From positions 98,599 to 162,598 of the forward strand of contig JAFWLT010000006.1 of assembly GCA_017510925.1 (NCBI GenBank): a stretch of 64,000 nucleotides of DNA, given 5' to 3'. The DNA comes from Candidatus Saccharimonadota bacterium (GTDB lineage Bacteria > Patescibacteriota > Saccharimonadia > Saccharimonadales > Saccharimonadaceae). Position 1 is the first letter of the stretch. Every line of letters starts with the position of its first letter. The notes below the pieces were generated by a model. It ran no database searches. It saw nothing but the letters and a program-made list of their open reading frames with translations, and was not told the DNA's origin. The translations under genes were made by a program, and so were the position numbers. Of this stretch, positions 1 to 64,000 are shown in pieces.

Positions 1-45
1 GGTAAAATATAAGTAGTTTGCCATACGCAAAATCCATATTGGGAG

Positions 46-348
46 GTGACCGGAATGAGAATGGTAAGCAGCAACTTAAGTACAGGGAAAGAATTAGCAA
101 AAATCAGAGATGAATATAAAACAGCTGTAGAAAAATTTGAGACTTACGGAACGCCCATTAGCCAGACATTACCCGAAGAAAGGCTAATTAGTATGCAGTC
201 TATGCTCTATTCAATCTTAATTGCTGTAGAAAATCCTACCAGCAAGAAAAACAAAGCACAGTCCAAAGAGGCCATACATTTGTTTAATATGATCTCGGCA
301 GAGTTAAAAAATCTGCAATTCGATCGACGTGCAGTCAACTTTCATTAA
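46..348 (+). CDS. hypothetical protein (about 100 aa)
   Basis: Open frame. GGGAGG at 41-46 precedes an in-frame ATG at 55, which is the more likely start. A terminator hairpin follows. No motif recognised. Confidence 0.4.
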   Translation: MTGMRMVSSNLSTGKELAKIRDEYKTAVEKFETYGTPISQTLPEERLISMQSMLYSILIAVENPTSKKNKAQSKEAIHLFNMISAELKNLQFDRRAVNFH

Positions 349-375
349 AAGCTTTTGCTATTTAATTTCCCTGGG

Positions 376-406
376 CCCCAGGCATTATGCCCGGGGTCAT
401 TTTTTG
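376..406 (+). terminator. hairpin plus T-run between convergent ORFs
   Basis: CCCCAGGC (376-383) pairs with GCCCGGGG (389-396) with one A-C mismatch, then TCATTTTTT. It overlaps the stop of the minus-strand ORF 397-603. Confidence 0.5.
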
Positions 407-603
407 TTGTATTTATCAAGATCAAACAGGGGGTTCTTCCCTGCGTCAATAATTCCCTGTGCTTCTTTTAGAAGTTTTTCGATTCCCTTTTCGGTGGAAG
501 CCGAACCCACGTGAACGGTCCGTGTCACTTTGCTTCCCTCTTTGTAGCAGACTTGTACTCCTGTCGCCCCCGAAGTAGTTTTGAATTTCCGAATATAGGC
601 CAT
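397..603 (-). pseudogene. IS1634-family transposase, N-terminal fragment only (68 aa)
   Basis: MAYIRKFKTTSGATGVQV...HVGSA resembles the conserved N-terminus of IS1634-type transposases, which are normally over 400 aa. The frame stops after 68 codons. Confidence 0.5.
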
Positions 604-731
604 ACCTTAATTGTACCATATTTGCTAGCCGGAATTTTACACAGGAAAACCACACTTTTTTTCACAGTTAACATAAGAATTTTTAGACCCTAAACCTGTT
701 ATGCTAGCAACCAGTTTGGCTAGCAACCAAC

Positions 732-760
732 TTGACAAACCAAAATGCCTAAGCTAAAAT
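732..760 (+). promoter_or_regulatory. canonical sigma70-type promoter
   Basis: TTGACA (732-737), 17-nt spacer, TAAAAT (755-760). The predicted transcript starts near 767 with hairpin CAACTTGGCA/TGCCAAAGTTG (768-793). Confidence 0.5.
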
Positions 761-923
761 TGAAGTATCAACTTGGCAACCCTGCCAAAGTTGGGAGCAT
801 TAGAGAGTTACGTCTACCGACTAGGGAAAAAGCCGGAGTTTTTGCATTCATAAGCGTAATGCAATATAATGCTTAAGCAGTCAACATAATTCACGTGCTT
901 ATTTATGTGATATAATTGAGTTT

Positions 924-1829
924 ATGGAAATTCCAATTACGCAAAGTAAGGAATGGGAGCAGTTACAGCAAGACCTTAAAGAGCCTAGCTTTTACAGGGA
1001 AGAAGAAGGCTATCAATATCTAGCCATCAAAAAACATATTCCTGGAGGTTGCTACCTCTATTTACCTTATGGCCCTGTGGCTGAAGCTGCCAAAGATTTT
1101 AAAGCTGCGTTACAGGATCTTCAGGAATTAGCCAGGGAAGAGAACGCTGTTTTTATCCGTATTGAGCCAAGAAATCCAAGTTTTATCAAGAATTTTCCAA
1201 AAAATACCAAGAAATCTCACGATTTGAACCCTAAAGAAACTTGGGTGCTAGATCTTACTGGCGCCGAAGAAGAATACAAGGCCAAACTTCCATCTAGACT
1301 ACTTAGGTACTATAGAAACAGGGAGAAAAATGGAATTACAATTGAAACTTCCAAAAACCCAGATGATATTAAGTATCTCCTAGATCTTCAAAGAGCCCTA
1401 GCCAAAGAGAAAAATATCAGCACGTTCTCAGAGGACTATCTTAAAACTGAGCTCAGCCAGCCATTTGCTACACTATATCTTGTAAAGCAAGAAGGAAATA
1501 TTATCGCTGCCGGCTTAGTATTTGACCACGGTAAAACTCGTTATAATCTCCAGGGCGCTCAGACCGACGAGGGAAGAAAGCTCCACGCCACCGGTATTCT
1601 CACGATTCAGCTGATTGAAGATGCTAGGGAAAAAGGTCTAGAGCTGTTTGATTTCTGGGGTATTGCGCCAGAAGGTGCTCCAAGTACGCATCCGTGGGCT
1701 GGATTTACCAATTTTAAGAAGACTTTTGATGGTCGCGAAGTAGATTTTGCTGGTACTTACGATATTATTCTAAAACCAGCCAAATACAAGACTTATAATT
1801 TGCTTAGAAAAATTAGGAGAATGATATGA
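924..1829 (+). CDS. FemAB-family peptidoglycan interpeptide-bridge aminoacyltransferase (short form)
   Basis: 301 aa with FemAB/GNAT-like C-terminal half (YNLQGAQTDEGRKLHATG, FDFWGI). It overlaps the next FemAB gene by ATGA-type coupling. Confidence 0.65.
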   Translation: MEIPITQSKEWEQLQQDLKEPSFYREEEGYQYLAIKKHIPGGCYLYLPYGPVAEAAKDFKAALQDLQELAREENAVFIRIEPRNPSFIKNFPKNTKKSHDLNPKETWVLDLTGAEEEYKAKLPSRLLRYYRNREKNGITIETSKNPDDIKYLLDLQRALAKEKNISTFSEDYLKTELSQPFATLYLVKQEGNIIAAGLVFDHGKTRYNLQGAQTDEGRKLHATGILTIQLIEDAREKGLELFDFWGIAPEGAPSTHPWAGFTNFKKTFDGREVDFAGTYDIILKPAKYKTYNLLRKIRRMI

Positions 1830-2881
1830 CTTTTGAGGAAATCACCGAGGAAGAATTTAGAAATTTTGCCAAAAGCAGCCCCTACAAATGCTTTATGCAG
1901 ACTCCGGAAATTGCAAAATACAGGGAATCAAACGGCTGGACGGCATACTATCTTGCAGCCAAACACGGCAGCGAAATTAAAGCTGCCTCTATGCTCGTAG
2001 CTAAACCATATTTTCTCGGTAAATCTATCTTTATCGCTCCTGGTGGCCCACTTTTAGACCTAGAAGATCAGCCACTCACTGATTTCTTTATGAGATCTCT
2101 CAAGAAATACATCAAGTCTCACAACGGCTACGTGCTTCATATCAGTCCGTATTACGAAACCGTAGAAAGAGACCGTCACGGCGACGCAGTGCCAAATGGT
2201 TTCAATCATAAAGATGCTACTAAGAATTTAAGGAGCCTCGGTTTCATCGAACTTAAAGACGCTTCCCAGCCAAAATACATGTATGCTCTAGACTTAAATG
2301 GCAAAACTCCCGAAGAATTGATGGCAGATTTCAAGAGCAACACCAGAGGTCATATCAGAAAAGCCGAAAAAATGGGTGTCACTGTTCGCGAACTGAAAAA
2401 AGAGGAACTTGGCATTTTTAAAGAAATTACTGAGTCTACTTCTAAACGTCGCGAGTTTGAAGACAAACCTTTGAAATATTACGAACAAATGTACGATCTC
2501 TTCGTCCCTCGTGGCGAAGCATTATTCCTAGTAGCAGAAGCAGATAATATCCCTATGTCAGCAGCAATGTTTATGCTCTATGGAGACGAAGTAGTCTATC
2601 TCTTCTCCGGTAGCGATGAAAAGTATATGAAAGACTACAACGCTCAATACGAACTCCAATGGTATATGATCAAATATGCTGCTGAGCACAAGTTCAAGCG
2701 CTACAATTTTTATGGTATTCACGGCCTCCCGGACGACGCTCATCCAGATGGCGTTTATGAATTCAAGAAAGGTTTTGGTGGCCAAGTCATTGAGATGATC
2801 GGGACCTATGAGCTCCCAATCGATCAAAAATTCTATCAAGCTCAAAAATTCCTGAAAAAGCTCAAAAACAGGGGTAAATAA
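1826..2881 (+). CDS. FemAB-family (FemX/MurM-like) peptidoglycan bridge-formation protein
   Basis: 351 aa with typical FemAB N-terminus (FMQTPEIAKYRESNGW) and C-terminal YNFYGI...GVYEFKKGFGG. Confidence 0.85.
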   Translation: MTFEEITEEEFRNFAKSSPYKCFMQTPEIAKYRESNGWTAYYLAAKHGSEIKAASMLVAKPYFLGKSIFIAPGGPLLDLEDQPLTDFFMRSLKKYIKSHNGYVLHISPYYETVERDRHGDAVPNGFNHKDATKNLRSLGFIELKDASQPKYMYALDLNGKTPEELMADFKSNTRGHIRKAEKMGVTVRELKKEELGIFKEITESTSKRREFEDKPLKYYEQMYDLFVPRGEALFLVAEADNIPMSAAMFMLYGDEVVYLFSGSDEKYMKDYNAQYELQWYMIKYAAEHKFKRYNFYGIHGLPDDAHPDGVYEFKKGFGGQVIEMIGTYELPIDQKFYQAQKFLKKLKNRGK

Positions 2882-5031
2882 TGCAGAATTTTTCCAAGAA
2901 TCACCCCATTTTGCACATCGTTTTAAAAAATACTTTTACGCTCTTTAATCTCGTTAACCTGATTTTGGCTCTGATGGTGGCCTTTGTGGGGAGTTTCAAA
3001 AATATGCTCTTTATTTTTATTGCCATCGCTAACACCTTGATTAGTATTATCAACGAAGTTAGAGCCTACAAAATTGTCAAAAAAATGCGCCTTATCACCG
3101 AGCAAAAACCTACGGTGATTAGAGAGGGTAAAACCATCCAAATTTTAGCCGAAGAAATAGAAAAAGGCGATATTGTGGTTTTAAGTCTAGGCGACCAAAT
3201 TTTGTATGATAGCGTACTAGAAGAGGGTGTCCTAGAAGTTAACGAATCCTTTATCACGGGCGAACAGGATAGCATCGAAAAGCACCCAGGCGACGAGCTG
3301 ATCTCTGGTAGCTTTGTAGTGGCTGGCACGGCTAAAGCAAAGGTGGAAAAAGTAGGGGAAGAAAATACTATCACCAAGCTAGAAAAAGAAGCCCATCATT
3401 TAAAAACTGCCGACTCCAAGCTATTCACCCTTATGAACAAGATCGTCAAATACATCTCTTACACTCTTATTCCAGTGGGGGCACTGCTCCTTTGGTCTAG
3501 ATTTAGGACTGAGTCCGAAACTGCCACGGCCGTAACTAGCACCGTAGCAGCTCTCATTAATATGATCCCAGAGGGCCTAATTCTTTTAACTAGCTCGGTC
3601 CTTGCTCTTGCTACCATCAGGCTATCCAAACGCAAAGTTCTTGTCCAAGACCTCTATTCTATCGAGACTCTTGCTCGCGTAGATACCATTTGTTTAGATA
3701 AAACTGGCACCCTCACCTCTGGTAATATGGTGGTTCACGATTTCATCTTGCCAAATGGCGATACGTTTAAAAAAGCTACCACGGAAGGACCCCCAGCCGA
3801 AAAATCGCTTCTAAGGCCTCTAAACGCCATTCTGAGCACTCAAATGGCCGAAAACGCAACCACTAGCGCTTTGAAGAAAGCCATGCCAAAAAACGCCAAT
3901 TTTGGCGAAATAAAGGGCATTGTGGATGTTGTCCCCTTTAGCTCAGATCGTAAATGTTCTGGTTTTAAGACTAAAGACGCCGAATATCTCATGGGCGCCA
4001 TTGAATTCCTCACGGATGACAAGGAAGTAATCAAACAGGTAAAGTCCTATGCCGGTGATTATCGCGTGATAGCCGTAGTAAAAAATAAAGAATATCTAGG
4101 TTGTATTAGATTAAAGGACGAAATCAGAAAGAACGCGCCACAAATTATCCAGTATTTTTATGATAACGACATCACACCAAAAGTTATTTCTGGCGACGAT
4201 CTAGAAACGGTCAAAACTATCGCTGAGGCAGTTGGGATTAAGGATCTAGATGGTGTAGATCTTTCTACCGTCAAAGACCTAAATTACGACAAACTCGTCA
4301 AAAATTATTCTATTTTTACCCGGGTTAAACCAGAGCAAAAGAAGTCTTTGATAAAGGCCCTCAAAAAGATGGGCAGCACCGTCGCTATGACTGGTGATGG
4401 TGTCAATGACATTCTTGCTATGAAAGAAGCTGACTGTTCTATTGCCATCGGCGAGGGCTCCGATGCTGCCCGTCGCTCGGCAAAATTAGTACTTCTAGAT
4501 TCTGATTTTGACCGTGTTCCGTCTATCATCGATGAAGGGCGTCAGTCTATCAACAACCTAGAACGTTCCACTAGCCTTTTCTTGGCTAAAACCGTCTACG
4601 CCACCACGCTGGCCGTGATTTTTGTCCTAGCGCCTCTAAGCTATCCGTTTAGCCCGATAGAAATGAGCTTACTTAGCTTCGCCTGCATTGGTTTTCCGGG
4701 CCTAGTTTTAGCACTAGAAAAAAATACAGCCAGGATCAAAGACAAATTCACCTACAACATCAAACATTATTCTGTCCCTACGGGCATTGCAGTGGCCACA
4801 GCTATGGTTATTCTTTCTATCATTGCTACCACTAATAATTTCAGTAGAGAAAAACTCACCACTCTCTCTGCCATCATCGTCTTTTCTATTGATATGATTT
4901 TGATCTATAAGGTCTCACGCCCACTCAATCTCTTTCGTGCAGCTCTTATTGCTGTCATTATCGCCATTTTCCTTTGTGCGCTCTTTATCCCATTTATTCA
5001 AAATTTCTTTGAATTTACTTTGGCTTGGTAG
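2881..5031 (+). CDS. P-type cation-transporting ATPase (HAD-IC family)
   Basis: TGE (ITGEQD), phosphorylation motif CLDKTGTLT, hinge TGDGVNDILAMKEAD, multiple TM helices. Confidence 0.9.
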   Translation: MQNFSKNHPILHIVLKNTFTLFNLVNLILALMVAFVGSFKNMLFIFIAIANTLISIINEVRAYKIVKKMRLITEQKPTVIREGKTIQILAEEIEKGDIVVLSLGDQILYDSVLEEGVLEVNESFITGEQDSIEKHPGDELISGSFVVAGTAKAKVEKVGEENTITKLEKEAHHLKTADSKLFTLMNKIVKYISYTLIPVGALLLWSRFRTESETATAVTSTVAALINMIPEGLILLTSSVLALATIRLSKRKVLVQDLYSIETLARVDTICLDKTGTLTSGNMVVHDFILPNGDTFKKATTEGPPAEKSLLRPLNAILSTQMAENATTSALKKAMPKNANFGEIKGIVDVVPFSSDRKCSGFKTKDAEYLMGAIEFLTDDKEVIKQVKSYAGDYRVIAVVKNKEYLGCIRLKDEIRKNAPQIIQYFYDNDITPKVISGDDLETVKTIAEAVGIKDLDGVDLSTVKDLNYDKLVKNYSIFTRVKPEQKKSLIKALKKMGSTVAMTGDGVNDILAMKEADCSIAIGEGSDAARRSAKLVLLDSDFDRVPSIIDEGRQSINNLERSTSLFLAKTVYATTLAVIFVLAPLSYPFSPIEMSLLSFACIGFPGLVLALEKNTARIKDKFTYNIKHYSVPTGIAVATAMVILSIIATTNNFSREKLTTLSAIIVFSIDMILIYKVSRPLNLFRAALIAVIIAIFLCALFIPFIQNFFEFTLAW

Positions 5032-5108
5032 CCCTTATGCTTGGTTAAAAGTTGAGTTTGTACTACACTTGTACTAGTAGGTATTTGTAGTTTAACAAGA
5101 AAGGGGGG

Positions 5109-5675
5109 TTGATTTTGCAAAAAATCTATTTTTTGGATGGCAAAGCCGTCACCAAGACTCAGATTATACACGATGCTGAGAAAAAATCTCTAAAGACCAA
5201 GTCAAAAAACAAAAGACGCCTGAGGGAAGGCCTAGTTTTTAGATTTGTCAAAGATTACAAGAGTTGGAGAGAATTTGTTGGTGGCTGCGAGCAGATTGGC
5301 TATGGTTCCGTGCCAGATATCAATATCGAAAGCATCATTGAAAAAGGTTTGTACTGGCGCAACATCACTGAGCCGTGCATTGCTGTTTTCCGGCTGAATG
5401 GCCATTCTTTTGTCTATTCCGAGAGGGGTAAACCAGTTGTTTATAATGCCAAACTTCGGATCGAACGTGGAGGTACTTGGTGCTTGGAGAAGGACAGAGA
5501 CGGTACTATCATCGGTTGGTATCTCAGTGAGAAAGACGCCGACCGAACTGCCGAAGGAGAATATCTTCTCATAGACAAGATTGACTACCCGAGTGAGATG
5601 ACCGATGAATGGCGAAAACTCTGCCACGAACGCTATGGAGTAGCGTGTGACAAATATCACATCATCCCGAAATAA
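5109..5675 (+). CDS. hypothetical protein (188 aa, TTG start uncertain)
   Basis: Long ORF followed by a strong terminator. The first internal Met codon lies near the C-terminus (in SEMTDEW), so the start must be one of the TTG codons at 5109, 5115 or 5133. No recognised domain. Confidence 0.5.
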   Translation: MILQKIYFLDGKAVTKTQIIHDAEKKSLKTKSKNKRRLREGLVFRFVKDYKSWREFVGGCEQIGYGSVPDINIESIIEKGLYWRNITEPCIAVFRLNGHSFVYSERGKPVVYNAKLRIERGGTWCLEKDRDGTIIGWYLSEKDADRTAEGEYLLIDKIDYPSEMTDEWRKLCHERYGVACDKYHIIPK

Positions 5676-5684
5676 ATACCTACC

Positions 5685-5712
5685 AAGGCCGTGGATCTCC
5701 ACGGCCTTTTTC
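5685..5712 (+). terminator. rho-independent terminator
   Basis: AAGGCCGTGG (5685-5694), loop ATCT, CCACGGCCTT (5699-5708), then TTTC. Confidence 0.8.
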
Positions 5713-5733
5713 ATCTGTGGTACAATATAAGGT

Positions 5734-6165
5734 ATGATTAAGATTATTGTCGGTGGCAAAAAACACATTTCTTGGGCTGAAGAAGCTATCAGGGAGTACG
5801 AAAAAAGATTAGTAAAACCCTACAAACTAGAATGGGAATATGTTGAAGAAGAAAAACTAAACAAAAAATTATCAGACTGGCCATTTACAGGCCACGACTT
5901 TGTGATTGTTTGCGATGAACGTGGCAAAAATATATCATCCGAAGCATATTCAAAACTACTACAAGAGGCATTTTTAAACAGCAAAAACGTGGTAATTTTG
6001 ATTGGTGGCGCCTACGGATTTTCCGAAGAAGTAAGAGCAAAAGCTGACTTTATTTGGAGTTTTTCAGATTTAGTCTTTCCACATATGTTAGCTAGAACTA
6101 TCGTGGCAGAACAAACTTATCGGGCTCAAGAAATTAGCAAAGGTTCCCATTATCACCACGCTTAA
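5734..6165 (+). CDS. rlmH: 23S rRNA (pseudouridine1915-N3)-methyltransferase RlmH (SPOUT)
   Basis: 143 aa; CDERGK...ILIGGAYGFSEEV...FPHMLARTIVAEQTYRA matches the RlmH pattern. Confidence 0.85.
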   Translation: MIKIIVGGKKHISWAEEAIREYEKRLVKPYKLEWEYVEEEKLNKKLSDWPFTGHDFVIVCDERGKNISSEAYSKLLQEAFLNSKNVVILIGGAYGFSEEVRAKADFIWSFSDLVFPHMLARTIVAEQTYRAQEISKGSHYHHA

Positions 6166-6228
6166 ATATTCGTCTGGTGATATATTTTCCCTGTGGAATA
6201 AAACTAAAAAATATGGTATAATAGGGGA

Positions 6229-7254
6229 ATGAAGATTCTAGGAATCGAAACTAGTTGTGACGAAACAGCAGCTGCTGTTGTGGAGAATGGGAAAAAAATC
6301 CTTTCCAATGTCGTTGTCTCTCAGATTGATATTTTTGCTGAGTACGGTGGCGTGATCCCAGAAGTTGCAGCCAGATCTCACCTAGAAGTAATGATGCCAG
6401 TAGTAGAAAAAGCCATGAAGGATGCTAAATGTACTTGGGACGATATCGATGCTATCGCTGTTACTTACGCCCCAGGGCTTCTTGGCTCTCTCTTAATTGG
6501 TACCCTTACTGCTCGCACTTTGGCAATCCTTCACGATAAACCTCTCTATGCCGTCCACCACCTAAAATCTCACGTCTATGCGAACTGGTTAGGAGATAGG
6601 AGCGCCATTTCATTCCCCCTACTCGCTATGGTGATTTCCGGTGGCCACACCCAGATTCTTTATATGCCAGAGCACGATAAATTTGACATTATTGGTACCA
6701 CTAGAGACGACGCCATCGGTGAGTGCTTTGACAAAGTAGCCAAAATTCTAGGGCTCCCATACCCTGGTGGTCCATCCATCGCTAAAGCTGCAAAAAATGG
6801 CGACGAAAACAAATATAAACTTCCTCATCCTAAGATCGACGGTTTGGATTTTTCATTTTCTGGGCTCAAAACTGCAGTTCTTAGAGCTGTCCAAAAGGAA
6901 CTAGGTCTTCCGATCTCTCACCCATCTCACGATCTTAAAAATCATTTGTCAGATAAGCAGGTCGCTGACTTTGCTGCATCATTCGAAAAAACTGCTATTG
7001 ATATTTTGCTAGAAAAATTATCAGAGGCAAAAAAGCAACATCCTGATGCTAAATCACTCGTATTTGCTGGTGGCGTTAGTGCCAACCAAAAGTTGCGAGA
7101 AAAAGCCGAGGGTGCCGTTTTCCCAGAGCCAAAACTATCTGGCGACAACGGCGCTATGGTCGCAGCTGCAGCTTACTATGAGATCCAGGCCGGCAAACAA
7201 CCTACCGACCCATACAAATTAAATATTTATCCTCGTATTTCTATAGACGCCTAA
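6229..7254 (+). CDS. tsaD: tRNA N6-adenosine threonylcarbamoyltransferase TsaD
   Basis: MKILGIETSCDETAAAVV N-terminus, HHLKSH metal site, SGGHT, GGVSAN. Confidence 0.95.
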   Translation: MKILGIETSCDETAAAVVENGKKILSNVVVSQIDIFAEYGGVIPEVAARSHLEVMMPVVEKAMKDAKCTWDDIDAIAVTYAPGLLGSLLIGTLTARTLAILHDKPLYAVHHLKSHVYANWLGDRSAISFPLLAMVISGGHTQILYMPEHDKFDIIGTTRDDAIGECFDKVAKILGLPYPGGPSIAKAAKNGDENKYKLPHPKIDGLDFSFSGLKTAVLRAVQKELGLPISHPSHDLKNHLSDKQVADFAASFEKTAIDILLEKLSEAKKQHPDAKSLVFAGGVSANQKLREKAEGAVFPEPKLSGDNGAMVAAAAYYEIQAGKQPTDPYKLNIYPRISIDA

Positions 7255-7268
7255 AGTTAGATTATAGA

Positions 7269-7297
7269 TTGACACAAACAAAAATTTATTGTAAAAT
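7269..7297 (+). promoter_or_regulatory. canonical promoter for the 76-aa ORF
   Basis: TTGACA (7269-7274), 17 nt, TAAAAT (7292-7297). The downstream leader carries a strong SD, AGGAGG. Confidence 0.65.
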
Positions 7298-7344
7298 ATA
7301 AATGTTGGTGTTAACAACGCACTTTATTATAGGAGGGTAAGAGT

Positions 7345-7575
7345 ATGAGTAAATACAGCAATCCCGGAAAGGTGGATGTTGAAAGAGCTACCGAGAGCAT
7401 TTTGGACAACGGTGGGGGGATGAACTCCCATTGGCAAGGTGATCACATTCACAACACAGTTTATTCGAAAGACGAAAACAGGCGTCTTTCCTGGGACGAA
7501 TATCCCGATGGCTCCATCAGAGATGTCCACACGAGCAAGGGTGGCAGAAGCTATACCGAATACGGAAACGACTGA
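7345..7575 (+). CDS. small hypothetical protein (76 aa)
   Basis: Strong promoter, AGGAGG SD with proper spacing, and a terminator downstream. No recognised domain. Confidence 0.55.
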   Translation: MSKYSNPGKVDVERATESILDNGGGMNSHWQGDHIHNTVYSKDENRRLSWDEYPDGSIRDVHTSKGGRSYTEYGND

Positions 7576-7606
7576 TCACTCTAAACTCACTACGCATCAA
7601 CCCCAG

Positions 7607-7635
7607 AGGGCGCTACAACGTAGCGCCCTATTTTC
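7607..7635 (+). terminator. rho-independent terminator
   Basis: GGGCGCTAC (7608-7616), loop AAC, GTAGCGCCC (7620-7628), then TATTTT. Confidence 0.6.
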
Positions 7636-7648
7636 ACGACAAAAAAAA

Positions 7649-7723
7649 TGGCTGGACCGGCAGGATTCGAACCTGCGAATGCTGGGACCAAAACCCAGTG
7701 CCTTACCGCTTGGCGACGGTCCA
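7649..7723 (-). tRNA. tRNA-Gln (anticodon TTG), CCA encoded
   Basis: The reverse complement reads TGGACCGTCGCCAAGCGGTAAGGCACTGGGTTTTGGTCCCAG...GGTTCGAATCCTGCCGGTCCAGCCA. Acceptor stem is TGGACCG/CGGTCCA, anticodon loop TTTTGGT, T-loop GGTTCGAATCC. Confidence 0.9.
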
Positions 7724-7818
7724 ATATCCTATATTTTACCACAAAAACTGTTTTTTTAAAAGTACGCCCCTATCGCGCTTGCGCCTTCTCTAATAGTGTG
7801 CTATATATTATATATACT

Positions 7819-10059
7819 ATGCCTGCATCGAGACGAAGAAGAAACACCAAAAGAACCACAAAAAGCGCTAAGTCTACACGCTCCAAAGCTGCTAAAAAAG
7901 CAGCCGAAAGAGAAGTAAATAGCGACTACGAACTTCCTGGTGGTTTTTGGCACCAGATCTTCGCCGTTTTGATGATTGCATTATCACTATTTTTTGTAAT
8001 TACTTGGTTTGATCACGGTGGGTCTTTCTTAAATGCCACTCACAAAGTTATTTTAGAAGGGATCGGCATTGCTACCTACGCTATCCCAATGATTTTGGTT
8101 TACCTTGCCGTTAAAATTTTCCGTTCAGACAATAATCGTGTGGCTGTACCAGTTTATATTTTTAGTCTTTTAATGCTTCTATGGATTGCTGGCATCGGTG
8201 CCATTTGGCAAAATGGTGGCGTGGTAGGTGGCTGGCTTAATGGCGTAATGCTCCAAGTCTTAGACCAAGGCTTTGTAATTGTTATTTACATTCTTTTGAT
8301 TTTTATTACTCTAGCATTTATTCTCCAGCTTTCGCCACTAGCGCTCTTTAGAAATACCAAAAACATTGCCAAAAGAGAAAAGAAAGTAAGAGAAGACGAA
8401 AACGAGGAAGACGACGAAAAAGGCCATCTAGAGATTAAAGTGAATTCCGGCACTTCCGAAGTTAAAGCTCCAGCTCTCAAAGTTAAAAAAGGTGGGTTCC
8501 TAAAACGCAAAATTCGCGAACCAGAGCCAGAAAAAGAAGAGAAGAAAGAAGAAAAAACCCCAACTGCACTTGTGGCTGTGGACGATCCAGATTGGAAAAT
8601 GCCACCAATCGACCTTCTTACCAAAAAGCAATCACCGGCAGATGCTGGCAATATCCAGCAGAATGCCATCATCATTAAAGACACCTTCTCGGAATTTGGT
8701 ATTGATGTAGAAATGAAGGGCGCGAATGTTGGCCCTCGCGTCACGCAATATACATTGAAGGCTCCAGGTGGCGTCAACCTTTCTAAGATTGCGGCCCGTG
8801 ACAAAGAGCTTGCCTACAAATTGTCTGCTAAGACCGTTCGTATCGAAGCACCGATTCCAGGTACTCAACTCATTGGCGTAGAAGTGCCAAACATTCGCGC
8901 TGAGGGCGTATCTCTCCGTGGCCTAATAGAGTCCGACGAATGGAAACACGCTCACGACCCACTTACTTTTGCTGTAGGTAAAAACATTTCTGGTAAGCCA
9001 ATTCTTTCAGACCTCACCGATATGCGCCACCTCCTCATTGCTGGTACTACTGGTTCGGGTAAATCTGTAATGACTAATACAATCATTATGTCACTTCTTT
9101 ATCGCAACTCTCCATCAGATATGCGTCTTATTATCGTAGACCCAAAGCGCGTGGAGATGGCTGTTTATAAGGATATCCCACATCTATTAACGCCAATCAT
9201 CAACGATACCACCAAAGCTCTTTCTGCTATGAAGTGGGCAGCTTCCGAAATGGACCGTCGCTACACTATTATGGAAGAGCAAGGCGTCAAAACCATCTCT
9301 GATTACAACGAAAAAATGGCTTCAAAGTCCGACGAAGAAAAGAAAGACGGCGAAAACGGCAAGATGCCATACATCGTAATCGTGATCGACGAAATGTCCG
9401 ATCTTATGATGCAGGCAGGGAAAGAACTAGAACCTTTGATTGTTCGTATTGCTCAGCTCGGTCGTGCTGCTGGTATGCATTTAGTACTTGCTACCCAGAA
9501 GCCTATCGTTAAAGTGATTACCGGTCTTATTAAGGGCAACATCCCGTCTCGTATTGCTTTCCGTGTATTAAGCTCTATGGACTCTCGTATCATTCTCGAT
9601 ACCTCCGGCGCCGAGAAACTCCTTGGTCAGGGCGATATGCTCTTATCAAGCGAGCAAACCTCAAACGGCCCAGAACGTATCCAGGGTGCCTGGACACCAG
9701 ATGGTGACATTAAGAAAGTTACCGATTTCCTTCGCGCTCAACGTCCACCTCAATACAACGAAGAGGTTACCGCCCAAGCTGTCAACATCAAAGGTGGTGG
9801 AGGTGGCGAAGGTGGCGAATTTAGCCGTCGCTATGACCCACAGGACCCACTAGTAAGAAAAGCCGTAGAAATATGTATTAATAACGGCAAATTCTCTACT
9901 TCACTTCTCCAGGCTCACTTAGGTAAAGGACACGGCTACGTTGCTGGTCTCGGTTATTGGCTAGAAAGTATCAATGCTATTGGCCCAGTTAATGGCACTA
10001 AACCACGCGATATTCTCGTCTCCTCAATGGAAGAGTTCGATGAACTTGCCAGCCAGTAA
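7819..10059 (+). CDS. ftsK: DNA translocase FtsK/SpoIIIE
   Basis: Basic N-terminus then TM helices; Walker A GTTGSGKS; Walker B VIVIDEMSD; gamma-like C-terminus. The start is set at ATG 7819 because the longer track ORF overlaps the tRNA. Confidence 0.9.
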   Translation: MPASRRRRNTKRTTKSAKSTRSKAAKKAAEREVNSDYELPGGFWHQIFAVLMIALSLFFVITWFDHGGSFLNATHKVILEGIGIATYAIPMILVYLAVKIFRSDNNRVAVPVYIFSLLMLLWIAGIGAIWQNGGVVGGWLNGVMLQVLDQGFVIVIYILLIFITLAFILQLSPLALFRNTKNIAKREKKVREDENEEDDEKGHLEIKVNSGTSEVKAPALKVKKGGFLKRKIREPEPEKEEKKEEKTPTALVAVDDPDWKMPPIDLLTKKQSPADAGNIQQNAIIIKDTFSEFGIDVEMKGANVGPRVTQYTLKAPGGVNLSKIAARDKELAYKLSAKTVRIEAPIPGTQLIGVEVPNIRAEGVSLRGLIESDEWKHAHDPLTFAVGKNISGKPILSDLTDMRHLLIAGTTGSGKSVMTNTIIMSLLYRNSPSDMRLIIVDPKRVEMAVYKDIPHLLTPIINDTTKALSAMKWAASEMDRRYTIMEEQGVKTISDYNEKMASKSDEEKKDGENGKMPYIVIVIDEMSDLMMQAGKELEPLIVRIAQLGRAAGMHLVLATQKPIVKVITGLIKGNIPSRIAFRVLSSMDSRIILDTSGAEKLLGQGDMLLSSEQTSNGPERIQGAWTPDGDIKKVTDFLRAQRPPQYNEEVTAQAVNIKGGGGGEGGEFSRRYDPQDPLVRKAVEICINNGKFSTSLLQAHLGKGHGYVAGLGYWLESINAIGPVNGTKPRDILVSSMEEFDELASQ

Positions 10060-10106
10060 TAGTTCAACCTATGCGTTTTTCGTGTAAGTTGTGATATAAT
10101 GAGAAT

Positions 10107-11102
10107 ATGGAAAAACAGCTAGAAATCTACAAAATCAACAAAGGCGAAGTGATTTTTGACATAGATGTTGAAGAAGAAACGATTTGGGCAAGTATAGATC
10201 AGATAGCAACCATTTTTGATGTAACTAGAAGAAGTATAGAAATTCACCTAAAAAATGTATATGCCGATGGCGAATTAGATGAAAATCGAACCGCGAAAAA
10301 ATCTTTCGTAGTTCGTCAAGAAGGTACTCGTCAGGTTCGTCGTGAGGTAAATATGTACAACCTTGACGCTATTATCTCTGTCGGTTATCGCGTTAATTCT
10401 AAGAAAGCTACCGATTTTCGTGTCTGGTCTACAAAGGTTCTCCATAATTATCTTACTAAAGGCGTAGCTATCAACGAGAGAAGGCTCAAATCTATAGACT
10501 CCAAGAGATTAAGAGAAGTAGAAAATATGATGGGCGTTGTCAGACGCTTGATTACTCGCCAAGCCCTTGATGCCGGTGAAGCCAACGGCGTTCTCGAGGT
10601 GATTTCCAAATATTCCACCAGCTTCAAAACTTTACAAGAGTACGATGATGGGTATATTGATCTTTCTGGGATAAATAATAAAAGCTCCAAAAAAGAAAAG
10701 AGGCTTACTCCAGATTTTTGTATAGAGGTAATTGACGGTCTCAAAAAGTCCGTGAACGGCAGCGACCTCTTCGGTAAGCCTAGAAACGACGCTTTTAAAG
10801 GTTCAATTGAAAGCATTTATCAGAGCTATAACGGGAAAGATCTTTATAAAACTACTGCCGAAAAAGCTGCTCATCTTTTATATTTTGTTATTAAGGACCA
10901 TCCGTTTTATGACGGTAACAAACGTATCGGTTCGCTTCTTTTTATCGTCTTCCTCACGATGAACGGTGAAAACCTCACAAAGAACGGTGAAACCAAAATT
11001 TCAGATCGCGCTCTTACGGCGTTGGCGCTTCTTATTGCTGAGTCTAATCCATCTGAGAAAGAGCTTATTACCTCTCTTGTCAGAAAACTTCTAGAAGATT
11101 AA
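10107..11102 (+). CDS. RhuM-family protein with C-terminal Fic/Doc-type domain
   Basis: The N-terminus ([20 protein letters not shown]...[18 protein letters not shown]) is RhuM-like. The C-terminal [15 protein letters not shown] matches the Doc-type variant (NKR) of the Fic motif. Confidence 0.75.
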
Positions 11103-11124
11103 AATCTATGGTATAATAATACCA

Positions 11125-12096
11125 ATGGACGAAAAAGATGATATTTTGAATGCAAAAGATGTTATGCTAGATTTTGAGGAACCTGGCGAAGGCGATATAG
11201 AGAACGAGGAAGAACTTTCCGATGAAGACCTTGCCATCACGCCAGAGAACGTAGACGCTTTTGCAGACGACTCCGTGAGATTGTATTTAAGAGAAATTGG
11301 CAAAATCCCACTTCTTACTCCAGAAGAAGAGGCCGACCTTGCTCAGCGCATTGTTAAAGGCGACAAAAAAGCCAAAGACAAGATGGTCGAATCTAATATG
11401 AGACTAGTTGTTTCTATTGCTAAACGTTATGGTGGTCGTGGCCTAGATTTCCTAGACCTCATCCAAGAGGGCAACACCGGGCTTTTGCGTGCCGTAGAAA
11501 AATTCGATCCGAGCAAAGGCTTTAAGTTTTCTACCTATGCCACTTGGTGGGTGCGCCAGGCTATTACTCGTGCTATTGCTGACCAGGCTCGTACCATCCG
11601 TATCCCAGTACATATGGTAGAGACTATCAATAAGGTATTGAGAACTACTCGTAAGCTCACTACAGATCTAAACCGTGAGCCAACCATCGAAGAAATCGCT
11701 AACGAACTCCATATGGAACCAGAAAAGGTAGATTATGTAATGCGCATTAAGCAGGACATCGCTTCACTAGACGCTTCTGTAGGCCGTGATGGCGATGACG
11801 AAGATTCTGTCCTTGGCGATTTTGTAGAAGACGAAGAACGTATTTCTCCAGAAGATTCTGCAGCCAACCAGATCTTAAAGGAACAACTCTCAGAAATTAT
11901 TTCCACTCTCACAGACAGGGAACAAAAGATCATCAGACTTCGTTTTGGTATCGGTGGTGGTCGCCCACACACACTAGAAGAAGTTGGCGCCGAATTCGAT
12001 GTCACCCGTGAACGTATTCGCCAGATTGAGGCAAAAGCCTTATCAAAGCTTCGCAAGAACAAAGAAACCAAAAAACTACACGAGTATTTAAGATAG
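11125..12096 (+). CDS. rpoD: RNA polymerase sigma factor RpoD (primary sigma-70)
   Basis: Acidic N-terminus; regions 2 ([31 protein letters not shown]), 3 and 4 ([24 protein letters not shown]). Confidence 0.95.
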
Positions 12097-12105
12097 GAGG
12101 AAAAA

Positions 12106-12387
12106 ATGCAAAATTTTCTAATCAGATTTGCTGCTGAGACAGCCATCCTAAATTCCGACACCGACGTTAGGGGTGTAATTATATTGGTTGTAAACATTTT
12201 TTCCGTGCTCATTGGTATCGCTGGTATTATCGGCATCGTATGGGTTGGTATTCAGTATATGACTGCCGGTGGCAGCGAAGAAAAAACCAGAAAAGCCAAA
12301 CGTCGCCTCTTCGAGATTATCCTTGGCCTTGCTTTGTACGCTGCAAGCTACGCTATTCTCAACTGGCTTCTACCTAACTTCAATTAG
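12106..12387 (+). CDS. small two-TM membrane protein, TrbC/VirB2-like (T4SS pilin-like) pattern
   Basis: 93 aa. SD AGGAGG upstream. Two hydrophobic helices flank GIQYMTAGGSEEKTRKAKRR, as in the pilin-like family seen in CPR genomes. The family assignment is from memory. Confidence 0.45.
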   Translation: MQNFLIRFAAETAILNSDTDVRGVIILVVNIFSVLIGIAGIIGIVWVGIQYMTAGGSEEKTRKAKRRLFEIILGLALYAASYAILNWLLPNFN

Positions 12388-12394
12388 GAGCAAA

Positions 12395-13303
12395 ATGCGT
12401 TTAGTCATTGTATATAATCCAAATTCATCCAATTACCGTCGTGTCAAAAAAGACATTCTAGACGATCGTGAAAACATTTTTAAGGATTATAAACTAGCTG
12501 AATATACCATCAAGAAAATCGGTTTTGAAAACAACGTCAAAAATCTAAAAGAAATTATCAAGGACAAAGATTTGCTCTTGGCCGTAGGTGGCGATGCCAC
12601 TGCAGCTATCACGGCTAATGCCATTATGGAGTCAAAAAAGGACGCAACTTTAGCCGTTCTCCCATATGGCAACTTCAATGACCTTGCCAGGACCCTTGGC
12701 ACTATGAAACTTAGCGACCTAAACCTTGACTCAAAACCAATCAAGCTATACCCACTAAGCATTTCTGTAGACGGTGAGTTTTGGCGCTATGCTACTTGCT
12801 ACGTCACCATTGGTATGACTGCCGAGGCCGTAGAGCTTTTTGACGAACCAAAGTTCAGAAAATATATGCAAAAAGGGCACAAATCCTCTTGGCGCTCCTA
12901 CATCGCCCTCGCTAAATGGTATTTCAAAAATCGCAAGAAGAAAATCTTCCTTCCGGAATTTACTATTAACGGCAAGGCCACGGTTAAGAAAGCCTCAGAC
13001 TATGCAGCCCTTAGTGGCAAATCTATGTGTCGTGTAATGAAGGGCAGATACGATTTCAAAAAGCCAGAAATTTTTAGAAGTAAGGCTTTAAAAACCATCA
13101 GTTTCCCAAGATTGTTTGTGTTAATGACGAGATCAATTTTACATAGAACTCCAGGTGACGAAACCAAGGGCGATATTCTAGAATTTAAAGCTCCAGCTAC
13201 CGTAGAGCTTCAAGCCGAAGGCGAGTATAAAACATTCGAAAACGTGAAGAAGATTGAGGTCAAGAAAGGTAACCAATGTCTGAAAGTGATTCAGAAAGAC
13301 TAA
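12395..13303 (+). CDS. diacylglycerol/lipid kinase catalytic-domain protein (YegS/BmrU-like)
   Basis: Start is ATG 12395 behind AGGAG. LLLAVGGDATAAI is a GGDGT-like motif and LPYGNFNDLARTLG is a GTGNDFAR-like motif. Confidence 0.65.
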   Translation: MRLVIVYNPNSSNYRRVKKDILDDRENIFKDYKLAEYTIKKIGFENNVKNLKEIIKDKDLLLAVGGDATAAITANAIMESKKDATLAVLPYGNFNDLARTLGTMKLSDLNLDSKPIKLYPLSISVDGEFWRYATCYVTIGMTAEAVELFDEPKFRKYMQKGHKSSWRSYIALAKWYFKNRKKKIFLPEFTINGKATVKKASDYAALSGKSMCRVMKGRYDFKKPEIFRSKALKTISFPRLFVLMTRSILHRTPGDETKGDILEFKAPATVELQAEGEYKTFENVKKIEVKKGNQCLKVIQKD

Positions 13304-14085
13304 AACAAGTCATATCCTATATGCAGGCCCATTGGCCAAGCGACGTCAAAGAGGAGTGGCAAGTAAAATTAGAAGAATACCCAGCCATCCTAAACCAAAT
13401 TATCAGAGATTTTACCCCTGAAAAAACTAAGAAAAGAAACCTTATTCGTATAGCCGGTCTTTCTGGCTCTGGCAAAACTTCTCAAATCCTTCCAGCCGTA
13501 GAAAAATATTGTGAAGGATCACGTTTAAACCCTGTGCTTGTGGCAGCTCGTCGTTTTGTAGAATATCATCCATATAAGAAAGAAATAGAAGAAGCATACG
13601 GGGAAGAAAACCTTCGCAAAAAGACCGACGAATTCTCTACTATTATGATGTTTTTGACCATCAATGCGCTTACTAAGCAGGGCTATGATATCATTTTAGA
13701 TGTTACTTTGCTCGCGCCAGAAATCGAGGACATTCTTCTTAATATGCTAAAAGCAAATAATTACAATTCTATGCTACTTATGATCGCTACTAGCCCAACA
13801 GTTACTGAACATTTTCTAGGTGGTCGCTCTTGGCGTCACAGCAAAGAGACAGAGCAAGAATTTATCCGTGCCACCAAAGCTGCACTAGATTTTTATGCCG
13901 AAAATGATGGTAATCTTCACCTAATTTTGTGGAGTGTGTACGATTTAGATCCAATTTATAATGGCCCAGTAAAAGACGGCCTAGAAATCTTCAAAACCTA
14001 CTCAGAAAAAACCGAGCTCCCTCCTCAAAATGACGAGGAAAGAAGGAAAGCTAAAATTCAATTTCTTTCAACACTTTGTCAGTAG
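13276..14085 (+). CDS. zeta-toxin-like / AAA_33 P-loop kinase
   Basis: Walker A GLSGSGKTS with size and layout like zeta-toxin family kinases. Overlaps the upstream gene by 28 nt. The exact start is uncertain. Confidence 0.5.
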   Translation: MSESDSERLKQVISYMQAHWPSDVKEEWQVKLEEYPAILNQIIRDFTPEKTKKRNLIRIAGLSGSGKTSQILPAVEKYCEGSRLNPVLVAARRFVEYHPYKKEIEEAYGEENLRKKTDEFSTIMMFLTINALTKQGYDIILDVTLLAPEIEDILLNMLKANNYNSMLLMIATSPTVTEHFLGGRSWRHSKETEQEFIRATKAALDFYAENDGNLHLILWSVYDLDPIYNGPVKDGLEIFKTYSEKTELPPQNDEERRKAKIQFLSTLCQ

Positions 14086-14617
14086 CTTCTTCGAGCTCTT
14101 CAATAGTGCCATTATTAAGAACGTAATAATCTGCTGCTACAATCGGGCCACCTTTTTCTAGGTTTTCGATCTCAGAACGGTCGCGTTCGCGAATAGCGGC
14201 TGCATCAAAAGCCCTACCAGGGCGAACAGCCACACGTTCGTAGCGAAGACGCTTGTCTACCACTACAGCGAGGAATGTAAGAGCCTTTGGGAATTCGTGT
14301 TTAAGTGTACAATATTCTGTCCAAGAATAAACGCCGTCGAGCACGATTCTTTTTTGTCCAGCAGCGATTAGATCTTTAACCTCAGCAATTACCTGGCGAA
14401 CTACCCAATCTTTGCCTTCTTTTTCACGGATTTCTTCACGGAATTTCTTTTCAGACTCGCCGTCTTCAGTGCGAGGAATGCCACGTTTTTCCATCTCTTT
14501 ATAAATCATCCCACCAAAATATACCTTTGGGTATCCTTTCTCGGTCAAATGATCTACGATTACAGATTTACCACTCCCACTCATCCCCACGATTGCTAAG
14601 ATTTTTACATTATCCAT
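14051..14617 (-). CDS. P-loop nucleotide kinase (dephospho-CoA kinase-like / UPF0200-like)
   Basis: GMSGSGKS Walker A at the N-terminus, then RERDRSEIENLEKGGPIVAADYYVLNNG, typical of the CoaE-like/UPF0200 family. Confidence 0.6.
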   Translation of the reverse strand: MDNVKILAIVGMSGSGKSVIVDHLTEKGYPKVYFGGMIYKEMEKRGIPRTEDGESEKKFREEIREKEGKDWVVRQVIAEVKDLIAAGQKRIVLDGVYSWTEYCTLKHEFPKALTFLAVVVDKRLRYERVAVRPGRAFDAAAIRERDRSEIENLEKGGPIVAADYYVLNNGTIEELEEATDKVLKEIEF

Positions 14618-14650
14618 GGTATCTATTATATCATATGGTATAATGTATCT

Positions 14651-15463
14651 ATGCGTAATTTTTTTACGACTGATGATCCGTTAGACAAGATTATTGAAAA
14701 AACTATGCCCGATAAAAAGGTTCTAAAAACCGAGCACATTTTAACGGGCTGGACCAATATTGTAATAGAGGTGACTACCGACAAAGGTTCGTATTTTTTC
14801 CGTTTTCCAAGAAATCCATTCTGGGCTAGAATGATTGTCAAAGATGCTGCTGTTTGCAACTTCGTAGATGGCAAAACTAGTTACTATACTCCACAAATGA
14901 AGTTGTACTACGACGACAAAAAACGTCCGTATTCTGTGCACAAAAAAATCGAGGGCTACACTCTTGGTGATCGCATTTACCATCTTTCGCACACAGCACT
15001 TACTGGCGTAGCATATGACACGGCTAAGTTTATCAAAGAACTTTCTAACATTGATATTTCTAAAGCTCCAGAAGAAGTCAAAATGCCACTCTCGGAGTTT
15101 TTGTATGAGCTCGACCACGAACACTACAAAAAACATATCGACAAAGACCACGATTATATCAAAAAGACAGAAGAGAACAAGTTGGTCCACGGCGATTTAA
15201 ATCTCGGCAATATTTTGCTCGATGAAAACGACAAAGTCATTGGCGTGATTGACTTTTGTTTTGCTGGTACTGGTAACCCACAAATGGATACAGCCCGGAT
15301 GCTTTCTCGCCCAGTTCCAGAAGAGTTTGAAAAAGCCTTCCTCGCTCAATTCATAGATACCTCCGAGGTCCCTCGTATGAAAACTGCCTGGAAGCATATC
15401 GACGCCGGCTACGCCGAACACATTCGCAGCAATTTCCCCGAAATCAATCTAAATCAACTCTAA
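14651..15463 (+). CDS. aminoglycoside/choline-kinase-type phosphotransferase (APH family)
   Basis: Catalytic loop HGDLNLGNILLD and metal-binding VIGVIDF. Confidence 0.8.
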   Translation: MRNFFTTDDPLDKIIEKTMPDKKVLKTEHILTGWTNIVIEVTTDKGSYFFRFPRNPFWARMIVKDAAVCNFVDGKTSYYTPQMKLYYDDKKRPYSVHKKIEGYTLGDRIYHLSHTALTGVAYDTAKFIKELSNIDISKAPEEVKMPLSEFLYELDHEHYKKHIDKDHDYIKKTEENKLVHGDLNLGNILLDENDKVIGVIDFCFAGTGNPQMDTARMLSRPVPEEFEKAFLAQFIDTSEVPRMKTAWKHIDAGYAEHIRSNFPEINLNQL

Positions 15464-15544
15464 TTTAATTATAAGTAGCAGGTGGGGGGTTGAACTTTTC
15501 TGTTAGGTATGCCTATAATACTCTAATTTAAAATAGGGAGTATT

Positions 15545-16504
15545 ATGCCAAAAAATATTGCAGACAAAATCTATACCATCCGTGGACAAAAAGTGATGTT
15601 AGATTATGATTTAGCAGAACTTTATGGTTACACTACCAGTGCGTTTAACCAACAAGTGAAGAATAATAAAGAAAAATTTGAAGGCGAAGATTTTATGTTT
15701 CGTCTTGCAGAAAAAGATATGTCTATAGTTTTGCTATCAAAAAATTTGACAGCAAAAATAGATGGTCGTGGTGGAGATAGAAGGTTGCCATACGCTTTTA
15801 CTGAATCGGGAATTTATATGTTGATGACCGTATTAAAAGGAGATTTAGCGACTAAACAAAGCAGAGCGCTTATTCGTACGTTTCGAGCCATGAAAGACTA
15901 CATTATCAGCCACCAATCCGTTGTTTCCAAAGTCATAGACAACACCAAAGACATTACCGAGATCAAAACCGAAATCAAACAAATCGCCAGTGAAATGACC
16001 GGTGTAGTCAAAAAATCCGAAATCTCTCCCATTCTTTTAGATTTCGCCAAAGTTGCTGAGACCAAAGAGTTCTTGATTCTAAATGGCGAGCCAGCAAGGG
16101 CCAAAGAAACTTACCAGGATATTTTTAGAAAAGCCAAAAAACGTATATATATTATAGATAATTACATCAGCATCAAGACTCTTCGCCTTCTCCAAGCTGC
16201 CAAGTCAAATATAGAAGTGATATTTTTTAGTGACAATATTGGCAATTGCTTATATGCTAGCGATGTAAAAGACTTCAAAAAGGATCGCAAAGATTTAGAA
16301 ATTAAATTTATCAGAACTAACAATGCTGTGCATGATAGGTTTATCATCGTCGATGGTGAAAAATTTTACCATTGTGGCAGCTCGTCAAAAGATGCAGGGA
16401 AGAGAATCGCCGTCATTCACGAAATCACCGACAAACAAATTGTCAAAACCATCAAAGATATCATCGTCAAAATGGCCAAGAACAAAGAGCTGATTTTAAA
16501 GTAG
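15545..16504 (+). CDS. ORF6N-domain protein fused to a PLD/HKD-like C-terminal domain (HxR variant)
   Basis: The N-terminus (IRGQKVMLDYDLAELYGYTTSAFNQQVKNNKEKF...FMFRL...PYAFTESGIYML) is an ORF6N/KilA-N-related fold. The C-terminal HDRFIIVDGEKFYHCGSSSKDAGKR resembles HxK(x)4D...GSxN with K replaced by R. SD GGGAG upstream. Confidence 0.6.
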   Translation: MPKNIADKIYTIRGQKVMLDYDLAELYGYTTSAFNQQVKNNKEKFEGEDFMFRLAEKDMSIVLLSKNLTAKIDGRGGDRRLPYAFTESGIYMLMTVLKGDLATKQSRALIRTFRAMKDYIISHQSVVSKVIDNTKDITEIKTEIKQIASEMTGVVKKSEISPILLDFAKVAETKEFLILNGEPARAKETYQDIFRKAKKRIYIIDNYISIKTLRLLQAAKSNIEVIFFSDNIGNCLYASDVKDFKKDRKDLEIKFIRTNNAVHDRFIIVDGEKFYHCGSSSKDAGKRIAVIHEITDKQIVKTIKDIIVKMAKNKELILK

Positions 16505-16513
16505 CCCTATCTG

Positions 16514-16522
16514 TGGTATAAT
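16514..16522 (+). promoter_or_regulatory. extended -10 promoter (TGgTATAAT) with no ORF behind it
   Basis: TGG (16514-16516) plus TATAAT (16517-16522). The TTG at 16528 terminates after 4 codons. Confidence 0.55.
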
Positions 16523-16528
16523 TATAGT

Positions 16529-16675
16529 TGTCCAAACTATAATTTAACGCAACAGAAAACAGCAGAATATATCTGTTGTCTATAGTGCTTAGAATCGGGC
16601 GCTGTAGGCAATAGGCACTATGTTCTGTTGTATAAGTAGTTTGGACGCTATCTACAGCGTCCGATTTTGGTTTTG
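16529..16675 (+). ncRNA. candidate structured RNA (cis-regulatory leader or sRNA) ending in an intrinsic terminator
   Basis: Nested perfect helices 16530-16539/16637-16646, 16550-16557/16623-16630, 16559-16566/16572-16579 and 16581-16588/16615-16622. Terminator stem 16643-16649/16656-16662 is followed by GATTTTGGTTTT. Confidence 0.4.
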
Positions 16676-16698
16676 TAGCATGCGTCCATTTTGCACCT

Positions 16699-16722
16699 TT
16701 CTGTTGCGAGAAAGCAACAGAA
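16699..16722 (+). promoter_or_regulatory. perfect 9-bp hairpin/inverted repeat abutting the methyltransferase start codon
   Basis: TTCTGTTGC (16699-16707), loop GAGAAA, GCAACAGAA (16714-22). The ATG lies at 16724. Confidence 0.5.
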
Positions 16723-16723
16723 C

Positions 16724-17734
16724 ATGGGAAGCAATGCGAATTTCCACAAGGCTAGCATAGTAAAAAACGATGAATTCTATACTAGGCTTGTCGATATTGA
16801 AGATGAATTAAAATATTATAAAGAGCATTTCAAAAATAAAGTAATATTTTGTAATTGTGATGACCCATATGAAAGCAACTTTTTTAAATACTTTGCAATG
16901 AATTTTAATCGCTTAGAATTAAAAAAAATAATTTGTACTAGTTATACTGGTTCACCAATTGTTGGCGAAGAATTTAGCGACTTACCACTCTTTAAAAACC
17001 TAAATAAGAGAAAAGCCTATAAGGTAGAAATAACCGAAGTCTATGATGAAAATGGCGATGGAGCCGTGGATTTATATGATATTAAACTCCTAATTAAAAA
17101 TATGAAAAATAAGATGGAACCACTACAAGGAGATGGCGACTTTCGTAGCAAAGAGTGCGTCGAGTTGTTAAAGGAAGCGGATATTGTAGTTACTAATCCA
17201 CCATTTTCGATCGCGAGAGAATATTTTATACCGTTGTTGATAAAATATAACAAAAAGTTTCTTATAATCGGAGATTTAAATTGGGTAACATATAAAAACT
17301 TTTTCCCGTTAATAAAAGACAACAAAATATGGTTTGGTCACAATTGTGTGAAAGAATTTATTCAACCGAATAAAAGTAATAAAAAATTTGGCAATAAACT
17401 TTGGTATACGAATCTTGATATTCCCAAAAGGCACGAAAAAATAACGCCATATAAAGAGTACACCCCAGAAGAATATCCAAAATATGACAATTATGACGCT
17501 ATAAACGTAGACAAGATTGCTGAGATTCCAGATAGATATTATAAACCAATGGGGGTACCTATTACTTTTCTTAACAAATACAACCCAGATCAGTTTGATA
17601 TACTTGGGATCGATAGATATATTAATGATAACCCGAATTACGGCCGCAGGTTTAAAATCGATGGTAAGGAAATATATGCAAGAATAATAATTAAACGAAA
17701 GGATCAAAATGAAAATCGAACTCCACAAAATTAA
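16724..17734 (+). CDS. N6-adenine DNA methyltransferase, EcoRI-methylase-like family
   Basis: N-terminal DEFYT motif and catalytic VVTNPPFS (NPPF). Visibly more AT-rich than its neighbours. The start is taken at ATG 16724; the track TTG at 16691 lies just upstream of the 16699-16722 hairpin. Confidence 0.75.
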   Translation: MGSNANFHKASIVKNDEFYTRLVDIEDELKYYKEHFKNKVIFCNCDDPYESNFFKYFAMNFNRLELKKIICTSYTGSPIVGEEFSDLPLFKNLNKRKAYKVEITEVYDENGDGAVDLYDIKLLIKNMKNKMEPLQGDGDFRSKECVELLKEADIVVTNPPFSIAREYFIPLLIKYNKKFLIIGDLNWVTYKNFFPLIKDNKIWFGHNCVKEFIQPNKSNKKFGNKLWYTNLDIPKRHEKITPYKEYTPEEYPKYDNYDAINVDKIAEIPDRYYKPMGVPITFLNKYNPDQFDILGIDRYINDNPNYGRRFKIDGKEIYARIIIKRKDQNENRTPQN

Positions 17735-18815
17735 AGTAAAAGATGTCTTCGCTGGGTATAAGGATTCCGACGAGGAAGGGGTTATTGGTTATGGGGGGAA
17801 ATTAGACATTCGCCCGAAATATCAGCGTAACTTTGTTTATAAAGAAAAACAGCGTGACGCCGTCATAGATACAATTCGTAAAGGTTTTCCACTTAATGTA
17901 ATGTACTGGGCGAAGAAGGAAGAAAAAGAAGGCGATTTAGAGTATGAGGTTCTTGATGGCCAACAGCGTACAATATCTTTTTGTGAATATCTTCAAGGGA
18001 ACTTTTCAATCAAAGATAATGGCAATATATACTATTTTGATAGCCTAACTGCTGACGAACGTGAAAAAATTGAGAACTATGATTTGTATATCTATATTTG
18101 TGAGGGCACAGAGAGTGAGCGCCTTGAATGGTTTAAGACTATTAACATCGCTGGCGAAAAATTGACCGACCAAGAGCTTAGAAATGCAGTTTATTCTGGC
18201 CCATGGCTCACCGATGCCAAGGGATATTTCAGCAAATCCAACTGCCCAGCCTATGGTCTTGCAGATAAATATATGGGTGGTTCACCAATTAGGCAAGAGT
18301 ATCTAGAATCAGCTCTAAAATGGATTTCAAGCGACAATATAGAAGAATATATGTCCAAGCACCAGCATGACGCCAATGCCTCCGAACTTTGGCAATATTT
18401 CCAAACCGTAATTAGCTGGGTAAAGACTATTTTTCCAAAAGAGCGCAAAGAGATGAAAGGCCTAGAATGGGGCGAATTCTATAACAAATACCACAACAAT
18501 TCTTACAATGCTACGGACCTAGAAAATCAAATCAAAGCACTCATGCAAGACGAAGATGTCACTAGTAAAAAGGGAATCTACGAATACCTACTAAACGGTG
18601 ATGAAAGAAATCTTAGCATTCGCGCTTTTACCGACAACATGAAACGCGAGGCCTATGAACGTCAAAATGGCATCTGCGCAAAATGTAAAGAACATTTTGA
18701 AATCACCGAAATGGAAGCCGACCACATCACTCCATGGAGTCAAGGTGGCAAAACCATCGCCGAAAACTGCCAGATGCTCTGCCGTGATTGTAACCGTCGT
18801 AAATCCGATAGCTAA
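17709..18815 (+). CDS. DUF262 (ParB/GmrSD N-terminal-like) - HNH endonuclease fusion
   Basis: LDGQQRT motif of DUF262. C-terminal HNH: CAKCKEHF...ADHITPWSQGG...NCQMLCRDCNRRKS. SD AAGGA upstream. Overlaps the MTase gene by 26 nt. Confidence 0.8.
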   Translation: MKIELHKIKVKDVFAGYKDSDEEGVIGYGGKLDIRPKYQRNFVYKEKQRDAVIDTIRKGFPLNVMYWAKKEEKEGDLEYEVLDGQQRTISFCEYLQGNFSIKDNGNIYYFDSLTADEREKIENYDLYIYICEGTESERLEWFKTINIAGEKLTDQELRNAVYSGPWLTDAKGYFSKSNCPAYGLADKYMGGSPIRQEYLESALKWISSDNIEEYMSKHQHDANASELWQYFQTVISWVKTIFPKERKEMKGLEWGEFYNKYHNNSYNATDLENQIKALMQDEDVTSKKGIYEYLLNGDERNLSIRAFTDNMKREAYERQNGICAKCKEHFEITEMEADHITPWSQGGKTIAENCQMLCRDCNRRKSDS

Positions 18816-18859
18816 CTATTGCCAACTCCCTCGTGATATAATTTAACAAAGGAGTAAAA

Positions 18860-19758
18860 ATGTCATCAAAGGTTTATTTTACTAAAGATATTTCGCCAGA
18901 AAGTTTAGAAAAAGTTTACAAGGCCCTGAATCTAGACATTACAAACGGTGGCAAAAACAAAGTTGGAGTTAAAGTTTCTACCGGCGAAGACGGAGCCAAG
19001 GGCTACCTCAAGCCTGAGCTTATCGGTCCATTTGTAAAATCTCTAAACGGCACGATCATCGAATGTAACACTGCCTACCCAGGCGCCAGAAACACCGCTG
19101 AGGATCATATCGAAGTCGCCAAAAACACGGCTTCACTAGCTATGCTGATGTTGACATTATGGACGCCGAAGGCGAATTTGAAATCCCTGCACCAAAAAAC
19201 AGCAAGCACCTAAAATATGATCTTATCGGTGAGAATTTCAAAAACTATGATGCCATTGTTAATCTAGCCCATGGCAAAGGCCATGCCATGGGCGGCTTTG
19301 GTGCCAATCTCAAAAATCAATCCATCGGTATTGCCTCAAGAAACGGCAAAGCCTATATTCACTCTGCCGGCAAAACCAAAAGTCCTAAGCTCTGTTGGAT
19401 TTCTAAGCACAAACAAATCGATTTTATTGAATCCATGGCCGAGGCTGCCACTGCCGTTTCTGATTACTTAAAAGAAGAAAACAAACCTATTATATATATT
19501 ACAGTAGCCAATGCACTTTCTCTAGATTGTGATTGCGATTCCAAACAAGGCGACCCGGTGATGAGCGACATCGGTATTTTCGCTTCACTAGATCCAGTCG
19601 CTAACGACCAGGCATTTATCGATGCTATCTGGGCTTCAAAAGACAAAGGAGCAGAAGACTTGAAAGAACGTATTGACACTCGCGAAGGTCGTGCCATCTT
19701 ACCTTATGCCGAAGCTCTTGGCCTTGGCTCTACCAAATACGATTTGATCGAAATCTAA
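18860..19758 (+). pseudogene. DUF362/COG2768-type protein interrupted by a 1-nt frameshift
   Basis: ORFs 18860-19213 and 19159-19758 join into one protein if one extra A is added to the A5 run at 19121-19125 (...EVAKKHGFTSYADVDIMDAEGEFEIP...). Confidence 0.7.
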
Positions 19759-19782
19759 TCACCTCTGTGCTATACTATAAAT

Positions 19783-22107
19783 ATGAACCGTTTAGTTTTA
19801 ATTGACGGAAAATCGGTATTTTATCGTGGCTACTATGCCATGGGAGCTTTGAGCCTTCCAGATGGCACGCCTACTGGCGGCGTTTATGGATTTGCTGCTA
19901 TCTCTATGGAAATTGTCAAAAAGTTGAACCCTACCAAGGTAGTAGTGGCTTGGGATTCCAAGACTTCTACTTCCAAAAGAAAGGCTCTTTTCAAAGATTA
20001 CAAAGCCGGCCGTATTAAACCAGGCGAAGATTTTTACGCGCAAATTCCACTTCTAGAAGAACTTGTAAAAAATCTTGGCTGGAGTTTTGTGGAACTAAAT
20101 GATTATGAAGCCGACGACATTATTGGCACCTTATCCGAGCAAGCTGACGAAGCAGGAGACTACGAGACTTATATTATTTCATCAGATCTCGATATGCTCC
20201 AAATTGTAGATGAAAACACTCACATGTGGAGAATACTAAAAGGTTTTTCCAATATTGAACAGATCGATATTAAAGAAATAGAAGAAAAATACGGCATCAA
20301 AAAATCTCAGTTCCTGGACCTCAAATCTCTAAAAGGCGACTCCTCGGACAACATCCCGGGTGTGCCTGGCATTGGTGAAAAGACTGCCGCCAAACTTTTG
20401 AATGATTATGGAGATTTAGATGGGGTATATAATAATCTAGACAAAATCACTGGCTCTACTAAAACCAAGCTCGAAGCAGGGAGAGACTCGGCTTACCTTT
20501 CTAAAAAACTTGCCAAAATTATGTTCGACGCCCCGATCAATCTCAAGGACATCCCAGACTTCAAATTCAACAAAGACAACGTAATCGCCGGCTTAAAGAA
20601 ACTCCAATTTAACTCCTTAATCAGGAAAATAGATGATAATTTTGAAATTAAAAAAGAAACAGTAAATAATATAGATATTAAAATTGATAAAAATATAATT
20701 GTTAATAACGACATTAAATCTTTGATGCATAATGATAAGACTATTGCAGAGAAGATTGAGCAGGGCGCTAAATTCTGGGATCTTTCTCAGGCAGCCTTTT
20801 TGCTAGACCCACTCGCAAGAGAGCTTCCACCTCTGATCGATCCAGCCCAAGAATATAAAGATCAAGTAGCAAAATTCCAAAAGCTCCCAAGACTATATAA
20901 TATATACGCAGACTTCGACCTTCCTCTCATTCCTGTGCTTTACAAAATGGAAGAAAAGGGGATGCTCTTAGATCGTCAATATTTTGCTAAGCTTCGCGTA
21001 GAATACGAGGAAGAAGTAAAAAATCTTGAACAAAAAATTTATACGCTCGCCAAAAAAACTTTCAATGTAAACTCTCCAATTCAGCTGTCAGAGGTGTTAT
21101 TTACAGACTTAAGCCTACCAGTAAAGGGCGTCAAGAAGACCTCACGTGGTTACTCAACCGGTGCAAAAGAATTAGACAAACTAAAAAATGCTCATCCCGT
21201 GGTGTTAGAAATTATCAAATATCGTGAAGCTTCCAAGCTCTTAAATACCTACATCATCCCGATGCCAAACTTGGCAGACAAAGAGGATAGGATTCATACC
21301 ACCTTTACTCAAAACGTTACGTCTACTGGGAGATTAAGCAGTAAAGATCCAAATCTCCAAAATATCCCAGTCAGGACCGAAGAAGGGAAGAGAATCAGGA
21401 CTGGCTTTATTGCTGGGGAAGGTCGCACTCTAGTTTCTGCTGACTATTCTCAATTCGAATTAAGGTTAGCTGCAGTTCTAGCTGACGACAAAGAATTAAT
21501 CAAAGATTTCAACGATGGTGTCGATATCCATACCAAGACTGCATCAGAAGCCTTTAATATCCCAATAGCAGAGGTTACCAAGGCCCAACGTCGTGCAGCT
21601 AAGGCTATTAACTTCGGCATTATTTATGGTATGAGCATTAATGGCCTGGCTGAAGCCACCAAGATGAGCTATTACGATGCCAAGAATTTTATGGAGAATT
21701 ACTACAAACTTAGAAGCCCTATTATGAACTTTATGAAAAAGACTCTAGAAAAAGCCAGGACCGAAGGATTTGTTGAGACCTACTTCGGCCGTCGCCGTCC
21801 AACCCCAGATGTAAAGTCATCTAACTTCATTATTCGCCAAGCTGCTGAGCGCGCTGCTCAAAATATGCCGATCCAGGGAACAGAAGCTGATCTAATGAAG
21901 CGTGCAATGATTAATATTGATAAAAAACTGCCAAAAAACGCCAATTTGATTATGCAAGTTCACGACTCTTTGATTGTAGAATGTGACGAAAAAGACGCCG
22001 AAGAAATTGGCCAAATCTTAAAGAAAGAAATGGAGTCTGTAGCTCCAGAGCTCAAAGTTAAACTCGCAGTCGACGTCACTAGTGGCAGAAACTGGGGAGT
22101 GTTGTAA
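19783..22107 (+). CDS. polA: DNA polymerase I (5'-3' exonuclease plus polymerase; proofreading domain vestigial)
   Basis: N-terminal 5' nuclease (GYYAM...DYKAGR, GVPGIGEKTA); pol motif A DYSQFELRLAA, motif B RRAAKAINFGIIYG, motif C QVHDSLIVE. Total length is only 774 aa. Confidence 0.95.
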   Translation: MNRLVLIDGKSVFYRGYYAMGALSLPDGTPTGGVYGFAAISMEIVKKLNPTKVVVAWDSKTSTSKRKALFKDYKAGRIKPGEDFYAQIPLLEELVKNLGWSFVELNDYEADDIIGTLSEQADEAGDYETYIISSDLDMLQIVDENTHMWRILKGFSNIEQIDIKEIEEKYGIKKSQFLDLKSLKGDSSDNIPGVPGIGEKTAAKLLNDYGDLDGVYNNLDKITGSTKTKLEAGRDSAYLSKKLAKIMFDAPINLKDIPDFKFNKDNVIAGLKKLQFNSLIRKIDDNFEIKKETVNNIDIKIDKNIIVNNDIKSLMHNDKTIAEKIEQGAKFWDLSQAAFLLDPLARELPPLIDPAQEYKDQVAKFQKLPRLYNIYADFDLPLIPVLYKMEEKGMLLDRQYFAKLRVEYEEEVKNLEQKIYTLAKKTFNVNSPIQLSEVLFTDLSLPVKGVKKTSRGYSTGAKELDKLKNAHPVVLEIIKYREASKLLNTYIIPMPNLADKEDRIHTTFTQNVTSTGRLSSKDPNLQNIPVRTEEGKRIRTGFIAGEGRTLVSADYSQFELRLAAVLADDKELIKDFNDGVDIHTKTASEAFNIPIAEVTKAQRRAAKAINFGIIYGMSINGLAEATKMSYYDAKNFMENYYKLRSPIMNFMKKTLEKARTEGFVETYFGRRRPTPDVKSSNFIIRQAAERAAQNMPIQGTEADLMKRAMINIDKKLPKNANLIMQVHDSLIVECDEKDAEEIGQILKKEMESVAPELKVKLAVDVTSGRNWGVL

Positions 22108-22156
22108 AATCCACATTTAGTGTGCAAAAAGTCCTTGACACCACCATATATAGTGC
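22108..22156. promoter_or_regulatory. two NrdR-box-like palindromes
   Basis: CCACCATATATAGTGC (22141-22156) matches 13 of 16 positions of the consensus acaCwAtATaTwGtgt. AATCCACATTTAGTGT (22108-22123) matches 11 of 16. The centres are 33 bp apart and flank or overlap the -35 box and spacer. Confidence 0.45.
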
Positions 22157-22163
22157 TTATAAT
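22135..22163 (+). promoter_or_regulatory. canonical promoter of the NrdD-like mini-gene
   Basis: TTGACA (22135-22140), 17 nt, TATAAT (22158-22163). Confidence 0.65.
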
Positions 22164-22209
22164 AAATATTAGGTATACTTATAACACTAAATTTTAAGCC
22201 AAAAAGGAA

Positions 22210-22653
22210 ATGTCAATGAAAAAAATAATTTACAAAAATCCTAACGACGCTGAAAATTTCAGTCTCGCACGTTATGCTAAATCTTTAAATAAGTACGCCA
22301 AAGTTTCCGAAAAGGAAATCAAAGACGCACTTAAAGAATTTGACCAATACGAAACGATGCACGTTTCTTGTCTTGTAGAAGCCGGCATCAAATTAATTGA
22401 AAAACACGGCACCAAAAAAGCTGCCAAAGAATACTTTGAAGCTCACGCCGAATATTTTGACGAAGGCAAATTTGAGAGACTTCGCCGTATTACTGGCTAT
22501 CTCGTAGGTACTCTAGATCGCTGGAACGATGCTAAAAAAGCAGAAGAGGCAGCTCGTGTTAAACACTCTGTTAACTCTGCCGTAGACGACGCTACTCGCT
22601 TAGTGATGTTAGAAACTCAAGCGATGGACCACAACATCGCTTACGCACAATAA
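22210..22653 (+). CDS. stand-alone protein with NrdD-type glycyl-radical C-terminal motif (147 aa)
   Basis: RRITGYLVGTLDRWNDAKKAEEAARVKH fits the class III RNR C-terminal pattern R-[IV]-x-G-Y-L...[FW]N-x-[AG]K-x-x-E...RV[KR]H. No catalytic barrel and no CxxC ribbon are present. Confidence 0.6.
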   Translation: MSMKKIIYKNPNDAENFSLARYAKSLNKYAKVSEKEIKDALKEFDQYETMHVSCLVEAGIKLIEKHGTKKAAKEYFEAHAEYFDEGKFERLRRITGYLVGTLDRWNDAKKAEEAARVKHSVNSAVDDATRLVMLETQAMDHNIAYAQ

Positions 22654-22752
22654 AAAAATAAATCTTGGGGCATCAAGCAAAAATCTATGATTTTTGCGCG
22701 CAGAGGTGGAGCGAGGCGAAAGCCTCGCGTAACCCCCAAGATTTATTTTTTT
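22652..22752. repeat. 101-bp compound hairpin with perfect 19-bp terminal inverted repeats
   Basis: AAAAAAATAAATCTTGGGG (22652-22670) pairs with CCCCAAGATTTATTTTTTT (22734-22752). Inner hairpins are GCAAAAATC/GATTTTTGC (22677-22697) and GCGAGGC-GAAA-GCCTCGC (22711-22728). Confidence 0.6.
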
Positions 22753-22782
22753 GTTGTATAATAAGAGTAGTTATGCCAGAGC

Positions 22783-23615
22783 TTCCAGAAGTAGAAACTA
22801 TCAGGCGTGGGTTATCAAAATTTATTGTAAAAGACAAGATCAAAAAGACTACGATTTTGTGCGCTAAGTCTTTTCAGGGTAAGCCTGAGATAGCCAAAGT
22901 CAAAGACATCAGACGCTTTGGCAAAGCATTAATTATAGATTTAGATAACGGCAAATCTTTGATGATTCATCTCAGAATGACTGGTCAATTGATTTATGAT
23001 GGCAAAGAACGTTATGCTGCCGGCCACCCAAGCGAAAACTTTGTGGCTGAGCTCCCCAACAAGCAAACTCGTGTAATTTTTGAGCTAGAAAACGGCACAC
23101 TTTATTTTAACGATCAACGAAAATTTGGGTTTATCAAAGTTTTAGACACTACAGAAGTAGAAAACGACCCATTTATCAAAAAGTTAGCCAAAGAACCTTG
23201 GCAAATGAAAGAAGAAGAATTTTACGAAAAATTGCAAAAACATACTACTTCAATTAAAGCCACCATTCTAGATCAAACTATTATCGCAGGCCTTGGCAAT
23301 ATTTACGCTGATGAGGCTTTATTTAAAGCCAAAATTCACCCAAAGACCAAAGCCAATAAACTCACCAAAAAACAGGCAGAAGATTTACTAGAAGCAGCTA
23401 AATATGTGATGGAAAAATCTATAGAATCCGGGGGCTCAACTTTAAAAGATTATAAAAAAGCCGATGGGACCAAAGGCGACTATCTAGACAAATTTGCCCA
23501 GGTGTTTAATAGAACGAATCAAGAATGCCCACGCTGTGGTGCAAAGATAGTAAAAATTAGAGTGGCAGGAAGAGGTACTCATATTTGCCCAAACTGTCAA
23601 AAGGAGAGGGAATGA
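22783..23615 (+). CDS. mutM: formamidopyrimidine-DNA glycosylase (Fpg/MutM)
   Basis: MPELPEVE N-terminus; H2TH; C-terminal zinc finger CPRCGAKI...CPNCQ. The start is set at ATG 22783. Confidence 0.9.
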
Positions 23616-24193
23616 TCAAAATTTTTACTGGCGATGATCGCATAAGAGCAAACCAAGAAATCAAAAAACTTCTAGGTGAAAACTACGAAGTAATAGACTG
23701 TGCCGATCTCACACCAAAAGATCTTCCAAAGATTTTTAAAGGCACCACCATTTTTGATGCCCATCGCCGAATTTTGCTCAGAGATTTTACGGCGAACAAT
23801 AACATATACAAAGAACTTATGAATTATTTAGACACCCCACACGACATAATTATTTTAGAAGCCAAGCTAGACAAAAGGACTGCTACTTACAAAGAAATCA
23901 AAAACAAAATAGAAATCAAAGAGTTCAAACTTCCACCAAAAACCGATTTTAGCGCAGTATACAATATATATAACATCGCCAAAAGAGATGGAAAAAGGGC
24001 AGTAGAAGAGCTAAGAAAAATAGAGCCAGACGAAGACCCAATTAGATTTACTGGCCTCTTGATTTCTCAAGCTCTCAAAGAATTTAACCCAAGAATATTA
24101 AAAGAGCTATCTAAATTAGATATAGAATTAAAAAGCAGTAAAATCGACCCCTGGCTTTTAGTGGAGTCGTTTTTACTTAAAATCAAGAATTAA
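23612..24193 (+). CDS. DNA polymerase III delta subunit (HolA)-like, unusually short
   Basis: 194 aa with weak HolA-like pattern (start MIKIFTGDD, FDAHRRILLRDF, ELSKLDIELK). The ATGA overlaps the mutM stop. Confidence 0.45.
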   Translation: MIKIFTGDDRIRANQEIKKLLGENYEVIDCADLTPKDLPKIFKGTTIFDAHRRILLRDFTANNNIYKELMNYLDTPHDIIILEAKLDKRTATYKEIKNKIEIKEFKLPPKTDFSAVYNIYNIAKRDGKRAVEELRKIEPDEDPIRFTGLLISQALKEFNPRILKELSKLDIELKSSKIDPWLLVESFLLKIKN

Positions 24194-24444
24194 GCTAATT
24201 TAACTTTTTTGGCTTTTGCATAGGCAGAAAGCTGAGCTTTGCGACGTGAAGCAGTGTTCTTCTTAAGAAGATCTTTCTTTACAGCTTTGTCATACTCAGA
24301 TTGAGCTTTGGCAAGACTCTTGGCAGTTGGTTTAGCTTTAAAAGCTTTTACTGCAGCTTTGATGTCTTTTTTGATCTCAACGTTGTGAGCAGTGCGTTTA
24401 GTCGCCTGGCGAGCTGCTTTCTTTGCGGATTTGATAATCGGCAT
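24190..24444 (-). CDS. rpsT: 30S ribosomal protein S20
   Basis: MPIIKSAKKAARQATKRTAHN...; basic 84-aa protein. Confidence 0.95.
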   Translation of the reverse strand: MPIIKSAKKAARQATKRTAHNVEIKKDIKAAVKAFKAKPTAKSLAKAQSEYDKAVKKDLLKKNTASRRKAQLSAYAKAKKVKLA

Positions 24445-24584
24445 TAATCTATCCTTACATTAAAAATTAATAACTTCTAATTATTATACCCCAAACACCC
24501 CAAAAAGTAAAGGGGAAAATAACTCACAATATTCTTGCAATTTCAAAAAACTTATGCTAATATAATTAAAAAAGAAAGGTTAAA

Positions 24585-26447
24585 ATGTCGGACGATGGGC
24601 AAAATATAACAACGGATGAAAATCAAACTTTAGACCAAAGCGCAGAGCAAGCCGCAAATGAAGCTTTGGAAAATTCTGCTGTTATGCCAGACCTTTCTGA
24701 TATCGAATATGCAACCCCTAGTGCTTATATAGACCCAGATCTTCCTGCTTACAACCCAGACCAACCAGTAGAAGAAGAGCCGGAAGAAGAGGAAGAAGAG
24801 CAGGATATTCTAGAAATGACTCCAGAAGAAGTCGAGGAATATCTCAAAAACGTCCACGCCGTAATGAGCCAAGTTGCCGAAAAAATTGCCAATTCTAGAA
24901 ATATTCTCATCGCTACGTCTTCTGACCCATCAGTAGACGAACTTTCTGCTGCAATTACACTTACTCGTTTTCTTGATCGTCTTGGTAAACACGCTATTGC
25001 AATTTATTCTGGCGAAGCACCAAAAGCTTTGGAATTTCTAACTCCAGCTGAGTATTTTGAAAACAGCGCTGATGTTTTGCAAGATTTTGTTGTATCTTTG
25101 AATAAAGAAAAAGCCGATCATCTTCGCTACAAATTAGATGGGGAAGAAGTAAAAGTTTTGATCACCCCATACAGAACTCGTATCACTCAAGAAGATCTCA
25201 CATTCTCTTATGGTGATTACAATGTAGATTTAGTTTTGTCACTCAATGTCAACAAGGGTATAGACCTAGACCCTGCTCTTCGTGAGTACGGTACTATTAT
25301 GCAAGACGCCACCGTGATCAATATCACTACCGGCAACCCAGGCAAGTTTGGCGAAATCGAATGGAACAACAAGCGCGCAAGCTCTGTATCAGAAATGGTT
25401 GCAGATTTGCTTTGTAACGCCTCTGGCGACGTTACGTTGGAGCCAGAAGAAGCCACAGCACTTCTTACCGGTATCGTTGCTTCCACTGATCGTTTTGCTC
25501 ACGCCAACACTTTCTCTACTACTATGCAGATCGCTTCTCAACTCATTGACTTTGGTGCTAGCCCAGAAACTGTCGCCGAAAATATCACCGATGATGTAGA
25601 CAACCAGTTCTTCTCATTCTCAGACCTCAAACCTAAAAAGGAAGGTGAAGAAGGGGAAGAGGGTAGCAATATTTCATTCTCATTCAAGCCTACTAAAGAA
25701 GTCAAAGGCAGAGTAGATCCAAACGACGCCACTGCACTCCTAATTGCTCACGGCGATGAAGAACAAGTAGAACCAAAAGAGATAGACACCGAGGAAGAAA
25801 AAGAAGAAGAAAAGCCAGCTGAAGAACCAGTTGAAGAACCTAAAGAAGAGCCAAAGGAAGAAGAAAAACCAGCCGAAGAGCCAAAAGAAGAACCAAAAGA
25901 AGAAGAAAAGCCAGCCGAAGAGCCTAAGCCAGAAGATCCAGGTCTTATGGACGAGCTTAAAGCCACCGAAGCTAGCTTATCAAATGTTACCCCAGAGACC
26001 GTAGAAACCCCAGCACCATCACCAGTGCAACTCAATGCTCCGTCTCTAGACAATCCTGTTCCAAATATTCCAACTATGGAGACTCCAGCAGCAGCTCCGG
26101 CTCCATCACCACTTAGTGATTTTTCCAGTAATAAATATAGTCAAATGCTAGAAGATGCTCTAAATGAACCAGCTGCAGGTAGCAGCGCACCAATGGAAAG
26201 TAGTCTTCCACCAGTAAATCCAGCTGCCACCAGCGCTCCAGAAGTTACGGGTGCTCCAGAAATGAGTGGTATGCCAGAAATCAATTATGGTCAAAATGAT
26301 GGCTCAGTTCTTCCACCACCACCAACTCCACCAGTAGATATGAACCAGTCTATGCCACTACCATCTACCCCAGATATGAGTGCACCAGCAGCCCCAGCGG
26401 CACCTGCTCCATCTACTCCAGACACGTTCACTATACCAGGTGTTTAA
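24585..26447 (+). CDS. acidic/proline-rich protein with degenerate DHH-phosphoesterase-like core
   Basis: ILIATSSDPSVDELSAAITLTRFLDRLGK aligns to NrnA/DHH motif I, but the DHH motif itself is absent. EEKPAEEPKEEPKEE repeats and a P/A-rich tail are present. Confidence 0.6.
   Translation: MSDDGQNITTDENQTLDQSAEQAANEALENSAVMPDLSDIEYATPSAYIDPDLPAYNPDQPVEEEPEEEEEEQDILEMTPEEVEEYLKNVHAVMSQVAEKIANSRNILIATSSDPSVDELSAAITLTRFLDRLGKHAIAIYSGEAPKALEFLTPAEYFENSADVLQDFVVSLNKEKADHLRYKLDGEEVKVLITPYRTRITQEDLTFSYGDYNVDLVLSLNVNKGIDLDPALREYGTIMQDATVINITTGNPGKFGEIEWNNKRASSVSEMVADLLCNASGDVTLEPEEATALLTGIVASTDRFAHANTFSTTMQIASQLIDFGASPETVAENITDDVDNQFFSFSDLKPKKEGEEGEEGSNISFSFKPTKEVKGRVDPNDATALLIAHGDEEQVEPKEIDTEEEKEEEKPAEEPVEEPKEEPKEEEKPAEEPKEEPKEEEKPAEEPKPEDPGLMDELKATEASLSNVTPETVETPAPSPVQLNAPSLDNPVPNIPTMETPAAAPAPSPLSDFSSNKYSQMLEDALNEPAAGSSAPMESSLPPVNPAATSAPEVTGAPEMSGMPEINYGQNDGSVLPPPPTPPVDMNQSMPLPSTPDMSAPAAPAAPAPSTPDTFTIPGV
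25791..25940 (+). repeat. in-frame tandem repeats encoding EEKPAEEP(K/V)EEPKEE units
   Basis: Three imperfect repeat units are visible in both DNA and protein. Confidence 0.8.
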
Positions 26448-26497
26448 TAAAACCTGTTGCCAATTTCGGTAAAATACTATATAATATATAGTAGGTT

Positions 26498-26574
26498 GGA
26501 TTCGTAGCTCAGTTGGTTAGAGCGCTGCCCTGTCACGGCAGAGGTCGCGAGTTCGAGTCTCGTCGGATCCGCCA
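26498..26574 (+). tRNA. tRNA-Asp (anticodon GTC), CCA encoded
   Basis: GGATTCGTAGCTCAGTTGGTTAGAGCGCTGCCCTGTCACGGCAGAGGTCGCGAGTTCGAGTCTCGTCGGATCCGCCA. The cloverleaf arms pair and the anticodon loop is CTGTCAC. Confidence 0.95.
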
Positions 26575-26635
26575 TTTTTTGTTGCCGTGTTACCTCTTGC
26601 TAAATTTTACATCCTGTGCTATAATACTCTGTAAT

Positions 26636-26854
26636 ATGTCAGTAAAAGTTACAAGAAAAGATCAGGGCGAGGCAAACGAGAACATTATTCGTCGTTTTAA
26701 TCGTAAAGTTCTTCAGGGCGGCATTATGCCACTCAAGAAATCCCAGATGCGTTTTTCTAAGCCAATCTCTAAGCGTGAGAGAAGAGCTAAAGCTATCATT
26801 CGCGAAGCTCGCAAGGCCGAAAAAACCGAACGTATCAAACTCGGATTAAGATAA
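26636..26854 (+). CDS. rpsU: 30S ribosomal protein S21
   Basis: MSVKVTRKDQGEANENIIRRFNRKV...; 72 aa, basic. The start is set downstream of the tRNA. Confidence 0.85.
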   Translation: MSVKVTRKDQGEANENIIRRFNRKVLQGGIMPLKKSQMRFSKPISKRERRAKAIIREARKAEKTERIKLGLR

Positions 26855-26856
26855 AG

Positions 26857-26883
26857 AAAATCCCCCCACAGGGGGGATTTTTT
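26857..26883 (+). terminator. rho-independent terminator
   Basis: AAAATCCCCCC-ACA-GGGGGGATTTTTT. Confidence 0.85.
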
Positions 26884-26902
26884 GTGTTACAATATAGGTA
26901 TT

Positions 26903-27496
26903 ATGATAATTCTATTTGGTTTAGCCGGCTCCGGCAAGGGCACTCAGGCCAACGCCTTATCTGAGTATTTTGGTTGGCGCACTTTTTCAGTGGGGCAAGT
27001 CATCAGGGACACAGGCAGGTATAACGATACCACTAATGCAGGTGGTCTTATCCCAGACGACGACGTCATCAGTCTAATGACCGAACAAATAGAGAAAGCT
27101 ACTGCCGAAGGTTTCAATGTAATTTTGGACGGCTATCCAAGAACCGAATATCAAGCCAAGTGGCTAATGGGCCATATGAAAGACGACATCTCTGGCGCTA
27201 TCATTTTGGAAGTTCCAAAAGAAGAGCTATATCAAAGGCTAGAACTTCGTGGCAGAGAAGATGACAAAAGTAAAGATGCCATCGATCGTCGCTGGGAAAT
27301 CTTTGAACAAAATATTACACCAATCCTAGAACAGCTAGAGAATAATAACATCCCAGTATTAAGAATAGACGGTGTAGGAGAAGTAGAAGCTGTCACAGAT
27401 AGGTTAATCAAAGCTGTTAAAGAATTAGACCCAGAAGCTACCAAACAAGAAAATGATGTAAATGGAGAAGAAATCGAAAAAAGTTACGGAGAATAA
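26903..27496 (+). CDS. adk: adenylate kinase (short-lid type)
   Basis: P-loop GLAGSGKGTQ, DGYPRT, RGREDD. Confidence 0.85.
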   Translation: MIILFGLAGSGKGTQANALSEYFGWRTFSVGQVIRDTGRYNDTTNAGGLIPDDDVISLMTEQIEKATAEGFNVILDGYPRTEYQAKWLMGHMKDDISGAIILEVPKEELYQRLELRGREDDKSKDAIDRRWEIFEQNITPILEQLENNNIPVLRIDGVGEVEAVTDRLIKAVKELDPEATKQENDVNGEEIEKSYGE

Positions 27497-27497
27497 G

Positions 27498-28274
27498 ATG
27501 TTAAACGTTACTAATAGCACAGACAAAGAATTACAAGAAAAAATTACTGCCATGCGTGAAGGTGGCAAAATTTTAGGCACACTCTTAAGAGATCTCAAGA
27601 ACTATGTTAAGCCTGGTATGACTGGCACAGAAATTGATGCGTGGGTTAGAAAAGAAATCGTGAAAAGAGGTGCAAAAGTTGCTTATGATATGCTAGATGA
27701 TGAGTTCCCAGGCGCTATCTGTATTTCTGTTAATGACGAGCTCGTTCACGGTGCGCCAAAAGACATCGAGCTAGAAGAAGGTGATAAAGTCAGTTTTGAT
27801 CTAGATATATATTATAAAGGTTTCTTTACCGACTCTGCTTTCACAATGTTAGTAGGGAACAAAGGTTCGAATGCTGTTAAAAATATGATTAAGATTACCG
27901 AATCCTCCATGTATGAAGGCATCGAACAGGTAAAGCCAGGTGCTCACATCGGCGATATTTCTGAAGCCGTAGAAAAAGTTTTAAGAAAAGGCCACCTTGG
28001 CGTAATAGAAAACTACGTTGGCCACGGTATAGATAAAGAAATGCACGAATCTCCAGAAGTACCAAACTATGGCAAAAAGGGCCACGGCTATAAATTGCAA
28101 GTTGGCGATACTATCTGTATTGAGCCAATGTCTTGCCTTGGTAAGCCTGCCAATTATACTGATAAAGACGACAACTGGACCGTCAAAATGAAAGATGGTT
28201 CTATTGCTTGTCACTGCGAACACACCATACTCGTTACAGAAGACGGCTACGAAATCTTAACATTACCAGAATAA
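27498..28274 (+). CDS. map: type I methionine aminopeptidase
   Basis: VHG..., FDLDIYYKGFFTDSAFT, GHGIDKEMHE and EHTILVT metal-site pattern. Confidence 0.9.
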   Translation: MLNVTNSTDKELQEKITAMREGGKILGTLLRDLKNYVKPGMTGTEIDAWVRKEIVKRGAKVAYDMLDDEFPGAICISVNDELVHGAPKDIELEEGDKVSFDLDIYYKGFFTDSAFTMLVGNKGSNAVKNMIKITESSMYEGIEQVKPGAHIGDISEAVEKVLRKGHLGVIENYVGHGIDKEMHESPEVPNYGKKGHGYKLQVGDTICIEPMSCLGKPANYTDKDDNWTVKMKDGSIACHCEHTILVTEDGYEILTLPE

Positions 28275-28291
28275 TATGTTATACTAAAAAT

Positions 28292-29530
28292 ATGGATGCA
28301 AAACCTAATTTTGTTACCGGTCTCGATGTTGGTACAGAAAATGTCCGTGCTGTAATTGGCACGCTCAAAGACGGCAAATTTGCTGTCTATGGCTACAACG
28401 AGGGCAAAAATGCCGGTATGCGAAAAGGTGTCCCAGCTAATCTAAACGGCCCAGCTCGTTCTATTGATATTATGCTAGGGGAGGCTGAACGTATGGGCGA
28501 TTATGACGTTCGCTCGGCCTATGTTTCTATCAATGGCTCTCAAATTTTATCTACCAAAACTGAGGGTATGATTGCCGTTGCTGCTACTACCGAACACGAA
28601 ATCGACGAAAATGATCTAGATCGTGTAGAAGACGTAGCTGTTACTGGTCGTATTCCAGCTAACCGTGATGTTCTCGATGTAGTTCCATTAGAATATGCTA
28701 TTGATGGCCAAGCCGGCATCAAAGACCCACTTGGGATGAGTGGTGCAAGGCTAGAAATGCGCGCCAATGTAATTTCTGCACTTACTCCAAACTGTGAAAA
28801 TTTGAGAAAAGCTACCGAGCACGCCGAAGTCACTGCCGTTAGGTTAGTTCCTTCTGCTGTAGCCGCTGCTAAGGCTGTCCTCACTGAGAAGCAAAAAGAA
28901 AATGGCGTCGCCGTTATAGATATGGGCGCTGCCACCACTTCCATTGCCGTTTACGAAGAAGGTGATCTCCAATATGTCGGTGTGGTCCCAGCTGGTTCCA
29001 ACAACATCACTAATGATCTTGCAATTTTGCTTGCCATCGATCCAGATATGGCTGAAGAAATCAAAACCCGTTTCGTCACTGGTGACTTCAATAGTGAAAA
29101 ATCCCCAGTTATTAAGATCGGCAAGGAAAAAGGGCACGAAAGAAACTTCGAAAGAAAAGAAGTAGATGTAGTAGTAAAAGCTAGACTCGAAGAAATCTTT
29201 GGCGAAATCAGGAAGAAACTAAAATCTGCTAAATATGATCAACGCTTACCAGAGGGTATTGTTCTCACTGGTGGTGGTGCTCGTATGAGAGATATTGAAC
29301 TCTTCGCCAAAAAGGCTCTAGAAGCTTCCGTAAGAATTGGTATTCCTCAAGATCTTGCTGGTGTATCAGAAGCTGTAGAACGCCCAGAATTTGCCGCTGC
29401 TGTTGGTCTTGCTATTATGGCTGCCGAAGACCAAGCCTATATGGCTACCCCAGGCAAACCTCAGAAAAAGGCTAAGAAAGCCAAAAAACAAGGTCCTGGC
29501 CTCTTCAAAAAGATCTTTTCCAAATTCTAA
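28292..29530 (+). CDS. ftsA: cell division protein FtsA
   Basis: GLDVGTENVRAVIG actin-fold N-terminus, VIDMGAATTSIAV, LTGGGA, and C-terminal amphipathic GLFKKIFSKF. Confidence 0.9.
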   Translation: MDAKPNFVTGLDVGTENVRAVIGTLKDGKFAVYGYNEGKNAGMRKGVPANLNGPARSIDIMLGEAERMGDYDVRSAYVSINGSQILSTKTEGMIAVAATTEHEIDENDLDRVEDVAVTGRIPANRDVLDVVPLEYAIDGQAGIKDPLGMSGARLEMRANVISALTPNCENLRKATEHAEVTAVRLVPSAVAAAKAVLTEKQKENGVAVIDMGAATTSIAVYEEGDLQYVGVVPAGSNNITNDLAILLAIDPDMAEEIKTRFVTGDFNSEKSPVIKIGKEKGHERNFERKEVDVVVKARLEEIFGEIRKKLKSAKYDQRLPEGIVLTGGGARMRDIELFAKKALEASVRIGIPQDLAGVSEAVERPEFAAAVGLAIMAAEDQAYMATPGKPQKKAKKAKKQGPGLFKKIFSKF

Positions 29531-29608
29531 CCCCAAATTTTCCCCTTGAAAAATCTGGTAAATCGTAGTATTATTTTTATAAGTATATAAAAAAGAGCGA
29601 GGATTATT

Positions 29609-30790
29609 ATGCCAGAAGTTAAACCTTCAGAGGTGGTGGAAAACAAAGCAAGTATTAAAGTTGTGGGTGTTGGTGGCGCCGGTGGTTCAGCTATAGAGCG
29701 CATGAAAGAAGTGGGGCTTTCCGGCGTAGAATTTGTAGCTATCAATACAGATGCGCAAGCTCTATATCATTCCACAGCAGACGCCAAAGTTCACATTGGT
29801 AAAGGCCTAGGTGCCGGTGGCGATCCAGAAAAAGGTCGCGAAGCTGCCGAAGAGGGCAGAGAAGAAATCGGTAAAGCCCTAGACGGCGCAGATATGGTAT
29901 TTATTACTATCGGTGCCGGTGGTGGTACTGGTTCTGGTGCTGGCCCAATTGTAGCCGAAGAAGCTCACAAGAGAGATATTCTCACCGTAGGTGTGGCTAC
30001 TAAACCATTCACATTCGAAGGTGCTAAGCGCCGTGCTAACGCAGATGTAGCTATCGATAAGCTCTCTCGCAACGTAGATGCACTTATCACTATCCCAAAC
30101 GATAGACTACTTCAAACTATCGATCCTCGCACTCCTCTTCTTGAAACTTTCAAAATCGCTGATGATGTACTTCGTCAAGGCGTTCAAGGTATCTCAGAGC
30201 TCATTACTGAGCACTCTTTGATCAACCTAGACTTTGCCGATGTTAAGGCTATTATGAAGAACGCTGGTTCTGCTCTTATGGGCATTGGCCGTGCTTCTGG
30301 CGAAAACCGTGCTGTAATGGCTGCTCAGCAAGCTGTAGAGTCTCCACTCATCGAGGTCAAAATCGATGGTGCACGTGGCGTTCTCTTCTCCGTGGCTGGT
30401 GGCTACGATATGTCTATGAGCGAAATCCAAGAAGCTGCCGAAGTTATCACTGGCGCTGTTTCTCCAGATGCCAACATTATCTTTGGTGCATCTATCCGCC
30501 CAGAACTCGAAGACGAAATCATCGTTACCGTGGTTGCTACCGGTTTTGATTCAGAATACTACTCTGGTGGCGAGCCAATCGCTGAAATCGAAGAAGAAGC
30601 TGCTCCTTCTACTCCAAAAGAAGAAGAAAAGCCAGCTACATCCAGCAAAGAATTTGCAACTCCAGCAAAATCCAATATGTGGGATTCCATCAAAAACGAA
30701 ACCGAAGAAGCTACGTCAGCTTCAGACGACGACGAAATGGATGTACCACCTTCACTTCGTGAACGTTTCCGTAAGAAGAAAAAAGATTAA
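29609..30790 (+). CDS. ftsZ: cell division GTPase FtsZ
   Basis: [24 protein letters not shown], and an acidic linker plus basic C-terminus. Confidence 0.97.
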
Positions 30791-30817
30791 CTATAATATA
30801 TAGAAAGGCGTGGGCAA

Positions 30818-31267
30818 ATGGAACAATTTCGAATCGGAGATAGCAAAGTTCTAGAAAGCCGCGAAACTGTTGATGGCACGATGATTCGCCGTAGGCGAGA
30901 ATCATCAGATGGCCACCGGTTTACTACTTACGAACGCATCGAACTTCCTAACCTCACTGTGTTAAAACGTAGTGGCAACAAAGAAGTTTACGATAGAGAC
31001 AAGCTCCTGATGGCAGTCAAGCGCAGTGTCGGCAAATTCTTCAATTCCGAATTAGAAGTAGAAGAAGTAGTTAACCGTGCTACAGACATGCTTTATGGCC
31101 TTGGTACAGATCAGATTACTTCAAAGCAGATTGGCGAAGCCGTGCTAGACGTTCTTGCCGATGTTAATGAGGTCGCCTACGTAAGATTTGCTTCAGTATT
31201 TCGTGAATTCAAAACCCTAGAAGATTTTGAAAACATTCTAAAAGAGCAGAAGAACAAGAAAAAATGA
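30818..31267 (+). CDS. nrdR: transcriptional repressor NrdR (ATP-cone intact, zinc-ribbon cysteines absent)
   Basis: IRRRRESSDGHRFTTYE and the ATP-cone (VLKRSGNKEVYDRDKL...VAYVRFASVF) align to NrdR. All four ribbon Cys positions are substituted. Confidence 0.85.
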   Translation: MEQFRIGDSKVLESRETVDGTMIRRRRESSDGHRFTTYERIELPNLTVLKRSGNKEVYDRDKLLMAVKRSVGKFFNSELEVEEVVNRATDMLYGLGTDQITSKQIGEAVLDVLADVNEVAYVRFASVFREFKTLEDFENILKEQKNKKK

Positions 31268-31521
31268 GAGTCGTCTGTGTCTACAAAGAAGGATATGATT
31301 ATTCTAGAACCGTCTCAGATTGGCTAGAAGATTTCCATCGTCGTACCGGAGGAGAAATAGAAGTAATTGATCCAAACGAAGACCCAGCTTTTTGTGAAGC
31401 TTATGATGTTACCCAATATCCTACCGTGATGGCGCTTGGTCCCAATGGCGAGTCTGTCAGTACCTGGCGTGGCCTACCACTCCCACTTTTCGACGAAATT
31501 TCCTACTATAAAAACGCTTAA
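31264..31521 (+). CDS. thioredoxin-fold (NrdH/glutaredoxin-like) protein lacking CxxC
   Basis: 85 aa. beta1 VVCVY, then YDYS where CxxC is expected, and cis-Pro motif QYPTV. ATGA overlap with nrdR. Confidence 0.5.
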   Translation: MRVVCVYKEGYDYSRTVSDWLEDFHRRTGGEIEVIDPNEDPAFCEAYDVTQYPTVMALGPNGESVSTWRGLPLPLFDEISYYKNA

Positions 31522-31543
31522 GTTCTTATGCTATAATTAAATT

Positions 31544-32233
31544 ATGGATTTCAAAAAACCAAATTTCAACAAGCGTATTTCCGAAAAAAGACGAAAAACT
31601 TACGGCCGGATGGTAAAAAGTTTGGTCTGTACAATCTTGGTGGTAATTATAGTGCTAATCATTCTCCAATTCTTTGGCATCAACGTAGCATCTATCTTGG
31701 CTAGCGTAGGCATCGCATCGATCATTATTGGCTTTGCTCTTCAGGACGCCTTAAAGGATATTATCCGTGGCGTAGAAATTATCACCGGCAATTACTACGA
31801 AATTGGCGACATCATCAAATTTGGCGACAACCTTGGCGAAGTTTTGTCCATCACTCTCAGGACTACCAGAATCCAAGATATTAACACTATGAATATCGTC
31901 TCTATCGCCAACCGCAATATTGATAAAGTAGAAGTAGATACCGGCTATATTTATATTCCAGTTCCACTACCACTAAATCTCAAAGTTGAAAAAGCTGATG
32001 AAGTTATGAAAGAAATCGTTAAAAAACTTCAAAAAACCGAGCTAGTTACTTCTGCCGACTACCAAGGTCTCACGGCAATCAACGACTCGTCTTTAAATTA
32101 CCAAGTAGTAGTAACTTGCGAACCAATTAATCGTCTCCAGGCTCGCAGAAATTGTCTCCATTCTATTATAGAAGTACTAGAAGAAAATAGAATTACCATT
32201 CCACATGACCAGCTCGACGTCCATACAAAATAA
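31544..32233 (+). CDS. small-conductance mechanosensitive channel (MscS family)
   Basis: GFALQDALKDIIRG...GDIIKFGDNLGEVLSITLRTTRIQD. Confidence 0.85.
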   Translation: MDFKKPNFNKRISEKRRKTYGRMVKSLVCTILVVIIVLIILQFFGINVASILASVGIASIIIGFALQDALKDIIRGVEIITGNYYEIGDIIKFGDNLGEVLSITLRTTRIQDINTMNIVSIANRNIDKVEVDTGYIYIPVPLPLNLKVEKADEVMKEIVKKLQKTELVTSADYQGLTAINDSSLNYQVVVTCEPINRLQARRNCLHSIIEVLEENRITIPHDQLDVHTK

Positions 32234-32888
32234 ATTAACCCATCTAGTAGATGATGATTACCGTGCTTTTGCAATCAAAGGCATTTTTACTGATTATCCG
32301 TTTCTTGGCGTGCGCACGCCAGACTTAAGAAATCTCGCCAAAGAAATTATACAAAGTGGGGAAGGGGAAGAATTCCTAAACTCAGAACCCCTAAGTTATG
32401 AAGAGCTCACCATCCAAGGTTTTATTATTGCGAGCTTACCTTACGAAGAAATGAAAAAACGTTTACCAGCCTATGTGGCGAAGATAGATAACTGGGCCAC
32501 TACTGATATGGTGGCGAGCTCAATTAAATCCACCAAGAAAAATCGCGAAGACTTTTTGAATGTGATTGACGAGTTTATTAAATCTTCACGCGAATTTACG
32601 GTGAGAATGGCGCTAGTGTGCCTTAAAGGCTATTACATCACGCCGGATTATCTCGCCGTGATTTTTGATCGTATCGCCAGCGTTAAGGATAGGGAAGAAT
32701 ACTACATAAAAATGGCCGTGGCTTGGTTGGCATCAGAATGCTTTATCAAATATCCAGACGAGACTTACGGTTTTCTGAACGCAAAAATCCTCCCAGCTTG
32801 GACGCAGAATAAATCTATTTCTAAAATTCGCGATTCTTATCGTGTACCAAAAGAAATTAAAGAAAAGCTCCTAATTCTCAGAAAATAA
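32205..32888 (+). CDS. DNA alkylation repair (AlkC/AlkD-like HEAT-repeat) protein
   Basis: Length and pattern (RTPDLRNLAKEI...NWATTDMV...MAVAWLASE) match the DNA_alkylation family. Confidence 0.6.
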   Translation: MTSSTSIQNKLTHLVDDDYRAFAIKGIFTDYPFLGVRTPDLRNLAKEIIQSGEGEEFLNSEPLSYEELTIQGFIIASLPYEEMKKRLPAYVAKIDNWATTDMVASSIKSTKKNREDFLNVIDEFIKSSREFTVRMALVCLKGYYITPDYLAVIFDRIASVKDREEYYIKMAVAWLASECFIKYPDETYGFLNAKILPAWTQNKSISKIRDSYRVPKEIKEKLLILRK

Positions 32889-32903
32889 TGCTATAATAAG
32901 CTT

Positions 32904-34880
32904 ATGTTAAGGTGTGTACGTAATCTATTTCCTTGCGTATGTATTATTCTTGTTTTTGCATTCTTATTCTTAGGGACTCCAACCCATGCAGCAGACCTAA
33001 ACGCTAGTGTAGGTATTAATCCATCACTAACCCTCACTCTCCCTACATCAGATCTAAATCTAAGTCTAAACCCAGCCACTACTACCTTTGGTTATAAAGA
33101 CCTACCAATTAGTATTAGTACTAACAACGAAACTGGCTATATCATGACTGTTACCACAGCAGATGATAATACCAACCTAGTAAACACATCAGATTCTAGT
33201 GTAGTACTAGAAACCCTCCCAACACTAGCAGGAGGCTATACAGACTCTACCTTTGTAGTAAACAAATGGGGCTATAAGAATGGTCTTTCTAACAACTACT
33301 TCCCATTCACTTCCGGAGCCACCGTCCTAGAGAACTCTACCTACACCAACGAAGACTCTACCACCCTTAGATTCGCTTCCAAAATAGACTACATGCAAGA
33401 AGAAGGTACCTATTCTACTACCTTTAGCTTTAATTTGGTGGTAAATCCAACCGTAACTTACATGCAAGACATGAGCCCAAGCTTATGTACTTCTACCCCA
33501 ACTACCGTAATAGACAAACGTGACAACAAAGAATATACTGTTACTCGCCTCGCAGATGGTCAGTGTTGGATGACATCAGATCTCAACCTTGCTGGTGGTA
33601 CCACACTTAATGCCGATACTTCTGATGTGCCAACAGATAACTATTATGCTCTTCCAGCTTCGTCTGCTACGGGCTTCTCGTCTGATACTGTACCGTATGT
33701 CTATAACACTGGCAATGAAACTACTAACCAAGCAGACTGTACTAGCACTCAGCCATGTAACTCCTACTACTCTTGGCTTGCTGCTACTGCTGGTGGCAAA
33801 GACGCAAGTGGTACTGCTGTTACCGGTAGTGGTTATAATGCAGCCTACTCTGTCTGTCCTAAGGGCTGGAGATTACCAACTGCTACTACCAGCAATGCTC
33901 CAGCTTATACTAGCCCTAACTGGAAAACCGGAGATCTTTATAAGTTAGCTACAGCCTATGGTGCTAATCTAGAGTCCCAACATTATCAGAATTCTGCAGT
34001 ATTTTTAAATAATGCAGGTCCTGGTACTACTCCTAATTTCTTGCTTGCTGGTGGCTACAGTGGTAGTACATTTCGTAATGGAGGTTCGCACGGAAACTAT
34101 TGGTCATCTTCTTCTCTCTCGTCATCGGAAGCTCACCTTTTGACTTTCAATTCATCGTATATCTATTCAGCTAACTACAGCTCCCGTAGGGACGGTTACC
34201 CAGTTCGGTGTATCCTTAAAGAGACAATGCAAGACTTTGGTAACACAGACGCTAAAACTACCATGGTTACTAACGCTAGTCGTACCCTCACTGATTCTCG
34301 TGACGGCCAAGAATATACTGTAAAAAAGCTTGGTGATGGTAATGTTTGGATGACTAAAGACCTAGCAATCGGGTGTAACGGTACCGCTGCCTCCTATGGC
34401 GGCAGTAGAATTGCCAGAACCCTTACTAGCGCAGATACAAACATTTCTTCTACCTGGGATACTTCCACCGCTACAAACCTTTCAACTCTAGGTGACAGCC
34501 TCATTACTCCAGGTATGGAGTGCGATTCTACGAGAGGAGCTTGGTACAATTACGCAGCAGTTACAGCCGGAACGATTACAGGTGCTTCAAATAACACTAA
34601 CGCGACAGAAGATATTTGTCCAAAAGGTTGGAGGTTGCCGACCGGGCCAGAACAATCAAATCTGGCTACTTTAATCGGCTCTAGTCCATCATCTTACGCC
34701 CCAGTTACAAAACCAATTTATTCAAATAAAACAACTGCTGGTTATGCAGATTGGTGGTCATCTACAGCCTCTGACGCCACTAAGCGTTACACGATATACT
34801 ATTATAATAACGCTTCGCTCGTTTATTATAGCAACGATGGTAGGCATTTTGGTTTCTACGTCCGTTGTATCGCCAAATAA
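32904..34880 (+). CDS. secreted protein with two FISUMP (Fibrobacter succinogenes major paralogous) domains
   Basis: Signal peptide ...GTPTHAADL. The pattern D.RD..EY.V..L.DG..WM..DL ... CPKGWRLPT ... YWSS ... VRCI occurs twice. Confidence 0.8.
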   Translation: MLRCVRNLFPCVCIILVFAFLFLGTPTHAADLNASVGINPSLTLTLPTSDLNLSLNPATTTFGYKDLPISISTNNETGYIMTVTTADDNTNLVNTSDSSVVLETLPTLAGGYTDSTFVVNKWGYKNGLSNNYFPFTSGATVLENSTYTNEDSTTLRFASKIDYMQEEGTYSTTFSFNLVVNPTVTYMQDMSPSLCTSTPTTVIDKRDNKEYTVTRLADGQCWMTSDLNLAGGTTLNADTSDVPTDNYYALPASSATGFSSDTVPYVYNTGNETTNQADCTSTQPCNSYYSWLAATAGGKDASGTAVTGSGYNAAYSVCPKGWRLPTATTSNAPAYTSPNWKTGDLYKLATAYGANLESQHYQNSAVFLNNAGPGTTPNFLLAGGYSGSTFRNGGSHGNYWSSSSLSSSEAHLLTFNSSYIYSANYSSRRDGYPVRCILKETMQDFGNTDAKTTMVTNASRTLTDSRDGQEYTVKKLGDGNVWMTKDLAIGCNGTAASYGGSRIARTLTSADTNISSTWDTSTATNLSTLGDSLITPGMECDSTRGAWYNYAAVTAGTITGASNNTNATEDICPKGWRLPTGPEQSNLATLIGSSPSSYAPVTKPIYSNKTTAGYADWWSSTASDATKRYTIYYYNNASLVYYSNDGRHFGFYVRCIAK

Positions 34881-35024
34881 AGGTGGGGGTTGATTTCTTA
34901 TTTTCCCTATGCTATAAGATTAGCGTGGTTGGAGTAATTTGGTTTTTTGAAAAGCAAACTCTATCCTAGATGGTTGCCACTTTGTCAATAGGCATAGGTG
35001 CTAAAATATGATATAATTATACCT

Positions 35025-37904
35025 ATGAAGTATAGAGCGGGAGAACGCCGAAAGGCGATAGAATACGAGAAAGCTCTCATAGATTGGTGGAAAAAAGACA
35101 AAACTTTTGAAAAATCCATTGAAGAGAGACCAGTAGATAAATCATACGTTTTTTATGACGGGCCACCGTTTATTACTGGTATGCCTCATCACGGTACACT
35201 TCTTAGCTCTATTGTTAAAGACGCCGTCCCACGCTACTGGACTATGCAAGGCTACAGGGTAGAACGCCGTTGGGGTTGGGATTGCCATGGCCTTCCGGCT
35301 GAAAACTTTGTAGAGAAACAGCTCGGCATTACTGATAGAAGAGAAATTGGCACCAAGTGGAGCCTAGAAGATTACATCACCAAAGCTCGCGAGTCTATGG
35401 TCGCTAATTCAGAAGAATGGCGCAGCACTATCGATCGTTGTGGTCGCTGGGTAGATTTTGATAACCCATATCGCACTATGAACAAAGATTTTATGGAATC
35501 CGTTTGGTGGGCCTTTAAGAAGCTCTACGAAGCCGGCAAAATCTACGAAGGTCGTAAGGTTTTGATGTATGATACTAAATTTGCCACACCTGTCTCCAAG
35601 GCTGAAGTTACCATGGACAACGACGCCTACCAAACCGTTACCGACCCTTCTGCCTATGTCAAATTCAAAGGCAAAGATTTTACCTTCCTAGCTTGGACCA
35701 CCACCCCTTGGACTTTGATGGCCAACCGTGCGCTAGCCGTCAGTTCTAAGCTAGAATACGGTATATATAATATAGATGGCGAAAAGCTCGTAGTAGCAAC
35801 AAAACGTGCTGAACAAATTTTTGAATCAGCTACACCAGAGAAAATTATCAAAGGCAAAGAGCTAGAAGGTCTAGAATATACATCCTTAGATGACACCAAG
35901 TGCAAAGTATTTACTGCTGATTTTGTAGGGGAAGAAGAAGGTACCGGCATTGTACACATTGCTCCAGCCTATGGTGAAGACGATTACGAACTCTACAAGA
36001 AGCACGAAGGCGAGATTGACTTTGTAGATACTCTAGACGAAAACGGCTACTATATAGAAGAATATGCCAATAAGCTTCACGAATTAGGCGTAAGAGACAC
36101 CGACGAACATGGCATCCAAATTTGGGCTGCCAATAAGTTTATTGCCAAATGTCTAGAAGACAAGGGAATCATCTATAAGATTGAATATATTCAGCACGAA
36201 TATCCATTCAACCCACGTTCTAAAGAGCGCATTATGTATCGCGCTTTCCCATCTTGGTTCTTCGACGTAGAGGGTCAGAAGGAATTAATGCTAGCAGAAA
36301 ACGAGAACATCAACTGGTTCCCAGCTTATCTCAAACACGGTCGTTTTGCCAAGAATATCGAAGCTGCTCCAGATTGGAATCTCTCACGTGATCGTTTCTG
36401 GGCTACTGCTATGCCAGTATGGAAGGGCGACAAAGGTTCTATCAAAGTTGTTGGTAGTTACAAAGAGCTAGAAGAGCTCTCTGGTAAAACTCTCGAAGAT
36501 TATCACCGTCCGTGGGTAGATGAAATCACCTTTGATATTGATGGCGAGCACTTTACTCGTATCGAAAAAGTTCTAGATTGTTGGTTTGAATCTGGCTCTA
36601 TGCCATTTGCCCAGCTCCACTACCCATTTGAGAATAAAGAGAAGTTCGAGCACAACTACCCAGCCGATTTTATCGTAGAGTATGTAGGCCAGGTGCGTGC
36701 GTGGTTCTACTATGTCCACACTGTAAACACTGCCTTAGCCGAGATTGGCGCCTTTGGCGATAAGGTTAAGAAGGGTCATAAGAATGCTTACAAGAATGTA
36801 ATCACCACCGGTACCTTGGCAGGGAACGACGGTCGCAAGATGAGCAAATCCCTTGGCAACTATACCGATCCAAATGTATTAATGGATCAGTACTCAGCCG
36901 ACGCCTACAGATTCTTGCTATTATCCAGCCCAGTAATGTCCGGCGAAGATTTCGCTATGTTAGACAAAGATGTCTCCGACGTCAACCGTAAGCTTGCGAT
37001 GCTTTGGAATGTCTATGATTTCTTTACCACCTATGCTGAGATTGACGGTATAGATAGCAACGACCTTAAAGATATCAATTCTGATAACATCTTAGACCAA
37101 TGGATTATCTCTAGAGCCTATGAGCTTAGAAACCACATTACTGAGAATATGGCAGCCTACAACCTCCCAGCTGCCCTAGAAACCGTTTTGCCATTTATAG
37201 ACGATCTTTCCAACTGGTTTGTACGCCGTTCTCGTCGCCGTTTCTCTAAGAACGAAGACGAAAAAGACAAGATGGCTGCCTATAGCACGCTCTACTATAT
37301 ATTAATATATACAGCACATCTGATGGCTCCATTTACCCCATTCTTAGCCGAGGAGCTCTACCAGAAGCTTACTGGTGAGAGCAAGTCTATCCACCTAGAA
37401 ATGTGGCCAGAAGCTGGTGAGATTAATCAAGAAGTGTTAGATAATATGGCTCGCACTCGCCAGATCATTACAGACGCTTTGAGCCTAAGGATGCAAAAGT
37501 CCGACACCGAAGATCAGATCAAAGTTCGTCAGCCACTTGCATCACTTATTTACTCAGGCGACAAACTGGACGACTTCTACGAGCAGATCATCAGAGAAGA
37601 AGTTAACGTCAAAAAAGTAGAACAGGGTAGTGAACTAAAGTTAGACAAGACACTCACTAAGGAACTGAGGGAAGAGGGCTACGCACGTGATCTTATTCGC
37701 GCTATCCAATCTGCCAGAAAACACGCCGATCTCAACATGGATGATCATATCAAGCTCTCTGTCTCTGCAGACATTCCAGAAGCTTATGTAGACTTAGTAA
37801 AAGCCGAAGTTTTGGCAGACACAATCGACCACGGCAACTATACTCACGACGAAATCGCCAAAATTGGTGGCGATAACATCACCATCTCACTAGAAAAAGC
37901 ATAA
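35025..37904 (+). CDS. ileS: isoleucine--tRNA ligase (type 2)
   Basis: FYDGPPFITGMPHHGTLL (HIGH region), GWDCHGLPAE, KMSKSLGN. The start is set at ATG 35025, directly behind a -10 box. Confidence 0.9.
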   Translation: MKYRAGERRKAIEYEKALIDWWKKDKTFEKSIEERPVDKSYVFYDGPPFITGMPHHGTLLSSIVKDAVPRYWTMQGYRVERRWGWDCHGLPAENFVEKQLGITDRREIGTKWSLEDYITKARESMVANSEEWRSTIDRCGRWVDFDNPYRTMNKDFMESVWWAFKKLYEAGKIYEGRKVLMYDTKFATPVSKAEVTMDNDAYQTVTDPSAYVKFKGKDFTFLAWTTTPWTLMANRALAVSSKLEYGIYNIDGEKLVVATKRAEQIFESATPEKIIKGKELEGLEYTSLDDTKCKVFTADFVGEEEGTGIVHIAPAYGEDDYELYKKHEGEIDFVDTLDENGYYIEEYANKLHELGVRDTDEHGIQIWAANKFIAKCLEDKGIIYKIEYIQHEYPFNPRSKERIMYRAFPSWFFDVEGQKELMLAENENINWFPAYLKHGRFAKNIEAAPDWNLSRDRFWATAMPVWKGDKGSIKVVGSYKELEELSGKTLEDYHRPWVDEITFDIDGEHFTRIEKVLDCWFESGSMPFAQLHYPFENKEKFEHNYPADFIVEYVGQVRAWFYYVHTVNTALAEIGAFGDKVKKGHKNAYKNVITTGTLAGNDGRKMSKSLGNYTDPNVLMDQYSADAYRFLLLSSPVMSGEDFAMLDKDVSDVNRKLAMLWNVYDFFTTYAEIDGIDSNDLKDINSDNILDQWIISRAYELRNHITENMAAYNLPAALETVLPFIDDLSNWFVRRSRRRFSKNEDEKDKMAAYSTLYYILIYTAHLMAPFTPFLAEELYQKLTGESKSIHLEMWPEAGEINQEVLDNMARTRQIITDALSLRMQKSDTEDQIKVRQPLASLIYSGDKLDDFYEQIIREEVNVKKVEQGSELKLDKTLTKELREEGYARDLIRAIQSARKHADLNMDDHIKLSVSADIPEAYVDLVKAEVLADTIDHGNYTHDEIAKIGGDNITISLEKA

Positions 37905-37956
37905 TAAATTTATACATTTTTACCCCTGTTATTTTTGATTTTTAGCATAAACACTA

Positions 37957-37985
37957 TTGACTTTTTGAGCAAAGTGTGCTATACT
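37957..37985 (+). promoter_or_regulatory. canonical promoter with extended -10
   Basis: TTGACT (37957-37962), 17 nt, TGcTATACT (37977-37985). It is followed by an ~80-nt A/C-rich leader and the SD AAGGAG. Confidence 0.65.
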
Positions 37986-38070
37986 CAAATTAAGTTAGAA
38001 AATAAAACAAACATTCTAACAAGACCAAACAAACAAAAATAAAAACATAAAAAACAAAAAGGAGCAAGAA

Positions 38071-38319
38071 ATGGCGGCAAACCCAAACAAAATATCAACA
38101 TTTAACATCCCAGATGATGGCAAAGTCCAAGACTCAGACTGGAAAGATGACATCGACGTAGAATTTGCAATCTACGGTGGGAGCGAAAAGAAGGAAGGAG
38201 AATATATCAATCCTGACAAAGTGGTAACCAAAGAGACACAACGCAAAATTGATAGAATTAAAGCTAAGAAAATTGGTATTACCACTCTTGAGATCATAAA
38301 AGACCAAGTCGCCGCCTAA
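38071..38319 (+). CDS. small hypothetical protein (82 aa)
   Basis: Strong promoter and AAGGAG SD. No recognised domain. Confidence 0.55.
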   Translation: MAANPNKISTFNIPDDGKVQDSDWKDDIDVEFAIYGGSEKKEGEYINPDKVVTKETQRKIDRIKAKKIGITTLEIIKDQVAA

Positions 38320-38506
38320 TGGGTTTTAGATCTAACTAAAAGGACCAACTATGGAACTCGCACTTTATCGAATAGACCCCTTATATTACAGCATCGTATA
38401 TCATATTATACTATCTGTACTATGTGTAGTCTAAAAGCCGCCACATAAAAATAAAAAGAAAGGAAACCGATGTAACATTAACAGATAAAAACAAACACTA
38501 GCCATT

Positions 38507-38535
38507 AAAAAACCGAACATCACGTTCGGTTTTTT
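38507..38535 (+). terminator. rho-independent terminator
   Basis: AAAAAACCGAAC-ATCAC-GTTCGGTTTTTT, located ~190 nt after the stop at 38319. Confidence 0.85.
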
Positions 38536-38611
38536 AAATACTCAAATTTTCAAAACTTGACTTTTATATTAAGGTTATGATAATCTTATAAACAAGAAAG
38601 GTACATACATC

Positions 38612-38914
38612 ATGAATACATATCTCGTGGACGAAGCAGTCCTAGGTGACTTTGTGGAAACTTTGTCGCCAGGAGTGAGCGCCGACGTCAAAAAGAAGAT
38701 GACCGAAAAACTCGATCATCAAATTCTAAAAGCCATTTTGGCTGAACTCACACCTGAGCAAGGTGGCAAACTAAATAAACTTCTAAAAGAAAATCCAGAC
38801 GATCCGGATGTATTTGAAGGTTTCTTCAAAGAGCAAGGTATCGATCTAGAGAAAATCGTTGCAAATGCCATGATAGAGTTTAAAAACGATTTTGAAAAAG
38901 GAGGCGAAAAATGA
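38612..38914 (+). CDS. small acidic hypothetical protein (100 aa), first gene of a 3-gene operon
   Basis: Promoter TTGACT (38557) with GATAAT; SD GAAAGG. ATGA overlap with the next ORF. Confidence 0.55.
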   Translation: MNTYLVDEAVLGDFVETLSPGVSADVKKKMTEKLDHQILKAILAELTPEQGGKLNKLLKENPDDPDVFEGFFKEQGIDLEKIVANAMIEFKNDFEKGGEK

Positions 38915-40545
38915 GTAACCCCAATGCAGTAAACCCAGTTGATATTACGCCAGAAGATAACGGTCTTTCACCAGAAGAAGCCGAAAAATTCCGTGCCGAG
39001 AATCAACCTCGTGGTCACGAAGCTTTAGACGATGCCGAAGAATATGAGCGACTAGAAGCTAGAGCCAAAGAGCTAGAAGCAGAACTAAGAGAAATGGGCT
39101 ACGACTTAAAAGAAGCCGATGCAGAGGAAGAAGAGCCAACTCCAGCAGAGGTGGCCAACACTCTTTATCATAGCAAAGGTGCCAAAATTAGCCTTACTCA
39201 TATTGCTATAGCAGCTGCTACCACTCTTGCTGTTGGTGGTATCATTGCTGGTTCTATCTTTATGGCTGGTAAATACAGTAGCAAGTCCGACAAAACTCCA
39301 GCTCCAGAACCAACTGCTCCAGTGGTAGAAAGCATCATAGAAACAGAAGATGTTGTTGACGACATTGAAGACACTGTTGAAAAAGAAGAAGCCAGAGGTA
39401 TTGTTGACGGCTACGGCGAAGAAGGTATGTGGCTATCCGAAGGTAAGACTGGCCCATATGCATTTGCCGATTTCCAGAAAGTCGTGGAACTACACGATGG
39501 CGATGTAAAGGAAGCTATCAAAGACGTGGCTTCCAACCAAGTTGAATCTATGGCCGACTGTATTTCCGGTATGAGCGACGAGATACGCCCAGAAGGATAT
39601 CAAGGTCTAAGTATGGCCGAGATCGACGAAAAACTTGAAAACCTTTCTGCTGAAGAGTACGATCTTTTGAGAGAAGAATTCGAAAGCATCATCAACAAAG
39701 CCGAAATCAAAGAAGTCACCTTGAACGGCAAATACGACAACGCCTATATGGGCGTGAAAGATGGTGATAGTAGAATCATTGGTTCTAAAGAAGCCAACGA
39801 AAAAGATGTGGAAGTCAACCACGAGACTATGCAACTTATAAAATGTACCACCAACGAAAAAGGCTCCAAAGCCTATGAACTTACTTGGAGAGACGAAAAA
39901 GGTAACATCATCGATAGCGAAATGATCAAGGAAGCCTGTACGCAGGTAGTAGAGAAGGAAGGCAAAAACCCAACTCGTTTCAAAGGTCTTCCAGAAGCTA
40001 CCGAAAAAGCTATTACTGGTGGTGGCCCAATGACGGTCATAATCACTGGTGGTGGCCCAACCATCGTTCCAGATCCAGAGCCAGAACCAGAGCCAACGCC
40101 AACCCCACCACCAAAGAAATGGGGTAAGTCCGGTGACCCACACACTGGTGACGATTACAAACAAACTATCGTAGATAACCCAGCAGTGCCAGACATTAGC
40201 AATATTAATGATGGCAATCAAGGCTACGTAGACGATAATCAAGCTGCACCAGGTACACCTAGCGAATATAATGGTGTAAGTGAAGACAATGGTTTCGCTG
40301 ATAGTGGTATCGTTGCCGGAGGCGCCGACAACAGCGGCGAACGTTTAGAAGGTGGCGAAGATCAAAGCGATGGCAACATGGCTGGTGAGAACGCTTACCA
40401 CGACGAAGAATCCATTTCGGCTGGTGAAGCTGCCGATGCCGGTGGCAACCAAGCTCAAGAACAAGCTCAACAAAATAATGAAGTGGGTGGCGATAATAAC
40501 AGCAACGCGGCCGAAGAAGCTGCAGTTGCAGAAGGGAATTTCTAA
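38911..40545 (+). CDS. bitopic membrane protein with acidic N-terminus, one TM and a large extracytoplasmic domain with PEPEPEPTPTPPP linker
   Basis: TM helix IAIAAATTLAVGGIIAGSIFMAG. Long ORF translationally coupled on both sides. No recognised domain. Confidence 0.6.
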   Translation: MSNPNAVNPVDITPEDNGLSPEEAEKFRAENQPRGHEALDDAEEYERLEARAKELEAELREMGYDLKEADAEEEEPTPAEVANTLYHSKGAKISLTHIAIAAATTLAVGGIIAGSIFMAGKYSSKSDKTPAPEPTAPVVESIIETEDVVDDIEDTVEKEEARGIVDGYGEEGMWLSEGKTGPYAFADFQKVVELHDGDVKEAIKDVASNQVESMADCISGMSDEIRPEGYQGLSMAEIDEKLENLSAEEYDLLREEFESIINKAEIKEVTLNGKYDNAYMGVKDGDSRIIGSKEANEKDVEVNHETMQLIKCTTNEKGSKAYELTWRDEKGNIIDSEMIKEACTQVVEKEGKNPTRFKGLPEATEKAITGGGPMTVIITGGGPTIVPDPEPEPEPTPTPPPKKWGKSGDPHTGDDYKQTIVDNPAVPDISNINDGNQGYVDDNQAAPGTPSEYNGVSEDNGFADSGIVAGGADNSGERLEGGEDQSDGNMAGENAYHDEESISAGEAADAGGNQAQEQAQQNNEVGGDNNSNAAEEAAVAEGNF

Positions 40546-42051
40546 ATGAAAAAACTCCAAATTAGAAAACTATTAGCAGCTGCGTTTCTCGCAATTTTGC
40601 CACTTGCAAATGTTGCCGGAGCTAATGCAGCAGAACCAGTAGAGACCCCGTGGGGGCCAGAGCGTAAGACATTTACCTGGGACAACCCAGCTACTTATGC
40701 TACGTTCAACTCCATTACCGATAACCCTGGTATTGGCGATGAGCGTGATTTCGTACGTATCCGTGAAATTAATGATCACGATACTTACGGCGACGAAGTG
40801 ACCCTCGAAGCTGGTCACACTTATGAAGTGTATATTTACTATCACAACAACGCTGACGGCCACGAAGTTGGTAAAACTGCTGTCGGTATCGCCGATGGTG
40901 CAGCCGTTAAATCCAGCTTCCCAGCTACTGTCAAAAAAGGCGAAAAAGCTACCGTTACTGGTAAAATCTTCGCATCAGATACCGACCCACTAGAAGTTTG
41001 GGATGGTGCCTATATGATGCCATCAGAAGATCTCTATCTTCGCTATGTTCCAGGCACTGCTATTATTCACAACGGTGGTGAACTTAACGGTAAAAATGTT
41101 GGCCCGGATTATCTATTTGGTGAAGGTGCCCTCCTTGGCTACAACCAATTCTCAGGTATCCTTCCTGGCTGTAACCAATATGCCGGTTATATCACTTATC
41201 AAATCTTCGCTGATCAACCAGGCTTCAGCATTCAAAAATCTATCGTAGGCGAGGCAAATACCTTCAAGGCTGGTGACGAAATCACCTTCAAGGTTCGTTA
41301 CGACAACACTGGCACTATGGACCAAATGAATGTAGTAGTAAAAGACAATATTCCAGAAGGTCTTACTTATATTCCAGGTAGCGCAATGCTTTACAATAAT
41401 AACCTCACCGAAGGCAAAGCCGTAAATGATGATATCATTTCCGAAAATGGTATGAATATCGGCGATTATGCCGGTGGTAGTGGTTGGGCAGAAGTAACCT
41501 ACAAAGCCAAAGTTAACAGCGATGAAAAATGTGCTGGCGAACTAACTAACGAAGTAACCGTATCAACCACGGATGGCAACAAAACTTCAAGTGTTAAAAT
41601 TGTGATCGAAGGGGAAGATTGTACCCCAACTCCTCCACCAGAAACTCCAAAGGAAATTGTTAAAACCGGTCCAATCGAGATCGTAATGGCAGTAATTATT
41701 ATCCTTGGCATCGGTGCCGGTGGCTTCTACTTCTATCGCACTCGTCGTGCACTCAAAACTGTAAAGAGCGCAGTAAGTGGCCCAGAAGGTGGCGCTGAAC
41801 CAATCGCTCCAGAAGCTCCAAGTGCACCAGTAAATCCAGTTGCGCCTGTAAACCCAATTGCTCCAGCAGAACCACAGGCTCCAGAAGCCCCAGCAGCTCC
41901 AGCAGAGCCAGAAGCTCCAGTAGTTCCACAAGCTCCAACTGAGCCAACTGGTTTCTCGGCACCAGTAAATCCAATCGCTCCACAGGCTCCACAAGCTCCA
42001 ACCGAGCCACAAAGCCCAGAGCAAACCCCACCAACCACACCAATGGCGTAG
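40546..42051 (+). CDS. surface protein: signal peptide, adhesin-like beta domains (DUF11-type repeat), KTG-TM-RTRR anchor, P/A-rich tail
   Basis: Signal peptide ...NVAGANAAEP; FKAGDEITFKVRYDNTGTMDQMNVVVKDNIPEGLTYIPGS (DUF11-like); EIVKTGPIEIVMAVIIILGIGAGGFYFYRTRR; then ~90 aa of AP/PQ repeats. Confidence 0.7.
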   Translation: MKKLQIRKLLAAAFLAILPLANVAGANAAEPVETPWGPERKTFTWDNPATYATFNSITDNPGIGDERDFVRIREINDHDTYGDEVTLEAGHTYEVYIYYHNNADGHEVGKTAVGIADGAAVKSSFPATVKKGEKATVTGKIFASDTDPLEVWDGAYMMPSEDLYLRYVPGTAIIHNGGELNGKNVGPDYLFGEGALLGYNQFSGILPGCNQYAGYITYQIFADQPGFSIQKSIVGEANTFKAGDEITFKVRYDNTGTMDQMNVVVKDNIPEGLTYIPGSAMLYNNNLTEGKAVNDDIISENGMNIGDYAGGSGWAEVTYKAKVNSDEKCAGELTNEVTVSTTDGNKTSSVKIVIEGEDCTPTPPPETPKEIVKTGPIEIVMAVIIILGIGAGGFYFYRTRRALKTVKSAVSGPEGGAEPIAPEAPSAPVNPVAPVNPIAPAEPQAPEAPAAPAEPEAPVVPQAPTEPTGFSAPVNPIAPQAPQAPTEPQSPEQTPPTTPMA

Positions 42052-42061
42052 GGAACTAAAC

Positions 42062-42097
42062 AAAAAATCTGCGAGAATCACCTCGCAGATTTTTGTT
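42062..42097 (+). terminator. rho-independent terminator
   Basis: AAAAAATCTGCGAG-AATCAC-CTCGCAGATTTTTG. Confidence 0.85.
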
Positions 42098-42190
42098 TAA
42101 CCATAAGCAGGTGGTAGGGGGTTGATTTTCAAATTTTGCTATGCTACAAAGGCCTCGGGTGGCGTTCATTTATACTATCTATTCCATCTC

Positions 42191-42219
42191 TTGTCAACAA
42201 CAAAAATCTGTGCTATAAT
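42191..42219 (+). promoter_or_regulatory. canonical promoter of the rpsF operon
   Basis: TTGTCA (42191-42196), 17 nt, TGcTATAAT (42211-42219). Confidence 0.65.
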
Positions 42220-42225
42220 AAATAC

Positions 42226-42304
42226 ATAATATTAGCTCAGCAAACGAGCCACTGGGAGCGTGAGGAACGAGCCCACCTGCGTTTGCTTTAACCAAAGGAG
42301 TCAT
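42226..42304 (+). promoter_or_regulatory. structured rpsF 5' leader (possible S6:S18-binding autoregulatory hairpin)
   Basis: AGCAAACG (42239-42246) pairs with CGTTTGCT (42280-42287) and encloses a second helix TGGG(A)GC/GCCCA. SD AAGGAG follows. Confidence 0.4.
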
Positions 42305-42664
42305 ATGAAAGAATACGAACTTTCTTTACTCTTTCATCCCGATCTCGAGATGAATCTAGATCCAGCTCTAGACAAGGTCAAAAAGTTGATCAAATCAGCT
42401 GGTGGTAAAATTACCAAAGAAGAACCAGATGGCAAAAAGCGTCTTGCTTATCCAATCAATGGCAACGAATATGCTATCTACTACTTTATGGATGTAGAGC
42501 TTCCTGCAGAAGCTCCAGCCAAGATTTCAAGCACTCTTGAAATCACCGATGAAGTAATTCGTTATCTTCTCGTCAAAGCTGATCCAAGAAGAGCCAAATA
42601 CCTAGAATCAAAAGCAAACGAAGCCGATGATTCTCAGGAAGAAAAAGAATCAAAGGAGGAATAA
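42305..42664 (+). CDS. rpsF: 30S ribosomal protein S6
   Basis: MKEYELSLLFHPDLE...; acidic tail. The start is set at ATG 42305 behind AAGGAG. Confidence 0.9.
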   Translation: MKEYELSLLFHPDLEMNLDPALDKVKKLIKSAGGKITKEEPDGKKRLAYPINGNEYAIYYFMDVELPAEAPAKISSTLEITDEVIRYLLVKADPRRAKYLESKANEADDSQEEKESKEE

Positions 42665-42667
42665 TTT

Positions 42668-43117
42668 ATGCGCGGTTTTAGCAAAGCAATCATTACTGGC
42701 AATCTCACAAGAGATCCAGAACTTAGAACCACTACTAGTGGTACCAATGTTTGCTCATTTTCAGTAGCCGTTAACCGTACTTTTAAAGGTGCTGATGGCG
42801 AAAACAAAGAAGATGTGTCTTACATTGACTGTGTTGCTTGGGGCAAACTCGGTGAAGTTATCTCAAACTATGCTAAAAAAGGTAGCAGCGTGCTCGTATC
42901 GGGTCGTCTCTCCCAAAGAAGCTTCGAAGGCAAGGACGGCGTTAAGCGTTCTCGCACCGAAGTTGTAGCCGAAGATTTTAACTTTATCGGTTCTAACCCT
43001 GCATCTCGCGATGGTGGCAGCTACAGTTCTGCAAGCGCTCCAGCCGAAGATGCTCCTGTAGATATCCCAACCGATATCCCAGAAGGCGAAGTGGATTTAT
43101 CAGAAATCCCATTCTAA
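42668..43117 (+). CDS. ssb: single-stranded DNA-binding protein
   Basis: OB-fold N-terminus (ITGNLTRDPELRTT...) and acidic tip DLSEIPF. Confidence 0.95.
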   Translation: MRGFSKAIITGNLTRDPELRTTTSGTNVCSFSVAVNRTFKGADGENKEDVSYIDCVAWGKLGEVISNYAKKGSSVLVSGRLSQRSFEGKDGVKRSRTEVVAEDFNFIGSNPASRDGGSYSSASAPAEDAPVDIPTDIPEGEVDLSEIPF

Positions 43118-43137
43118 TAAAAGGAAGGATAGTATAA

Positions 43138-43335
43138 ATGAAAAAATTTAAGAACGACAAGAATCTCTATTTCGACTATCGCGACGCCAAGACTCTTGGC
43201 CGCTATGTCGATGCTTACGGTAGAATCGAGCCAGTATCAAAAACTGGTTTGTCTGCTAAGCAACAGCGCCAATCGGCTGTAGCTATCAAGCGTGCACGTC
43301 ATTTAGCACTTTTGCCATTCGTTTCTAATAACTAA
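43138..43335 (+). CDS. rpsR: 30S ribosomal protein S18
   Basis: [50 protein letters not shown]. Confidence 0.95.
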
Positions 43336-43346
43336 AAGGAGTAAAA

Positions 43347-43907
43347 ATGTACGGACCAACAGATCTAAAGAAAAACACTCTTATCACTTTAGACGGCCAG
43401 CCGTATAAGGTGGTAGAATACTCACAAAAAGTTATGGGTCGTGGTGGCTCTATCGTTAACGTCAAAGTAAAAAATTTGATCACTGGCGCACTTCTTCCAA
43501 AGACTTTCAAAGGCCAAGAAAAAATCGAGCCTGCCGAAGTCACTACCAGAAAAGTGCAATATCTCTACAAAGATGATGAAAAGTTTTACTTTATGGACCC
43601 AGAATCTTTTGAGCAATATGAATTAGCCAAAGATATGGTTGGCGAATCAGAAGATTTTATGAAGGAAGGCGACGAAATGGAAATCCAATTCTATAATGGT
43701 ACTCCAATCAATCTCCAACTTCCAAAGAATCTCTGGCTCAAAGTTACCTACACTGAATCAGTAGTTAAAGGTGATACTACCAGCTCCGTAATGAAAGATG
43801 CAAAACTAGAGACTGGCGTAGTGATTAAGGTTCCAGCCTTCATCAAAGAAGGTGACACCGTTTCGGTAGATACGGAAACCTATGAATACAGAGAGCGTAA
43901 AAAATAG
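43347..43907 (+). CDS. efp: elongation factor P (Arg at the loop-tip position)
   Basis: LDGQPYKVVEYSQKVMGRGGSIVNVKVKNLITG aligns to the EF-P KOW domain. The remaining OB domains are present. Confidence 0.9.
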   Translation: MYGPTDLKKNTLITLDGQPYKVVEYSQKVMGRGGSIVNVKVKNLITGALLPKTFKGQEKIEPAEVTTRKVQYLYKDDEKFYFMDPESFEQYELAKDMVGESEDFMKEGDEMEIQFYNGTPINLQLPKNLWLKVTYTESVVKGDTTSSVMKDAKLETGVVIKVPAFIKEGDTVSVDTETYEYRERKK

Positions 43908-44442
43908 AGGCTACTTCAAAATTAAAGGTGCAGCTAGCGCCTTTAATTTTGTATTCAAGGATAAAATAGTTTTAGATATCGGCTCTTCCACCGGTGGTTT
44001 CACCCAGTACGCTCTAGACAACGGAGCAAAGAAGGTCATTGCCGTAGAAAAAGGCACAGGCCAAATGAAAGAACCACTAAGAAGTGATCCTAGAGTGGAA
44101 TTATATGAAAAGACCGATATCTTTGATTTTGTTTGTGACCCTGATGTTGTGTTGGCAGATGTATCATTCATTTCTTTAACCAAAGTTCTAAAATATGCCA
44201 AAGGCCATTTAGCAGGGAAAAATACCGACTTTCTCGTGATGCTAAAGCCTCAATTTGAGGCCGATGATAAAGATTTAAAAGATGGCATTATCAAGAATGA
44301 AACCATCAGAAGAAACGTGATCAAAAAATTTGAACAATGGCTCAAGTTCAACGATTTTATTATCATAAACAAAAAAGATAACGAGCTTCACGGCAAGCAC
44401 GGAAACATCGAAAGATTTTATCATTTACGCCTTGCAAAATAA
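43882..44442 (+). CDS. TlyA-like FtsJ-type rRNA 2'-O-methyltransferase without S4 domain
   Basis: RGYFKIKGAASAFNF...VLDIGSSTGGFTQYALDNGAKKVIAVEKGTGQM. Overlaps the efp 3' end, so the start is uncertain. Confidence 0.6.
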   Translation: MNTESVKNRGYFKIKGAASAFNFVFKDKIVLDIGSSTGGFTQYALDNGAKKVIAVEKGTGQMKEPLRSDPRVELYEKTDIFDFVCDPDVVLADVSFISLTKVLKYAKGHLAGKNTDFLVMLKPQFEADDKDLKDGIIKNETIRRNVIKKFEQWLKFNDFIIINKKDNELHGKHGNIERFYHLRLAK

Positions 44443-44466
44443 AGCATAACCATATATAATTAAGCT

Positions 44467-45513
44467 ATGAATTTATTGCATGGCGTGGGCGATTTCTTCT
44501 CGTTAGATATCGGCACAAACTCGATGCGTATTATTCAGCTTGCCGGTGATGATAGAAGCGGCTGGGCTTTACTTCGCTATGCTTACGTTCCGATCGAACA
44601 AAAACTTACTGCTGATACTACCGAACTCGGTAGAAAACATCTTGGCGAAGCCATTATGGGCGCCGTAGAACAGGCTGGTATCAAGACCAAATCTGTAGCT
44701 GTAGGCCTTCCTGCATCCAAAACTTTTACTTCTATCGTAGAAGTGGATACTTTGCCAGAAAAAGAATTGAACAAAGTTTTTCAATATGAGATAGATAAAT
44801 ACGTCCCAATGCCGATGTCTGATGCTAAAGCAGACTATGTGATTTTGGGCCCAAGCCCTAACGACCCAATGAAAACAGAAGTATTGGTGAGCTCCGTTGC
44901 CAGGGAATATGCTGAAGATATTCTAGAGACCATAGAAAAAACTGGTCTTAATGTAATTGCTATGGAGCCAGAGCCACTTGCTATGGCTAGAAGCTTGGCT
45001 ATTCCGGGCGCAATTGACGCAAATCTCATCGTAGACTTTGGTGAAAAATCTACAGACCTCGTAATTACCTATCAGGGTCAACCACGTTTGGTACGTTCTA
45101 TTCCTGGTGGTTTTGGCCAATTAGTAAGCGCAGTTACTAATGGCCTCGGCGTGAGGGAAGATCAAGCCCGTCAATTTATTCTTAAATTTGGCTTGGCAGA
45201 AGACAAGGTAGAAGGCCAAGTCTTCAAGATTCTAAGCCCGTCACTAGATACCTATGCGTCTGAACTTGCTAAATCCGTACGTTTCTTCCAGACTAAATAT
45301 TTGAATGGTAAAGTTGGTGGCATTGTACTTTCTGGCTATGCCAGTATGATCCCACTTTTCCCAGAATACATTGAGGCAAAGACCAATATTCCTACTATGA
45401 AGGGTAATCCGTGGCAACTAGTCCGTACTACTCCAGAACAACAGCATGCGCTTCTTCCAGTAGCATCTGAATTTGCTGTAGTAATTGGTTTGTCAGAAAG
45501 GAGCAACGACTAA
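44467..45513 (+). CDS. pilM: type IV pilus assembly ATPase-fold protein PilM
   Basis: Actin-like fold, LDIGTNSMRIIQL, DFGEKSTDLVI. First gene of the pilus locus. Confidence 0.85.
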   Translation: MNLLHGVGDFFSLDIGTNSMRIIQLAGDDRSGWALLRYAYVPIEQKLTADTTELGRKHLGEAIMGAVEQAGIKTKSVAVGLPASKTFTSIVEVDTLPEKELNKVFQYEIDKYVPMPMSDAKADYVILGPSPNDPMKTEVLVSSVAREYAEDILETIEKTGLNVIAMEPEPLAMARSLAIPGAIDANLIVDFGEKSTDLVITYQGQPRLVRSIPGGFGQLVSAVTNGLGVREDQARQFILKFGLAEDKVEGQVFKILSPSLDTYASELAKSVRFFQTKYLNGKVGGIVLSGYASMIPLFPEYIEAKTNIPTMKGNPWQLVRTTPEQQHALLPVASEFAVVIGLSERSND

Positions 45514-46910
45514 TGGCTAAAGAAATTAACCTAGTTCCGGATATCAAAAATGAGTTTATCCAAACTCTCAAATTCCGTAACTTTGTGTTTTTCCTTTGTA
45601 TTGTTGTGGCTGCATCTAGCCTCATTGTGATGTTGATTTTCCTCTCCATCGCCGGTGGTCAACAGGGCTTTATCAACGCTAAACAAAACACTATCGACGC
45701 TCTTCAAAAGAAAATTACAGATTATTCTGATCTTTCCGATTTCCTTACTATCAGGGATCAGCTTAAAAATATCAATATTATTACAGAAAACAAAAAGATG
45801 ATGTCTAGAACTTTCAATATTCTTTCTGCTATTATCCCAACCGGTGATGATTATATTAATATTTCTGAACTTTCCGTTAGCCTTGCTGACGAATCCCCAA
45901 CCTTTAACTTTGAAGCTCAGGCTAACGCCGGTACTGATCCGAAGATTGATTACAAAGTACTAGACGCCTTCAAAAAATCTATGCAATATCTTCGCTACGA
46001 TTATGGCGAATACGTAGACAAAAACGATCAGCCTATCCCAGCCTATTGTATTGTTGAGTCCAATATTGATGGCTCAACCTTTAGAGACCCAGAAAGAGGT
46101 TACTTTGCTTATTGGCTAATTGAGGGCGAAGGTTGCAACCCATCTGCTGAAGAAAGCGAGGAGGAAGAAGAGGAAGAGGTAGAAGAGGACACACTCTTCA
46201 AAGTTGAACGTCTAACCAGCGATAGCGAACTTCTGAAAGAGGCTACTACCATTCAAGAACAACCAGCGCCAGCCCAAACTATTGCCGAGAAAACTGGCTA
46301 TCAAACCGAAGAATACAATGGCCAAAACGTAGTTAGAATTTGGCGTACTCCACAATATGTTGACTGGTACAAATCTAACCCATCTGATGATGAACCGTAT
46401 ATGGATTTAAATGGCGCAATCCATAACATTCCACATTTTAATAGCTCTTGTATCACTTACAGTGGCACAGAAAAGGAAAACGGCGCTATTACCTGGAGTA
46501 CTACAAACGAATCTTGCTTGCTTGTCCCAAATAACGAAGATGGTTCTGCTGGTATCTCTATTGAAGATTCTTCAAATGGCCGTAACGCTGCAGAAGAATT
46601 AGTTTTGCGCTTTTCGGCCGTAATTACTTTTGCTCCAGAAGTCTTTAATTTTAACAATCATCATATGTTGGCACTTCCACCAGCTGGCCGTCGCAACGTG
46701 ACAGATTCTTACGCGCAGATTCAAAGCATCTTTGCCGAACGCGCTACCGACTGTGCTCAAAACGATACTGAATGTATTACCACGCCAACTAGCGACACAA
46801 GCAGCAATAGTAGCGACAACAACAGTAATAATAACGATAATAGCAACAACGACACTACGAACCCAACCACTGAAGAAGAAAGCAGAGAAGAACAGGAGGA
46901 GTTATGGTAA
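45513..46910 (+). CDS. PilN-like bitopic protein with greatly expanded extracytoplasmic domain
   Basis: N-terminus EINLVPDIK plus a TM helix as in PilN. 465 aa in total, with a poly-E stretch and an N/S/D-rich tail. Confidence 0.6.
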   Translation: MAKEINLVPDIKNEFIQTLKFRNFVFFLCIVVAASSLIVMLIFLSIAGGQQGFINAKQNTIDALQKKITDYSDLSDFLTIRDQLKNINIITENKKMMSRTFNILSAIIPTGDDYINISELSVSLADESPTFNFEAQANAGTDPKIDYKVLDAFKKSMQYLRYDYGEYVDKNDQPIPAYCIVESNIDGSTFRDPERGYFAYWLIEGEGCNPSAEESEEEEEEEVEEDTLFKVERLTSDSELLKEATTIQEQPAPAQTIAEKTGYQTEEYNGQNVVRIWRTPQYVDWYKSNPSDDEPYMDLNGAIHNIPHFNSSCITYSGTEKENGAITWSTTNESCLLVPNNEDGSAGISIEDSSNGRNAAEELVLRFSAVITFAPEVFNFNNHHMLALPPAGRRNVTDSYAQIQSIFAERATDCAQNDTECITTPTSDTSSNSSDNNSNNNDNSNNDTTNPTTEEESREEQEELW

Positions 46911-47785
46911 TTGCCAAAAAAGAAGAAAAAGGCGACAAACGCACTCAGATTTCTCAAGCTCAGCAATATATGGTGCTTGCAGTTTTGGGGGCCTCACTAT
47001 TTCTAGGCGCTGCCATCGCAGTGATCGTTCACTCGATCAATAAAATATCCTTTAGCGCCAACGTTATCGTAGCTCAAGATCAATCCATCACCAGTTTTTC
47101 GGATGTTATTAAGAATATTGGTATCTGTAGTAGACCATCTGGCCAAGTTTATAGCGATAGCGAACTCCAAAAATGTTCACCAAACAATGTTAATGTATCT
47201 GCTGTGCCTAATACTCTCCGTTCTAATATTCTTAACAATATCGCTTCCAACGAAGCTTTGGCTTCTGTCCCAAACGAAAGTGATGCTGGCTGTAATAATC
47301 CTGATACAGGCAAGAATTATACATATCAAGAGCTTGAAGAAAGATATAGCAATGCTGAAAGTGAAGAAGAAGTTGCAGCCGCTATTGGCCTTATCAAAAC
47401 TTGTTCATCACTTCGCGTGATCCCAGACGCATTACCAGCCTATAAAAACGAAGAGGCATTGCTTGCTAGCGTAGATAAAATCTTTAATATCTCTGACGCT
47501 AGACTCCAATCACTTAGTCCTACCGATGAAATTGACGGTGCTCCATTTGGTGTCAATCTTTATACCATTTCAGTTCGTTTAGCTCTTGAAGGTAGCACGG
47601 ACACTGTCCACCGTCTTCTTAATAACTTAGAGCGTTCCATTCGCAATTTTAATATCGATCGTGCAACTATCAACTGGAGCAGTAATGGTTCTATTGATCT
47701 TACTGCTACAGCCTCAGCCTATTATATGACACCATCCACGCTGATGGTTACCGACAAATCTATTAGCATAGGAGGTAGAAAATAA
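46904..47785 (+). CDS. bitopic membrane protein in the PilO position
   Basis: Single N-terminal TM (YMVLAVLGASLFLGAAIAVIV). Translationally coupled within the pilus operon. Confidence 0.5.
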   Translation: MVIAKKEEKGDKRTQISQAQQYMVLAVLGASLFLGAAIAVIVHSINKISFSANVIVAQDQSITSFSDVIKNIGICSRPSGQVYSDSELQKCSPNNVNVSAVPNTLRSNILNNIASNEALASVPNESDAGCNNPDTGKNYTYQELEERYSNAESEEEVAAAIGLIKTCSSLRVIPDALPAYKNEEALLASVDKIFNISDARLQSLSPTDEIDGAPFGVNLYTISVRLALEGSTDTVHRLLNNLERSIRNFNIDRATINWSSNGSIDLTATASAYYMTPSTLMVTDKSISIGGRK

Positions 47786-48039
47786 TGAAAAAGGATCTTG
47801 CTACTGCAATTATCACTGCCATTGTCGGAATAATTATCGCCTATTTCTTAGTTGGTGGGGTTTTCTTGAAAGACCCTGCTCCGGTCGTGATTAAAACCCT
47901 TACTACTGCAGTAGATAATACCGTGGCCGAGCCAAACCCTGAGATTTTCAACTATAGAGCAGTCAACCCTACTGTAGAAGTCTATGTTGACTGTACTAAT
48001 TATGATGCTAACGGCAGCTGCTTAGATGGGGGGAACTAA
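47785..48039 (+). CDS. small membrane protein of the pilus operon (84 aa)
   Basis: N-terminal TM. Start and stop overlap the neighbouring genes. Confidence 0.5.
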   Translation: MKKDLATAIITAIVGIIIAYFLVGGVFLKDPAPVVIKTLTTAVDNTVAEPNPEIFNYRAVNPTVEVYVDCTNYDANGSCLDGGN

Positions 48040-49799
48040 TGGCCGTTTTAACCAAAGAAGCCGAAACTAGAATCCTAGACTTACTTCTTGCCGAAGGTCT
48101 AGTTGACCCTACCTTGGCTGCAAATGCTAGAAATTCTGGAGATGGTGGCCCAATTCTAGACAAGCTTATCAACGAACACGCTATTTCTGGCGATATGGTT
48201 TCACACGCCACGGCACTTATTATCGGCGTGCCATATGTAGAGCTTAGAAATATCACAATCGACCAAGACATTTTGATTAAAATTCCATACGAAACCCAAT
48301 CTCGTTTTATGGTTGTCCCACTTGGTGAAAAAGATGGTATGCTCAACATCGCTATGGCCGATGTTACCAACGTTCAGGCTACCGACTATATTTCTAATCT
48401 CATCAACCAGCCGGTTCGCGTATGGATGTCATCTGAGCGTGGTATCAAAGAAATGCTTGAGAAAAACCATGGTGACTTTACTACGGTTAAACAAGCAGTT
48501 AAAGATACTAATGAAGAGGTCGCCGAAAAAGCTCAAAGTGGCGATGTTAAAACAATTGTTCAGGACTCACCAATTTCAAAAGCTCTTACAACTATTTTGA
48601 GTTACGCCGTAAAAACCAAATCTTCTGATATTCACATCGAGCCACTCGAAGACGCCCTTATCATTCGGTGCCGTATCGATGGTGTGCTTAGAAAAATTAT
48701 GGAACTTCCAAAAGTGGTGGCTCCAGCTCTTGTGTCACGTATAAAAATTTTAGCCAACCTCAAAATCGATGAGCATCGTATCCCGCAGGATGGTCAGTTT
48801 ACTGTACTCGTAGAAGATAAGGAAGTAGACCTTCGTATTGCGACCTCGCCAGTAACTTGGGGCGAACAAGTGGTGATTCGTCTTTTGGATAAAAAAGGTG
48901 TGTCTATGGATATCCACCAGATGGGTATGGCCGGCCGTGCTTTGAGGGACGTTCTTGACGGTATCAAAAAACCAAACGGTATGATCCTAACCTCTGGTCC
49001 TACGGGTTCTGGTAAGTCTACTACTCTTTATGCGCTCATCCAAGAAATCAAATCTGAAGAAATTAACATTGTTACCTTGGAGGATCCAGTAGAGTATAAG
49101 ATGGACGGCATTAACCAAATTCAGGTGAACGTGGACGCCGGGCTTACTTTTGCCTCAGGGCTAAGGTCTATTCTTCGTCAAGACCCTGACGTAGTAATGG
49201 TAGGTGAGATTCGTGACTCCGAAACTGCACAGCTAGCCGTGCAGGCAGCTCTTACGGGCCACTTGGTATTCTCTACACTTCACACCAACTCGGCTGCAGG
49301 TATTCTCCCTCGTCTTCTTGATATGGGCATCGAACCGTTCTTGCTTGCATCTACACTTAACGTGGTAATTGGTCAGCGCTTGGTCCGTCGTGTCACCGAA
49401 AAACGTGATCTTTATAAATCTTCTGAGCTAGAAACCGATAGTATCAACTCTATTGTAGGTGATTTACTACCAAAGACCAGTGGGGAAGTAGATGAGGTTA
49501 GTGAAGATCTAGGTTACCCAGGATTGCCAGTTAGAAATGAAGATTATTATATGCTTGCCAAAGGTCGTGATACCAAAGAAACACCAGGTGGTTACTCTGG
49601 CCGTGCCGGTATTTATGAAACTATTATTGTAGACGAAGATATTCAGAAGATGATTGTAAACCACTCCACTGCAGCTGAAATTATGCGCCTCGCTCGTGAG
49701 AAGGGCACAGTCACTATGCGCCAAGATGGGATCCTTAAGGTTCTCGCTGGCATTACATCAATTGAGGAGGTCAACCGTGTGGCATCGGATCTCTCGTAA
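48039..49799 (+). CDS. pilB: type IV pilus assembly ATPase PilB (GspE family)
   Basis: T2SSE_N domain; Walker A SGPTGSGKST; Asp/His boxes; VMVGEIRD. The tetracysteine motif is absent. Confidence 0.92.
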   Translation: MAVLTKEAETRILDLLLAEGLVDPTLAANARNSGDGGPILDKLINEHAISGDMVSHATALIIGVPYVELRNITIDQDILIKIPYETQSRFMVVPLGEKDGMLNIAMADVTNVQATDYISNLINQPVRVWMSSERGIKEMLEKNHGDFTTVKQAVKDTNEEVAEKAQSGDVKTIVQDSPISKALTTILSYAVKTKSSDIHIEPLEDALIIRCRIDGVLRKIMELPKVVAPALVSRIKILANLKIDEHRIPQDGQFTVLVEDKEVDLRIATSPVTWGEQVVIRLLDKKGVSMDIHQMGMAGRALRDVLDGIKKPNGMILTSGPTGSGKSTTLYALIQEIKSEEINIVTLEDPVEYKMDGINQIQVNVDAGLTFASGLRSILRQDPDVVMVGEIRDSETAQLAVQAALTGHLVFSTLHTNSAAGILPRLLDMGIEPFLLASTLNVVIGQRLVRRVTEKRDLYKSSELETDSINSIVGDLLPKTSGEVDEVSEDLGYPGLPVRNEDYYMLAKGRDTKETPGGYSGRAGIYETIIVDEDIQKMIVNHSTAAEIMRLAREKGTVTMRQDGILKVLAGITSIEEVNRVASDLS

Positions 49800-49828
49800 T
49801 AGTAAAAAGGTTATGGTAAAATAAAGTT

Positions 49829-50914
49829 ATGCAAAATAATGGGGCAACAAATAATAATCTAAGAATCGAACTTCTTCTAGAAGAGTGTATCCGTCGTAAT
49901 GCTTCGGATCTCCACCTTCAATATGGTATGCCTCCAATTCTTCGTGTTGATGGTGCGCTCGTGCCAATTGCCGGTCTCCCACCTATGAATTCTGCTATGC
50001 TAGAAGAAACCATCTTTGCAACTTTGGATGAAGAGCAAAAGAAAATCTATCTAAAAGATAAAGAATTTGACTATTCATTTGCATTCGGCGACGTGGCACG
50101 TTTTCGCGTAAACGCTTTCCACGAACGTGGTAAAATGGCAGCTTCTTTCCGTCTTATCCCTAATCAGATTCGTCCAATTGGCGAGCTTGGTATGCCAAGT
50201 ATCGTAAACTCGTTTGCCGATTACCCACGTGGGTTGGTGCTTGTCACTGGACCAACTGGTTCAGGTAAATCCACCACACTTGCTGCATTAATCGACAAAA
50301 TCAATCAAGAAAAAGCTGTTCATATTATCACTATTGAAGATCCGATTGAATTTACCCACACTTCCAAACGCTCAGTAATCGTACAAAGGGAAGTACATTA
50401 CGATACATTTAGCTTTTCGGCAGCACTTCGTTCGGTACTTCGTGAGGACCCAGACGTAGTATTGATTGGTGAGATGCGCGACCTAGAAACTATTCAGGCA
50501 GCCATTACTATCGCAGAAACCGGCCACCTCGTTTTCGCTACTCTTCATACCAATTCAGCTGCCCAATCGGTGGATCGTATGATCGACGTTTTCCCAGCTC
50601 ATCAGCAACCACAAATTCGTTCACAGCTTTCCAATATGCTCCAAGCCATTTGTGCACAAAGACTCGTTCCTGCTATCGGCGGTGGCCGAGTAGTAGCAGC
50701 CGAAATTATGACTGCCAACTCTGCCGTGCGTTCACTTATTCGTGAAGGTAAGACTTATCAGCTTGATAACGTTATTCAAACTGGCGCTGCTCAAGGTATG
50801 CAGACTATGGACCACGATCTTGCACGTCTCGTTCAATCTGGTGTAATTTCCTATGAATCTGCCTGTGACTATGCTATTGATATTAACGAACTTAACAGGT
50901 ATGCAAGGGGCTAG
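49829..50914 (+). CDS. pilT: twitching-motility retraction ATPase PilT
   Basis: ASDLHL, GPTGSGKSTT, IITIEDPIEF, VLIGEMRD, ATLHTNSA. Confidence 0.92.
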   Translation: MQNNGATNNNLRIELLLEECIRRNASDLHLQYGMPPILRVDGALVPIAGLPPMNSAMLEETIFATLDEEQKKIYLKDKEFDYSFAFGDVARFRVNAFHERGKMAASFRLIPNQIRPIGELGMPSIVNSFADYPRGLVLVTGPTGSGKSTTLAALIDKINQEKAVHIITIEDPIEFTHTSKRSVIVQREVHYDTFSFSAALRSVLREDPDVVLIGEMRDLETIQAAITIAETGHLVFATLHTNSAAQSVDRMIDVFPAHQQPQIRSQLSNMLQAICAQRLVPAIGGGRVVAAEIMTANSAVRSLIREGKTYQLDNVIQTGAAQGMQTMDHDLARLVQSGVISYESACDYAIDINELNRYARG

Positions 50915-50916
50915 TA

Positions 50917-52128
50917 ATGAAACGCTATGATTATCGTGCCAAAGAAAAAGCTACCGGAAAACAAGTTAAAGGTAGTATTCAGGCCGATAACGAACGTCTT
51001 GCCGGTCGTCTTTTGGTTCAACAAGATTTAATCCCAGAATCCATCACAGAAGAGGGAACCACTAACCCATTCACCAAGTTCAATAATCGCATCACTACCA
51101 AAGACCACATTATGTTTACGCGCCAGCTCGCTACTTTGATCGGCGCTGGTCTGCCACTTTCTGCATCACTTAGAACCGTTACCGAACAAACTGAAAACAA
51201 AGGTATGCAGGCTGTTGGCGAAGAAATCTTGGCAGCTACCGAATCTGGTAAAAGCCTTTACGAAGCTTTCTCGGCCCATCCACAGGTGTTTAACGGTGTT
51301 TATCTCGCACTTATTCAGGCTGGTGAAAAATCTGGTACTCTAGATATTGCACTCAAACGTTTGGCTGATCAGGAAGAAAAAGACGCAGCTATGCTTGGTA
51401 AAATTCGTGGTGCTCTCGTTTACCCAGCTATCATTTTGGTAGTAATTATTGCTGTGCTCCTCTTTATGATGTTCGCTGTGGTGCCACAGGTTCGTGACCT
51501 TTACGAAGATATGGGCGAAGAGCTTCCAGGGCTGACACAGGGCCTTGTAAATCTTACTGACTTCACCGTCAACTTCTGGTGGTTAATCCTACTGGTCTTA
51601 GTAGGTGGTATTGCTGGTGCAGTTATCTTTGTCAAACGTACTCCAATGGGCAAGAAAATCGCTGATAGCTTTAAGATCCACGTACCACTCTTTGGTGGTC
51701 TGTTTAGGAAGCTCTACGTATCACGTTTTGCTCGTACTGCCGAAATGCTTCTGTCTAGTGGTGTGCCAATGGTTGATTCGGTTACTATTGCCATTCAATC
51801 TGTTTCTAACTCCGTGGTAGAGGCCGAATATAGTAAAGCTATTGAGCTTATTAAAGGTGGTAAAAGCCTTTCTGAGGCTTTAACGGACAGGGAATATATG
51901 CTTCCACTCGTACCACAAATGACTGGTATTGGTGAGGAATCTGGTAAGATCGATGAGATGATTGGTAAGGCCGCCAAAGTTTACGAAGATGAGCTATATG
52001 AACAAATCGAAAATATTTCTACTATGATTGAACCAATCTTGATGGTGGTGATGGCCGGCCTCATTGGTGTAGTAGTAGGTGGTACTTTGCTTCCAATTTA
52101 CTCGCTCGTGAACTCTGTTGGCACGTAA
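50917..52128 (+). CDS. pilC: type IV pilus platform protein PilC (T2SS F family)
   Basis: Two T2SSF repeats (FTRQLATLIGAGLPL..., FARTAEMLLSSGVPM...) and three TM segments. Confidence 0.9.
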   Translation: MKRYDYRAKEKATGKQVKGSIQADNERLAGRLLVQQDLIPESITEEGTTNPFTKFNNRITTKDHIMFTRQLATLIGAGLPLSASLRTVTEQTENKGMQAVGEEILAATESGKSLYEAFSAHPQVFNGVYLALIQAGEKSGTLDIALKRLADQEEKDAAMLGKIRGALVYPAIILVVIIAVLLFMMFAVVPQVRDLYEDMGEELPGLTQGLVNLTDFTVNFWWLILLVLVGGIAGAVIFVKRTPMGKKIADSFKIHVPLFGGLFRKLYVSRFARTAEMLLSSGVPMVDSVTIAIQSVSNSVVEAEYSKAIELIKGGKSLSEALTDREYMLPLVPQMTGIGEESGKIDEMIGKAAKVYEDELYEQIENISTMIEPILMVVMAGLIGVVVGGTLLPIYSLVNSVGT

Positions 52129-52166
52129 ATCTTGCAATTTTTACCCCAAAGAATTATACTTATAGT

Positions 52167-52757
52167 ATGAATAAGCATAAGCAAGGTTTTACTTTTATCG
52201 AAGTTGTTTTAGTTTTGGGTATTGCTGGCGTCATTTTTATGATGGCGTTTATCGCACTTCCATCGCTTTGGGCTTCTCAACGCGATGCCGATAGAAAAGC
52301 ACGTGTGATGGAGTTTATCTCTGATCTCAAAACCTATCAAACCAATAATAGTCGTGGTTCTTTGCCAACCTTAAATGGTAGTGGACCAGAAAGGTTCACT
52401 TGGTCTGCTGCTAGAGCTTCTACATCCAAAGACCTTAGCTGGGAAAATTTTGTCAGAGATTATATCGATGCAGACTTTTCCGATGCATCAGGGAATGAAT
52501 ACGAATTTTATATTGTAGATTGTTTGTCTGGTTCTGGTACTAGTATAAATGTCGGTGAAGATTGTGCCTACAAGTCTGATTTCGGTGATCTTAATAGTCG
52601 CTACAATATAGATGTTGCCAGTGGGGTAGATTTTACCATCTATGTAGCTGTTGGTGCTACTTGCGATGGTAATACTGCCGTCAAAACCAATAGCAATCGC
52701 AACGTTGCTGCTATCCAGGTGATGGAACGTGGTGGTCGTTACTGTTACAATACCTAA
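52167..52757 (+). CDS. type IV pilin
   Basis: Class III signal MNKHKQG/FTFIEVVLVLGIAGV with Glu at +5. Confidence 0.85.
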   Translation: MNKHKQGFTFIEVVLVLGIAGVIFMMAFIALPSLWASQRDADRKARVMEFISDLKTYQTNNSRGSLPTLNGSGPERFTWSAARASTSKDLSWENFVRDYIDADFSDASGNEYEFYIVDCLSGSGTSINVGEDCAYKSDFGDLNSRYNIDVASGVDFTIYVAVGATCDGNTAVKTNSNRNVAAIQVMERGGRYCYNT

Positions 52758-52827
52758 AATGCTATTGTTTTTTTCTATAAACTTTGTTATCATAAAGGAA
52801 AGATATTAGAGAAAGGATTATATCATT

Positions 52828-53403
52828 ATGGTCAATAAAAATAATATCAAAGATAAACGTGGGTTCACCATCATCGAGGTCGTGCTTGTGCTTGCAATCG
52901 CCGGTCTTATCTTCTTGATGGTATTTATCGCACTTCCAGCACTTCAGCGTTCTCAAAGAAACACTCAGCGCCGTGATGATTACTCTATGCTTGTAACTGC
53001 CGTAAACTCTTATATGGCATCCAACAACGGTAAACTTGGCAACTTACTTAAGAGTGGTAATCCTACCGTACTCAAAAACTCTCGCTGGGTAAACAGCACC
53101 GGTGAAGATCCAAACGGTAACCCATACGAAGTTACAGCTATATCTTATAGTGACTGGGAAAGTGGTGGTCAAAAAGCCCCTACCGACGCTATTGCCGAAG
53201 ATGGCAATAACTCTTCTCGTTCTGATGGTACCACTTCTACTACTGGTTCCCAAGTATTCGTGGTTATCAAAGCTAACTGTTCCGGCGTAGACGCTAATGG
53301 TGATCCACAACCAGCAGCCGATACTGCAGCTCGTGCCTTCGCAGTTTATGGCTACCTAGAAGGTGGCTCCATATTCTGCCAGGATAGTGGTAGCAACCGA
53401 TAA
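52828..53403 (+). CDS. type IV pilin
   Basis: Prepilin signal ...KDKRG/FTIIEVVLVLAIAGLIF. SD AAAGGA upstream. Followed by a strong terminator. Confidence 0.85.
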   Translation: MVNKNNIKDKRGFTIIEVVLVLAIAGLIFLMVFIALPALQRSQRNTQRRDDYSMLVTAVNSYMASNNGKLGNLLKSGNPTVLKNSRWVNSTGEDPNGNPYEVTAISYSDWESGGQKAPTDAIAEDGNNSSRSDGTTSTTGSQVFVVIKANCSGVDANGDPQPAADTAARAFAVYGYLEGGSIFCQDSGSNR

Positions 53404-53419
53404 TCCTACTAAAGCCATT

Positions 53420-53447
53420 AAATCACCCCGAAAAGGGGTGATTTTTT
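53420..53447 (+). terminator. rho-independent terminator after the second pilin gene
   Basis: AATCACCCC-GAAAA-GGGGTGATTTTTT. Confidence 0.9.
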
Positions 53448-53463
53448 ATGGTAAAATAAGTAT

Positions 53464-54216
53464 ATGCAGATTCTATTTCTCATCTTAATGTTCATTATCG
53501 GCGCAGTCTTTGGATCCTTTTTCTGCTGCCAAGTTCGCCGAGAAGGGAAGATCAAATCTCGTCGTTCTATTTGTCTCCACTGCAAAAAGAAGCTAAGTTG
53601 GTATGACAATATCCCAGTTATTTCTTGGTGCGTTTTAAGAGGCAAATGCAGAAATTGCCATAAAAAGATCGGCTACGCCGAAATTATTTCCGAGCTTGCC
53701 TCTGGTCTAGCTCTTCTTGCTATCGGTACAACCATCAATGTAGAAACTGCAACCATCACTAACTGGATTACCTTTATTCTGATCACAATTTTTACTCTTT
53801 CTCTTCTATTTCTTGCCACCTACGATGGCCTCACTGGCAAATTACCAACAATAGGCCTTATTATATCTGTGATATTGGCAGTTTCGTCAATTATTCCAAG
53901 CGCGATTAACAATTTTTCCGTGATGCCATTTTTATCTGGCGCACTCTTTGGTGGAATCTACCTTGGTATTTATCTCATATCCAAAGGGAAATGGGTTGGT
54001 GACGGCGATTGGATTTTGGCTGGTAGCATAGGCTTGGCGCTCGGGCACCCTTGGCTAGCTGCATTTGCACTATTTGTCGCTAACTTTTCGGCTTGTTTGA
54101 TTATGTATCCACTAGTAAAAAATAAGAAAAACCACCAAATCTATTTTGGCCCATTTTTGGTATTATCTTTTGTAATAGTATATGTGTTGGCACCGATGCT
54201 TCTTAGTGTGATATAA
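53464..54216 (+). CDS. pilD: prepilin peptidase (A24 family) PilD
   Basis: CLHCKKKLSWYDNIPVISW...CRNCHKKI zinc motif; multiple TM segments; GDGDW catalytic Asp region. Confidence 0.88.
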   Translation: MQILFLILMFIIGAVFGSFFCCQVRREGKIKSRRSICLHCKKKLSWYDNIPVISWCVLRGKCRNCHKKIGYAEIISELASGLALLAIGTTINVETATITNWITFILITIFTLSLLFLATYDGLTGKLPTIGLIISVILAVSSIIPSAINNFSVMPFLSGALFGGIYLGIYLISKGKWVGDGDWILAGSIGLALGHPWLAAFALFVANFSACLIMYPLVKNKKNHQIYFGPFLVLSFVIVYVLAPMLLSVI

Positions 54217-54223
54217 TAAGAAT

Positions 54224-54988
54224 ATGCATAAGCTAAAAGGAGACACGTTAATTGAAGTAGCACTTGCTATCGGGATTTTTTCCTTAGTGGCTATTACTGT
54301 TGTCTCAGTAGTTTCAGCTAGCCTTACTGGTGCTCAGTCGGCCCTAGAGACTACCGTCACTAGGGAAGAATTAGACGGCCAGGCAGAGGCACTTAGATTC
54401 ATTCACGATTCTTATGTTTCTGGCACTCAGTCCAAAAAAGTCACCGACAACGTCTATGGCAAACTTTGGACAGCTATTACTGCTCGCGCTGTTCCAGAAG
54501 ATTCTTCCACGGCAGTTCTAGATTTTAACCCAGAAACTTGCTCCAGTATATATACTGGAACCGGGCTCCTAGACACGTCTAAGACCGGTCCTAACCCATT
54601 TATTATCAATACACGTCAATTATCCAGTGCTGATCCAAATAAGATTATCGTGGCTAGTAAACCTTCAGATACGAAAGGCATCTTTTACCAAGCTGCTACT
54701 TACCCTAGGATTATCTATGGCGATATTATCGGCTCAGGAGCAGATGGTGATGACCTCTATAGCCAGACCACCAGTGAGTATCTAGACATCAAGCGCGTCG
54801 AAGGTATCTTTATCACCGTAGTTAAAGGCGAAAGCAAAATCGTTAAAGATGGTGGTAATACCGTCCAGAGCGAAGCTGCTCACTACGATTTTTATATTCA
54901 CTCCTGTTGGATGCCACCAAACACCGATCGAGCTTCCACTATCTCTACTGTTGTTAGATTGTATGACCCAGCTGTGATCGTCTACTAA
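54224..54988 (+). CDS. minor pilin-like protein with atypical prepilin signal
   Basis: MHKLKG/DTLIEVALAIGIFSLVAI has Glu at +5 but Asp at +1. Confidence 0.6.
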   Translation: MHKLKGDTLIEVALAIGIFSLVAITVVSVVSASLTGAQSALETTVTREELDGQAEALRFIHDSYVSGTQSKKVTDNVYGKLWTAITARAVPEDSSTAVLDFNPETCSSIYTGTGLLDTSKTGPNPFIINTRQLSSADPNKIIVASKPSDTKGIFYQAATYPRIIYGDIIGSGADGDDLYSQTTSEYLDIKRVEGIFITVVKGESKIVKDGGNTVQSEAAHYDFYIHSCWMPPNTDRASTISTVVRLYDPAVIVY

Positions 54989-55927
54989 TTATTTAGTATC
55001 AGAATGAAACTTTTTATGTACTTCTTTAAGATGCGCGTCCGTTACGTGTGTATAGATTTGTGTAGTAGAAATATCAGCGTGACCGAGGAGTGATTGTACA
55101 GCACGAATATCGGCACCATTCATCAATAAATCCGTAGCAAAAGAATGCCTCAGGGTGTGTGGTGAAACGTGCTTGGTAATTCCAGCCATCCGGGCGTATT
55201 TTTCTACGATACGTTCAACTGAGCGTGCTGTAATGCGACGATAATCGCCAGAAGTATCTACGGCCTGCAAATTTCTAGAGTTGTTTAAAAACAGCGCTGG
55301 CAAAGAATCCGTTCTAGCATCTAGATAATCTGCTAGCCTGTCAGCGCAGGCATCAGAAATAAAGATTGGTCGGTCTTTAGAACCTTTACCTCTCACCATA
55401 AACTCTTTTTTGGCCAAATTAATAGAATCGCGATTTAAATTAACAAGCTCAGAAACACGTAGGCCCCCAGAGTAGAGAAGTTCAATAATTGCTCGGTCAC
55501 GTAGCCCAGATTCCGTAGAAAGATCAATCTGGTCCAACATTTCCTCCACCTCATCATAATGTAGAAACGTTACTTGTTTTCGCACCACTTTAGGCAGCTC
55601 CACGAGGGAAGGATCAAGCGATTTAATTTCGCGTTTAGTCAGATACTTCAAAAACCCTCTTAAAGCTATCAAATGATATGCCTGAGTGATAGCCTTAAGA
55701 TCATCGCCACCGTTAGAAGATCCATAGCGATTCAGCTTCAATCGGTATTTTCTTAGGAGTTCCTTATCGATATCAGAGGCTTTAAGCTCATCCTTACCGG
55801 TGATTTCTAATGCAATATCCAAAAATCGTTCAAGATATAATCTGTAGTTTTCGACTGTCTTTTGTGAGCGTCCACGCTCAATTTCTAGGTGCTCAAGAAA
55901 ATCTTCGATTAAATCTGACACGTACAT
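54989..55927 (-). CDS. XerC/XerD-family tyrosine recombinase
   Basis: SAM-like N-terminus; catalytic RHSFATDLL...LLGHADISTTQIYTHV. Confidence 0.9.
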   Translation of the reverse strand: MYVSDLIEDFLEHLEIERGRSQKTVENYRLYLERFLDIALEITGKDELKASDIDKELLRKYRLKLNRYGSSNGGDDLKAITQAYHLIALRGFLKYLTKREIKSLDPSLVELPKVVRKQVTFLHYDEVEEMLDQIDLSTESGLRDRAIIELLYSGGLRVSELVNLNRDSINLAKKEFMVRGKGSKDRPIFISDACADRLADYLDARTDSLPALFLNNSRNLQAVDTSGDYRRITARSVERIVEKYARMAGITKHVSPHTLRHSFATDLLMNGADIRAVQSLLGHADISTTQIYTHVTDAHLKEVHKKFHSDTK

Positions 55928-55942
55928 AGTTACATTATAGCA

Positions 55943-57136
55943 CTACTTGCAGAGCTTGTATGCGTCGCGAACAATCATCACCTCTTCATTGGTTGGTTCA
56001 ACGTATACTGGTACTGTAGAGTCTTCTGTGGTGATGATGCCACTAGTAATTTCTTTGAAGCTAGCGATTGCATCATTTACTTCTTTATTGAGCTTAATTC
56101 CAAGTGGAGCTAGGCCATTGATGATAGATTCACGAGTTTCAGCACCGTTTTCGAGCACACCAGCTGTAAACACGATGGCATCTACCTCACCACCAAGTTC
56201 CAAGTAATACTCAGCGATGTAGCGGTCGATACGGTCTACGTACATATCAAGCGCGAGTCTAGCATTTTCGTCGCCGTTAGCGATTGCTTGCTCTACGTCA
56301 CGGTTATCATTAAATCCACAAACGCCTTTGAGACCAGATTCCTTATTGAGTGCATCATCAATTTTGTCGTAGGTCATACCAGCTTCGTCGATCATATATT
56401 TAATGATAGAAGGGTCAATTGAGCCGGAACGGGTGCCCATCATCAAACCATCGAGTGGGGTAAGACCCATCGTAGTATCATAGCTTTTACCATCTTTTAC
56501 GGCAGTAATTGAAGCGCCAGAACCAACGTGACAAATAATCAAATTGATATTTTCTTTGCCGAGTTTTTTCTGCATTTCTTCGGTGATATATTTGTGAGAG
56601 GTTCCGTGGAAACCATATTTTCTCACGCCGTATTTTTCATACCATTCCATTGGCACAGGATACATATACTGAATTTTTGGAATTGTCTGATGGAATGCTG
56701 TATCAAACACTGCTACCTGGGTAGCGTTAGGAAGTGCCTTTTGCATAGCTTTGATAGCAGCGAGATTGCCAGGGAAGTGAAGTGGTGCGAACTTACCAAA
56801 TTCCTTAATATCTTTCATCACTTCGTCATCAATCACCACTGATTTAGCGTACTTTTCACCACCGTGAACTGCGCGATGCCCAACAGCACGGATCTCTTGT
56901 AAATCTTTTACTGCACCGTAGTTGATTAGCTCTTCTAGCATAACTTTTACGGCTTCAGCGTGATCTTTGATGAGTTTCTTTACTTCGGTCTTTTTACCTT
57001 CAAACTTGATGGTATAAAAAGAGTCTTTTGCTCCAATCTTTTCAACGTAGCCACCGATAATAGATATTTCTGCTGGCATATCATAAAGCTGAAACTTCAA
57101 AGAAGAAGAACCAGCATTAACGCATAATACTTTCAT
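55943..57136 (-). CDS. ackA: acetate kinase
   Basis: MKVLCVNAGSSSLKFQLY, HRAVHGG, GFHGTSH, HVGSGAS. Confidence 0.95.
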   Translation of the reverse strand: MKVLCVNAGSSSLKFQLYDMPAEISIIGGYVEKIGAKDSFYTIKFEGKKTEVKKLIKDHAEAVKVMLEELINYGAVKDLQEIRAVGHRAVHGGEKYAKSVVIDDEVMKDIKEFGKFAPLHFPGNLAAIKAMQKALPNATQVAVFDTAFHQTIPKIQYMYPVPMEWYEKYGVRKYGFHGTSHKYITEEMQKKLGKENINLIICHVGSGASITAVKDGKSYDTTMGLTPLDGLMMGTRSGSIDPSIIKYMIDEAGMTYDKIDDALNKESGLKGVCGFNDNRDVEQAIANGDENARLALDMYVDRIDRYIAEYYLELGGEVDAIVFTAGVLENGAETRESIINGLAPLGIKLNKEVNDAIASFKEITSGIITTEDSTVPVYVEPTNEEVMIVRDAYKLCK

Positions 57137-57175
57137 CTTTTCTCCTGTTATATTGATATATATTATATCACGGTT

Positions 57176-57910
57176 TTACAACACTTTTTCGAGAAACTCT
57201 TTTACCCTAGGAGTTTTTGGATGAGAGAAGAACTTGTCTGGCGCACCTTCTTCTATAATGCGCCCCTTATCGATAAACACAATTCTAGAAGCAATTTCTT
57301 TAGCGAAGTTCATCTCGTGTGTTACGATAATGGTAGTCATTCCATTGTCTACTACTTCGTGAATGAGGTCTAAGACATCACCGATAGATTCTGGATCAAG
57401 CGCAGAAGTTGGTTCGTCAAAGAGAAGGACAGAAGGCTCCATCATCAAAGCTCTCACGATCGCTACGCGTTGTTTCTGACCACCAGAAAGAGAAGCAGGG
57501 AAGGCATCAGCCTTTTCGATCAGACCGATATGTTTAAGTAGCTTTTTAGCTTTTGCTTCTGCCTCATCCAAACTAAACTTCTTTAACTTCACTGGTGCCA
57601 AGGTCAAATTTTCCATTACGGTAAGATTATTGATCAGGTTAAAATGCTGAAACACCATACCAATCTTGGCGCGCATTTCCTGGATATTTTTATCGTCAAT
57701 TAGCGTGTCCTCAAAAGAAACCTTACCAGCCGTTGGTTCTTCTAGCCTGTTGATACATCTAAGAAAAGTAGATTTACCAGAGCCGGACGGGCCAAGTATC
57801 ACCACTTTTTCACCCTCATAAAGATCAAAATCAATACCAGTAAGTACTTTATTTTCGCCAAAGGCTTTCTTTAATCCTCGTACCGAGATTACATTCTTAC
57901 GCTCTGGCAT
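57176..57910 (-). CDS. polar amino acid ABC transporter ATP-binding protein
   Basis: GPSGSGKST, LSGGQKQRVAIVRAL, LLFDEPTSALD. Confidence 0.92.
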   Translation of the reverse strand: MPERKNVISVRGLKKAFGENKVLTGIDFDLYEGEKVVILGPSGSGKSTFLRCINRLEEPTAGKVSFEDTLIDDKNIQEMRAKIGMVFQHFNLINNLTVMENLTLAPVKLKKFSLDEAEAKAKKLLKHIGLIEKADAFPASLSGGQKQRVAIVRALMMEPSVLLFDEPTSALDPESIGDVLDLIHEVVDNGMTTIIVTHEMNFAKEIASRIVFIDKGRIIEEGAPDKFFSHPKTPRVKEFLEKVL

Positions 57911-58591
57911 CGCTCCTCCTCATATGTTTTTCTATACGTTTTATGATGAACGTAATTAAATACACTACGGCCAAGTAGAACAAAGCTGCCACAAACATTG
58001 GCACTACATAGCTCGCCATATTTTGACCCGAGCCGATATCTTTAGCTGCCATATTAAGATCGTACATACCCACCATACTTACGATCGCAGTTTCCTTGAT
58101 CACCGTAATTATTTCGTTGCCAAGCGAAGGAATAATATTTTTGATCGCTTGGGGAAAGACAATCTTAGAAAATACTGTAAGTGGCGAGAGTCCTAAGGCT
58201 AGGCCGGCTTCCGTTTGACCAGCTCGACAGATAAAATACCACCTCTGATAATTTCTGAACAATATGCAGCTGAGTTGAAGGCAAAGGCCAAAATCGCTGT
58301 TACTACCTGAGGGAAGTCTCTGATTGCAAAGATTACAAAGAACATAATAAAGAGTTGCAACGCCATTGGCGTGCCTCGTATTACGGTTATATACACTCGG
58401 CAGATAAATCTAATTGGCGTCATCCATTTAGATTTGCCGGTCTCGATTAGCGCAATGATGAGTCCCAAAATAAATCCGATCAAAACTGCAAAAAACGCAA
58501 TTTCAATTGTTAGCAAAAAACCGTGGAGGAGGGAATCAAGATACTCTGGTGTGGTAAATAGCTCTACGACTTTATCAAAGAAATTTTCCAC
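57897..58591 (-). pseudogene. amino acid ABC transporter permease interrupted by a 1-nt frameshift
   Basis: ORFs 58199-58591 (…AYCSEIIRGGILSV) and 57897-58262 (RAGQTEAGLALGLS…) form one His/Glu/Gln-type permease if one nt is restored near 58226-58228. Confidence 0.7.
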
Positions 58592-58606
58592 CCAGCACCT
58601 CCAATA

Positions 58607-59515
58607 TTAGAACCCCATATATTTTAGAACTAATCTATCGATCTCGGTTTTGCCCTCGGCGTCACGGGTCAGCATTTCTGCTAGAACCTCATTAAAGGCC
58701 TCAAGAAGCTCTGTCTTGTCTTTGTTCACGGCAATTGCATAAGATTCTTCTGCTGGTTCATCATCAGCCACAGTAGCCCCCATATAATATAGTGGCAAAG
58801 CCCCAAGATTAGGATTCTTGTCTACGATCATTTTAGCTGGAAGTTCGTCGGCAATTGCATAATTTATAATATGCGCCGAAATTGCATCAGCAGCAAGTTG
58901 GTGAGAGTCAAAGCCTTTTACTTCAGTATTGGTGCCAGCAAGTACACCAGATTCTGCTTCGTCAGAAGCAAAGAGATAACCGGTACTTCCAGTCTGTGAA
59001 CCAACTTTAGCCCCAGCCAGAGCGTTCCATACTACGTGACCGTCTCTGGTTTCTGGCGCAGCATTTTTATCGAAAATTACATATTGTACAGATGTATAGT
59101 AAGGGATGGAGAAGTTTACTTTTGCGCTTCGAGCCGGGGTAATAGTGAGCCCTGCCGCACCGGCATCAGCAATTTTACCAGCTTCCACGTTATCGATAAT
59201 CACATCAAACTCTACGTCTTTGATATCGATCTTTTTATTCATTTTCTTAGCAACGCGATCAATAATTTCTACATCTACACCTTTTATTTGACGTCCTTCG
59301 TAAAATTCAAACGGTGCAAAGAATGCATTAGTTTCTACAATATAATCTGCTTTTTTGTTAGCATTAATAATAAATAATGCTATTACGCCAGCGATCGACG
59401 CTAGCACAATTAAAATCTCTATAATTAGCCCAGCAGGGAACTTTTTATTGTTTTTCTTTTTGCTTGATTTTGTAGACTTCTTTACCATAACCTTATTATA
59501 CCATATCGACACCAA
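58607..59515 (-). CDS. amino acid ABC transporter substrate-binding protein, TM-anchored (no lipobox Cys)
   Basis: SBP_bac_3-like (FAPFEFYEG...GVDVEI...GLTITPAR). N-terminal basic stretch plus a TM helix. The start is possibly ATG 59488. Confidence 0.8.
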   Translation of the reverse strand: MVSIWYNKVMVKKSTKSSKKKNNKKFPAGLIIEILIVLASIAGVIALFIINANKKADYIVETNAFFAPFEFYEGRQIKGVDVEIIDRVAKKMNKKIDIKDVEFDVIIDNVEAGKIADAGAAGLTITPARSAKVNFSIPYYTSVQYVIFDKNAAPETRDGHVVWNALAGAKVGSQTGSTGYLFASDEAESGVLAGTNTEVKGFDSHQLAADAISAHIINYAIADELPAKMIVDKNPNLGALPLYYMGATVADDEPAEESYAIAVNKDKTELLEAFNEVLAEMLTRDAEGKTEIDRLVLKYMGF

Positions 59516-59541
59516 AAAGCACGGCCAATGACCGTGCTTTA
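59513..59541 (-). terminator. rho-independent terminator of mscL
   Basis: The minus-strand RNA reads AAAGCACGG-UCAUUGG-CCGUGCUUUUUGG. Confidence 0.85.
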
Positions 59542-59547
59542 ACGGGT

Positions 59548-59967
59548 TTATTTTTTCTTTGCGTCTTTTGCGTCTTTTGCGTCTTTTGCATCTTTTTTGC
59601 GATTGATGCGATTCATTGCTTTAATGATCATAAAGATCACCCAAGCGATAATTAGGAACTCCACCACATTCTGGATGAAATTACCGTAAGCGATCACAGC
59701 TTCAGTGTTACCACCAAAGAAATTTGGAATTACGAGTTTAAGATCACGGAAATTCACACCACCACCGATGAGGCCCACAATTGGCATAATCATATCGTTC
59801 ACCAAAGAATTAACAATTGCTGTAAATGCACCACCTACAGCTACACCTACGGCTAGATCTACTACTGAGCCACGATTAATAAATTCAATAAATTCTTTTC
59901 TGAATCCAGAATTTTTCTCGCGTACAGCTGAAACTTTTTCTTTGACTTTGTCAGTCTTTTCTCCCAT
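59548..59967 (-). CDS. mscL: large-conductance mechanosensitive channel MscL
   Basis: FKEFINRGSVVDLAVGVAVGGAF-type N-terminus; C-terminal (DAK)4 repeat. Confidence 0.92.
   Translation of the reverse strand: MGEKTDKVKEKVSAVREKNSGFRKEFIEFINRGSVVDLAVGVAVGGAFTAIVNSLVNDMIMPIVGLIGGGVNFRDLKLVIPNFFGGNTEAVIAYGNFIQNVVEFLIIAWVIFMIIKAMNRINRKKDAKDAKDAKDAKKK
59561..59596. repeat. 9-bp tandem repeat x4 (GCGTCTTTT) encoding DAKDAKDAKDAK in mscL
   Basis: There are three perfect copies and one variant copy (GCATCTTTT). Confidence 0.85.
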
Positions 59968-59987
59968 AAATAACTCCTATTTAGAAT

Positions 59988-60614
59988 TTATTTTGCTTTT
60001 GTCTCTGAAAAATCATTAAATTGTGCATAAAGATTATTCAGACTATCGTAAGATGTAGCGAGAGCAGACTTGAGGGTTTGATCATCGGAAGCATTAGCAA
60101 TGCTAGTTACGTCGCTCATTGTACTAAAGATTTCAAAGGCCATTTTATGCGCGAATACTCTGTCTAGAAGCCCATTAATTTTGGCTTCAAACAGTTCGTT
60201 CATTAATTCGTCGCGTTGTAATTCGGCTGCTTCCTTTACGGTGTCTTTTTCTCGGCCAGCTTCATAGCCATATTTTGCAGCCATAAAAGTATTGAGACTA
60301 GAAGAAGTGTTTGTAAATACACCCTTAAGAGATGCAGAAAGGGAACGAAGCAAAGATGATTTAATGCTACCTTGGTATTCTGTGATTGCCTCTGAGGTGC
60401 CATCAAGTCTAAGCTTGAGGTCAATACACTTTTCTTGTAAGTCTTCTTTATTTCCGAGCATAGAGCCAAGGACGATGATCGCGATCAAAAGGCCAAATGC
60501 AGCAAGCCCCCATTTTAGCCATTTAGAGCTTAAAATATCACCAAGACCACCCTTTTTTTGTTTTGGAGGTCTGGCAGCTCTTGAAATTTGATCCAGATAG
60601 TCCTGACTGTCCAT
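59988..60614 (-). CDS. hypothetical bitopic membrane protein (208 aa)
   Basis: Basic N-terminus, a single TM (WGLAAFGLLIAIIVLGSMLG) and a helical extracytoplasmic domain. No recognised domain. Confidence 0.5.
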   Translation of the reverse strand: MDSQDYLDQISRAARPPKQKKGGLGDILSSKWLKWGLAAFGLLIAIIVLGSMLGNKEDLQEKCIDLKLRLDGTSEAITEYQGSIKSSLLRSLSASLKGVFTNTSSSLNTFMAAKYGYEAGREKDTVKEAAELQRDELMNELFEAKINGLLDRVFAHKMAFEIFSTMSDVTSIANASDDQTLKSALATSYDSLNNLYAQFNDFSETKAK

Positions 60615-60637
60615 ATGATATAATACTATTATAGCAT

Positions 60638-62269
60638 ATGTATGACGCGAAGGAGGAAATAAAATCTCGACTTCCCGTAGAAGATGTAGTGGGCCGCTAT
60701 GTGGAGTTGAAGCGTGCCGGCCGTAGTCTTAAAGGCCGTTCGCCTTGGGGTGTAGATAAGACCCCTAGTTTTATGGTTTCTCCAGAGAAGGGTATTTGGC
60801 ACGATTTCTCAGCCAATAAAGGTGGCGATATCTTTACCTTTGTAATGGAAGTAGAAGGGATTACCTTCAAAGAAGCTCTAGAAAAACTTGCGCGTGAAGC
60901 TGGCGTAGATCTTGCAAAATACGGTGGCAAGGGAGACGACAAAAAATTTGCCGAGAAAAAACTCCGTATCAAAAAATCTCTCGAACTTGCTACTAAGTAC
61001 TATCAAGCCTGTCTAGTGAAAAATCGCGAAGTCTGTGAGTACGTTTTTTATCAGCGACACTTAAATCGTGCTACTGTCGCCGAGTTCAAAATTGGCTACT
61101 CCCCGGCCTCTGGTACAGCGCTTTTAGACGCGCTAAAAAAACGTGGATTTTCTATAGAAGATTTGGACGCTGCCGGTCCTTTAAATCGTTTCAAAAAAGA
61201 TTTGTTCAAAGATCGAATGATGATTCCATTTATTGACACAAACGGGGAAGTGATCGGCTATACTGCTCGCATTTTGGGTAAGGGCGAGCCAAAATACCTC
61301 AATACTCCAGAAACCGTGTTGTTCAATAAGTCTAAATATATCTTTGGGCTTTATCAGGCCAAAGAGTCTATTCGTCGTAGCAACTTTGTAGTGATAGTAG
61401 AAGGGAATATGGATGTGATTTCTTCGCACCAGGCTGGCGTCAAAGAGGCTGTGGCGACATCGGGTACTGCGATGACCGAGCAACACCTCAAGATCCTTTC
61501 GCGTTTAACTTCTGATATTCGTTTGGCATACGACGGTGACGAGGCCGGTGTTAAAGCTACCGAGCGCGCCGTAGAACTTGCTGGGAATCTTGGCATAGAT
61601 CTTACTATTATCTCTAATTATCACGGGGCCAAAGACCCGGATGAATTAATACAGAAGGACCCTGCCCTCTGGAAGCAAGCCGTAGAAGAACGCATTCCAG
61701 CTGTAGATTGGCTCCTTGATAAATATGCCGAGAAGCTAAACCTCTCCTTAGCCCCAGATAAGAAGAAGTTTTCTGACATCGCTCTCAAGCTCCTAAGCTA
61801 TATTCACGACGAAATTGAATACGCCACTTATGAGGATAAAATTGCCAAGATTCTAGGCGTCTCAAGAGAAGTCCTGCACGAAAAAGGTACTCGCCTAGAT
61901 GAAGAACTAGAAAAATCTAAGGCCAAAAGATTTCTCAAAAAGCCTAAAACCACTGCTATGCCAAATCACGTCAAGAAGTTAGAAGACAATCTCCTGGCTC
62001 TCAAAATCTTTGGTAAGGCCAGCCTAGAAGTTCCTCTAGAAATCCCTACCGAAAAAACCAGGCTTTCAGAGCTAGAATTAGTTTTTGATACCAATTACAA
62101 AGATATCAAAGATTTCGACAAAGAAGCCAAGCTCACTCTAGATCGTTATCAAAAAGAAACCAAAAAACTAAGAGTAAAAGAACTCCAGGAAAAACTCGAA
62201 AATCTAGAAGAAGACGATCCAATTTATGAAGAAACCCTAACCGAGCTCAGTCAGCTACTTAAGTCTTGA
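60638..62269 (+). CDS. dnaG: DNA primase DnaG (zinc-binding ligands absent)
   Basis: DKTPSFMV...GGDIFTFVM aligns to the CHC2 zinc-finger region but lacks its Cys/His ligands. RNAP domain present, plus TOPRIM VIVEGNMDVIS...DGDEAG. Confidence 0.9.
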   Translation: MYDAKEEIKSRLPVEDVVGRYVELKRAGRSLKGRSPWGVDKTPSFMVSPEKGIWHDFSANKGGDIFTFVMEVEGITFKEALEKLAREAGVDLAKYGGKGDDKKFAEKKLRIKKSLELATKYYQACLVKNREVCEYVFYQRHLNRATVAEFKIGYSPASGTALLDALKKRGFSIEDLDAAGPLNRFKKDLFKDRMMIPFIDTNGEVIGYTARILGKGEPKYLNTPETVLFNKSKYIFGLYQAKESIRRSNFVVIVEGNMDVISSHQAGVKEAVATSGTAMTEQHLKILSRLTSDIRLAYDGDEAGVKATERAVELAGNLGIDLTIISNYHGAKDPDELIQKDPALWKQAVEERIPAVDWLLDKYAEKLNLSLAPDKKKFSDIALKLLSYIHDEIEYATYEDKIAKILGVSREVLHEKGTRLDEELEKSKAKRFLKKPKTTAMPNHVKKLEDNLLALKIFGKASLEVPLEIPTEKTRLSELELVFDTNYKDIKDFDKEAKLTLDRYQKETKKLRVKELQEKLENLEEDDPIYEETLTELSQLLKS

Positions 62270-62322
62270 TCTTTTCTCTTATCTGTGCTATAATTACACC
62301 TATATAAAGTAAAGGATTAACA

Positions 62323-62631
62323 ATGAAAAAAGCAGTTATCCTCGTAGGCGGGAAACAATATCTCGTTGAGGAAAAAGAGACCCTACGGGTGGACCTCCTC
62401 CCGGCAGGCACTAAAGAGCTCGAAACTGATGCTTTACTCGTAATCGACGGCGACAAAACCACCGTTGGTACTCCTACAGTTAAAGGCGTAAAGGTTTCAG
62501 CCAAGGTGAAAACACCAGAGGTAAAGGGCGACAAAGTTCGCGTAATTCGCTATCATTCAAAGAAGCGTGTTCACACCGAAACTGGCCATCGCCAAAAGTA
62601 CAGTGAGATTGAAATCACCAGTATTAAGTAA
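62323..62631 (+). CDS. rplU: 50S ribosomal protein L21
   Basis: AVILVGGKQYLVEEKETLRVDLL...KVRVIRYHSKKRVHTETGHRQKYSEIEI. Confidence 0.95.
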   Translation: MKKAVILVGGKQYLVEEKETLRVDLLPAGTKELETDALLVIDGDKTTVGTPTVKGVKVSAKVKTPEVKGDKVRVIRYHSKKRVHTETGHRQKYSEIEITSIK

Positions 62632-62660
62632 AAAATAGCACCGTAAGGTGCTATTTTTTT
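62631..62660 (+). terminator. rho-independent terminator
   Basis: AAAAATAGCACC-GTAA-GGTGCTATTTTTTT. Confidence 0.9.
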
Positions 62661-62686
62661 GTTGTTGTGTTATAATGATAAGTATT

Positions 62687-63463
62687 ATGAGTGCGAAGGT
62701 AATCTGTGTAACTAACCAAAAGGGTGGTGTCGGCAAAACTACTACGGCTGTAAATCTAAGTTTTTATTTAGCTAAAGATAAGAAGAGAGTTTTACTAGTA
62801 GATTTTGATCCTCAAGGCAATGCCACCTCTGGTCTTGGCCTAGACAAAAACGACAAGGCCAAACTTGGCGTTACCATGACAGAGGTTCTTCTTGGTAATG
62901 CCGACATGGAAGATTCCATTCGCCACACCAAGTATAAAAACTACGATTTGTCTCCAGCCACCCCAGAACTTGCTAATGCAGAAGTAGAAATTGCTGGCCT
63001 GAGTAAAAAATTTGTTCGCCTTCGTGACGCTATTAACAGGGTAAAAGATCAGTACGATTTTGTTATCATCGACCTTCCACCATCACTTAGCTTACTCACC
63101 GTTAATGGTATGATTGCTGCTGATTATCTCTTGCTCCCAGTGCAGACTGAGTTTTATGCGCTTGAAGGCGTAGCACAGCTTCTAGAAACTATGAAACTAG
63201 TCAAAAAACAGGCTAATCCACATCTAAAACTCTTAGGCGTAGTTGCTACTATGTACGACAAGAGAACCAGCTTATCGTCTCAGGTCTTCACTGAGATCAA
63301 GAAATATTTCAAAGATCTTACCTTTAAGACTACTATCCCTAGAAATGTGCGCGTAGCTGAGGCCCCATCTCACGGTGTGCCAGTTGGCGATTATGATAAA
63401 TTCTCTCGTGGCGCTAAAGCTTACAAAGACCTCGCCAGAGAAGTAGAAGGGAGAATCAAATGA
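62687..63463 (+). CDS. parA: chromosome partitioning ATPase ParA/Soj
   Basis: Deviant Walker A NQKGGVGKTTT, DFDPQGNAT, IIDLPPS. The start is set at ATG 62687. Confidence 0.92.
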   Translation: MSAKVICVTNQKGGVGKTTTAVNLSFYLAKDKKRVLLVDFDPQGNATSGLGLDKNDKAKLGVTMTEVLLGNADMEDSIRHTKYKNYDLSPATPELANAEVEIAGLSKKFVRLRDAINRVKDQYDFVIIDLPPSLSLLTVNGMIAADYLLLPVQTEFYALEGVAQLLETMKLVKKQANPHLKLLGVVATMYDKRTSLSSQVFTEIKKYFKDLTFKTTIPRNVRVAEAPSHGVPVGDYDKFSRGAKAYKDLAREVEGRIK

Positions 63464-64000
63464 AAGGTTTAGGCCGTGGTTTTGACGCATTAATTCCTAC
63501 CGATCTTGTAGACGAGGAATTTGACCTTACAGCCTCAGAAGACAAAAAAGAATCCGAGCTTTTAAAGATCAAAATTGATGATATTTTCCCAGACGAAGAG
63601 CAGCCACGTCGTGATTTTGCTCCCGAAGCTATGGAGGCGCTCGCCGCCTCGATCAAAGAGCACGGTGTGCTCCAGCCAATCGTCGTCACCAAAGAAGATG
63701 GTAAGTATAAAATCGTCGCCGGCGAGCGCCGCTGGCGTGCTTCCAAGATTGCCGGCTTAGATAAGATCCCAGCTATAGTGAGAAGCCTAGATTCCCAAAA
63801 TCGCCTCGAGCTCTCTATTATTGAAAACGCTCAAAGAGAAGATCTTAACCCAATCGAGCTTGCTACGGCCTATGCCAAGCTCAAAAATCAGTTCAACCTA
63901 TCAGATGAAGATATTGCCGCTAAGGTAGGGAAATCAGAAACAACCGTCCAAAACACCTTGAGACTCTTAAACCTCCCAGAAGATGTCAAACGCACCATGG
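63460..64000 (+). CDS. parB: chromosome partitioning protein ParB/Spo0J (partial, runs off the window)
   Basis: MKGLGRGFDALIP, QPRRDF, LQPIVV, IVAGERRWRAS, IIENAQREDLNPIE. ATGA overlap with parA. Confidence 0.9.
   Translation, partial: MKGLGRGFDALIPTDLVDEEFDLTASEDKKESELLKIKIDDIFPDEEQPRRDFAPEAMEALAASIKEHGVLQPIVVTKEDGKYKIVAGERRWRASKIAGLDKIPAIVRSLDSQNRLELSIIENAQREDLNPIELATAYAKLKNQFNLSDEDIAAKVGKSETTVQNTLRLLNLPEDVKRTM

Follow-up and report, generated by a model that had tools for sequence, protein, structure and literature searches.

A predicted type II restriction-modification operon behind a conserved structured leader in a Saccharibacteria genome, beside a facultative ORF6N-PLD gene

KpnI and NlaIII are examples of orthodox type II restriction-modification (R-M) systems in which an HNH nuclease works with a separate N6-adenine methylase. 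The Saccharibacteria locus analyzed here is similar to such systems in several respects: separate methylase and nuclease genes on one strand, a methylase with a (D/N)PP(Y/F) motif, an HNH nuclease of the beta-beta-alpha-metal type, the behavior of a mobile module and, in some relatives of the pair, small helix-turn-helix (HTH) controller genes upstream. It differs from them in its nuclease, which bears an N-terminal ParB/DUF262 domain of about 160 aa with a DGQQR motif. The sequence of this domain suggests that it binds nucleotide, and no solved type II enzyme sharing the DUF262-HNH architecture was found in our structure comparison. An N-terminal DUF262 domain with DGQQR, followed by a C-terminal His-metal nuclease, is also the plan of GmrSD, BrxU, and SspE, and BrxU is the best structural match of the nuclease (E 2.4e-4). 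Unlike these enzymes, however, the nuclease has a cognate methylase and a PF01844 HNH domain instead of DUF1524, and it is 368 aa long, whereas the matched BrxU structures have 557-580 aa.

A third protein encoded at the locus, an ORF6N-PLD fusion, matches profile PDLC04869 of the PADLOC family PDC-S05 over its full length. One PDC-S05 member is reported to protect E. coli against T7, T5, and T4, but the member tested carries a RhuM domain, not ORF6N and a PLD-like domain (bioRxiv 10.1101/2024.09.26.614923). PDC-S05 pools many heterogeneous profiles that have mainly the N-terminal domain in common. Similar to TrmBL2, the ORF6N protein combines a DNA-binding N-terminal domain, a long helix, and a PLD-fold C-terminal domain, and it shares a single-domain PLD fold with Nuc and NucT. 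In contrast to TrmB and TrmBL2, its N-terminal domain is ORF6N and not a winged helix, and its motif reads H-x-R-x4-D...G-x-S-x-K-D where PLD nucleases have H-x-K-x4-D-x6-G-S-x-N. Finally, the leader before the R-M genes recalls attenuation leaders and riboswitches, being a promoter-proximal structured RNA with a helix overlapping an intrinsic terminator and a hairpin at the ribosome-binding site, and it sits where related loci have controller proteins, as in C-protein-controlled R-M systems. Its rod is long and largely helical, unlike the compact aptamer of a riboswitch, and it has no Rfam match. From the sequences compared, it appears that Saccharibacteria and some Bacteroidota control R-M by a structured RNA leader and not by a C protein.

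In the window, meaning the whole 64,000-nt stretch that was analyzed, the three genes are neighbors on the + strand, as the original prediction proposed: the ORF6N-PLD-like gene (15545-16504, 319 aa), the gene for an EcoRI-family N6-adenine DNA methyltransferase (16724-17734, 336 aa), and the gene for a DUF262(ParB/Srx-like)-HNH restriction endonuclease (17709-18815, 368 aa). The 26-nt overlap of the last two was confirmed at 17709-17734 (+), and the motifs that had been quoted (NPPF, DGQQR, HNH, HDRFIIVD, and GSSS) were all located in the translations. The methylase gene is indeed richer in AT than its flanks, with a GC content of 0.311; the nuclease gene has 0.405, the ORF6N gene 0.362, and the window as a whole 0.417. 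The suggestion of horizontal acquisition is supported by the interval from an APH-like kinase gene to polA, which varies among related genomes, and the structured RNA that had been noticed beside the genes corresponds to a 226-nt intergenic stretch that folds at -96 kcal/mol (z -9.0). The methylase reading frame offers two start codons, TTG 16691 and ATG 16724. The TTG was rejected, the gene callers of near-identical contigs picking ATG 16724, and we retain this ATG because the start codon of the first downstream gene marks the precise end of the conserved leader. This holds whatever the cargo, the codon being ATG in three lineages and GTG in locus L112.

The methylase matches Pfam PF13651 (EcoRI_methylase) with an E of 8.6e-114 over profile positions 1-345 of 345 and PADLOC MTase_II over its full length (E 6.8e-103); its catalytic (D/N)PP(Y/F) motif is NPPF, aa 158-161 counted from the ATG. 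The nuclease matches the PADLOC REase_II profile PDLC03418 over positions 1-371 of 372 (E 9e-151). At least 593 relatives of the nuclease were confirmed by tblastn among 185,579 species genomes, and co-inheritance was counted in the best 80 of these loci, which are spread over many phyla of bacteria and archaea. Methylase and nuclease share a strand in all 78 assessable loci, the other two being cut by a contig end, and they are directly adjacent (at most 300 nt apart) in 67 of the 80. Overlapping or abutting junctions recur among the relatives, and plasmids also carry the two genes annotated side by side. Because the pair is co-inherited in every assessable locus, we conclude that the nuclease has a cognate methylase and is type II-like. 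This result and the full-length type II profiles bear out the proposal of a type II-like R-M system using a DUF262-HNH nuclease, and no evidence was found for the more complex self/non-self logic offered as its alternative. Judging from these comparisons, methylase and nuclease are one mobile module, spread over bacteria, archaea, and plasmids, and belong to a catalogued and very widespread type II R-M family, not to type IV. The three-gene combination had been thought undescribed, with a match to a catalogued type II family named as the finding that would speak against this; for the pair, that match exists (REase_II E 9e-151, MTase_II 7e-103), and novelty holds for the leader. A literature search found no paper characterizing a methylase plus DUF262-HNH pair, and a palindrome-avoidance analysis gave no shared target sequence for it. 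In three loci, HTH_3 or AbrB/MazE-type genes stand immediately 5′ of the methylase, as would be expected by analogy with type II controller proteins.

The leader as a whole (16495-16723, +) comprises a promoter, a rod hairpin, a terminator, and a hairpin near the ribosome-binding site. A promoter scan predicts an extended -10 promoter for the leader and R-M operon, TTTAAA-16-TG-TATAAT, at 16495-16522 (+), and the rod starts 6-7 nt 3′ of the -10 box in 10/10 leaders compared. A perfect 10-bp inverted repeat, AATTATAGTT-5-AACTATAATT (16520-16544), overlaps the -10 box and extends into the rod's 5′ strand; it may be either a DNA operator or a competitor hairpin in transcripts arriving from upstream. 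Leader types A, B, and C have a counterpart repeat, ATTAAATTG/CAATTTAAT; leader W3 lacks an inverted repeat over its -10 box. The rod-like hairpin itself is 117 nt long (16530-16646, +) and is closed by helix P1, 16530-16540 with 16636-16646; its minimum free energy is -52.4 kcal/mol on the + strand vs -31.3 on the - strand, and it contains 10 G-U pairs. A terminator scan predicts the intrinsic terminator T1, GGACGCT-ATCTAC-AGCGTCC followed by GATTTTGGTTTT, at 16643-16674 (+). The 5′ strand of T1 and the 3′ strand of P1 have GGAC in common, and in W3 a G-C pair of T1 is replaced by A-U. An alternative helix pairing 16647-16656 with 16674-16683 (16647-16683, +) would compete with T1. The start-proximal hairpin, TTCTGTTGC-GAGAAA-GCAACAGAA (16699-16722, +), has a purine-rich loop and ends 1 nt 5′ of the methylase ATG; it probably serves translational control, and counterparts at the start codon or Shine-Dalgarno sequence occur in leader types B, C, and D and in Bacteroidota. 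In a scan of both strands of the 64 kb, no 150-nt fold is more stable than that of the leader region.

The explanation that we consider probable is that methylase and nuclease form an orthodox type II R-M operon behind a structured leader, with the ORF6N-PLD gene separate and facultative. The EcoRI-family methylase would methylate an adenine in the target sequence and so protect host DNA, and the DUF262-HNH nuclease would cut unmethylated incoming DNA, methylation presumably blocking cleavage. The ParB/DUF262-like N-terminal domain of the nuclease probably binds nucleotide, and the HNH zinc-finger domain would be the one that cuts. The methylase-then-nuclease order with its 26-nt overlap would tie nuclease synthesis to methylase synthesis, most likely by translational coupling across the overlap. 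In Saccharibacteria transcription of the operon would start from an extended -10 promoter of its own and pass through a structured leader of about 195 nt, the 5′ end of the transcript being the base of the 117-nt rod; where the transcript starts and how it terminates or reads through we infer from the predicted elements. The leader may hold expression of this toxic operon low or conditional through transcription attenuation and masked translation initiation; other lineages have a small controller gene of the HTH or AbrB type in its place. The PDC-S05 gene would be a marker of a variable hotspot that exchanges R-M cargo, dispensable for R-M. The islet is an ordinary two-gene R-M system in a Saccharibacteria genome, with an optional defense-island gene, and its single new feature is the conserved, highly structured RNA leader before the methylase.

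A consensus scan gives the ORF6N-PLD gene a putative sigma-70-like promoter, TTGAAC-18-TATAAT (15490-15519, +; 10/12 matches). The protein consists of an ORF6N DNA-binding domain (aa 8-96, Pfam E 1.5e-29), a variable linker and a long helix, and a PLD-fold domain (aa ~175-319), and it matches PDLC04869 with an E of 5.7e-93 (aa 3-308, profile positions 15-301 of 306). The C-terminal domain, modeled by AF2 at a pLDDT of about 85-90, carries a variant PLD motif, HDRFIIVD (aa 263-270)...GSSSKD (aa 278-283), encoded at 16331-16393 (+), that reads H-D-R-x4-D...G-x-S-x-K-D and not the canonical H-x-K-x4-D...G-S-x-N. The 38 homologs of 51-90% identity all retain H263, D264, R265, D270, S280, K282, and D283. 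Foldseek matches include TrmBL2/TrmB, PLD, FAM83, NucT, Zucchini, and Nuc, with E from 1.6e-5 to 8e-4 for PLD, NucT, Zucchini, and Nuc. Target-normalized TM scores are 0.47-0.57 for the single-domain NucT, Zucchini, and Nuc and 0.25 for the two-domain PLD 7e0m. The model indicates a genuine PLD fold of an HxR variant, as the original prediction of a PLD/HKD-like domain with Arg for Lys had it.

It is possible to imagine that the three genes and the leader are one system, in which the ORF6N-PLD protein acts in trans as a regulator or sensor that gates the R-M cargo through the -10-box repeat or the leader RNA, perhaps with an Abi-like second effector arm. The best Foldseek matches of the whole model are in fact the TrmBL2/TrmB regulators, with their DNA-binding domain, long helix, and PLD-like domain; the perfect 10-bp repeat lies over the promoter immediately 3′ of the ORF6N gene; and the junction of the ORF6N stop codon with the promoter is shared even by leader types W and A. 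All 6 sampled members of the close subclade (at least 63% identity) are followed by the leader and R-M-type cargo, at three genomic sites and with two kinds of cargo, the leader being W-type except in L099, where it is A-type. Furthermore, ORF6N, RhuM, or Bro-N genes lie within or beside the R-M operon in six other loci. We nevertheless regard such an integrated system as unlikely. Ten loci have this inverted repeat and leader architecture but no ORF6N gene, and none of the 80 best cross-phylum loci carrying the R-M pair has a full-length ORF6N-PLD relative, so that the proposed triad is not conserved across them. Homologs at 50-58% identity sit alone among housekeeping genes in three loci of other Saccharibacteria, and L089 has a homolog at the same syntenic site without the R-M pair. 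The invariant H/R/D/S/K/D residues also suggest catalysis or ligand binding and not a plain repressor. With no relative in the 80 loci, distant homologs alone, and a close subclade that recurs, the gene is therefore a facultative partner and not part of the core, and its association with R-M, as far as the sampled genomes indicate, is recurrent but facultative. The notion that ORF6N might be an unrelated neighbor fits the 80 loci but not the close subclade; the gene is presumably independent of the R-M system, yet given its 6/6 members before leader and cargo it may not be.

Conservation of the leader exceeds that of its surroundings. It is 99.6% identical to that of L083, vs 63-74% for the flanking genes, in genomes that are about 75% identical; it is near-invariant in four further metagenomes and is kept before different cargo in L096 and L112. 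The ten leaders compared fall into four unrelated sequence types, and in all of them the rod begins 6-7 nt past the -10 box and the sense strand folds better. The secondary structure is conserved with compensatory changes over these four types: P1 pairing is fully compensated across them, a comparison of W, W2, and W3 shows nine one-sided changes in the rod that leave its structure intact, and in the alternative helix W and W3 differ at both positions of three pairs (RNAalifold). The segment for this helix is deleted in L112, and the helix is therefore non-essential. In types W, A, B, and D, P1 and T1 overlap by 3-4 nt; type C shows no clear overlap and has an intermediate hairpin instead of the overlapping terminator. 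An overlap of 3-4 nt may be too small for a true switch. Some operons in Bacteroidota likewise have structured leaders, in which the outer helix covaries. An Rfam 15 scan of the window returned two tRNAs only, the leader reaching at best an E of 0.15 with 24 bits, where the gathering threshold is 56.

One could also read the conserved intergenic element not as a cis-regulatory leader but as an independent small RNA that extends from the start site as far as T1, or as a DNA recombination junction that swaps cargo cassettes. It has its own predicted promoter and a predicted terminator about 145 nt downstream, and it is near-identical where the flanking genes have diverged to 63-79%. Different genes precede its promoter, different cargo is joined precisely to its 3′ end, and in L002 a serine recombinase adjoins it. 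We find both readings quite improbable, however, as the hairpin abutting the start codon belongs to the conserved block, no further promoter-like site for the methylase was spotted by eye in the 60 nt from T1 to the ATG, and the G-U-rich folding is specific to the sense strand, which points to RNA and not DNA. In addition, the element shows no more complementarity to the operon than shuffled controls do, and it has no second copy in the window or the compared loci. A cis-acting leader is what we retain.

A reading of the DUF262-HNH protein as a type IV, modification-dependent enzyme similar to GmrSD, BrxU, and SspE, beside an unrelated or orphan methylase, can hardly be right: the Pfam GmrSD_N match of its N-terminal domain, with the DGQQR expected of GmrSD-type enzymes, the type IV enzyme BrxU as the nearest solved structure, and weak PADLOC matches to NsnA, PD-T4-2_A, and mREase_IV speak for it, but the protein is not solitary as such enzymes are. 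Across phyla, 78/78 assessable loci have a cognate methylase on its strand, and the two genes usually overlap or abut. REase_II scores 500 bits vs at most 91 for the other profiles, the nuclease uses a classical PF01844 HNH and not the DUF1524 typical of GmrSD, and an m6A-directed enzyme beside an m6A methylase would in our judgement be self-toxic. Pfam assigns the nuclease GmrSD_N (E 4.8e-21) and HNH (E 2.6e-14), the C-terminal domain being a PF01844/PF14279 HNH without a DUF1524 match. Its AF2 model (pLDDT 77.7) has BrxU, ParB/Noc, and the Gme HNH nuclease as nearest solved folds. The DGQQR motif is at aa 83-87, and the HNH spans aa 323-367, with DH at 338-339, N353, and CxxC at 323-326 and 358-361; these motifs, DGQQR included, are invariant in 14 sequences from different phyla.

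The islet comprises three adjacent genes on the forward strand, namely an ORF6N-PLD-like gene (15545-16504, 319 aa), an EcoRI-family methylase gene (16724-17734, 336 aa counted from the ATG, the mechanical ORF start being the TTG at 16691), and a DUF262-HNH nuclease gene (17709-18815, 368 aa). Nearest homologues and neighbouring genes assign the window to Candidatus Saccharibacteria. The 26-nt overlap claimed between the methylase and nuclease genes is present, as are all of the quoted motifs: NPPF, DGQQR, the HNH DH...N with four cysteines, and HDRFIIVD...GSSSKD. The methylase gene is also visibly more AT-rich than its surroundings, with a GC content of 0.311 versus 0.405 for the nuclease gene, 0.362 for the ORF6N gene, and 0.417 for the window. 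The observation behind the original prediction was confirmed and its interpretation supported in part: the methylase-nuclease (M-R) pair is routine and already called as type II restriction-modification (R-M) by defence-finding tools, and what is new here is a conserved structured leader.

The methylase carries a full-length EcoRI_methylase domain (Pfam, E 8.6e-114) and matches the PADLOC profile MTase_II PDLC03297 end to end (E 6.8e-103). The nuclease, composed of GmrSD_N (DUF262) and HNH domains in Pfam, matches REase_II PDLC03418 over positions 1-371 of 372 (E 9e-151) with 500 bits, versus at most 91 bits for its other PADLOC matches (NsnA, PD-T4-2_A, HEC-05, PtuB, and mREase_IV). PADLOC R-M profiles derive from REBASE reference enzymes. 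The proposal of a type II-like system using a DUF262-HNH nuclease was therefore correct, but these end-to-end matches place the pair in an already catalogued and common type II family. By scanning one genome per species with tblastn confirmation, at least 593 relatives of the nuclease were found. The best 80 of these share 59-80% identity and come from Saccharibacteria, other Patescibacteria, Bacteroidota, Firmicutes, Proteobacteria, Campylobacterota, Spirochaetes, Cyanobacteria, Acidobacteriota, Verrucomicrobiota, and several archaea. Carriers of the family available in culture include Prevotella disiens JCM 6334, Riemerella columbina DSM 16469, Ulvibacter litoralis DSM 16195, and Paenibacillus xylanexedens DE0301. 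An EcoRI-family methylase is encoded on the nuclease strand in 78 of these 80 loci, directly adjacent (≤300 nt) in 67 and 0.4-7.7 kb upstream in 11; the other two loci end at a contig edge. The pair is also plasmid-borne, and its members are annotated as 'DUF262 domain-containing protein' and 'adenine-specific methyltransferase EcoRI family protein'.

The RPxxQR, DGQQRT, NIAGE, and HNH residues of the nuclease are invariant across phyla. The solved structures nearest to its AF2 model (pLDDT 77.7) are BrxU (E 2.4e-4), a GmrSD-family type IV enzyme, ParB/Noc CTPase domains, and an isolated HNH nickase, and no solved type II enzyme with this architecture was among the structure matches. A PDB sequence search matched the nuclease to an isolated HNH domain only and gave no match for the methylase. 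GmrSD-type enzymes are defined by a DUF1524 domain and a solitary gene, whereas the nuclease here fails on both. Its BrxU/ParB-like structure and its co-occurrence with a methylase suggest an enzyme that looks like a GmrSD relative but behaves genetically as a type II endonuclease with a cognate methylase. No specific literature was found on a characterised DUF262-HNH type II enzyme or a Saccharibacteria methylome, nor any biochemical or structural study of the ParB/DUF262-HNH methylase-coupled family; this common R-M family appears to be biochemically uncharacterised. It is very widespread and joins a ParB/DUF262 nucleotide-binding-type domain to an HNH nuclease in a methylase-coupled enzyme, and the system and its target, once known, would help to overcome transformation barriers in Saccharibacteria genetics.

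Five contigs that are otherwise near-identical (L107, L109, and L110 versus L108 and L111; nuclease at 3501 or 2752, with the methylase upstream of it) differ in their methylase gene. Two of them encode an intact methylase of 467 aa, and in three it is reduced to fragments of 342, 60, and 59 aa next to an intact nuclease. The breakage could be phase variation, decay, or an assembly or sequencing error.

The first protein of the islet carries an ORF6N domain at residues 8-96 (Pfam, E 1.5e-29) and is a full-length match to the PADLOC candidate PDC-S05 (PDLC04869, E 5.7e-93). PDC-S05 is a heterogeneous profile set whose common part is the ORF6N/RhuM-type N-domain, and a RhuM-type member has been reported to reduce T7, T5, and T4 plating in E. 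coli (bioRxiv 10.1101/2024.09.26.614923). In an alignment of 38 homologues, the N-domain is invariant and the linker variable and repetitive, and the residues H263, D264, R265, D270, S280, K282, and D283 of the C-domain are invariant. The AF2 model is confident for the C-domain (about 85-90) and poor for the linker. Foldseek returned two groups of matches: the TrmBL2/TrmB regulators (E 1.6e-6 to 2e-4), whose layout of a DNA-binding domain, a helix, and a PLD-like domain is matched by the model, and the PLD superfamily, namely PLD, FAM83 DUF1669, NucT, Zucchini, and Nuc. Thus the PLD/HKD-like domain of the original prediction was confirmed as a fold in the model, with the variant motif H-x-R...G-x-S-x-K-D. 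A PDB sequence search gave nothing significant for this protein, and nothing specific was found in the literature on ORF6N together with R-M.

Comparison of the neighbourhoods of relatives did not uphold the three genes as a unit, and left a core M-R pair with a facultative PDC-S05 neighbour. No full-length ORF6N-PLD relative was found in the best 80 cross-phylum loci carrying the pair. Homologues at 50-58% identity are solitary: the one in L085 lies between pnp and lepA, that in L091 next to the his operon, and that in L093 next to sufBD. Locus L089 has a homologue in the syntenic slot of the window (APH-like kinase ... polA) without the R-M pair. On the other hand, all six sampled homologues of at least 63% identity have R-M-type cargo about 200-290 nt 3' of them. 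This cargo is the same M-R pair in four of the six, at the site of the window in window/L081 and L083, after gyrBA in L098, and beside an ABC transporter in L099; in the other two, L096 and L112, it is a split type IIG-like system at the site of the window. In other phyla, genes embedded in or adjoining the M-R operon encode ORF6N (L059 and L016), RhuM (L059 and L028), and Bro-N (L044, L051, and L052) proteins, and AIPR, OLD-family, and nucleotidyltransferase genes are likewise embedded in other loci. The association of the ORF6N gene with R-M is recurrent but facultative, as is known of other accessory genes that reside within R-M operons and defence islands, and the APH-polA interval is a variable hotspot with the ORF6N gene as its anchor.

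In L059 (Spirochaetia, 2418-9089), a much expanded version of the same module is an operon of overlapping genes in the order EcoRI-family methylase, RhuM, second EcoRI-family methylase, OLD-family ATPase-TOPRIM, ORF6N (207 aa), and DUF262-HNH nuclease. In L016 (Lentisphaeria, 5421-9086), a C5 methylase, an NgoFVII-type PLD restriction enzyme, and a short ORF6N-like gene precede the DUF262-HNH nuclease, and the only EcoRI-family methylase match is a fragment 7.7 kb upstream, at the locus edge.

The structured RNA noticed in the islet is a leader of about 220 nt that separates the ORF6N stop codon from the ATG of the methylase, and it is the most stable 150-nt fold in the 64 kb (region fold -96 kcal/mol, z -9.0). 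A putative extended -10 promoter (16495-16522, forward strand), with a perfect 10-bp inverted repeat over its -10 box (16520-16544), precedes a 117-nt rod hairpin (16530-16646). A predicted intrinsic terminator, T1 (16643-16674), follows, the 5' strand of which shares GGAC with the rod closing helix P1; an alternative helix pairs 16647-16656 with 16674-16683, and a start-proximal hairpin (16699-16722) ends 1 nt before the ATG. No credible Rfam family was found at the gathering threshold or at E ≤10, and the one metatranscriptome with related words gave no coverage of the leader.

Over positions 16490-16740, identity with the counterpart in L083 reaches 99.6%, in a genome that is about 75-78% identical throughout, and it returns to 70-85% within about 20 nt on both sides. 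The flanking genes diverge to 63-79% identity, with 63% for the methylase gene and 74% for the nuclease gene. The same leader sequence (type W) stands ahead of different cargo in L096 and L112, and four additional metagenomes hold it with no more than one or two substitutions or other changes. When the window and all loci were searched by BLAST, only type W copies were returned, and an exact-pattern scan of viral contigs returned none; the two matches of a metagenome scan were dismissed as chance AT-rich matches.

In Saccharibacteria loci without ORF6N, the leader sequence is unrelated and the architecture the same, as seen in types A (L099), B (L002), C (L001, L003, L004, L102, and L104), and D (L012 and L024) and in the variant W3 (L107-L111). 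All ten leaders compared have a rod that starts 6-7 nt downstream of the -10 box and a helix, P1, formed by the 5' end with the segment abutting the terminator. Owing to G-U pairs, each rod is more stable on the sense strand than on the other, by 1-21 kcal/mol. Compensation in P1 is complete between types (GTCCAAACTA / TAGTTTGGAC, GTCAATTAC / GTAATTGAC, GTCTTAAATCAATTT / AAATTGATTTAAGAC, and GCTACAACTTTTT / AAAAAGTTGTAGC). For leaders W, W2, and W3, RNAalifold counted nine changes in the rod that affect one side of a pair and preserve the structure, and three in the alternative helix that affect both sides. In our direct reading of the alignment, where 16647 changes from G to A, its two alternative partners, one in the T1 3' strand and one in the alternative helix, both change from C to U; RNAalifold scored only the pairing in the alternative helix. 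Caveats to the functional reading given below are that P1 and T1 overlap only briefly, that an overlapping terminator is not clear in type C, that L112 has lost the alternative helix, and that W3 lacks the inverted repeat. Across the 68 assessable loci, 15 have strongly structured regions (z ≤-4.5) upstream of the methylase, including Bacteroidota L021, L049, L018, L032, and L008, and the outer helix covaries between L021 and L008.

Three other readings of this region were rejected. As an antisense RNA to the operon or the ORF6N gene, the leader gave best duplex energies that did not surpass the shuffled controls; a small ORF spanning the terminator region lacks conservation from one leader type to another; and a four-way-junction fold of the rod fits the W/W2/W3 variation less well than a simple rod. 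At 6872 in L001 (leader types B and C), ATA takes the place of the methylase start codon in the alignment, 4 nt downstream of an AGGAGG partly enclosed in a hairpin, and L112 has GTG at the equivalent place. ATA may serve as an unusual start codon here, or the start may have been wrongly assigned.

We read the leader as a putative cis-acting attenuator and translation-initiation mask of a toxic operon: it would attenuate transcription of the M-R operon and mask its translation initiation, and would functionally stand in for a C protein. The position directly upstream of the methylase is the classical place of type II controller proteins; a small HTH_3 gene lies immediately 5' of the methylase in L057 and L011, and an AbrB/MazE-like gene in L028. 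The regulators commonly invoked for R-M systems are C proteins, methylase autoregulation, and antisense RNA; a 5' leader that is conserved and covarying and combines a terminator with a start-proximal hairpin would amount to a distinct, RNA-based form of control. A bolder version, which we consider unlikely, is that the leader belongs to an undescribed class of regulatory RNA that accompanies a mobile type II R-M module in different phyla (Saccharibacteria and Bacteroidota) and acts as an effector-responsive switch, with the ORF6N-PLD-like protein or a metabolite such as SAM setting read-through into the M-R operon. If true, this would be an RNA-gated R-M system with a PLD-fold sensor or effector.

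CATG was rejected as the target of this R-M system. It occurs 45 times in the whole 64-kb window versus 157 expected (O/E 0.29, z -9.0), a depletion far exceeding that of every other 4-mer palindrome, but its O/E is 0.93-1.09 in L083, L096, and L098, which carry the same system, and the depletion is therefore not attributable to it. Apart from the usual GATC and GGCC, no 4- or 6-mer showed consistent depletion across carriers. The avoidance points to a different CATG-specific system, present or past, in the lineage.

Other features of the window also deserve mention. A protein with RhuM-N and Fic domains is encoded between ftsK and a sigma-70 gene (10107-11102, forward strand), 4.4 kb upstream of the islet; it matches the PADLOC candidate PDC-S23 over its full length (E 1e-114) as well as many PDC-S05 profiles, and its gene, conserved in L081-L083, is a second 'anti-repressor-type' defence candidate. 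A zeta-toxin-family kinase gene (13276-14085, forward strand), whose product had no PADLOC match, a convergent AAA_18 nucleotide kinase-like gene (14051-14617, reverse strand), and an adjoining APH-family kinase gene (14651-15463) keep their synteny with L083, L089, and L096. Directly 3' of the nuclease gene, a DUF362 gene is split into two overlapping forward-strand ORFs (18860-19213 and 19159-19758), the second matching profile positions 72-200 of 200, which suggests a frameshift; the gene is absent at the same position in L083 and so may belong to the variable region. The second most stable fold of the window (22621-22770, forward strand; z -6.0 in the sliding scan; -72 kcal/mol and z -8.3 for 22600-22800) lies between a small NrdD-like ORF and fpg. 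It is an A/U-flanked palindromic hairpin of about 110 nt with two inner hairpins, followed by TTGTATAAT, and L083 has a related piece of 60 nt at another location (6973-7033). The third most stable fold (41966-42115, reverse strand; z -4.8 in the sliding scan; -80.6 kcal/mol for 41940-42140) includes a terminator-like hairpin.

Follow-up and report, generated by a model that had tools for sequence, protein, structure and literature searches.

The type II restriction-modification (R-M) operon found in the window (the whole 64-kb stretch of DNA that was analysed) is preceded by a 5' leader that is probably a transcription attenuator, built of competing helices that gate the operon; we put the probability of this reading at about 0.6. 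Judged by sequence comparison, the leader is a conserved cis-acting RNA. It lies in the 5' untranslated region in the same arrangement at 15 loci, each time upstream of an operon encoding an EcoRI-family methyltransferase and a DUF262-HNH endonuclease. A predicted terminator precedes the coding region in all types of the leader, and conserved alternative helices compete for both terminator arms. These helices are mutually exclusive, and compensatory changes maintain them in related leaders, as seen in a manual alignment of few lineages.

Promoter, terminator and competing helices

The coordinates of the operon and of the elements of its leader are given in Table 1. PADLOC assigns the genes to MTase_II and to full-length REase_II (E 9e-151), that is, to a type II R-M pair. 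Control by a C protein was rejected, as the module contains no HTH gene and the only Pfam domains are the methylase, GmrSD_N and HNH.

Table 1. Coordinates of the leader elements, alternative pairings and regulated genes in the window
Feature	Position	Strand	Remarks
Near-invariant block	16489-16740	+	alignment with L001 and L002
Weak -35-like TTTAAA	16495-16500		5' of the extended -10
Extended -10 promoter TGTGGTATAAT	16512-16522	+	promoter scan
Palindrome H0	16520-16544		arms 16520-29/16535-44; 10/10 Watson-Crick pairs
Predicted transcription start, first base of P1	16530	+	prediction only
Sensor domain closed by P1	16530-16646	+	pairs verified
P1	16530-39/16637-46	+	10 Watson-Crick pairs
J1/2	16540-48	+	within sensor domain
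P2	16550-57/16623-30	+	8 bp; 9 with G-U at 16549/16631
Rod hairpin (alternative fold)	16559-16631	+	32 bp, 9 G-U; MFE
P3 hairpin	16559-66/16572-79	+	8 bp, one G-U
Rod tip, alpha:beta	16580-90/16597-607	+	competes with alpha:gamma
Strand alpha	16581-88	+	pairs with gamma; in rod tip 16580-90
P4, alpha:gamma	16581-88/16615-22	+	8 bp, one G-U
Strand beta	16593-16607	+	within sensor domain
beta:delta long-range helix	16593-16607/16652-66	+	15 bp, 14 Watson-Crick and 1 G-U
Strand gamma	16615-22	+	within sensor domain
Alternative pairing of P2 3' region	16620-30/16715-25	+	11/11 Watson-Crick
J2/1	16632-36	+	within sensor domain
Intrinsic terminator T1	16641-16675	+	terminator scan; predicted
Strand epsilon, T1 5' arm	16641-49	+	
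Strand delta	16652-16666	+	T1 loop, T1 3' arm and first U
T1 3' arm	16656-64	+	
T1 U-run	16665-75	+	
Strand delta', TGTAGCATGCGTCCA then TTTT	16674-16692	+	12/15 positions pair with epsilon
Hairpin abutting ATG	16699-707/16714-22	+	perfect, 9/9 Watson-Crick; purine-rich loop GAGAAA
Regulated operon	16724-18815	+	methyltransferase and endonuclease, overlap 26 nt
EcoRI-family N6-adenine methyltransferase	16724-17734	+	PF13651, E 8e-114
DUF262/GmrSD_N-HNH endonuclease	17709-18815	+	PF03235 and PF01844

The extended -10 promoter proposed in a preliminary description of this region was recovered by the promoter scan, which found no other promoter-like site between it and the methyltransferase ATG at 16724, in agreement with the same description. 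Of the 14 copies covering the promoter region, 13 retain the form TRTGnTATAAT and one, L102, has GTTGTATAAT; sequences 5' of this region are not conserved further across the leader copies compared. No ORF lies behind the extended -10. The candidate start, a G with which P1 opens, lies 8 nt past the -10 here and 6-7 nt past it in other Saccharibacteria-type copies; in Clostridia-type leaders P1 likewise opens a few bases past the -10. The 5' strand of P1 would thus open the transcript.

The same region contains the palindrome H0, which reaches from the 3' half of the -10, through the discriminator and part of the P1 5' strand, into J1/2. An RNA beginning at 16530 is unable to fold it. Nonetheless the potential to form this hairpin is present in 15/15 copies, with differing arm sequences and energies of -5 to -13 kcal/mol, and it is retained even when the upstream gene is divergent (L081). 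In 10 of 12 copies, adding 25-50 nt of upstream RNA in silico lowered the probability of P1 to about 0 and brought that of the terminator up to about 1; in L097 the predicted shift from P1 to T1 on 5' extension was absent. The palindrome over the -10 and start site had been overlooked in the preliminary description.

The T1 stem, described earlier as 16643-49/16656-62, extends to 9 bp (8 Watson-Crick and 1 G-U) and is followed by TTTTGGTTTTG. T1-type terminators are present in all copies, with stems specific to each type. Strand epsilon shares positions 16641-46 with the 3' strand of P1, GGAC being 16643-46, and the earlier observation that the terminator 5' arm overlaps this strand extends to all Saccharibacteria-type copies and to relatives from Bacteroidales. 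The mutual exclusion of P1 and terminator deduced from it stands as regards this conserved overlap. However, the logic is more than P1 versus terminator, as the 3' strand of the terminator has a second, stronger long-range partner at the U-run. The helix formed with this partner, beta:delta, ends at the U-run, and no other long-range helix scores as high in L001 and L002. It had been missed earlier.

The epsilon region (16642-56) also has a second partner, delta' (16674-88), and pairing of the two would make another terminator-like hairpin that depends on epsilon. A complete additional hairpin, GACACC..GGTGTC, occupies the position of delta' in types B and C, and in L122 the T1 loop and delta' have changed together (GCTTGC/GCAAGC) to give 11 contiguous pairs. 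The perfect hairpin noted earlier next to the methyltransferase ATG is indeed there, with a 9-bp stem; Bacteroidales leaders (GATTGATAG..CTATCAATC), like those of types B and C, also have a start-proximal hairpin. Its 3' arm, together with the first two bases of the ATG, may pair instead with the 3' region of P2, and L122 keeps this alternative through the paired change ATCTCTGTTG/CAACAGAGAT. Neither delta' nor the 11-bp start-codon pairing had been noticed before. In types B and C the methyltransferase gene apparently begins with an AUA codon.

All helices listed in the preliminary description were recovered, base for base, within the sensor domain. They were taken there to form a three-way junction. 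The helices are present and relatives keep them, but this is only one of two competing folds: the fold of minimum free energy (-56.9 kcal/mol) is the 32-bp rod with the terminator and not the junction. The nested three-way junction with alpha:gamma forced has -44.0 kcal/mol, and the beta:delta duplex -24.2 kcal/mol; the sum of the two precedes any pseudoknot penalty, as the junction combined with beta:delta is a pseudoknot whose own feasibility and energy lie outside the computed values. Before delta is made, the favoured fold is P1 with alpha:beta in 11 of 12 sequences. Taken together, the comparisons indicate that the junction and the rod are candidate alternative states of one switch. Both the RNA 16528-16675 (-56.9 against -31.6 +/- 3.6 kcal/mol for shuffles, z -7.0) and the + strand RNA 16505-16730 (-96.1 kcal/mol, z -9.0) are far more stable than shuffled sequences.

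Conservation of the leader and its recurrence in other phyla

The 15 copies fall into three diverged types and are found in differing genomic contexts; the genes 5' of them include ORF6N, FtsZ-NrdR, ADP-ribosylglycohydrolase and a divergent dCMP deaminase. The near-invariant block takes in the final 5 codons of the upstream gene and extends through methyltransferase codon 6. Identity of the leader to that of the window is 93.0-99.5% at six loci, compared with 70-75% over the first 600 nt of the methyltransferase gene; no more than a few bases beyond the functional elements, on either side, it drops abruptly. Such near-invariance of the window type goes beyond that of most structured RNAs, and recombination may contribute to it.

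Covariation in related loci had been suggested as a check of the fold, and compensatory changes are found: they keep P1, P2, P4 and the 14-15 bp long-range helix across the three types. They were counted in a manual N-padded alignment of 12 distinct sequences, in which 97.6% of the cells are paired and 28 of 44 pairs have changed on both sides (P1 4/9, P2 5/11, alpha:gamma 9/10, beta:delta 10/14). In addition, P3 and P4 covary in L122. The observed values were reached in 0 of 500 shuffles, a control that overstates the significance because the sequences come from only 3-4 lineages; in slid-register controls 29-46% of the cells were paired. The alignment is hand-made and fitted to the helices, and the register in which alpha:gamma is aligned between types is arbitrary. 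Since the arms of any terminator covary and beta resembles epsilon, the beta:delta signal depends in part on T1.

The manual alignment was built because MAFFT, applied to all types, misaligned the interior and the 3' strand of P1. When MAFFT was run on the manual alignment, every paired column stayed in register. Given types B and C in an independent run, RNAalifold found both P2 and alpha:gamma. With type A alone it yields the rod; however, L122 breaks many of the rod pairs there and P3 is out of register, and thus this result was not used to choose the fold.

The interior of the leader differs between types: type A has P3, and in type B the P2 5' strand occurs twice and one more hairpin is present. 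Types A, B and C have just one unpaired stretch in common, AAUUUAA in J1/2 (with a variant in L122), and its conservation is explained by complementarity to the promoter-proximal arm of H0.

The same leader architecture, as far as predicted helices define it, including a terminator, is a recurrent one before this R-M family, in Saccharibacteria, Bacteroidales and Clostridia. The methyltransferase has more than 7,900 homologues at E < 1e-60, so that metagenomes may be expected to yield hundreds of such leaders. At 25 Bacteroidales loci we observed P1, P2 and the start-proximal hairpin, with compensatory changes in 15 of 19 predicted pairs. The Clostridia leaders have a P1 of 15-19 bp and unrelated sequences. 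In other phyla, 17 loci or more have an equivalent long-range helix directly before a T-run.

No known RNA class was recognised in the preliminary description, and this is borne out by Rfam 15, where the best hit in the window region scores 24 bits against a threshold of 56 and is on the wrong strand. The leaders of 17 related loci have no Rfam match, and permissive scans of two other-phylum leaders returned chance-level matches only. A pattern scan of metagenomes matched 34 stretches, 3 of them real copies and the rest AT-rich chance matches; the search of a phage collection and the pattern scan of viral contigs gave no match.

Several other identities were rejected. The tRNA, ribozyme and 6S readings are supported neither by Rfam nor by the architecture. 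A type III toxin-antitoxin system of the ToxIN kind does not fit, as the repeats are short and two-copy, without a tandem array, and the genes are those of type II R-M. Likeness to HEARO/IscB omega-RNA systems is confined to the HNH domain (27.6 versus 175 bits), and there is no guide-like variable single-stranded end. A leader-peptide attenuator was discarded for want of a conserved ORF with a Shine-Dalgarno box or shared codons: the TTG ORF of 4-5 codons at the predicted 5' end reads TTG TCC AAA CTA TAA here and TTG TCT AAA CCA ATT TAA in types B and C, and an ATG ORF at 16620 is absent in L122.

Proposed regulation and alternative explanations

In the mechanism that we infer, the RNA would start from the extended -10 at G16530, the first base of P1. 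Strand delta, just before the U-run, would have two competing 5' partners. Local pairing with epsilon would give the ordinary terminator T1, and distant pairing with beta would give the 15-bp helix ending at the U-run. Two locks would oppose these pairings: P1 would engage part of epsilon with the 5' end of the transcript, and alpha would hold beta in the rod. If gamma takes alpha, the junction P1-P2-P3-P4 would form, with beta exposed in the P4 loop. Read-through into both genes would require that delta be unpaired while the polymerase crosses the U-run; with delta paired, a leader RNA of about 140 nt would be released.

We treat beta:delta as terminating, on the ground that any duplex on the strand beside the U-run can bring about release, as Yarnell and Roberts reportedly observed in 1999. 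The junction state may thus be the terminating rather than the read-through state. However, beta:delta may instead act as an antiterminator, the sequence being compatible with either sign. As for what makes alpha pair with beta or with gamma, we consider a protein, or the kinetics of folding and elongation, more likely than a metabolite.

RNA entering from upstream would contain the left arm of H0, and H0 would then replace P1. It is proposed that epsilon is thereby set free and T1 forms, so that only transcripts from the cassette's own promoter could pass. After read-through, the delta' hairpin and the hairpin occluding the start codon would damp expression further. Insulation is not the whole story, since a plain terminator placed upstream would be a simpler means to that end. 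A tentative extension of this model is that the leaders constitute an undescribed cross-phylum class of R-M leaders, two-lock attenuators keyed to the transcript 5' end that take their input (perhaps a new ligand or one of the two enzymes) through the alpha toggle. If so, a mobile and potentially lethal gene pair would set its own expression at any insertion site, as only RNA from its own promoter would form P1 and escape one or two terminators, and this would be a new principle in R-M regulation.

Competing helices could also serve a classic metabolite riboswitch, in which an aptamer closed by P1 and binding a small molecule, for instance SAM or SAH as used by the methyltransferase, or a nucleotide signal, would stabilise one fold and thereby set termination. 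The conserved overlap between the P1 3' strand and the terminator 5' arm resembles that of ON riboswitches, the two folds are nearly isoenergetic, sequence conservation inside the window type is extreme, and a link between an R-M operon and cofactor supply would make biological sense. We nevertheless consider this explanation unlikely. No Rfam family matches even weakly, all SAM and SAH classes included; the interior architecture varies between types; the sole shared unpaired stretch, J1/2, is accounted for by H0; and the leaders of other phyla share the architecture without a recognisable sequence core. The ligand control raised in the preliminary description thus finds no sign of a small molecule, as the junctions other than J1/2 are not conserved between types. 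An invariant unpaired ligand core was absent across the diverged members, a weak test with about 12 distinct sequences.

The promoter, structured RNA and terminator make a complete unit; types B and C have tandem terminators. In the window-type leader the terminated form is favoured at equilibrium. Hence the possibility of a free-standing gene for a trans-acting sRNA, acting for instance on translation of the endonuclease, with read-through into the methyltransferase incidental. It is improbable, as conservation passes the terminator and continues through the start-codon hairpin to codon 6 and the position before the operon is constant. Among 129 loci the element was never found apart from this operon, and the window contains no second copy. 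The methyltransferase gene, moreover, has no other promoter-like site 5' of it. Antisense action of the leader on the start of the endonuclease gene was rejected, as at six loci the complementarity to the real targets was no better than to shuffled ones.

A further explanation places the conserved feature in the DNA, as operators for a repressor (perhaps the DUF262-HNH protein or the methyltransferase) comparable to the C-boxes or methyltransferase-repressor sites of other R-M systems. H0, which is unformable in RNA from 16530 and yet kept with changed arms in 15/15 copies, would agree with it, as would the perfect 9-6-9 palindrome TTCTGTTGC-N6-GCAACAGAA at 16699-16722. The 64-kb window has four exact TTCTGTTG/CAACAGAA sites, copies of one 8-mer, and all of them cluster within 173 nt at the leader. 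A related operon has an HTH regulator together with palindromic boxes, and DUF262 proteins such as DndB are reported to be DNA-binding regulators. However, the 8-mer is not conserved between types, and the arms in types B and C differ while their complementarity is kept, as is the way of RNA helices. Structure is also strand-specific: the non-Watson-Crick positions of the rod are G-U on the + strand in 9/9 cases, and the - strand of the leader folds much worse (-64 kcal/mol, z -4.9). Neither protein has an HTH domain. Finally, near-identical window-type leaders precede methyltransferases with differing, mosaic C-terminal halves, and thus the leader does not track enzyme specificity. DNA operators are, on balance, quite improbable as the conserved feature.

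Near-identity could instead be a by-product of recombination, the leader serving as a homology arm or boundary for exchange of the R-M cassette or of its specificity domain. The step from 93-99.5% to 70-75% identity, the mosaic C-terminal halves behind window-type leaders and the differing genomic contexts of the module are what such exchange would produce. But it leaves unexplained the compensatory changes among types A, B, C and L122, the shared architecture with unrelated sequence in other phyla and the abrupt drop of identity near functional elements, and we consider it very unlikely as the explanation. Recombination can coexist with the attenuator.

Attenuation driven by a countertranscript, in which a - strand antisense RNA would force the terminator to form, is extremely unlikely: alternative folds with a terminator are known from pT181 and pIP501 and antisense control is an accepted R-M mode (PMC12707154), but the three types share no conserved -10 element on the - strand, the scan finds no - strand promoter inside 16505-16723, and structure on the - strand is much weaker.

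Comparison with known regulatory systems

The attenuator proposed here resembles in layout the expression platforms of ON-type transcriptional riboswitches, such as the pbuE (ydhL) adenine riboswitch of Bacillus subtilis. In pbuE, the 3' strand of the closing helix P1 overlaps the terminator 5' arm, and a stable P1 prevents the terminator; the same sharing of strands is seen here. Unlike pbuE, the leader matches no purine or other Rfam aptamer and has no junction core conserved between types. Its P1 begins at the predicted first transcribed base, and a competing hairpin gates another, long-range partner of the terminator 3' strand that lies inside the domain. It also fronts an R-M operon rather than genes of metabolism or transport.

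Pairing of the transcript 5' end with the terminator 5' arm decides read-through in the pyrG leader of B. subtilis as well. There, untemplated G residues are added reiteratively when CTP is low, whereas the 5' strand here is templated and belongs to a covarying helix of 9-11 bp, there is no G-run at the start, and the leader has many further helices. Attenuation of the rep genes of pT181, pIP501 and pAMbeta1 likewise involves mutually exclusive folds including a terminator, a dosage-limited gene and mobile DNA; in contrast, the leader has no conserved antisense signature, and the decision is apparently made within the sense RNA.

R-M systems must balance a lethal nuclease against a protective methylase, most critically on entry into a new host. 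Antisense RNAs are known for EcoRI and Eco29kI. The known R-M controls have the same presumed purpose as the leader, to bound expression of endonuclease and methyltransferase, including after transfer, but here the proposed mechanism is a cis RNA fold with an intrinsic terminator, and no C gene or HTH domain is present. A 2025 review of R-M regulation describes C proteins, methyltransferase repressors, promoter methylation and antisense RNAs, and the terms 'riboswitch', 'attenuat' and 'leader' are absent from its text (PMC12707154). RNA-structure attenuation would thus be a mode of R-M control missing from its list; the literature searched contained nothing relevant on an R-M riboswitch or attenuator.

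The distribution of the leaders suggests that a common layer of control has been overlooked in bacteria of the gut and rumen. The leader is a candidate orphan riboswitch. Being compact (about 140 nt), strongly conserved and apparently bistable, it would make a practical model of co-transcriptional switching, and it bears on the genetic tractability of Saccharibacteria, in which R-M limits transformation. At one locus, L055, a homologous operon has a divergent Xre-type HTH gene with palindromes instead of the leader, a context that fits the leader being a regulatory alternative to a controller protein.

Leader elements, gene setting and relatives

The leader is a 219-nt gap between the ORF6N-domain gene (15545-16504) and the ATG of the next gene at 16724. 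The promoter, helices, terminator and start-codon hairpin of the preliminary description were all confirmed at their positions. Downstream, the methyltransferase and GmrSD_N(DUF262)-HNH genes overlap by 26 nt. The former encodes an EcoRI-family adenine methyltransferase, and PADLOC assigns the pair to type II methyltransferases and type II restriction enzymes, the latter matching full-length (E 9e-151). In the 64 kb, TTCTGTTG/CAACAGAA occurs in exact form four times, each time inside the leader, and no second leader copy was found in the window.

Leader features in the window and loci carrying each type of leader
Feature	Position or loci	Remarks
Extended -10 promoter TGTGGTATAAT	16512-22	from the window sequence
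P1	16530-39/16637-46	10 Watson-Crick pairs
P2	16549-57/16623-31	
P3 hairpin	16559-66/16572-79	
P4 helix (alpha:gamma)	16581-88/16615-22	
Intrinsic terminator T1 (epsilon:delta)	16641-49/16656-64	followed by TTTTGGTTTTG; 16641-46 of the 5' arm common to P1 3' strand
Start-codon hairpin		perfect, 9 bp; 3' end one base short of ATG
Alpha:beta	16580-90/16597-607	rod tip
Beta:delta	16593-607/16652-66	15 bp; spans terminator loop, 3' arm and first U
Epsilon:delta'	16642-56/16674-88	complementary
P2 3' strand region and start codon	16620-30/16715-25	complementary; includes the start codon's first two bases
H0 palindrome	16520-29/16535-44	overlaps -10 and P1 5' strand
Type A leader (window-like)	L001, L002, L085, L086, L121, L123	diverged member L122
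Type B leader	L081, L082, L097, L102	
Type C leader	L083/L084, L100, L129	
Clostridia leader	L010, L041, L054, L064	~250 nt upstream of methyltransferase
Bacteroidales leader	L006, L013, L022, L025, L034, L037, L042, L044, L047, L048, L056, L057, L059, L060, L062, L063, L066-L070, L072, L073, L075, L078	~240-290 nt upstream of methyltransferase

The sequence TATAATTATA (16517-16526) is a perfect palindrome, so that TATAAT can also be read on the minus strand at the same spot. A second plus-strand TATAAT lies at 16538-43, within the P1 5' strand and the joining stretch J1/2; both are confined to window-type copies. Besides its ORF6N domain, the upstream gene (15545-16504) contains a C-terminal region matching the PADLOC candidate defence family PDC-S05 full-length (E 6e-93), and thus the restriction-modification (R-M) operon is located in a small defence island. 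The DUF362 gene (18860-19758) is apparently split, probably by a frameshift, into two overlapping ORFs, 18860-19213 and 19159-19758. The segment 18797-19752 is missing in the syntenic locus L001 and present in L002.

A search with the methyltransferase at one genome per species yielded 508 relatives, and 80 loci were kept. Two of them, from Saccharibacteria MAGs (L001 and L002), show synteny with the window. Over 219 nt, these two leaders share 99.5% and 98.6% identity with it; the figure for the flanking genes is ~77%, and the drop in identity occurs no more than a few bases from 16489 and from 16740. The leader sequence family is missing from the other 78 methyltransferase loci of this genome scan. 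Fifteen leader copies were gathered from the closest methyltransferase homologues in a large protein collection and one metagenome pattern scan, and fall into types A, B and C. Identity to the window is 93-99.5% among type A leaders (77.5% in L122), and 69-75% over the initial 600 nt of the methyltransferase genes. The upstream neighbours vary (ORF6N gene, FtsZ-NrdR, ADP-ribosylglycohydrolase, divergent dCMP deaminase), and the methyltransferase and DUF262-HNH pair follows every copy.

The proteins encoded behind type A leaders (P0001, P0005-P0008, P0011, P0025) all have the N-terminal catalytic half in common. Their C-terminal halves diverge from about residue 210 and are unequal in length, which accounts for the overall methyltransferase identity of 57-62%; judging by the sequences, the target-recognition region looks swapped. 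Upstream of the leader in L122 (2084-2200) there is a compact unit consisting of GGTATAAT, a hairpin (AGAAGATTAGC..) and a terminator (GAAATCGTTACTTACGGCGATTTC followed by a T-run), which may be a small RNA gene.

The interiors of the three types cannot be aligned by sequence, yet the overall plan is common to all. It comprises a TRTGnTATAAT promoter, P1 starting 6-8 nt past the -10 box, A/U-rich J1/2, P2, the interior strands alpha, beta and gamma, the P2 3' strand, the joining stretch J2/1, the P1 3' strand overlapping the terminator 5' arm epsilon, then delta and the U-run, a second hairpin re-using the terminator arm sequence, and the start-codon hairpin. The sharing of a terminator arm with P1, proposed earlier for the window, is part of the plan in types A, B and C.

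Alternative pairings and covariation

The leader structure exceeds chance: compared with dinucleotide shuffles, the folding z-score is -7.0 for the predicted RNA and -9.0 for the whole gap, and the opposite strand folds much less well (-64 vs -96 kcal/mol). The minimum-free-energy structure consists of the terminator and a rod hairpin of 32 bp (16559-16631) that includes nine G-U pairs; it is not the three-way junction of the preliminary description, although the helices of the latter are present. A repeat search revealed the alternative pairings beta:delta, epsilon:delta', H0 and that of the start codon region. In every copy, alpha may pair with beta or with gamma, beta then being in the loop, and delta may pair with epsilon, forming T1, or with beta. 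Hence one device has two states, the junction and the rod. In the window, the rod with T1 has -56.9 kcal/mol, and the nested junction -44.0 plus -24.2 for the beta:delta duplex, before any pseudoknot penalty; the two states are predicted to be roughly isoenergetic. In folding of the RNA as it would be before delta is transcribed, P1 plus alpha:beta was favoured in 11 of 12 sequences, which hides both possible partners of delta.

For covariation analysis, 12 distinct sequences were segmented by hand, N-padded and run through an aligner, and all paired columns stayed in register. P1, P2, alpha:gamma and beta:delta together have 44 pairs, with standard pairs in 97.6% of cells. Both sides change in 28 pairs (P1 4/9, P2 5/11, alpha:gamma 9/10, beta:delta 10/14), and thus the helices covary in homologous intergenic regions, as had been proposed for checking, in a manual alignment that was fitted to the helices and covers few lineages. 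None of 500 shuffles reached the observed pairing or covariation score, and sliding the partner by 1-3 columns reduced pairing to 29-46%. There were two independent checks. After plain MAFFT alignment of type B and type C leaders, RNAalifold recovered P2 and alpha:gamma, and 10 of the 22 pairs were compensatory. In L122, pairing is kept in the altered P3 (CAGCAGA/TCTGTTG to CAGAG/CTCTG) and P4 (TATAGTGC/GCACTATG to TAGCATCC/GGGTGCTA). Terminator arms covary in any terminator and beta resembles epsilon, and thus the beta:delta signal is partly non-independent of T1. However, beta:delta columns 1-4, which pair outside the T1 stem, covary too.

Proposed attenuation and candidate effectors

As Yarnell and Roberts reportedly found in 1999, an oligonucleotide pairing to the strand upstream of the U-run suffices for transcript release. 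By this analogy, beta:delta is regarded as termination-competent, and the read-through state would be P1 plus alpha:beta, with both delta partners locked away. It is beta:delta that reaches precisely to the U-run in type B and type C leaders and in those of other phyla; T1 stops 2-3 nt before it. It is conceivable that the sign is reversed, beta:delta being an antiterminator.

The predicted start site is the first base of P1 in all Saccharibacteria-type copies, and Clostridia-type P1 begins a few bases past the -10 box. H0 pairs the -10/discriminator region with the distal P1 5' strand and J1/2; it is retained in 15 of 15 copies with differing arm sequences and is impossible in RNA whose 5' end coincides with P1. 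In partition-function folding with 25-50 nt of upstream RNA added, P1 was lost and the probability of epsilon pairing downstream rose to ~1 in 10 of 12 copies (not in L097; the L082 sequence is incomplete). This folding suggests that RNA reading in from upstream genes would be terminated, and only self-initiated RNA would pass.

The riboswitch-like attenuator suggested previously is partly supported: a structured, conserved leader with a terminator does exist, but ligand sensing is, on present evidence, the less likely mode. Three points count against a metabolite aptamer: there is no match to any Rfam family, in agreement with the earlier impression of a fold outside known classes; the interior architecture varies between types; and the sole shared unpaired stretch is explained by H0. 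The remaining candidate effectors are a protein (either enzyme or a host factor), the kinetics of folding or elongation, or a ligand pocket that this set is too small to reveal. A leader peptide was set aside (no conserved ORF, no Shine-Dalgarno sequence), as were antisense RNA (no conserved minus-strand promoter), action in trans on the endonuclease start site (complementarity no better than in shuffles) and a link to enzyme specificity (near-identical type A leaders precede methyltransferases with differing C-terminal halves).

A terminator with competing helices and an overlapping P1 is a well known principle. Rfam 15 has no entry for this leader family, for its setting in front of an R-M operon, for the two alternative partners of the terminator 3' strand or for a P1 keyed to the 5' end. 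The modes named in a 2025 review of R-M regulation are promoter methylation, methyltransferase repressors, antisense RNA, C proteins and translational effects; riboswitches, attenuation and leaders do not appear in it (PMC12707154). Literature searches for an R-M riboswitch or attenuator found nothing relevant. The proposed leader attenuator is notable for its breadth and its R-M context.

Leaders in other phyla and probable AUA start codons

Strict terminators were found within 300 nt upstream in 20 of 74 other methyltransferase loci. Such regions follow the plan of the Saccharibacteria leaders, with unrelated sequence. In Clostridia, P1 has 15-19 bp, differs in sequence at each locus and starts a few bases past TGnTATACT. 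The inner hairpin TTTGC-TAAAAAC-GCAAA is conserved, and its 3' portion is complementary to a segment that precedes T5. Further downstream are a canonical terminator and, near the start codon, a Shine-Dalgarno hairpin in which the terminator arm is used again. A leader of 240-290 nt is common to 25 Bacteroidales loci with the same operon type. RNAalifold on the plain alignment yields P1, P2 and the start-proximal hairpin (GATTGATAG..CTATCAATC), with 15 of 19 pairs compensatory. These leaders contain conserved GCTATTATTTCGCG, and a GAAATAATA box in them is complementary to TATTATTTC; where one changes length by a base, so does the other (TATTC/GAATA). Across groups, the best long-range leader helix abuts the T-run in at least 17 loci. 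The scanned Clostridia- and Bacteroidales-type leaders match no Rfam family.

The homologous R-M operon of L055 (594-957) has no structured leader. Instead, there is a divergently transcribed 75-aa HTH_3 protein and repeated palindromic boxes (ATACGAGTATTTTTCGT / ACGAGAAATACTCGTAT), resembling a classical controller-protein system. This is consistent with a role of the leader as an alternative means of regulation.

Past the terminator, type A delta', with TTTT after it, forms a helix with epsilon, and this helix is kept in L122 via a paired change. The 3' arm of the type A start-codon hairpin has an alternative partner in the P2 3' strand region, and this pairing is also kept in L122. Types B and C have a full second hairpin, then one bearing AGGAGG. 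At the position of the window's ATG, all type B and C loci have ATA, and so does the second methyltransferase of L126-L128, which has no leader; the places are L081 (~826-860), L082, L083 (~2950-3000), L097, L100, L102, L125 (1-70), L126/L128 and L129. The ATA lies 4-5 nt downstream of a strong AGGAGG-like site, and the conserved N-terminus (xSNANLRKA...) reads on from it in the same frame. L097 has a TAG in this frame five codons upstream, with no ATG, GTG or TTG between, so an AUA start looks likely. Type B/C and leaderless second methyltransferases probably start at AUA.

In L126/L127 (638-2813) and L128, two tandem EcoRI-family methyltransferase genes precede one DUF262-HNH gene, and a gene with GmrSD_N + GmrSD_C comes next. 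In front of the second of these methyltransferase genes there are only a promoter, a Shine-Dalgarno site and ATA, and no structured leader.

Follow-up and report, generated by a model that had tools for sequence, protein, structure and literature searches.

What is a small bacterial protein that carries the glycyl-radical loop of an anaerobic ribonucleotide reductase (RNR), stands alone and is encoded in a genome of the Saccharibacteria? Anaerobic RNR is an essential and oxygen-labile enzyme, and the stretch of DNA analysed here (the window, 64 kb in length) encodes such a protein, which we refer to as the mini. A first, sequence-only reading of the window had left two interpretations side by side: the detached C-terminal piece of a split NrdD, or an autonomous spare part comparable to GrcA/YfiD, which serves pyruvate formate-lyase (PFL).

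An ORF check of the window confirmed the forward-strand ORF of 147 aa at 22210-22653 reported in that reading, but its start lies two codons early. Since the family consensus in our alignment begins MKKIIY, and since the AAGGAA at 22204-22209 directly adjoins the ATG at 22210 and is separated by 6 nt from the ATG at 22216, the latter is taken as the true start, giving a protein of 145 aa. Nor does the ORF end in the radical motif, as had been stated; 28 further residues come after it. The gene is laid out as follows.

22204-22209, forward strand: Shine-Dalgarno AAGGAA, by direct reading; an AGGAAA-type motif is kept before the ATG in other loci
22216-22653, forward strand: coding sequence of the mini (145 aa), comprising a cone-like domain, an NrdD glycyl-radical loop and a helical tail
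22216-22449, forward strand: N-terminal domain, aa 1-78, predicted degenerate ATP-cone fold (AF2 and Foldseek)
22456-22566, forward strand: glycyl-radical segment, aa 81-117, FDEGKFERLRRITGYLVGTLDRWNDAKKAEEAARVKH, matching the NrdD C-terminus
22495-22497, forward strand: GGC codon, within RRITGYL, for Gly94 (145-aa numbering), the predicted radical glycine
22567-22650, forward strand: C-terminal helical extension, aa 118-145 (AF2 and family alignment)

The C-terminal half was placed in the NrdD glycyl-radical family from the start, and profile and structure searches agree. Pfam NRDD aligns its positions 532-562, the end of a 562-position profile, with aa 87-119 (E=2.4e-7; 30.3 bits, where the gathering score is 26.2); the NCBIfam NrdD equivalogs are matched in just their last ~35 positions, with E values down to 1.6e-12 and scores that fall well short of the thresholds set for full-length proteins; TIGR02487 is matched at positions 550-581 of 581, with 29.5 bits where the cut-off is 326; and residues 706-738 of the Prevotella copri NrdD structure 8p23, which include its radical Gly711, match the mini with E=1.6e-5. 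The motif found is RRITGYLVGTLDRWNDAKKAEEAARVKH, an RxxGY glycyl-radical loop followed by ...RVKH as in NrdD. Across 25 close family members only position 112 of the 37-residue radical segment varies, the other 36 residues being invariant, and Gly94 is invariant throughout the family. By the coverage of the Pfam and TIGR02487 profiles the ten-stranded alpha/beta barrel and its catalytic Cys finger loop are missing, as had been noticed at first sight, and so is the C-terminal four-Cys Zn ribbon that should stand ahead of the radical loop, the mini holding one Cys (C52) and no CxxC pair. In the protein from the window, the PFL-type domain PF01228 (Gly_radical) has no match with E<=10, nor is it among the families listed for 29 relatives; the loop is accordingly classed as NrdD-type and not PFL-type. 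One practical consequence is an annotation trap, in that 145-aa minis exceed the Pfam NRDD gathering score and could pass for nrdD in comparative genomic surveys.

The possibility that the gene is only a fragment beside an assembly or annotation break, raised as a refutation of the sequence-only reading, fails against its distribution. The mini, whose gene is strongly conserved in gut Saccharibacteria, is encoded in ~1,870 protein clusters and, in the survey of other genomes that the same reading had proposed, in 369 species genomes; its best 80 relatives are all from Ca. Saccharibacteria/Nanosyncoccus, and the core genes polA and mutM are neighbours in many genomes. It is a real gene, because to this breadth are added a dN/dS of about 0.08 (0.075 overall, with synonymous sites saturated, and 0.02 in the radical segment) and a promoter and box layout, described below, that is shared by 79 of 81 loci. 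That the mini comprises only the two ends of NrdD might suggest a non-functional remnant of a degraded nrdD, a reading to which we give almost no credence: it is effectively refuted by the length of 145 aa kept across hundreds of species, by purifying selection, and by the conserved promoter, operator and Shine-Dalgarno motif.

The N-terminal half had been passed over in the sequence-only reading; structure modelling gives its first 80 residues the fold of a degenerate ATP-cone (a beta-hairpin plus a four-helix bundle) with a sequence signal that is almost nil. A second AF2 model, built with a diverse alignment, predicts this domain with a pLDDT of ~90, and for both AF2 models the top ~20-28 PDB matches in Foldseek are all ATP-cone proteins (NrdR, the NrdB cone, NrdD and NrdA), with probabilities up to 1.0 and E values of only 0.008-0.3. 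At the sequence level, hhalign aligns the mini with the ATP-cone in register at P=0.014 and a probability of 3%, and Pfam ATP-cone (PF03477) is found with E=0.11 in one of 29 family members. The K-R-x-G nucleotide-binding hairpin is not conserved in the minis, which have variable residues at the sites of K7, R8 and G10, invariant in six real cones. AF2 was uninformative for the radical segment, which the first model drew as a single long helix, and confidence is low for the radical loop modelled alone. Overall the predicted architecture looks like an NrdD minus barrel and Zn ribbon, that is, like a saccharibacterial nrdD with its middle taken out.

How the gene is controlled bears on what it serves. 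Its upstream region, and a candidate regulator elsewhere in the window, contain the following.

22107-22115, forward strand: degenerate DnaA-box-like 9-mer, AAATCCACA, running into box 1 at its left edge (from comparison of loci)
22108-22123, no strand assigned: NrdR box 1, AATCCACATTTAGTGT, conserved as nntCCAcATTTAGtGT in orthologous loci
22135-22163, forward strand: sigma-70 promoter, TTGACA (22135-22140), 17-nt spacer, TATAAT (22158-22163), 12/12 to consensus
22141-22156, no strand assigned: NrdR box 2, CCACCATATATAGTGC, 13/16 to consensus and occupying the promoter spacer, conserved as cCaCtAtATaTaGcGt
30818-31267, forward strand: nrdR-like repressor gene, presumed trans-acting regulator (Pfam)

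The canonical promoter had been recognised from the window and stands; the same -35 and -10 occur in 79 of 81 orthologous loci. Box 2 does match 13 of 16 consensus positions as claimed, but by itself it is not above chance in the window, where two sites of its grade were observed against 1.8 expected. The significance of the boxes is therefore drawn from the comparative footprint only: the weaker upstream box, also noted at first, and box 2 recur as a pair with a 16-17 bp spacer upstream of the mini orthologue in 79 of 81 loci (17 bp in the window), and with a lineage-specific PWM 162 of the 164 high-scoring NrdR boxes in 1.36 Mb sit at a mini promoter. NrdR binds in vitro to boxes with spacers of 14-17/18 bp (PMC12051234), a range that includes the spacer seen here. 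A design of TTGACA, box and TATAAAAT is also found ahead of saccharibacterial nrdDG on two contigs (L168 and L169). The nrdR gene of the window has Pfam matches to ATP-cone (E=3e-15) and Zn_ribbon_NrdR (E=6e-10), and in its product all four Zn-ribbon cysteines are replaced. The 16-bp box pair, its spacer, the overlap with the promoter and an nrdR gene are thus what would be expected of an NrdR regulon, and the tie to nrd regulation proposed earlier is borne out to the extent that the mini is predicted, from the conserved box pair, to be under NrdR control. With one box in the promoter spacer and the other in the upstream flank, it follows that a demand for dNTPs would de-repress the mini along with nrdDG. 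As to the DnaA-box-like 9-mer, 62 of 79 orthologous loci have an exact TT[AT]TCCACA, on one strand or the other, no more than 72 bp upstream of the -35, and of the 93 copies present in 1.36 Mb these promoter-proximal ones make up 65; the copy in the window has two mismatches, and its DnaA-related role is putative.

Whether the mini could complete a truncated NrdD depends on the NrdDs of its lineage. Saccharibacterial contigs, including the NCBI MAGs GCA_017404405.1 and GCA_017404905.1, carry full-length nrdD-nrdG, and every nrdD recovered encodes both a Zn ribbon (CGF..CPSCGR) and a glycyl-radical domain of its own, with nrdG coming next; where the contig includes the 5' end, an N-terminal ATP-cone is also present. 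The length of the enzyme, estimated from the genes on L168 and L169, is ~780 aa. Its radical domain shares the family-specific FERLRRI with the mini, and a tail motif GVYTP[DE]EK is common to it and to mini subfamilies (G[VQ]YTPEEK in sister subfamilies, in the same place after RVKH). Because FERLRRI and the tail motif are shared with the full-length protein, the mini is by these motifs a paralogue of a complete enzyme. All full-length NrdDs recovered have a Zn ribbon ahead of the radical loop; the minis have none.

These data weigh on the first of the two original interpretations, in which the mini is an obligate small subunit of a two-piece class III RNR and the NrdD of the lineage lacks a radical domain. 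The predicted co-regulation by NrdR would suit such a subunit, and the window's own genome yielded no sighting of nrdD; however, all eight saccharibacterial nrdD 3' ends (L168, L169 and L171-L176) keep Zn ribbon, radical loop and tail. The ~108-aa 'NrdD' ORFs on long contigs that had suggested a split saccharibacterial gene were rejected as artefacts of N-runs or low-coverage errors in scaffolds. Nor does the mini ever adjoin nrdD or nrdG: tblastn with E. coli NrdD and NrdG and a clostridial-type NrdD (L083), together with a motif scan, gave the mini as sole match, with no nrdD or nrdG in the 64-kb window or less than 10 kb from the mini in 80 related Nanosyncoccus genomes; and the 10 kb upstream of the window start (L177) contains no nrd genes. 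We consider the two-piece enzyme unlikely, and the spare-part reading is favoured over a split gene because saccharibacterial NrdDs keep a radical domain of their own with the same FERLRRI and tail motif. The full-length nrdD with intact radical domain and nrdG were found on saccharibacterial contigs, none of them among the contigs or MAGs shown to carry the mini, and neither shared flanking genes nor NCBI locus-tag prefixes linked nrdD contigs to mini-carrying genomes. The 'nrdD in G3' of McLean 2020 could even be the mini gene. These points count against the spare-part reading, as do the missing Zn ribbon, the low AF2 confidence for the lone radical loop and the faint sequence signal of the cone.

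The absence of nrdD near the mini could also mean that it serves another partner, such as the NrdD of the bacterium that the epibiont lives on or a different glycyl-radical enzyme, or that it is what remains of an auxiliary prophage gene. Saccharibacteria are obligate epibionts, and a member of the mini family occurs in a phage genome (L164), where it stands alone and without NrdR operator. The NrdD-type loop without a Pfam Gly_radical match speaks against another enzyme; further, the chromosomal copies bear NrdR operators where the phage copy does not, the gene lies amid core genes in many genomes, and the mini has no signal peptide or secretion context, so that we rate this reading as very improbable.

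Phages supply a second set of such proteins, of which the sequence-only reading was unaware; phages commonly carry radical-domain proteins that stand alone, and nrdD genes that are truly split. The phage proteins that we refer to as family B (examples are L128, L139, L162, L085 and L099) are 87-100 aa long, end in FERIRRITGYLVGTLDRWNDAKRAEE.DRVKH and, like the mini, lack a Zn ribbon, but their N-terminal beta-alpha-beta-beta domain is unrelated to that of the mini. At least 18 of the 80 phage loci have an nrdD body that stops immediately ahead of the radical Gly. Three coupled operons were read closely, and there the body finishes in ..ETIRRIK; its stop overlaps the start of the 87-100 aa protein, and nrdG comes next. 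Eggerthella phage EL753P1 likewise has an nrdD without radical domain and encodes the domain downstream. Because of this translational coupling to a body without radical Gly, the family B proteins in the 18 coupled loci are predicted to be obligate subunits, and the split operons indicate, at the level of gene organisation, that the radical domain of NrdD can act in trans. The existence of such operons is an argument for a two-piece enzyme in Saccharibacteria too; against it, the phage subunits carry a different N-domain, and coupling to a Gly-less nrdD body and nrdG is absent for the mini in the window and, within 10 kb, in the 80 Nanosyncoccus loci. A body ending before the radical Gly also mimics, by analogy, an oxygen-cleaved NrdD. 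In the other 62 of the 80 phage loci neither nrdD nor nrdG lies less than 6 kb from the family B gene, and these orphans, with the lone phage copy of the mini family, parallel T4 Y06I, the phage homologue of GrcA. The literature searched contains no description of family B proteins or of split nrdD-mini-nrdG operons.

The spare-part reading, the second of the original two and the better one, is the most probable in our view, and somewhat more likely than not: the mini would be a replaceable part for NrdD, in a role like that of GrcA/YfiD for PFL. The NrdG activase would install the radical on Gly94 in the free, flexible loop of the mini, which would then dock on an NrdD that has had its radical domain cleaved at the glycine by oxygen, or that has it swung out; entry of the loop into the barrel would restore thiyl-radical generation. 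The cone-like domain, without the KR..G motif, would probably be a docking or solubilising adaptor in place of the Zn ribbon. In P. copri NrdD the radical domain, of which the Zn ribbon forms part, is a mobile, rigid-body element (PMC11226230).

A different use of the same features would be as a regulator or decoy, the mini competing for NrdG, storing or quenching the radical, or binding through its cone to the cones of NrdD or NrdR and so tuning RNR activity or repression. ATP-cones mediate oligomerisation in NrdD, NrdB and NrdR (PMC11226230), the N-domain is confidently folded in the models and under selection, and a promoter of 12/12 consensus is very strong. The strongest constraint nevertheless falls on the radical loop, as expected if radical chemistry is used, the cone has not kept its nucleotide-binding residues, and the phage operons point to such modules as a working radical domain; a decoy thus seems to us a rather poor prospect, and the spare part remains our preference.

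In GrcA/YfiD the radical is put in place by the cognate activase, and the module takes over from the oxygen-cleaved domain (PMC13450708), and the mini is presumed by analogy to follow the same logic. E. coli GrcA/YfiD and T4 Y06I are small stand-alone proteins, C-terminal paralogues of a domain of a large glycyl-radical enzyme, and are both cellular and phage-borne; the mini, a 145-aa autonomous protein with a radical domain paralogous to that of the full-length enzyme, is of this type. It differs in its partner family (NrdD, not PFL), in an N-terminal part modelled as a folded ATP-cone-like domain and not a disordered tail, and in control by NrdR boxes, and there is no homology beyond the shared superfamily. 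With NrdD itself (PF13597, TIGR02487) it shares the homologous loop RRITGYLVG...RVKH and tail, the predicted cone fold and NrdR control, but it has no ~550-aa barrel, finger loop, specificity site or Zn ribbon and could reduce no nucleotide alone. The split class II RNR NrdJa/NrdJb of Pseudomonas aeruginosa is a precedent for an RNR with a separate C-terminal module (PMC9669993); it belongs to another class and has no glycyl radical, its genes lie side by side and neither piece is dispensable. A June 2026 review names spare-part proteins only for formate lyases, with other members 'yet to be determined' (PMC13450708). The literature searched holds nothing on a split or stand-alone NrdD radical domain, in keeping with the remark in the sequence-only reading that no RNR spare part was known to it.

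The mini is therefore a concrete candidate for a spare part of anaerobic RNR. If this is true, ultra-small epibionts of mouth, gut and rumen would survive oxygen pulses by means of a 145-aa module instead of remaking a ~780-aa enzyme, the ATP-cone would gain a new role, and the RNR radical domain would be a separable module, as the phage split operons already argue. Those who study the biochemistry of RNR and radical-SAM enzymes would also gain, in the mini, a small and soluble NrdG substrate. A wider proposal, to which we give a little less than an even chance, is that class III RNRs have a widespread set of such cofactors that had gone unrecognised: that at least two unrelated families of stand-alone radical-loop proteins exist, one cone-fused in host-associated Saccharibacteria and their phages and one with a beta-alpha-beta-beta domain in hundreds of gut phages, that both would be NrdG-activated exchangeable cofactors plugging into NrdD in trans as obligate subunits or spare parts, that the phage orphans would sustain host dNTP synthesis and that the cone would be a new docking adaptor.

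A last feature lies at the 3' end of the gene.

22647-22757, forward strand: structured inverted repeat followed by a U-run, with 24-nt arms that are 96% complementary

Folding gives it a dG of -46 kcal/mol (z = -6.6), and it is probably a terminator or a small repeat element. Rfam has no match in the mini leader or in this 3' structure, and the repeat is not conserved downstream of mini orthologues. Partial copies of it occur elsewhere, in L008 and L003.

The 145-aa protein, hereafter the mini, is the product of a real, conserved gene. The sequence-only reading had given it 147 residues and placed the radical motif at its very end. The ORF is present (22210–22653, forward strand), but its true start is the ATG at 22216, because the family consensus in the alignment opens with MKKIIY and an AAGGAA ribosome-binding site directly adjoins the first ATG (22210), and 28 residues come after RVKH. 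Membership of the C-terminus in the NrdD glycyl-radical family is borne out by three independent profile and sequence searches, which match residues 87–119 (147-aa numbering) to the extreme NrdD C-terminus. The Pfam NRDD match covers profile positions 532–562 of 562 (E=2.4e-7) and exceeds the gathering score, and NCBIfam NrdD equivalogs give E-values down to 1.6e-12, yet only 30–47 bits against cut-offs of 326–764. The mini aligns to residues 706–738 of the solved Prevotella copri NrdD, whose radical glycine is Gly711 (PMC11226230). As had been claimed, it is without barrel and Cys ribbon; nothing in it matches either, and it has a single cysteine.

About 1,870 relatives were found at 90% clustering, of which the best 120 span 143–205 aa and are nearly all 145–146 aa. 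The mini is encoded by 369 species-representative genomes; the 80 top-ranking ones all belong to Candidatus Saccharibacteria or Ca. Nanosyncoccus (group G3) and come mostly from the ruminant gut, and the window start has a near-identical relative in a ruminant sample. Pairwise comparisons give a dN/dS of 0.075 for the whole protein, synonymous sites being largely saturated, and of 0.02 for the radical segment, where 36 of 37 residues are invariant; the chance that such a protein is a relic we regard as practically negligible. As a side observation on its helical tail, P0121, a 3,962-aa library match, holds 58 repeated stretches resembling residues 108–142, a likeness that may be coincidence from coiled coil or low complexity.

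The N-terminal domain was modelled twice with AlphaFold2, each time from a different alignment. The second model has a pLDDT of about 90 for the first ~80 residues; radical loop and tail come out at about 50–60, meaning that they are predicted to be flexible in isolation. For both models the top Foldseek matches in the PDB are exclusively ATP-cone proteins, including E. coli and S. coelicolor NrdR, the Leeuwenhoekiella NrdB cone, E. coli NrdA and the cones of P. copri and S. thermophilus NrdD, with probabilities up to 1.0 and E-values of only 0.008–0.3. Sequence signals are weak: hhalign sets residues 5–29 in register with ATP-cones (P=0.014), and one of 29 family members has a Pfam ATP-cone match (E=0.11). 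The K-R-x-G hairpin, which does not vary among six genuine cones, lacks conservation across the family alignment. The domain is probably a degenerate ATP-cone fold that has lost nucleotide binding, which would make the mini in effect an NrdD minus barrel and Zn ribbon, consisting of cone, radical loop and tail. Alternatively, the mini might act as a regulator or decoy, via the cone or by competing for the activase NrdG, a role we consider unlikely.

The promoter had been called canonical, and TTGACA-17-TATAAT at 22135–22163 indeed matches at 12 of 12 positions. Both proposed NrdR boxes also lie where they had been placed, but the 13/16 consensus match alone is not above chance (two such matches to the textbook consensus in the window, 1.8 expected), and the claim therefore required comparative evidence. 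In 79 of 81 loci the layout upstream of the gene is kept: NrdR box 1, A-rich tract, TTGACA, NrdR box 2, which fills the promoter spacer, and TATAAT. The boxes are 32 or 33 bp apart centre to centre, equal to a 16–17 bp spacer, which falls within the range of 14–17/18 bp bound in vitro by four NrdR proteins (PMC12051234). Scanning 1.36 Mb of Nanosyncoccus DNA with a PWM derived from these boxes gave 164 high-scoring boxes, of which 162 were located at the mini promoter. By operator criteria the gene is a predicted member of the NrdR regulon. Three further features of the window belong here:

22107–22115: degenerate copy of the DnaA-box-like motif TT[AT]TCCACA, just upstream of NrdR box 1
22647–22757: structured inverted repeat, 111 nt, between the mini gene and mutM
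30818–31267, forward strand: NrdR-like repressor directly after ftsZ, matching Pfam Zn_ribbon_NrdR and ATP-cone

Of 79 loci (L001–L080 and window promoters), 62 carry the DnaA-box-like motif, in either orientation, just upstream of box 1, and 65 of its 93 occurrences in the 1.36 Mb are at mini promoters. This suggests a coupling of the promoter to DnaA, for which E. coli nrdAB is a precedent. The inverted repeat (24-nt arms, 96% complementary; dG -46 kcal/mol, z = -6.6) is not kept at this position in relatives and has partial copies elsewhere in two Nanosyncoccus loci (L008, L003), and is likely to be a small repeat that also acts as terminator. In the NrdR-like protein all four Zn-ribbon cysteines are substituted (MEQFRIGDSKVLESR...RRRRESSDGHRFTT). 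The operator boxes are strongly conserved despite this loss, so it would be a zinc-less NrdR still able to bind DNA.

Neither nrdD nor nrdG occurs in the window and the 10 kb beyond its start, and neither was found within 10 kb of the mini gene in 80 related genomes. Saccharibacterial nrdD contigs were recovered with a C-terminal NrdD fragment bearing the family-specific FERLRRI signature as query; two belong to MAGs that NCBI labels Ca. Saccharibacteria and that stem from the same ruminant data set. These genes encode the barrel end, a Zn ribbon (CGF..CPSCGR), a loop of their own (LFERLRRITGYLVGSLERWNDGKKAEEAARVKH) and a tail of ~30 aa, plus an ATP-cone at the N-terminus in L168 and L169, the contigs that include the 5' end, and nrdG follows in every case recovered. 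Their tail motif GVYTP[DE]EK also occurs, in the forms GVYTPEEK and GQYTVEEK, in subfamilies that are sisters of the mini. The nrdD promoters share with the mini the TTGACA-NrdR box-TATAAAAT design and have a second box at a distance of 33 bp. Common signature, tail motif and promoter design, together with complete nrdDG, thus argue for the mini as a co-regulated paralogue of a complete resident enzyme. We infer from these comparisons a relationship to NrdD like that of GrcA (YfiD) to pyruvate formate-lyase (PFL), rather than a split gene. The gap in this reasoning is that attempts to place a full-length nrdD and a mini in one genome did not succeed. That the mini serves another partner seems very unlikely to us.

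Short 'NrdD' ORFs on saccharibacterial scaffolds were considered as split genes and rejected as artefacts of N-runs. The interrupted genes are:

L168, 7818–10327: nrdD broken by N-runs
L169, 7975–10327: nrdD broken by N-runs
L171, L174 and L175: nrdD at contig ends

Because of these interruptions, gene callers yield 'NrdD' fragments of ~100–220 aa, which along with true 145-aa minis can skew nrdD presence/absence and phylogenetic analyses. The nrdD reported in G3 (McLean 2020) could in principle be this very gene, because the 145-aa proteins match the Pfam NRDD model.

An HMMER search across the library brought up a second family of free-standing radical-domain proteins, in phages (family B), of roughly 90–250 aa, with a beta-alpha-beta-beta N-domain unrelated to that of the mini and the C-terminus FERIRRITGYLVGTLDRWNDAKRAEE.DRVKH. 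More than 569 viral contigs encode it. Among the 80 loci examined (L084–L163), the gene follows an nrdD body in 18, and these bodies keep barrel and Zn ribbon and stop just before the radical glycine. Three of these, read in detail, are split nrdD-mini-nrdG operons on IMG/VR viral contigs:

L128, 4163–6721
L139, 4064–6655
L162, 4070–6721

Here the bodies end in ..ETIRRIK, ..EKVRRIK or ..ETIRRLK, and their stop overlaps the start of an 87–100 aa radical-domain gene, after which comes nrdG. By their gene organisation such loci are true, naturally split class III RNRs, which the literature that we searched does not describe, and the body resembles the remnant of oxygen cleavage at the glycine. 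That the saccharibacterial mini is likewise an obligate subunit we hold to be improbable. The other 62 loci have orphan genes, with no nrdD body and no nrdG inside 6 kb (e.g. L086, L091, L095). These are candidate spare parts, carried by phages, for the NrdD of the host, and recall T4 Y06I, a phage GrcA homologue (PMC13450708). The mini's own family also has a phage member:

L164, 10001–10423: mini relative on an 82-kb contig (Logan ERR13731209_9283) with portal and NinG genes

It is 73% identical to the protein P0130, lacks NrdR boxes and does not have nrdD in its vicinity.

Published cryo-EM and HDX work shows the NrdD radical domain to be mobile and to move as a rigid body (PMC11226230), and its exchange is therefore plausible. 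As a spare part, the free mini would receive a radical on Gly94 from NrdG and, once activated, take the place of an oxygen-cleaved or displaced NrdD radical domain, with the cone-like domain as docking adaptor in lieu of the Zn ribbon. A 145-aa module would be cheaper than a new whole enzyme, and could benefit a tiny-genome epibiont under oxygen pulses. This scheme builds on what was observed: the architecture, strong selection on the loop, the NrdR operator, the presence of complete nrdDG within the phylum and the trans-acting phage homologues. The mini is like GrcA/YfiD in its proposed mode of action but outside that sequence family, without a match to PF01228. It shares homology with both ends of NrdD, yet does not have the defining barrel and Zn-ribbon features. 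According to a 2026 review, formate lyases are the only enzymes with known spare parts (PMC13450708), and our full-text literature searches gave no description of an NrdD radical domain that is stand-alone or split.

There are two further side observations. The first is in a phage:

L082 (Eggerthella phage EL753P1, OP172808.1), 680–4140: annotated nrdD of 960 aa with an intein-like insert, without radical domain

Its radical domain is encoded about 370 nt downstream of nrdD, beyond a 102-aa ORF, and five extra bases lie between the RRI and TGYL codons, perhaps owing to a frameshift, an error in sequencing or an element that intervenes. The second is in the window, where two overlapping ORFs at 18860–19758 (forward strand; 117 and 199 aa), with a PF04015 match only in the second (profile positions 72–200), look like a single DUF362 gene broken by a frameshift.
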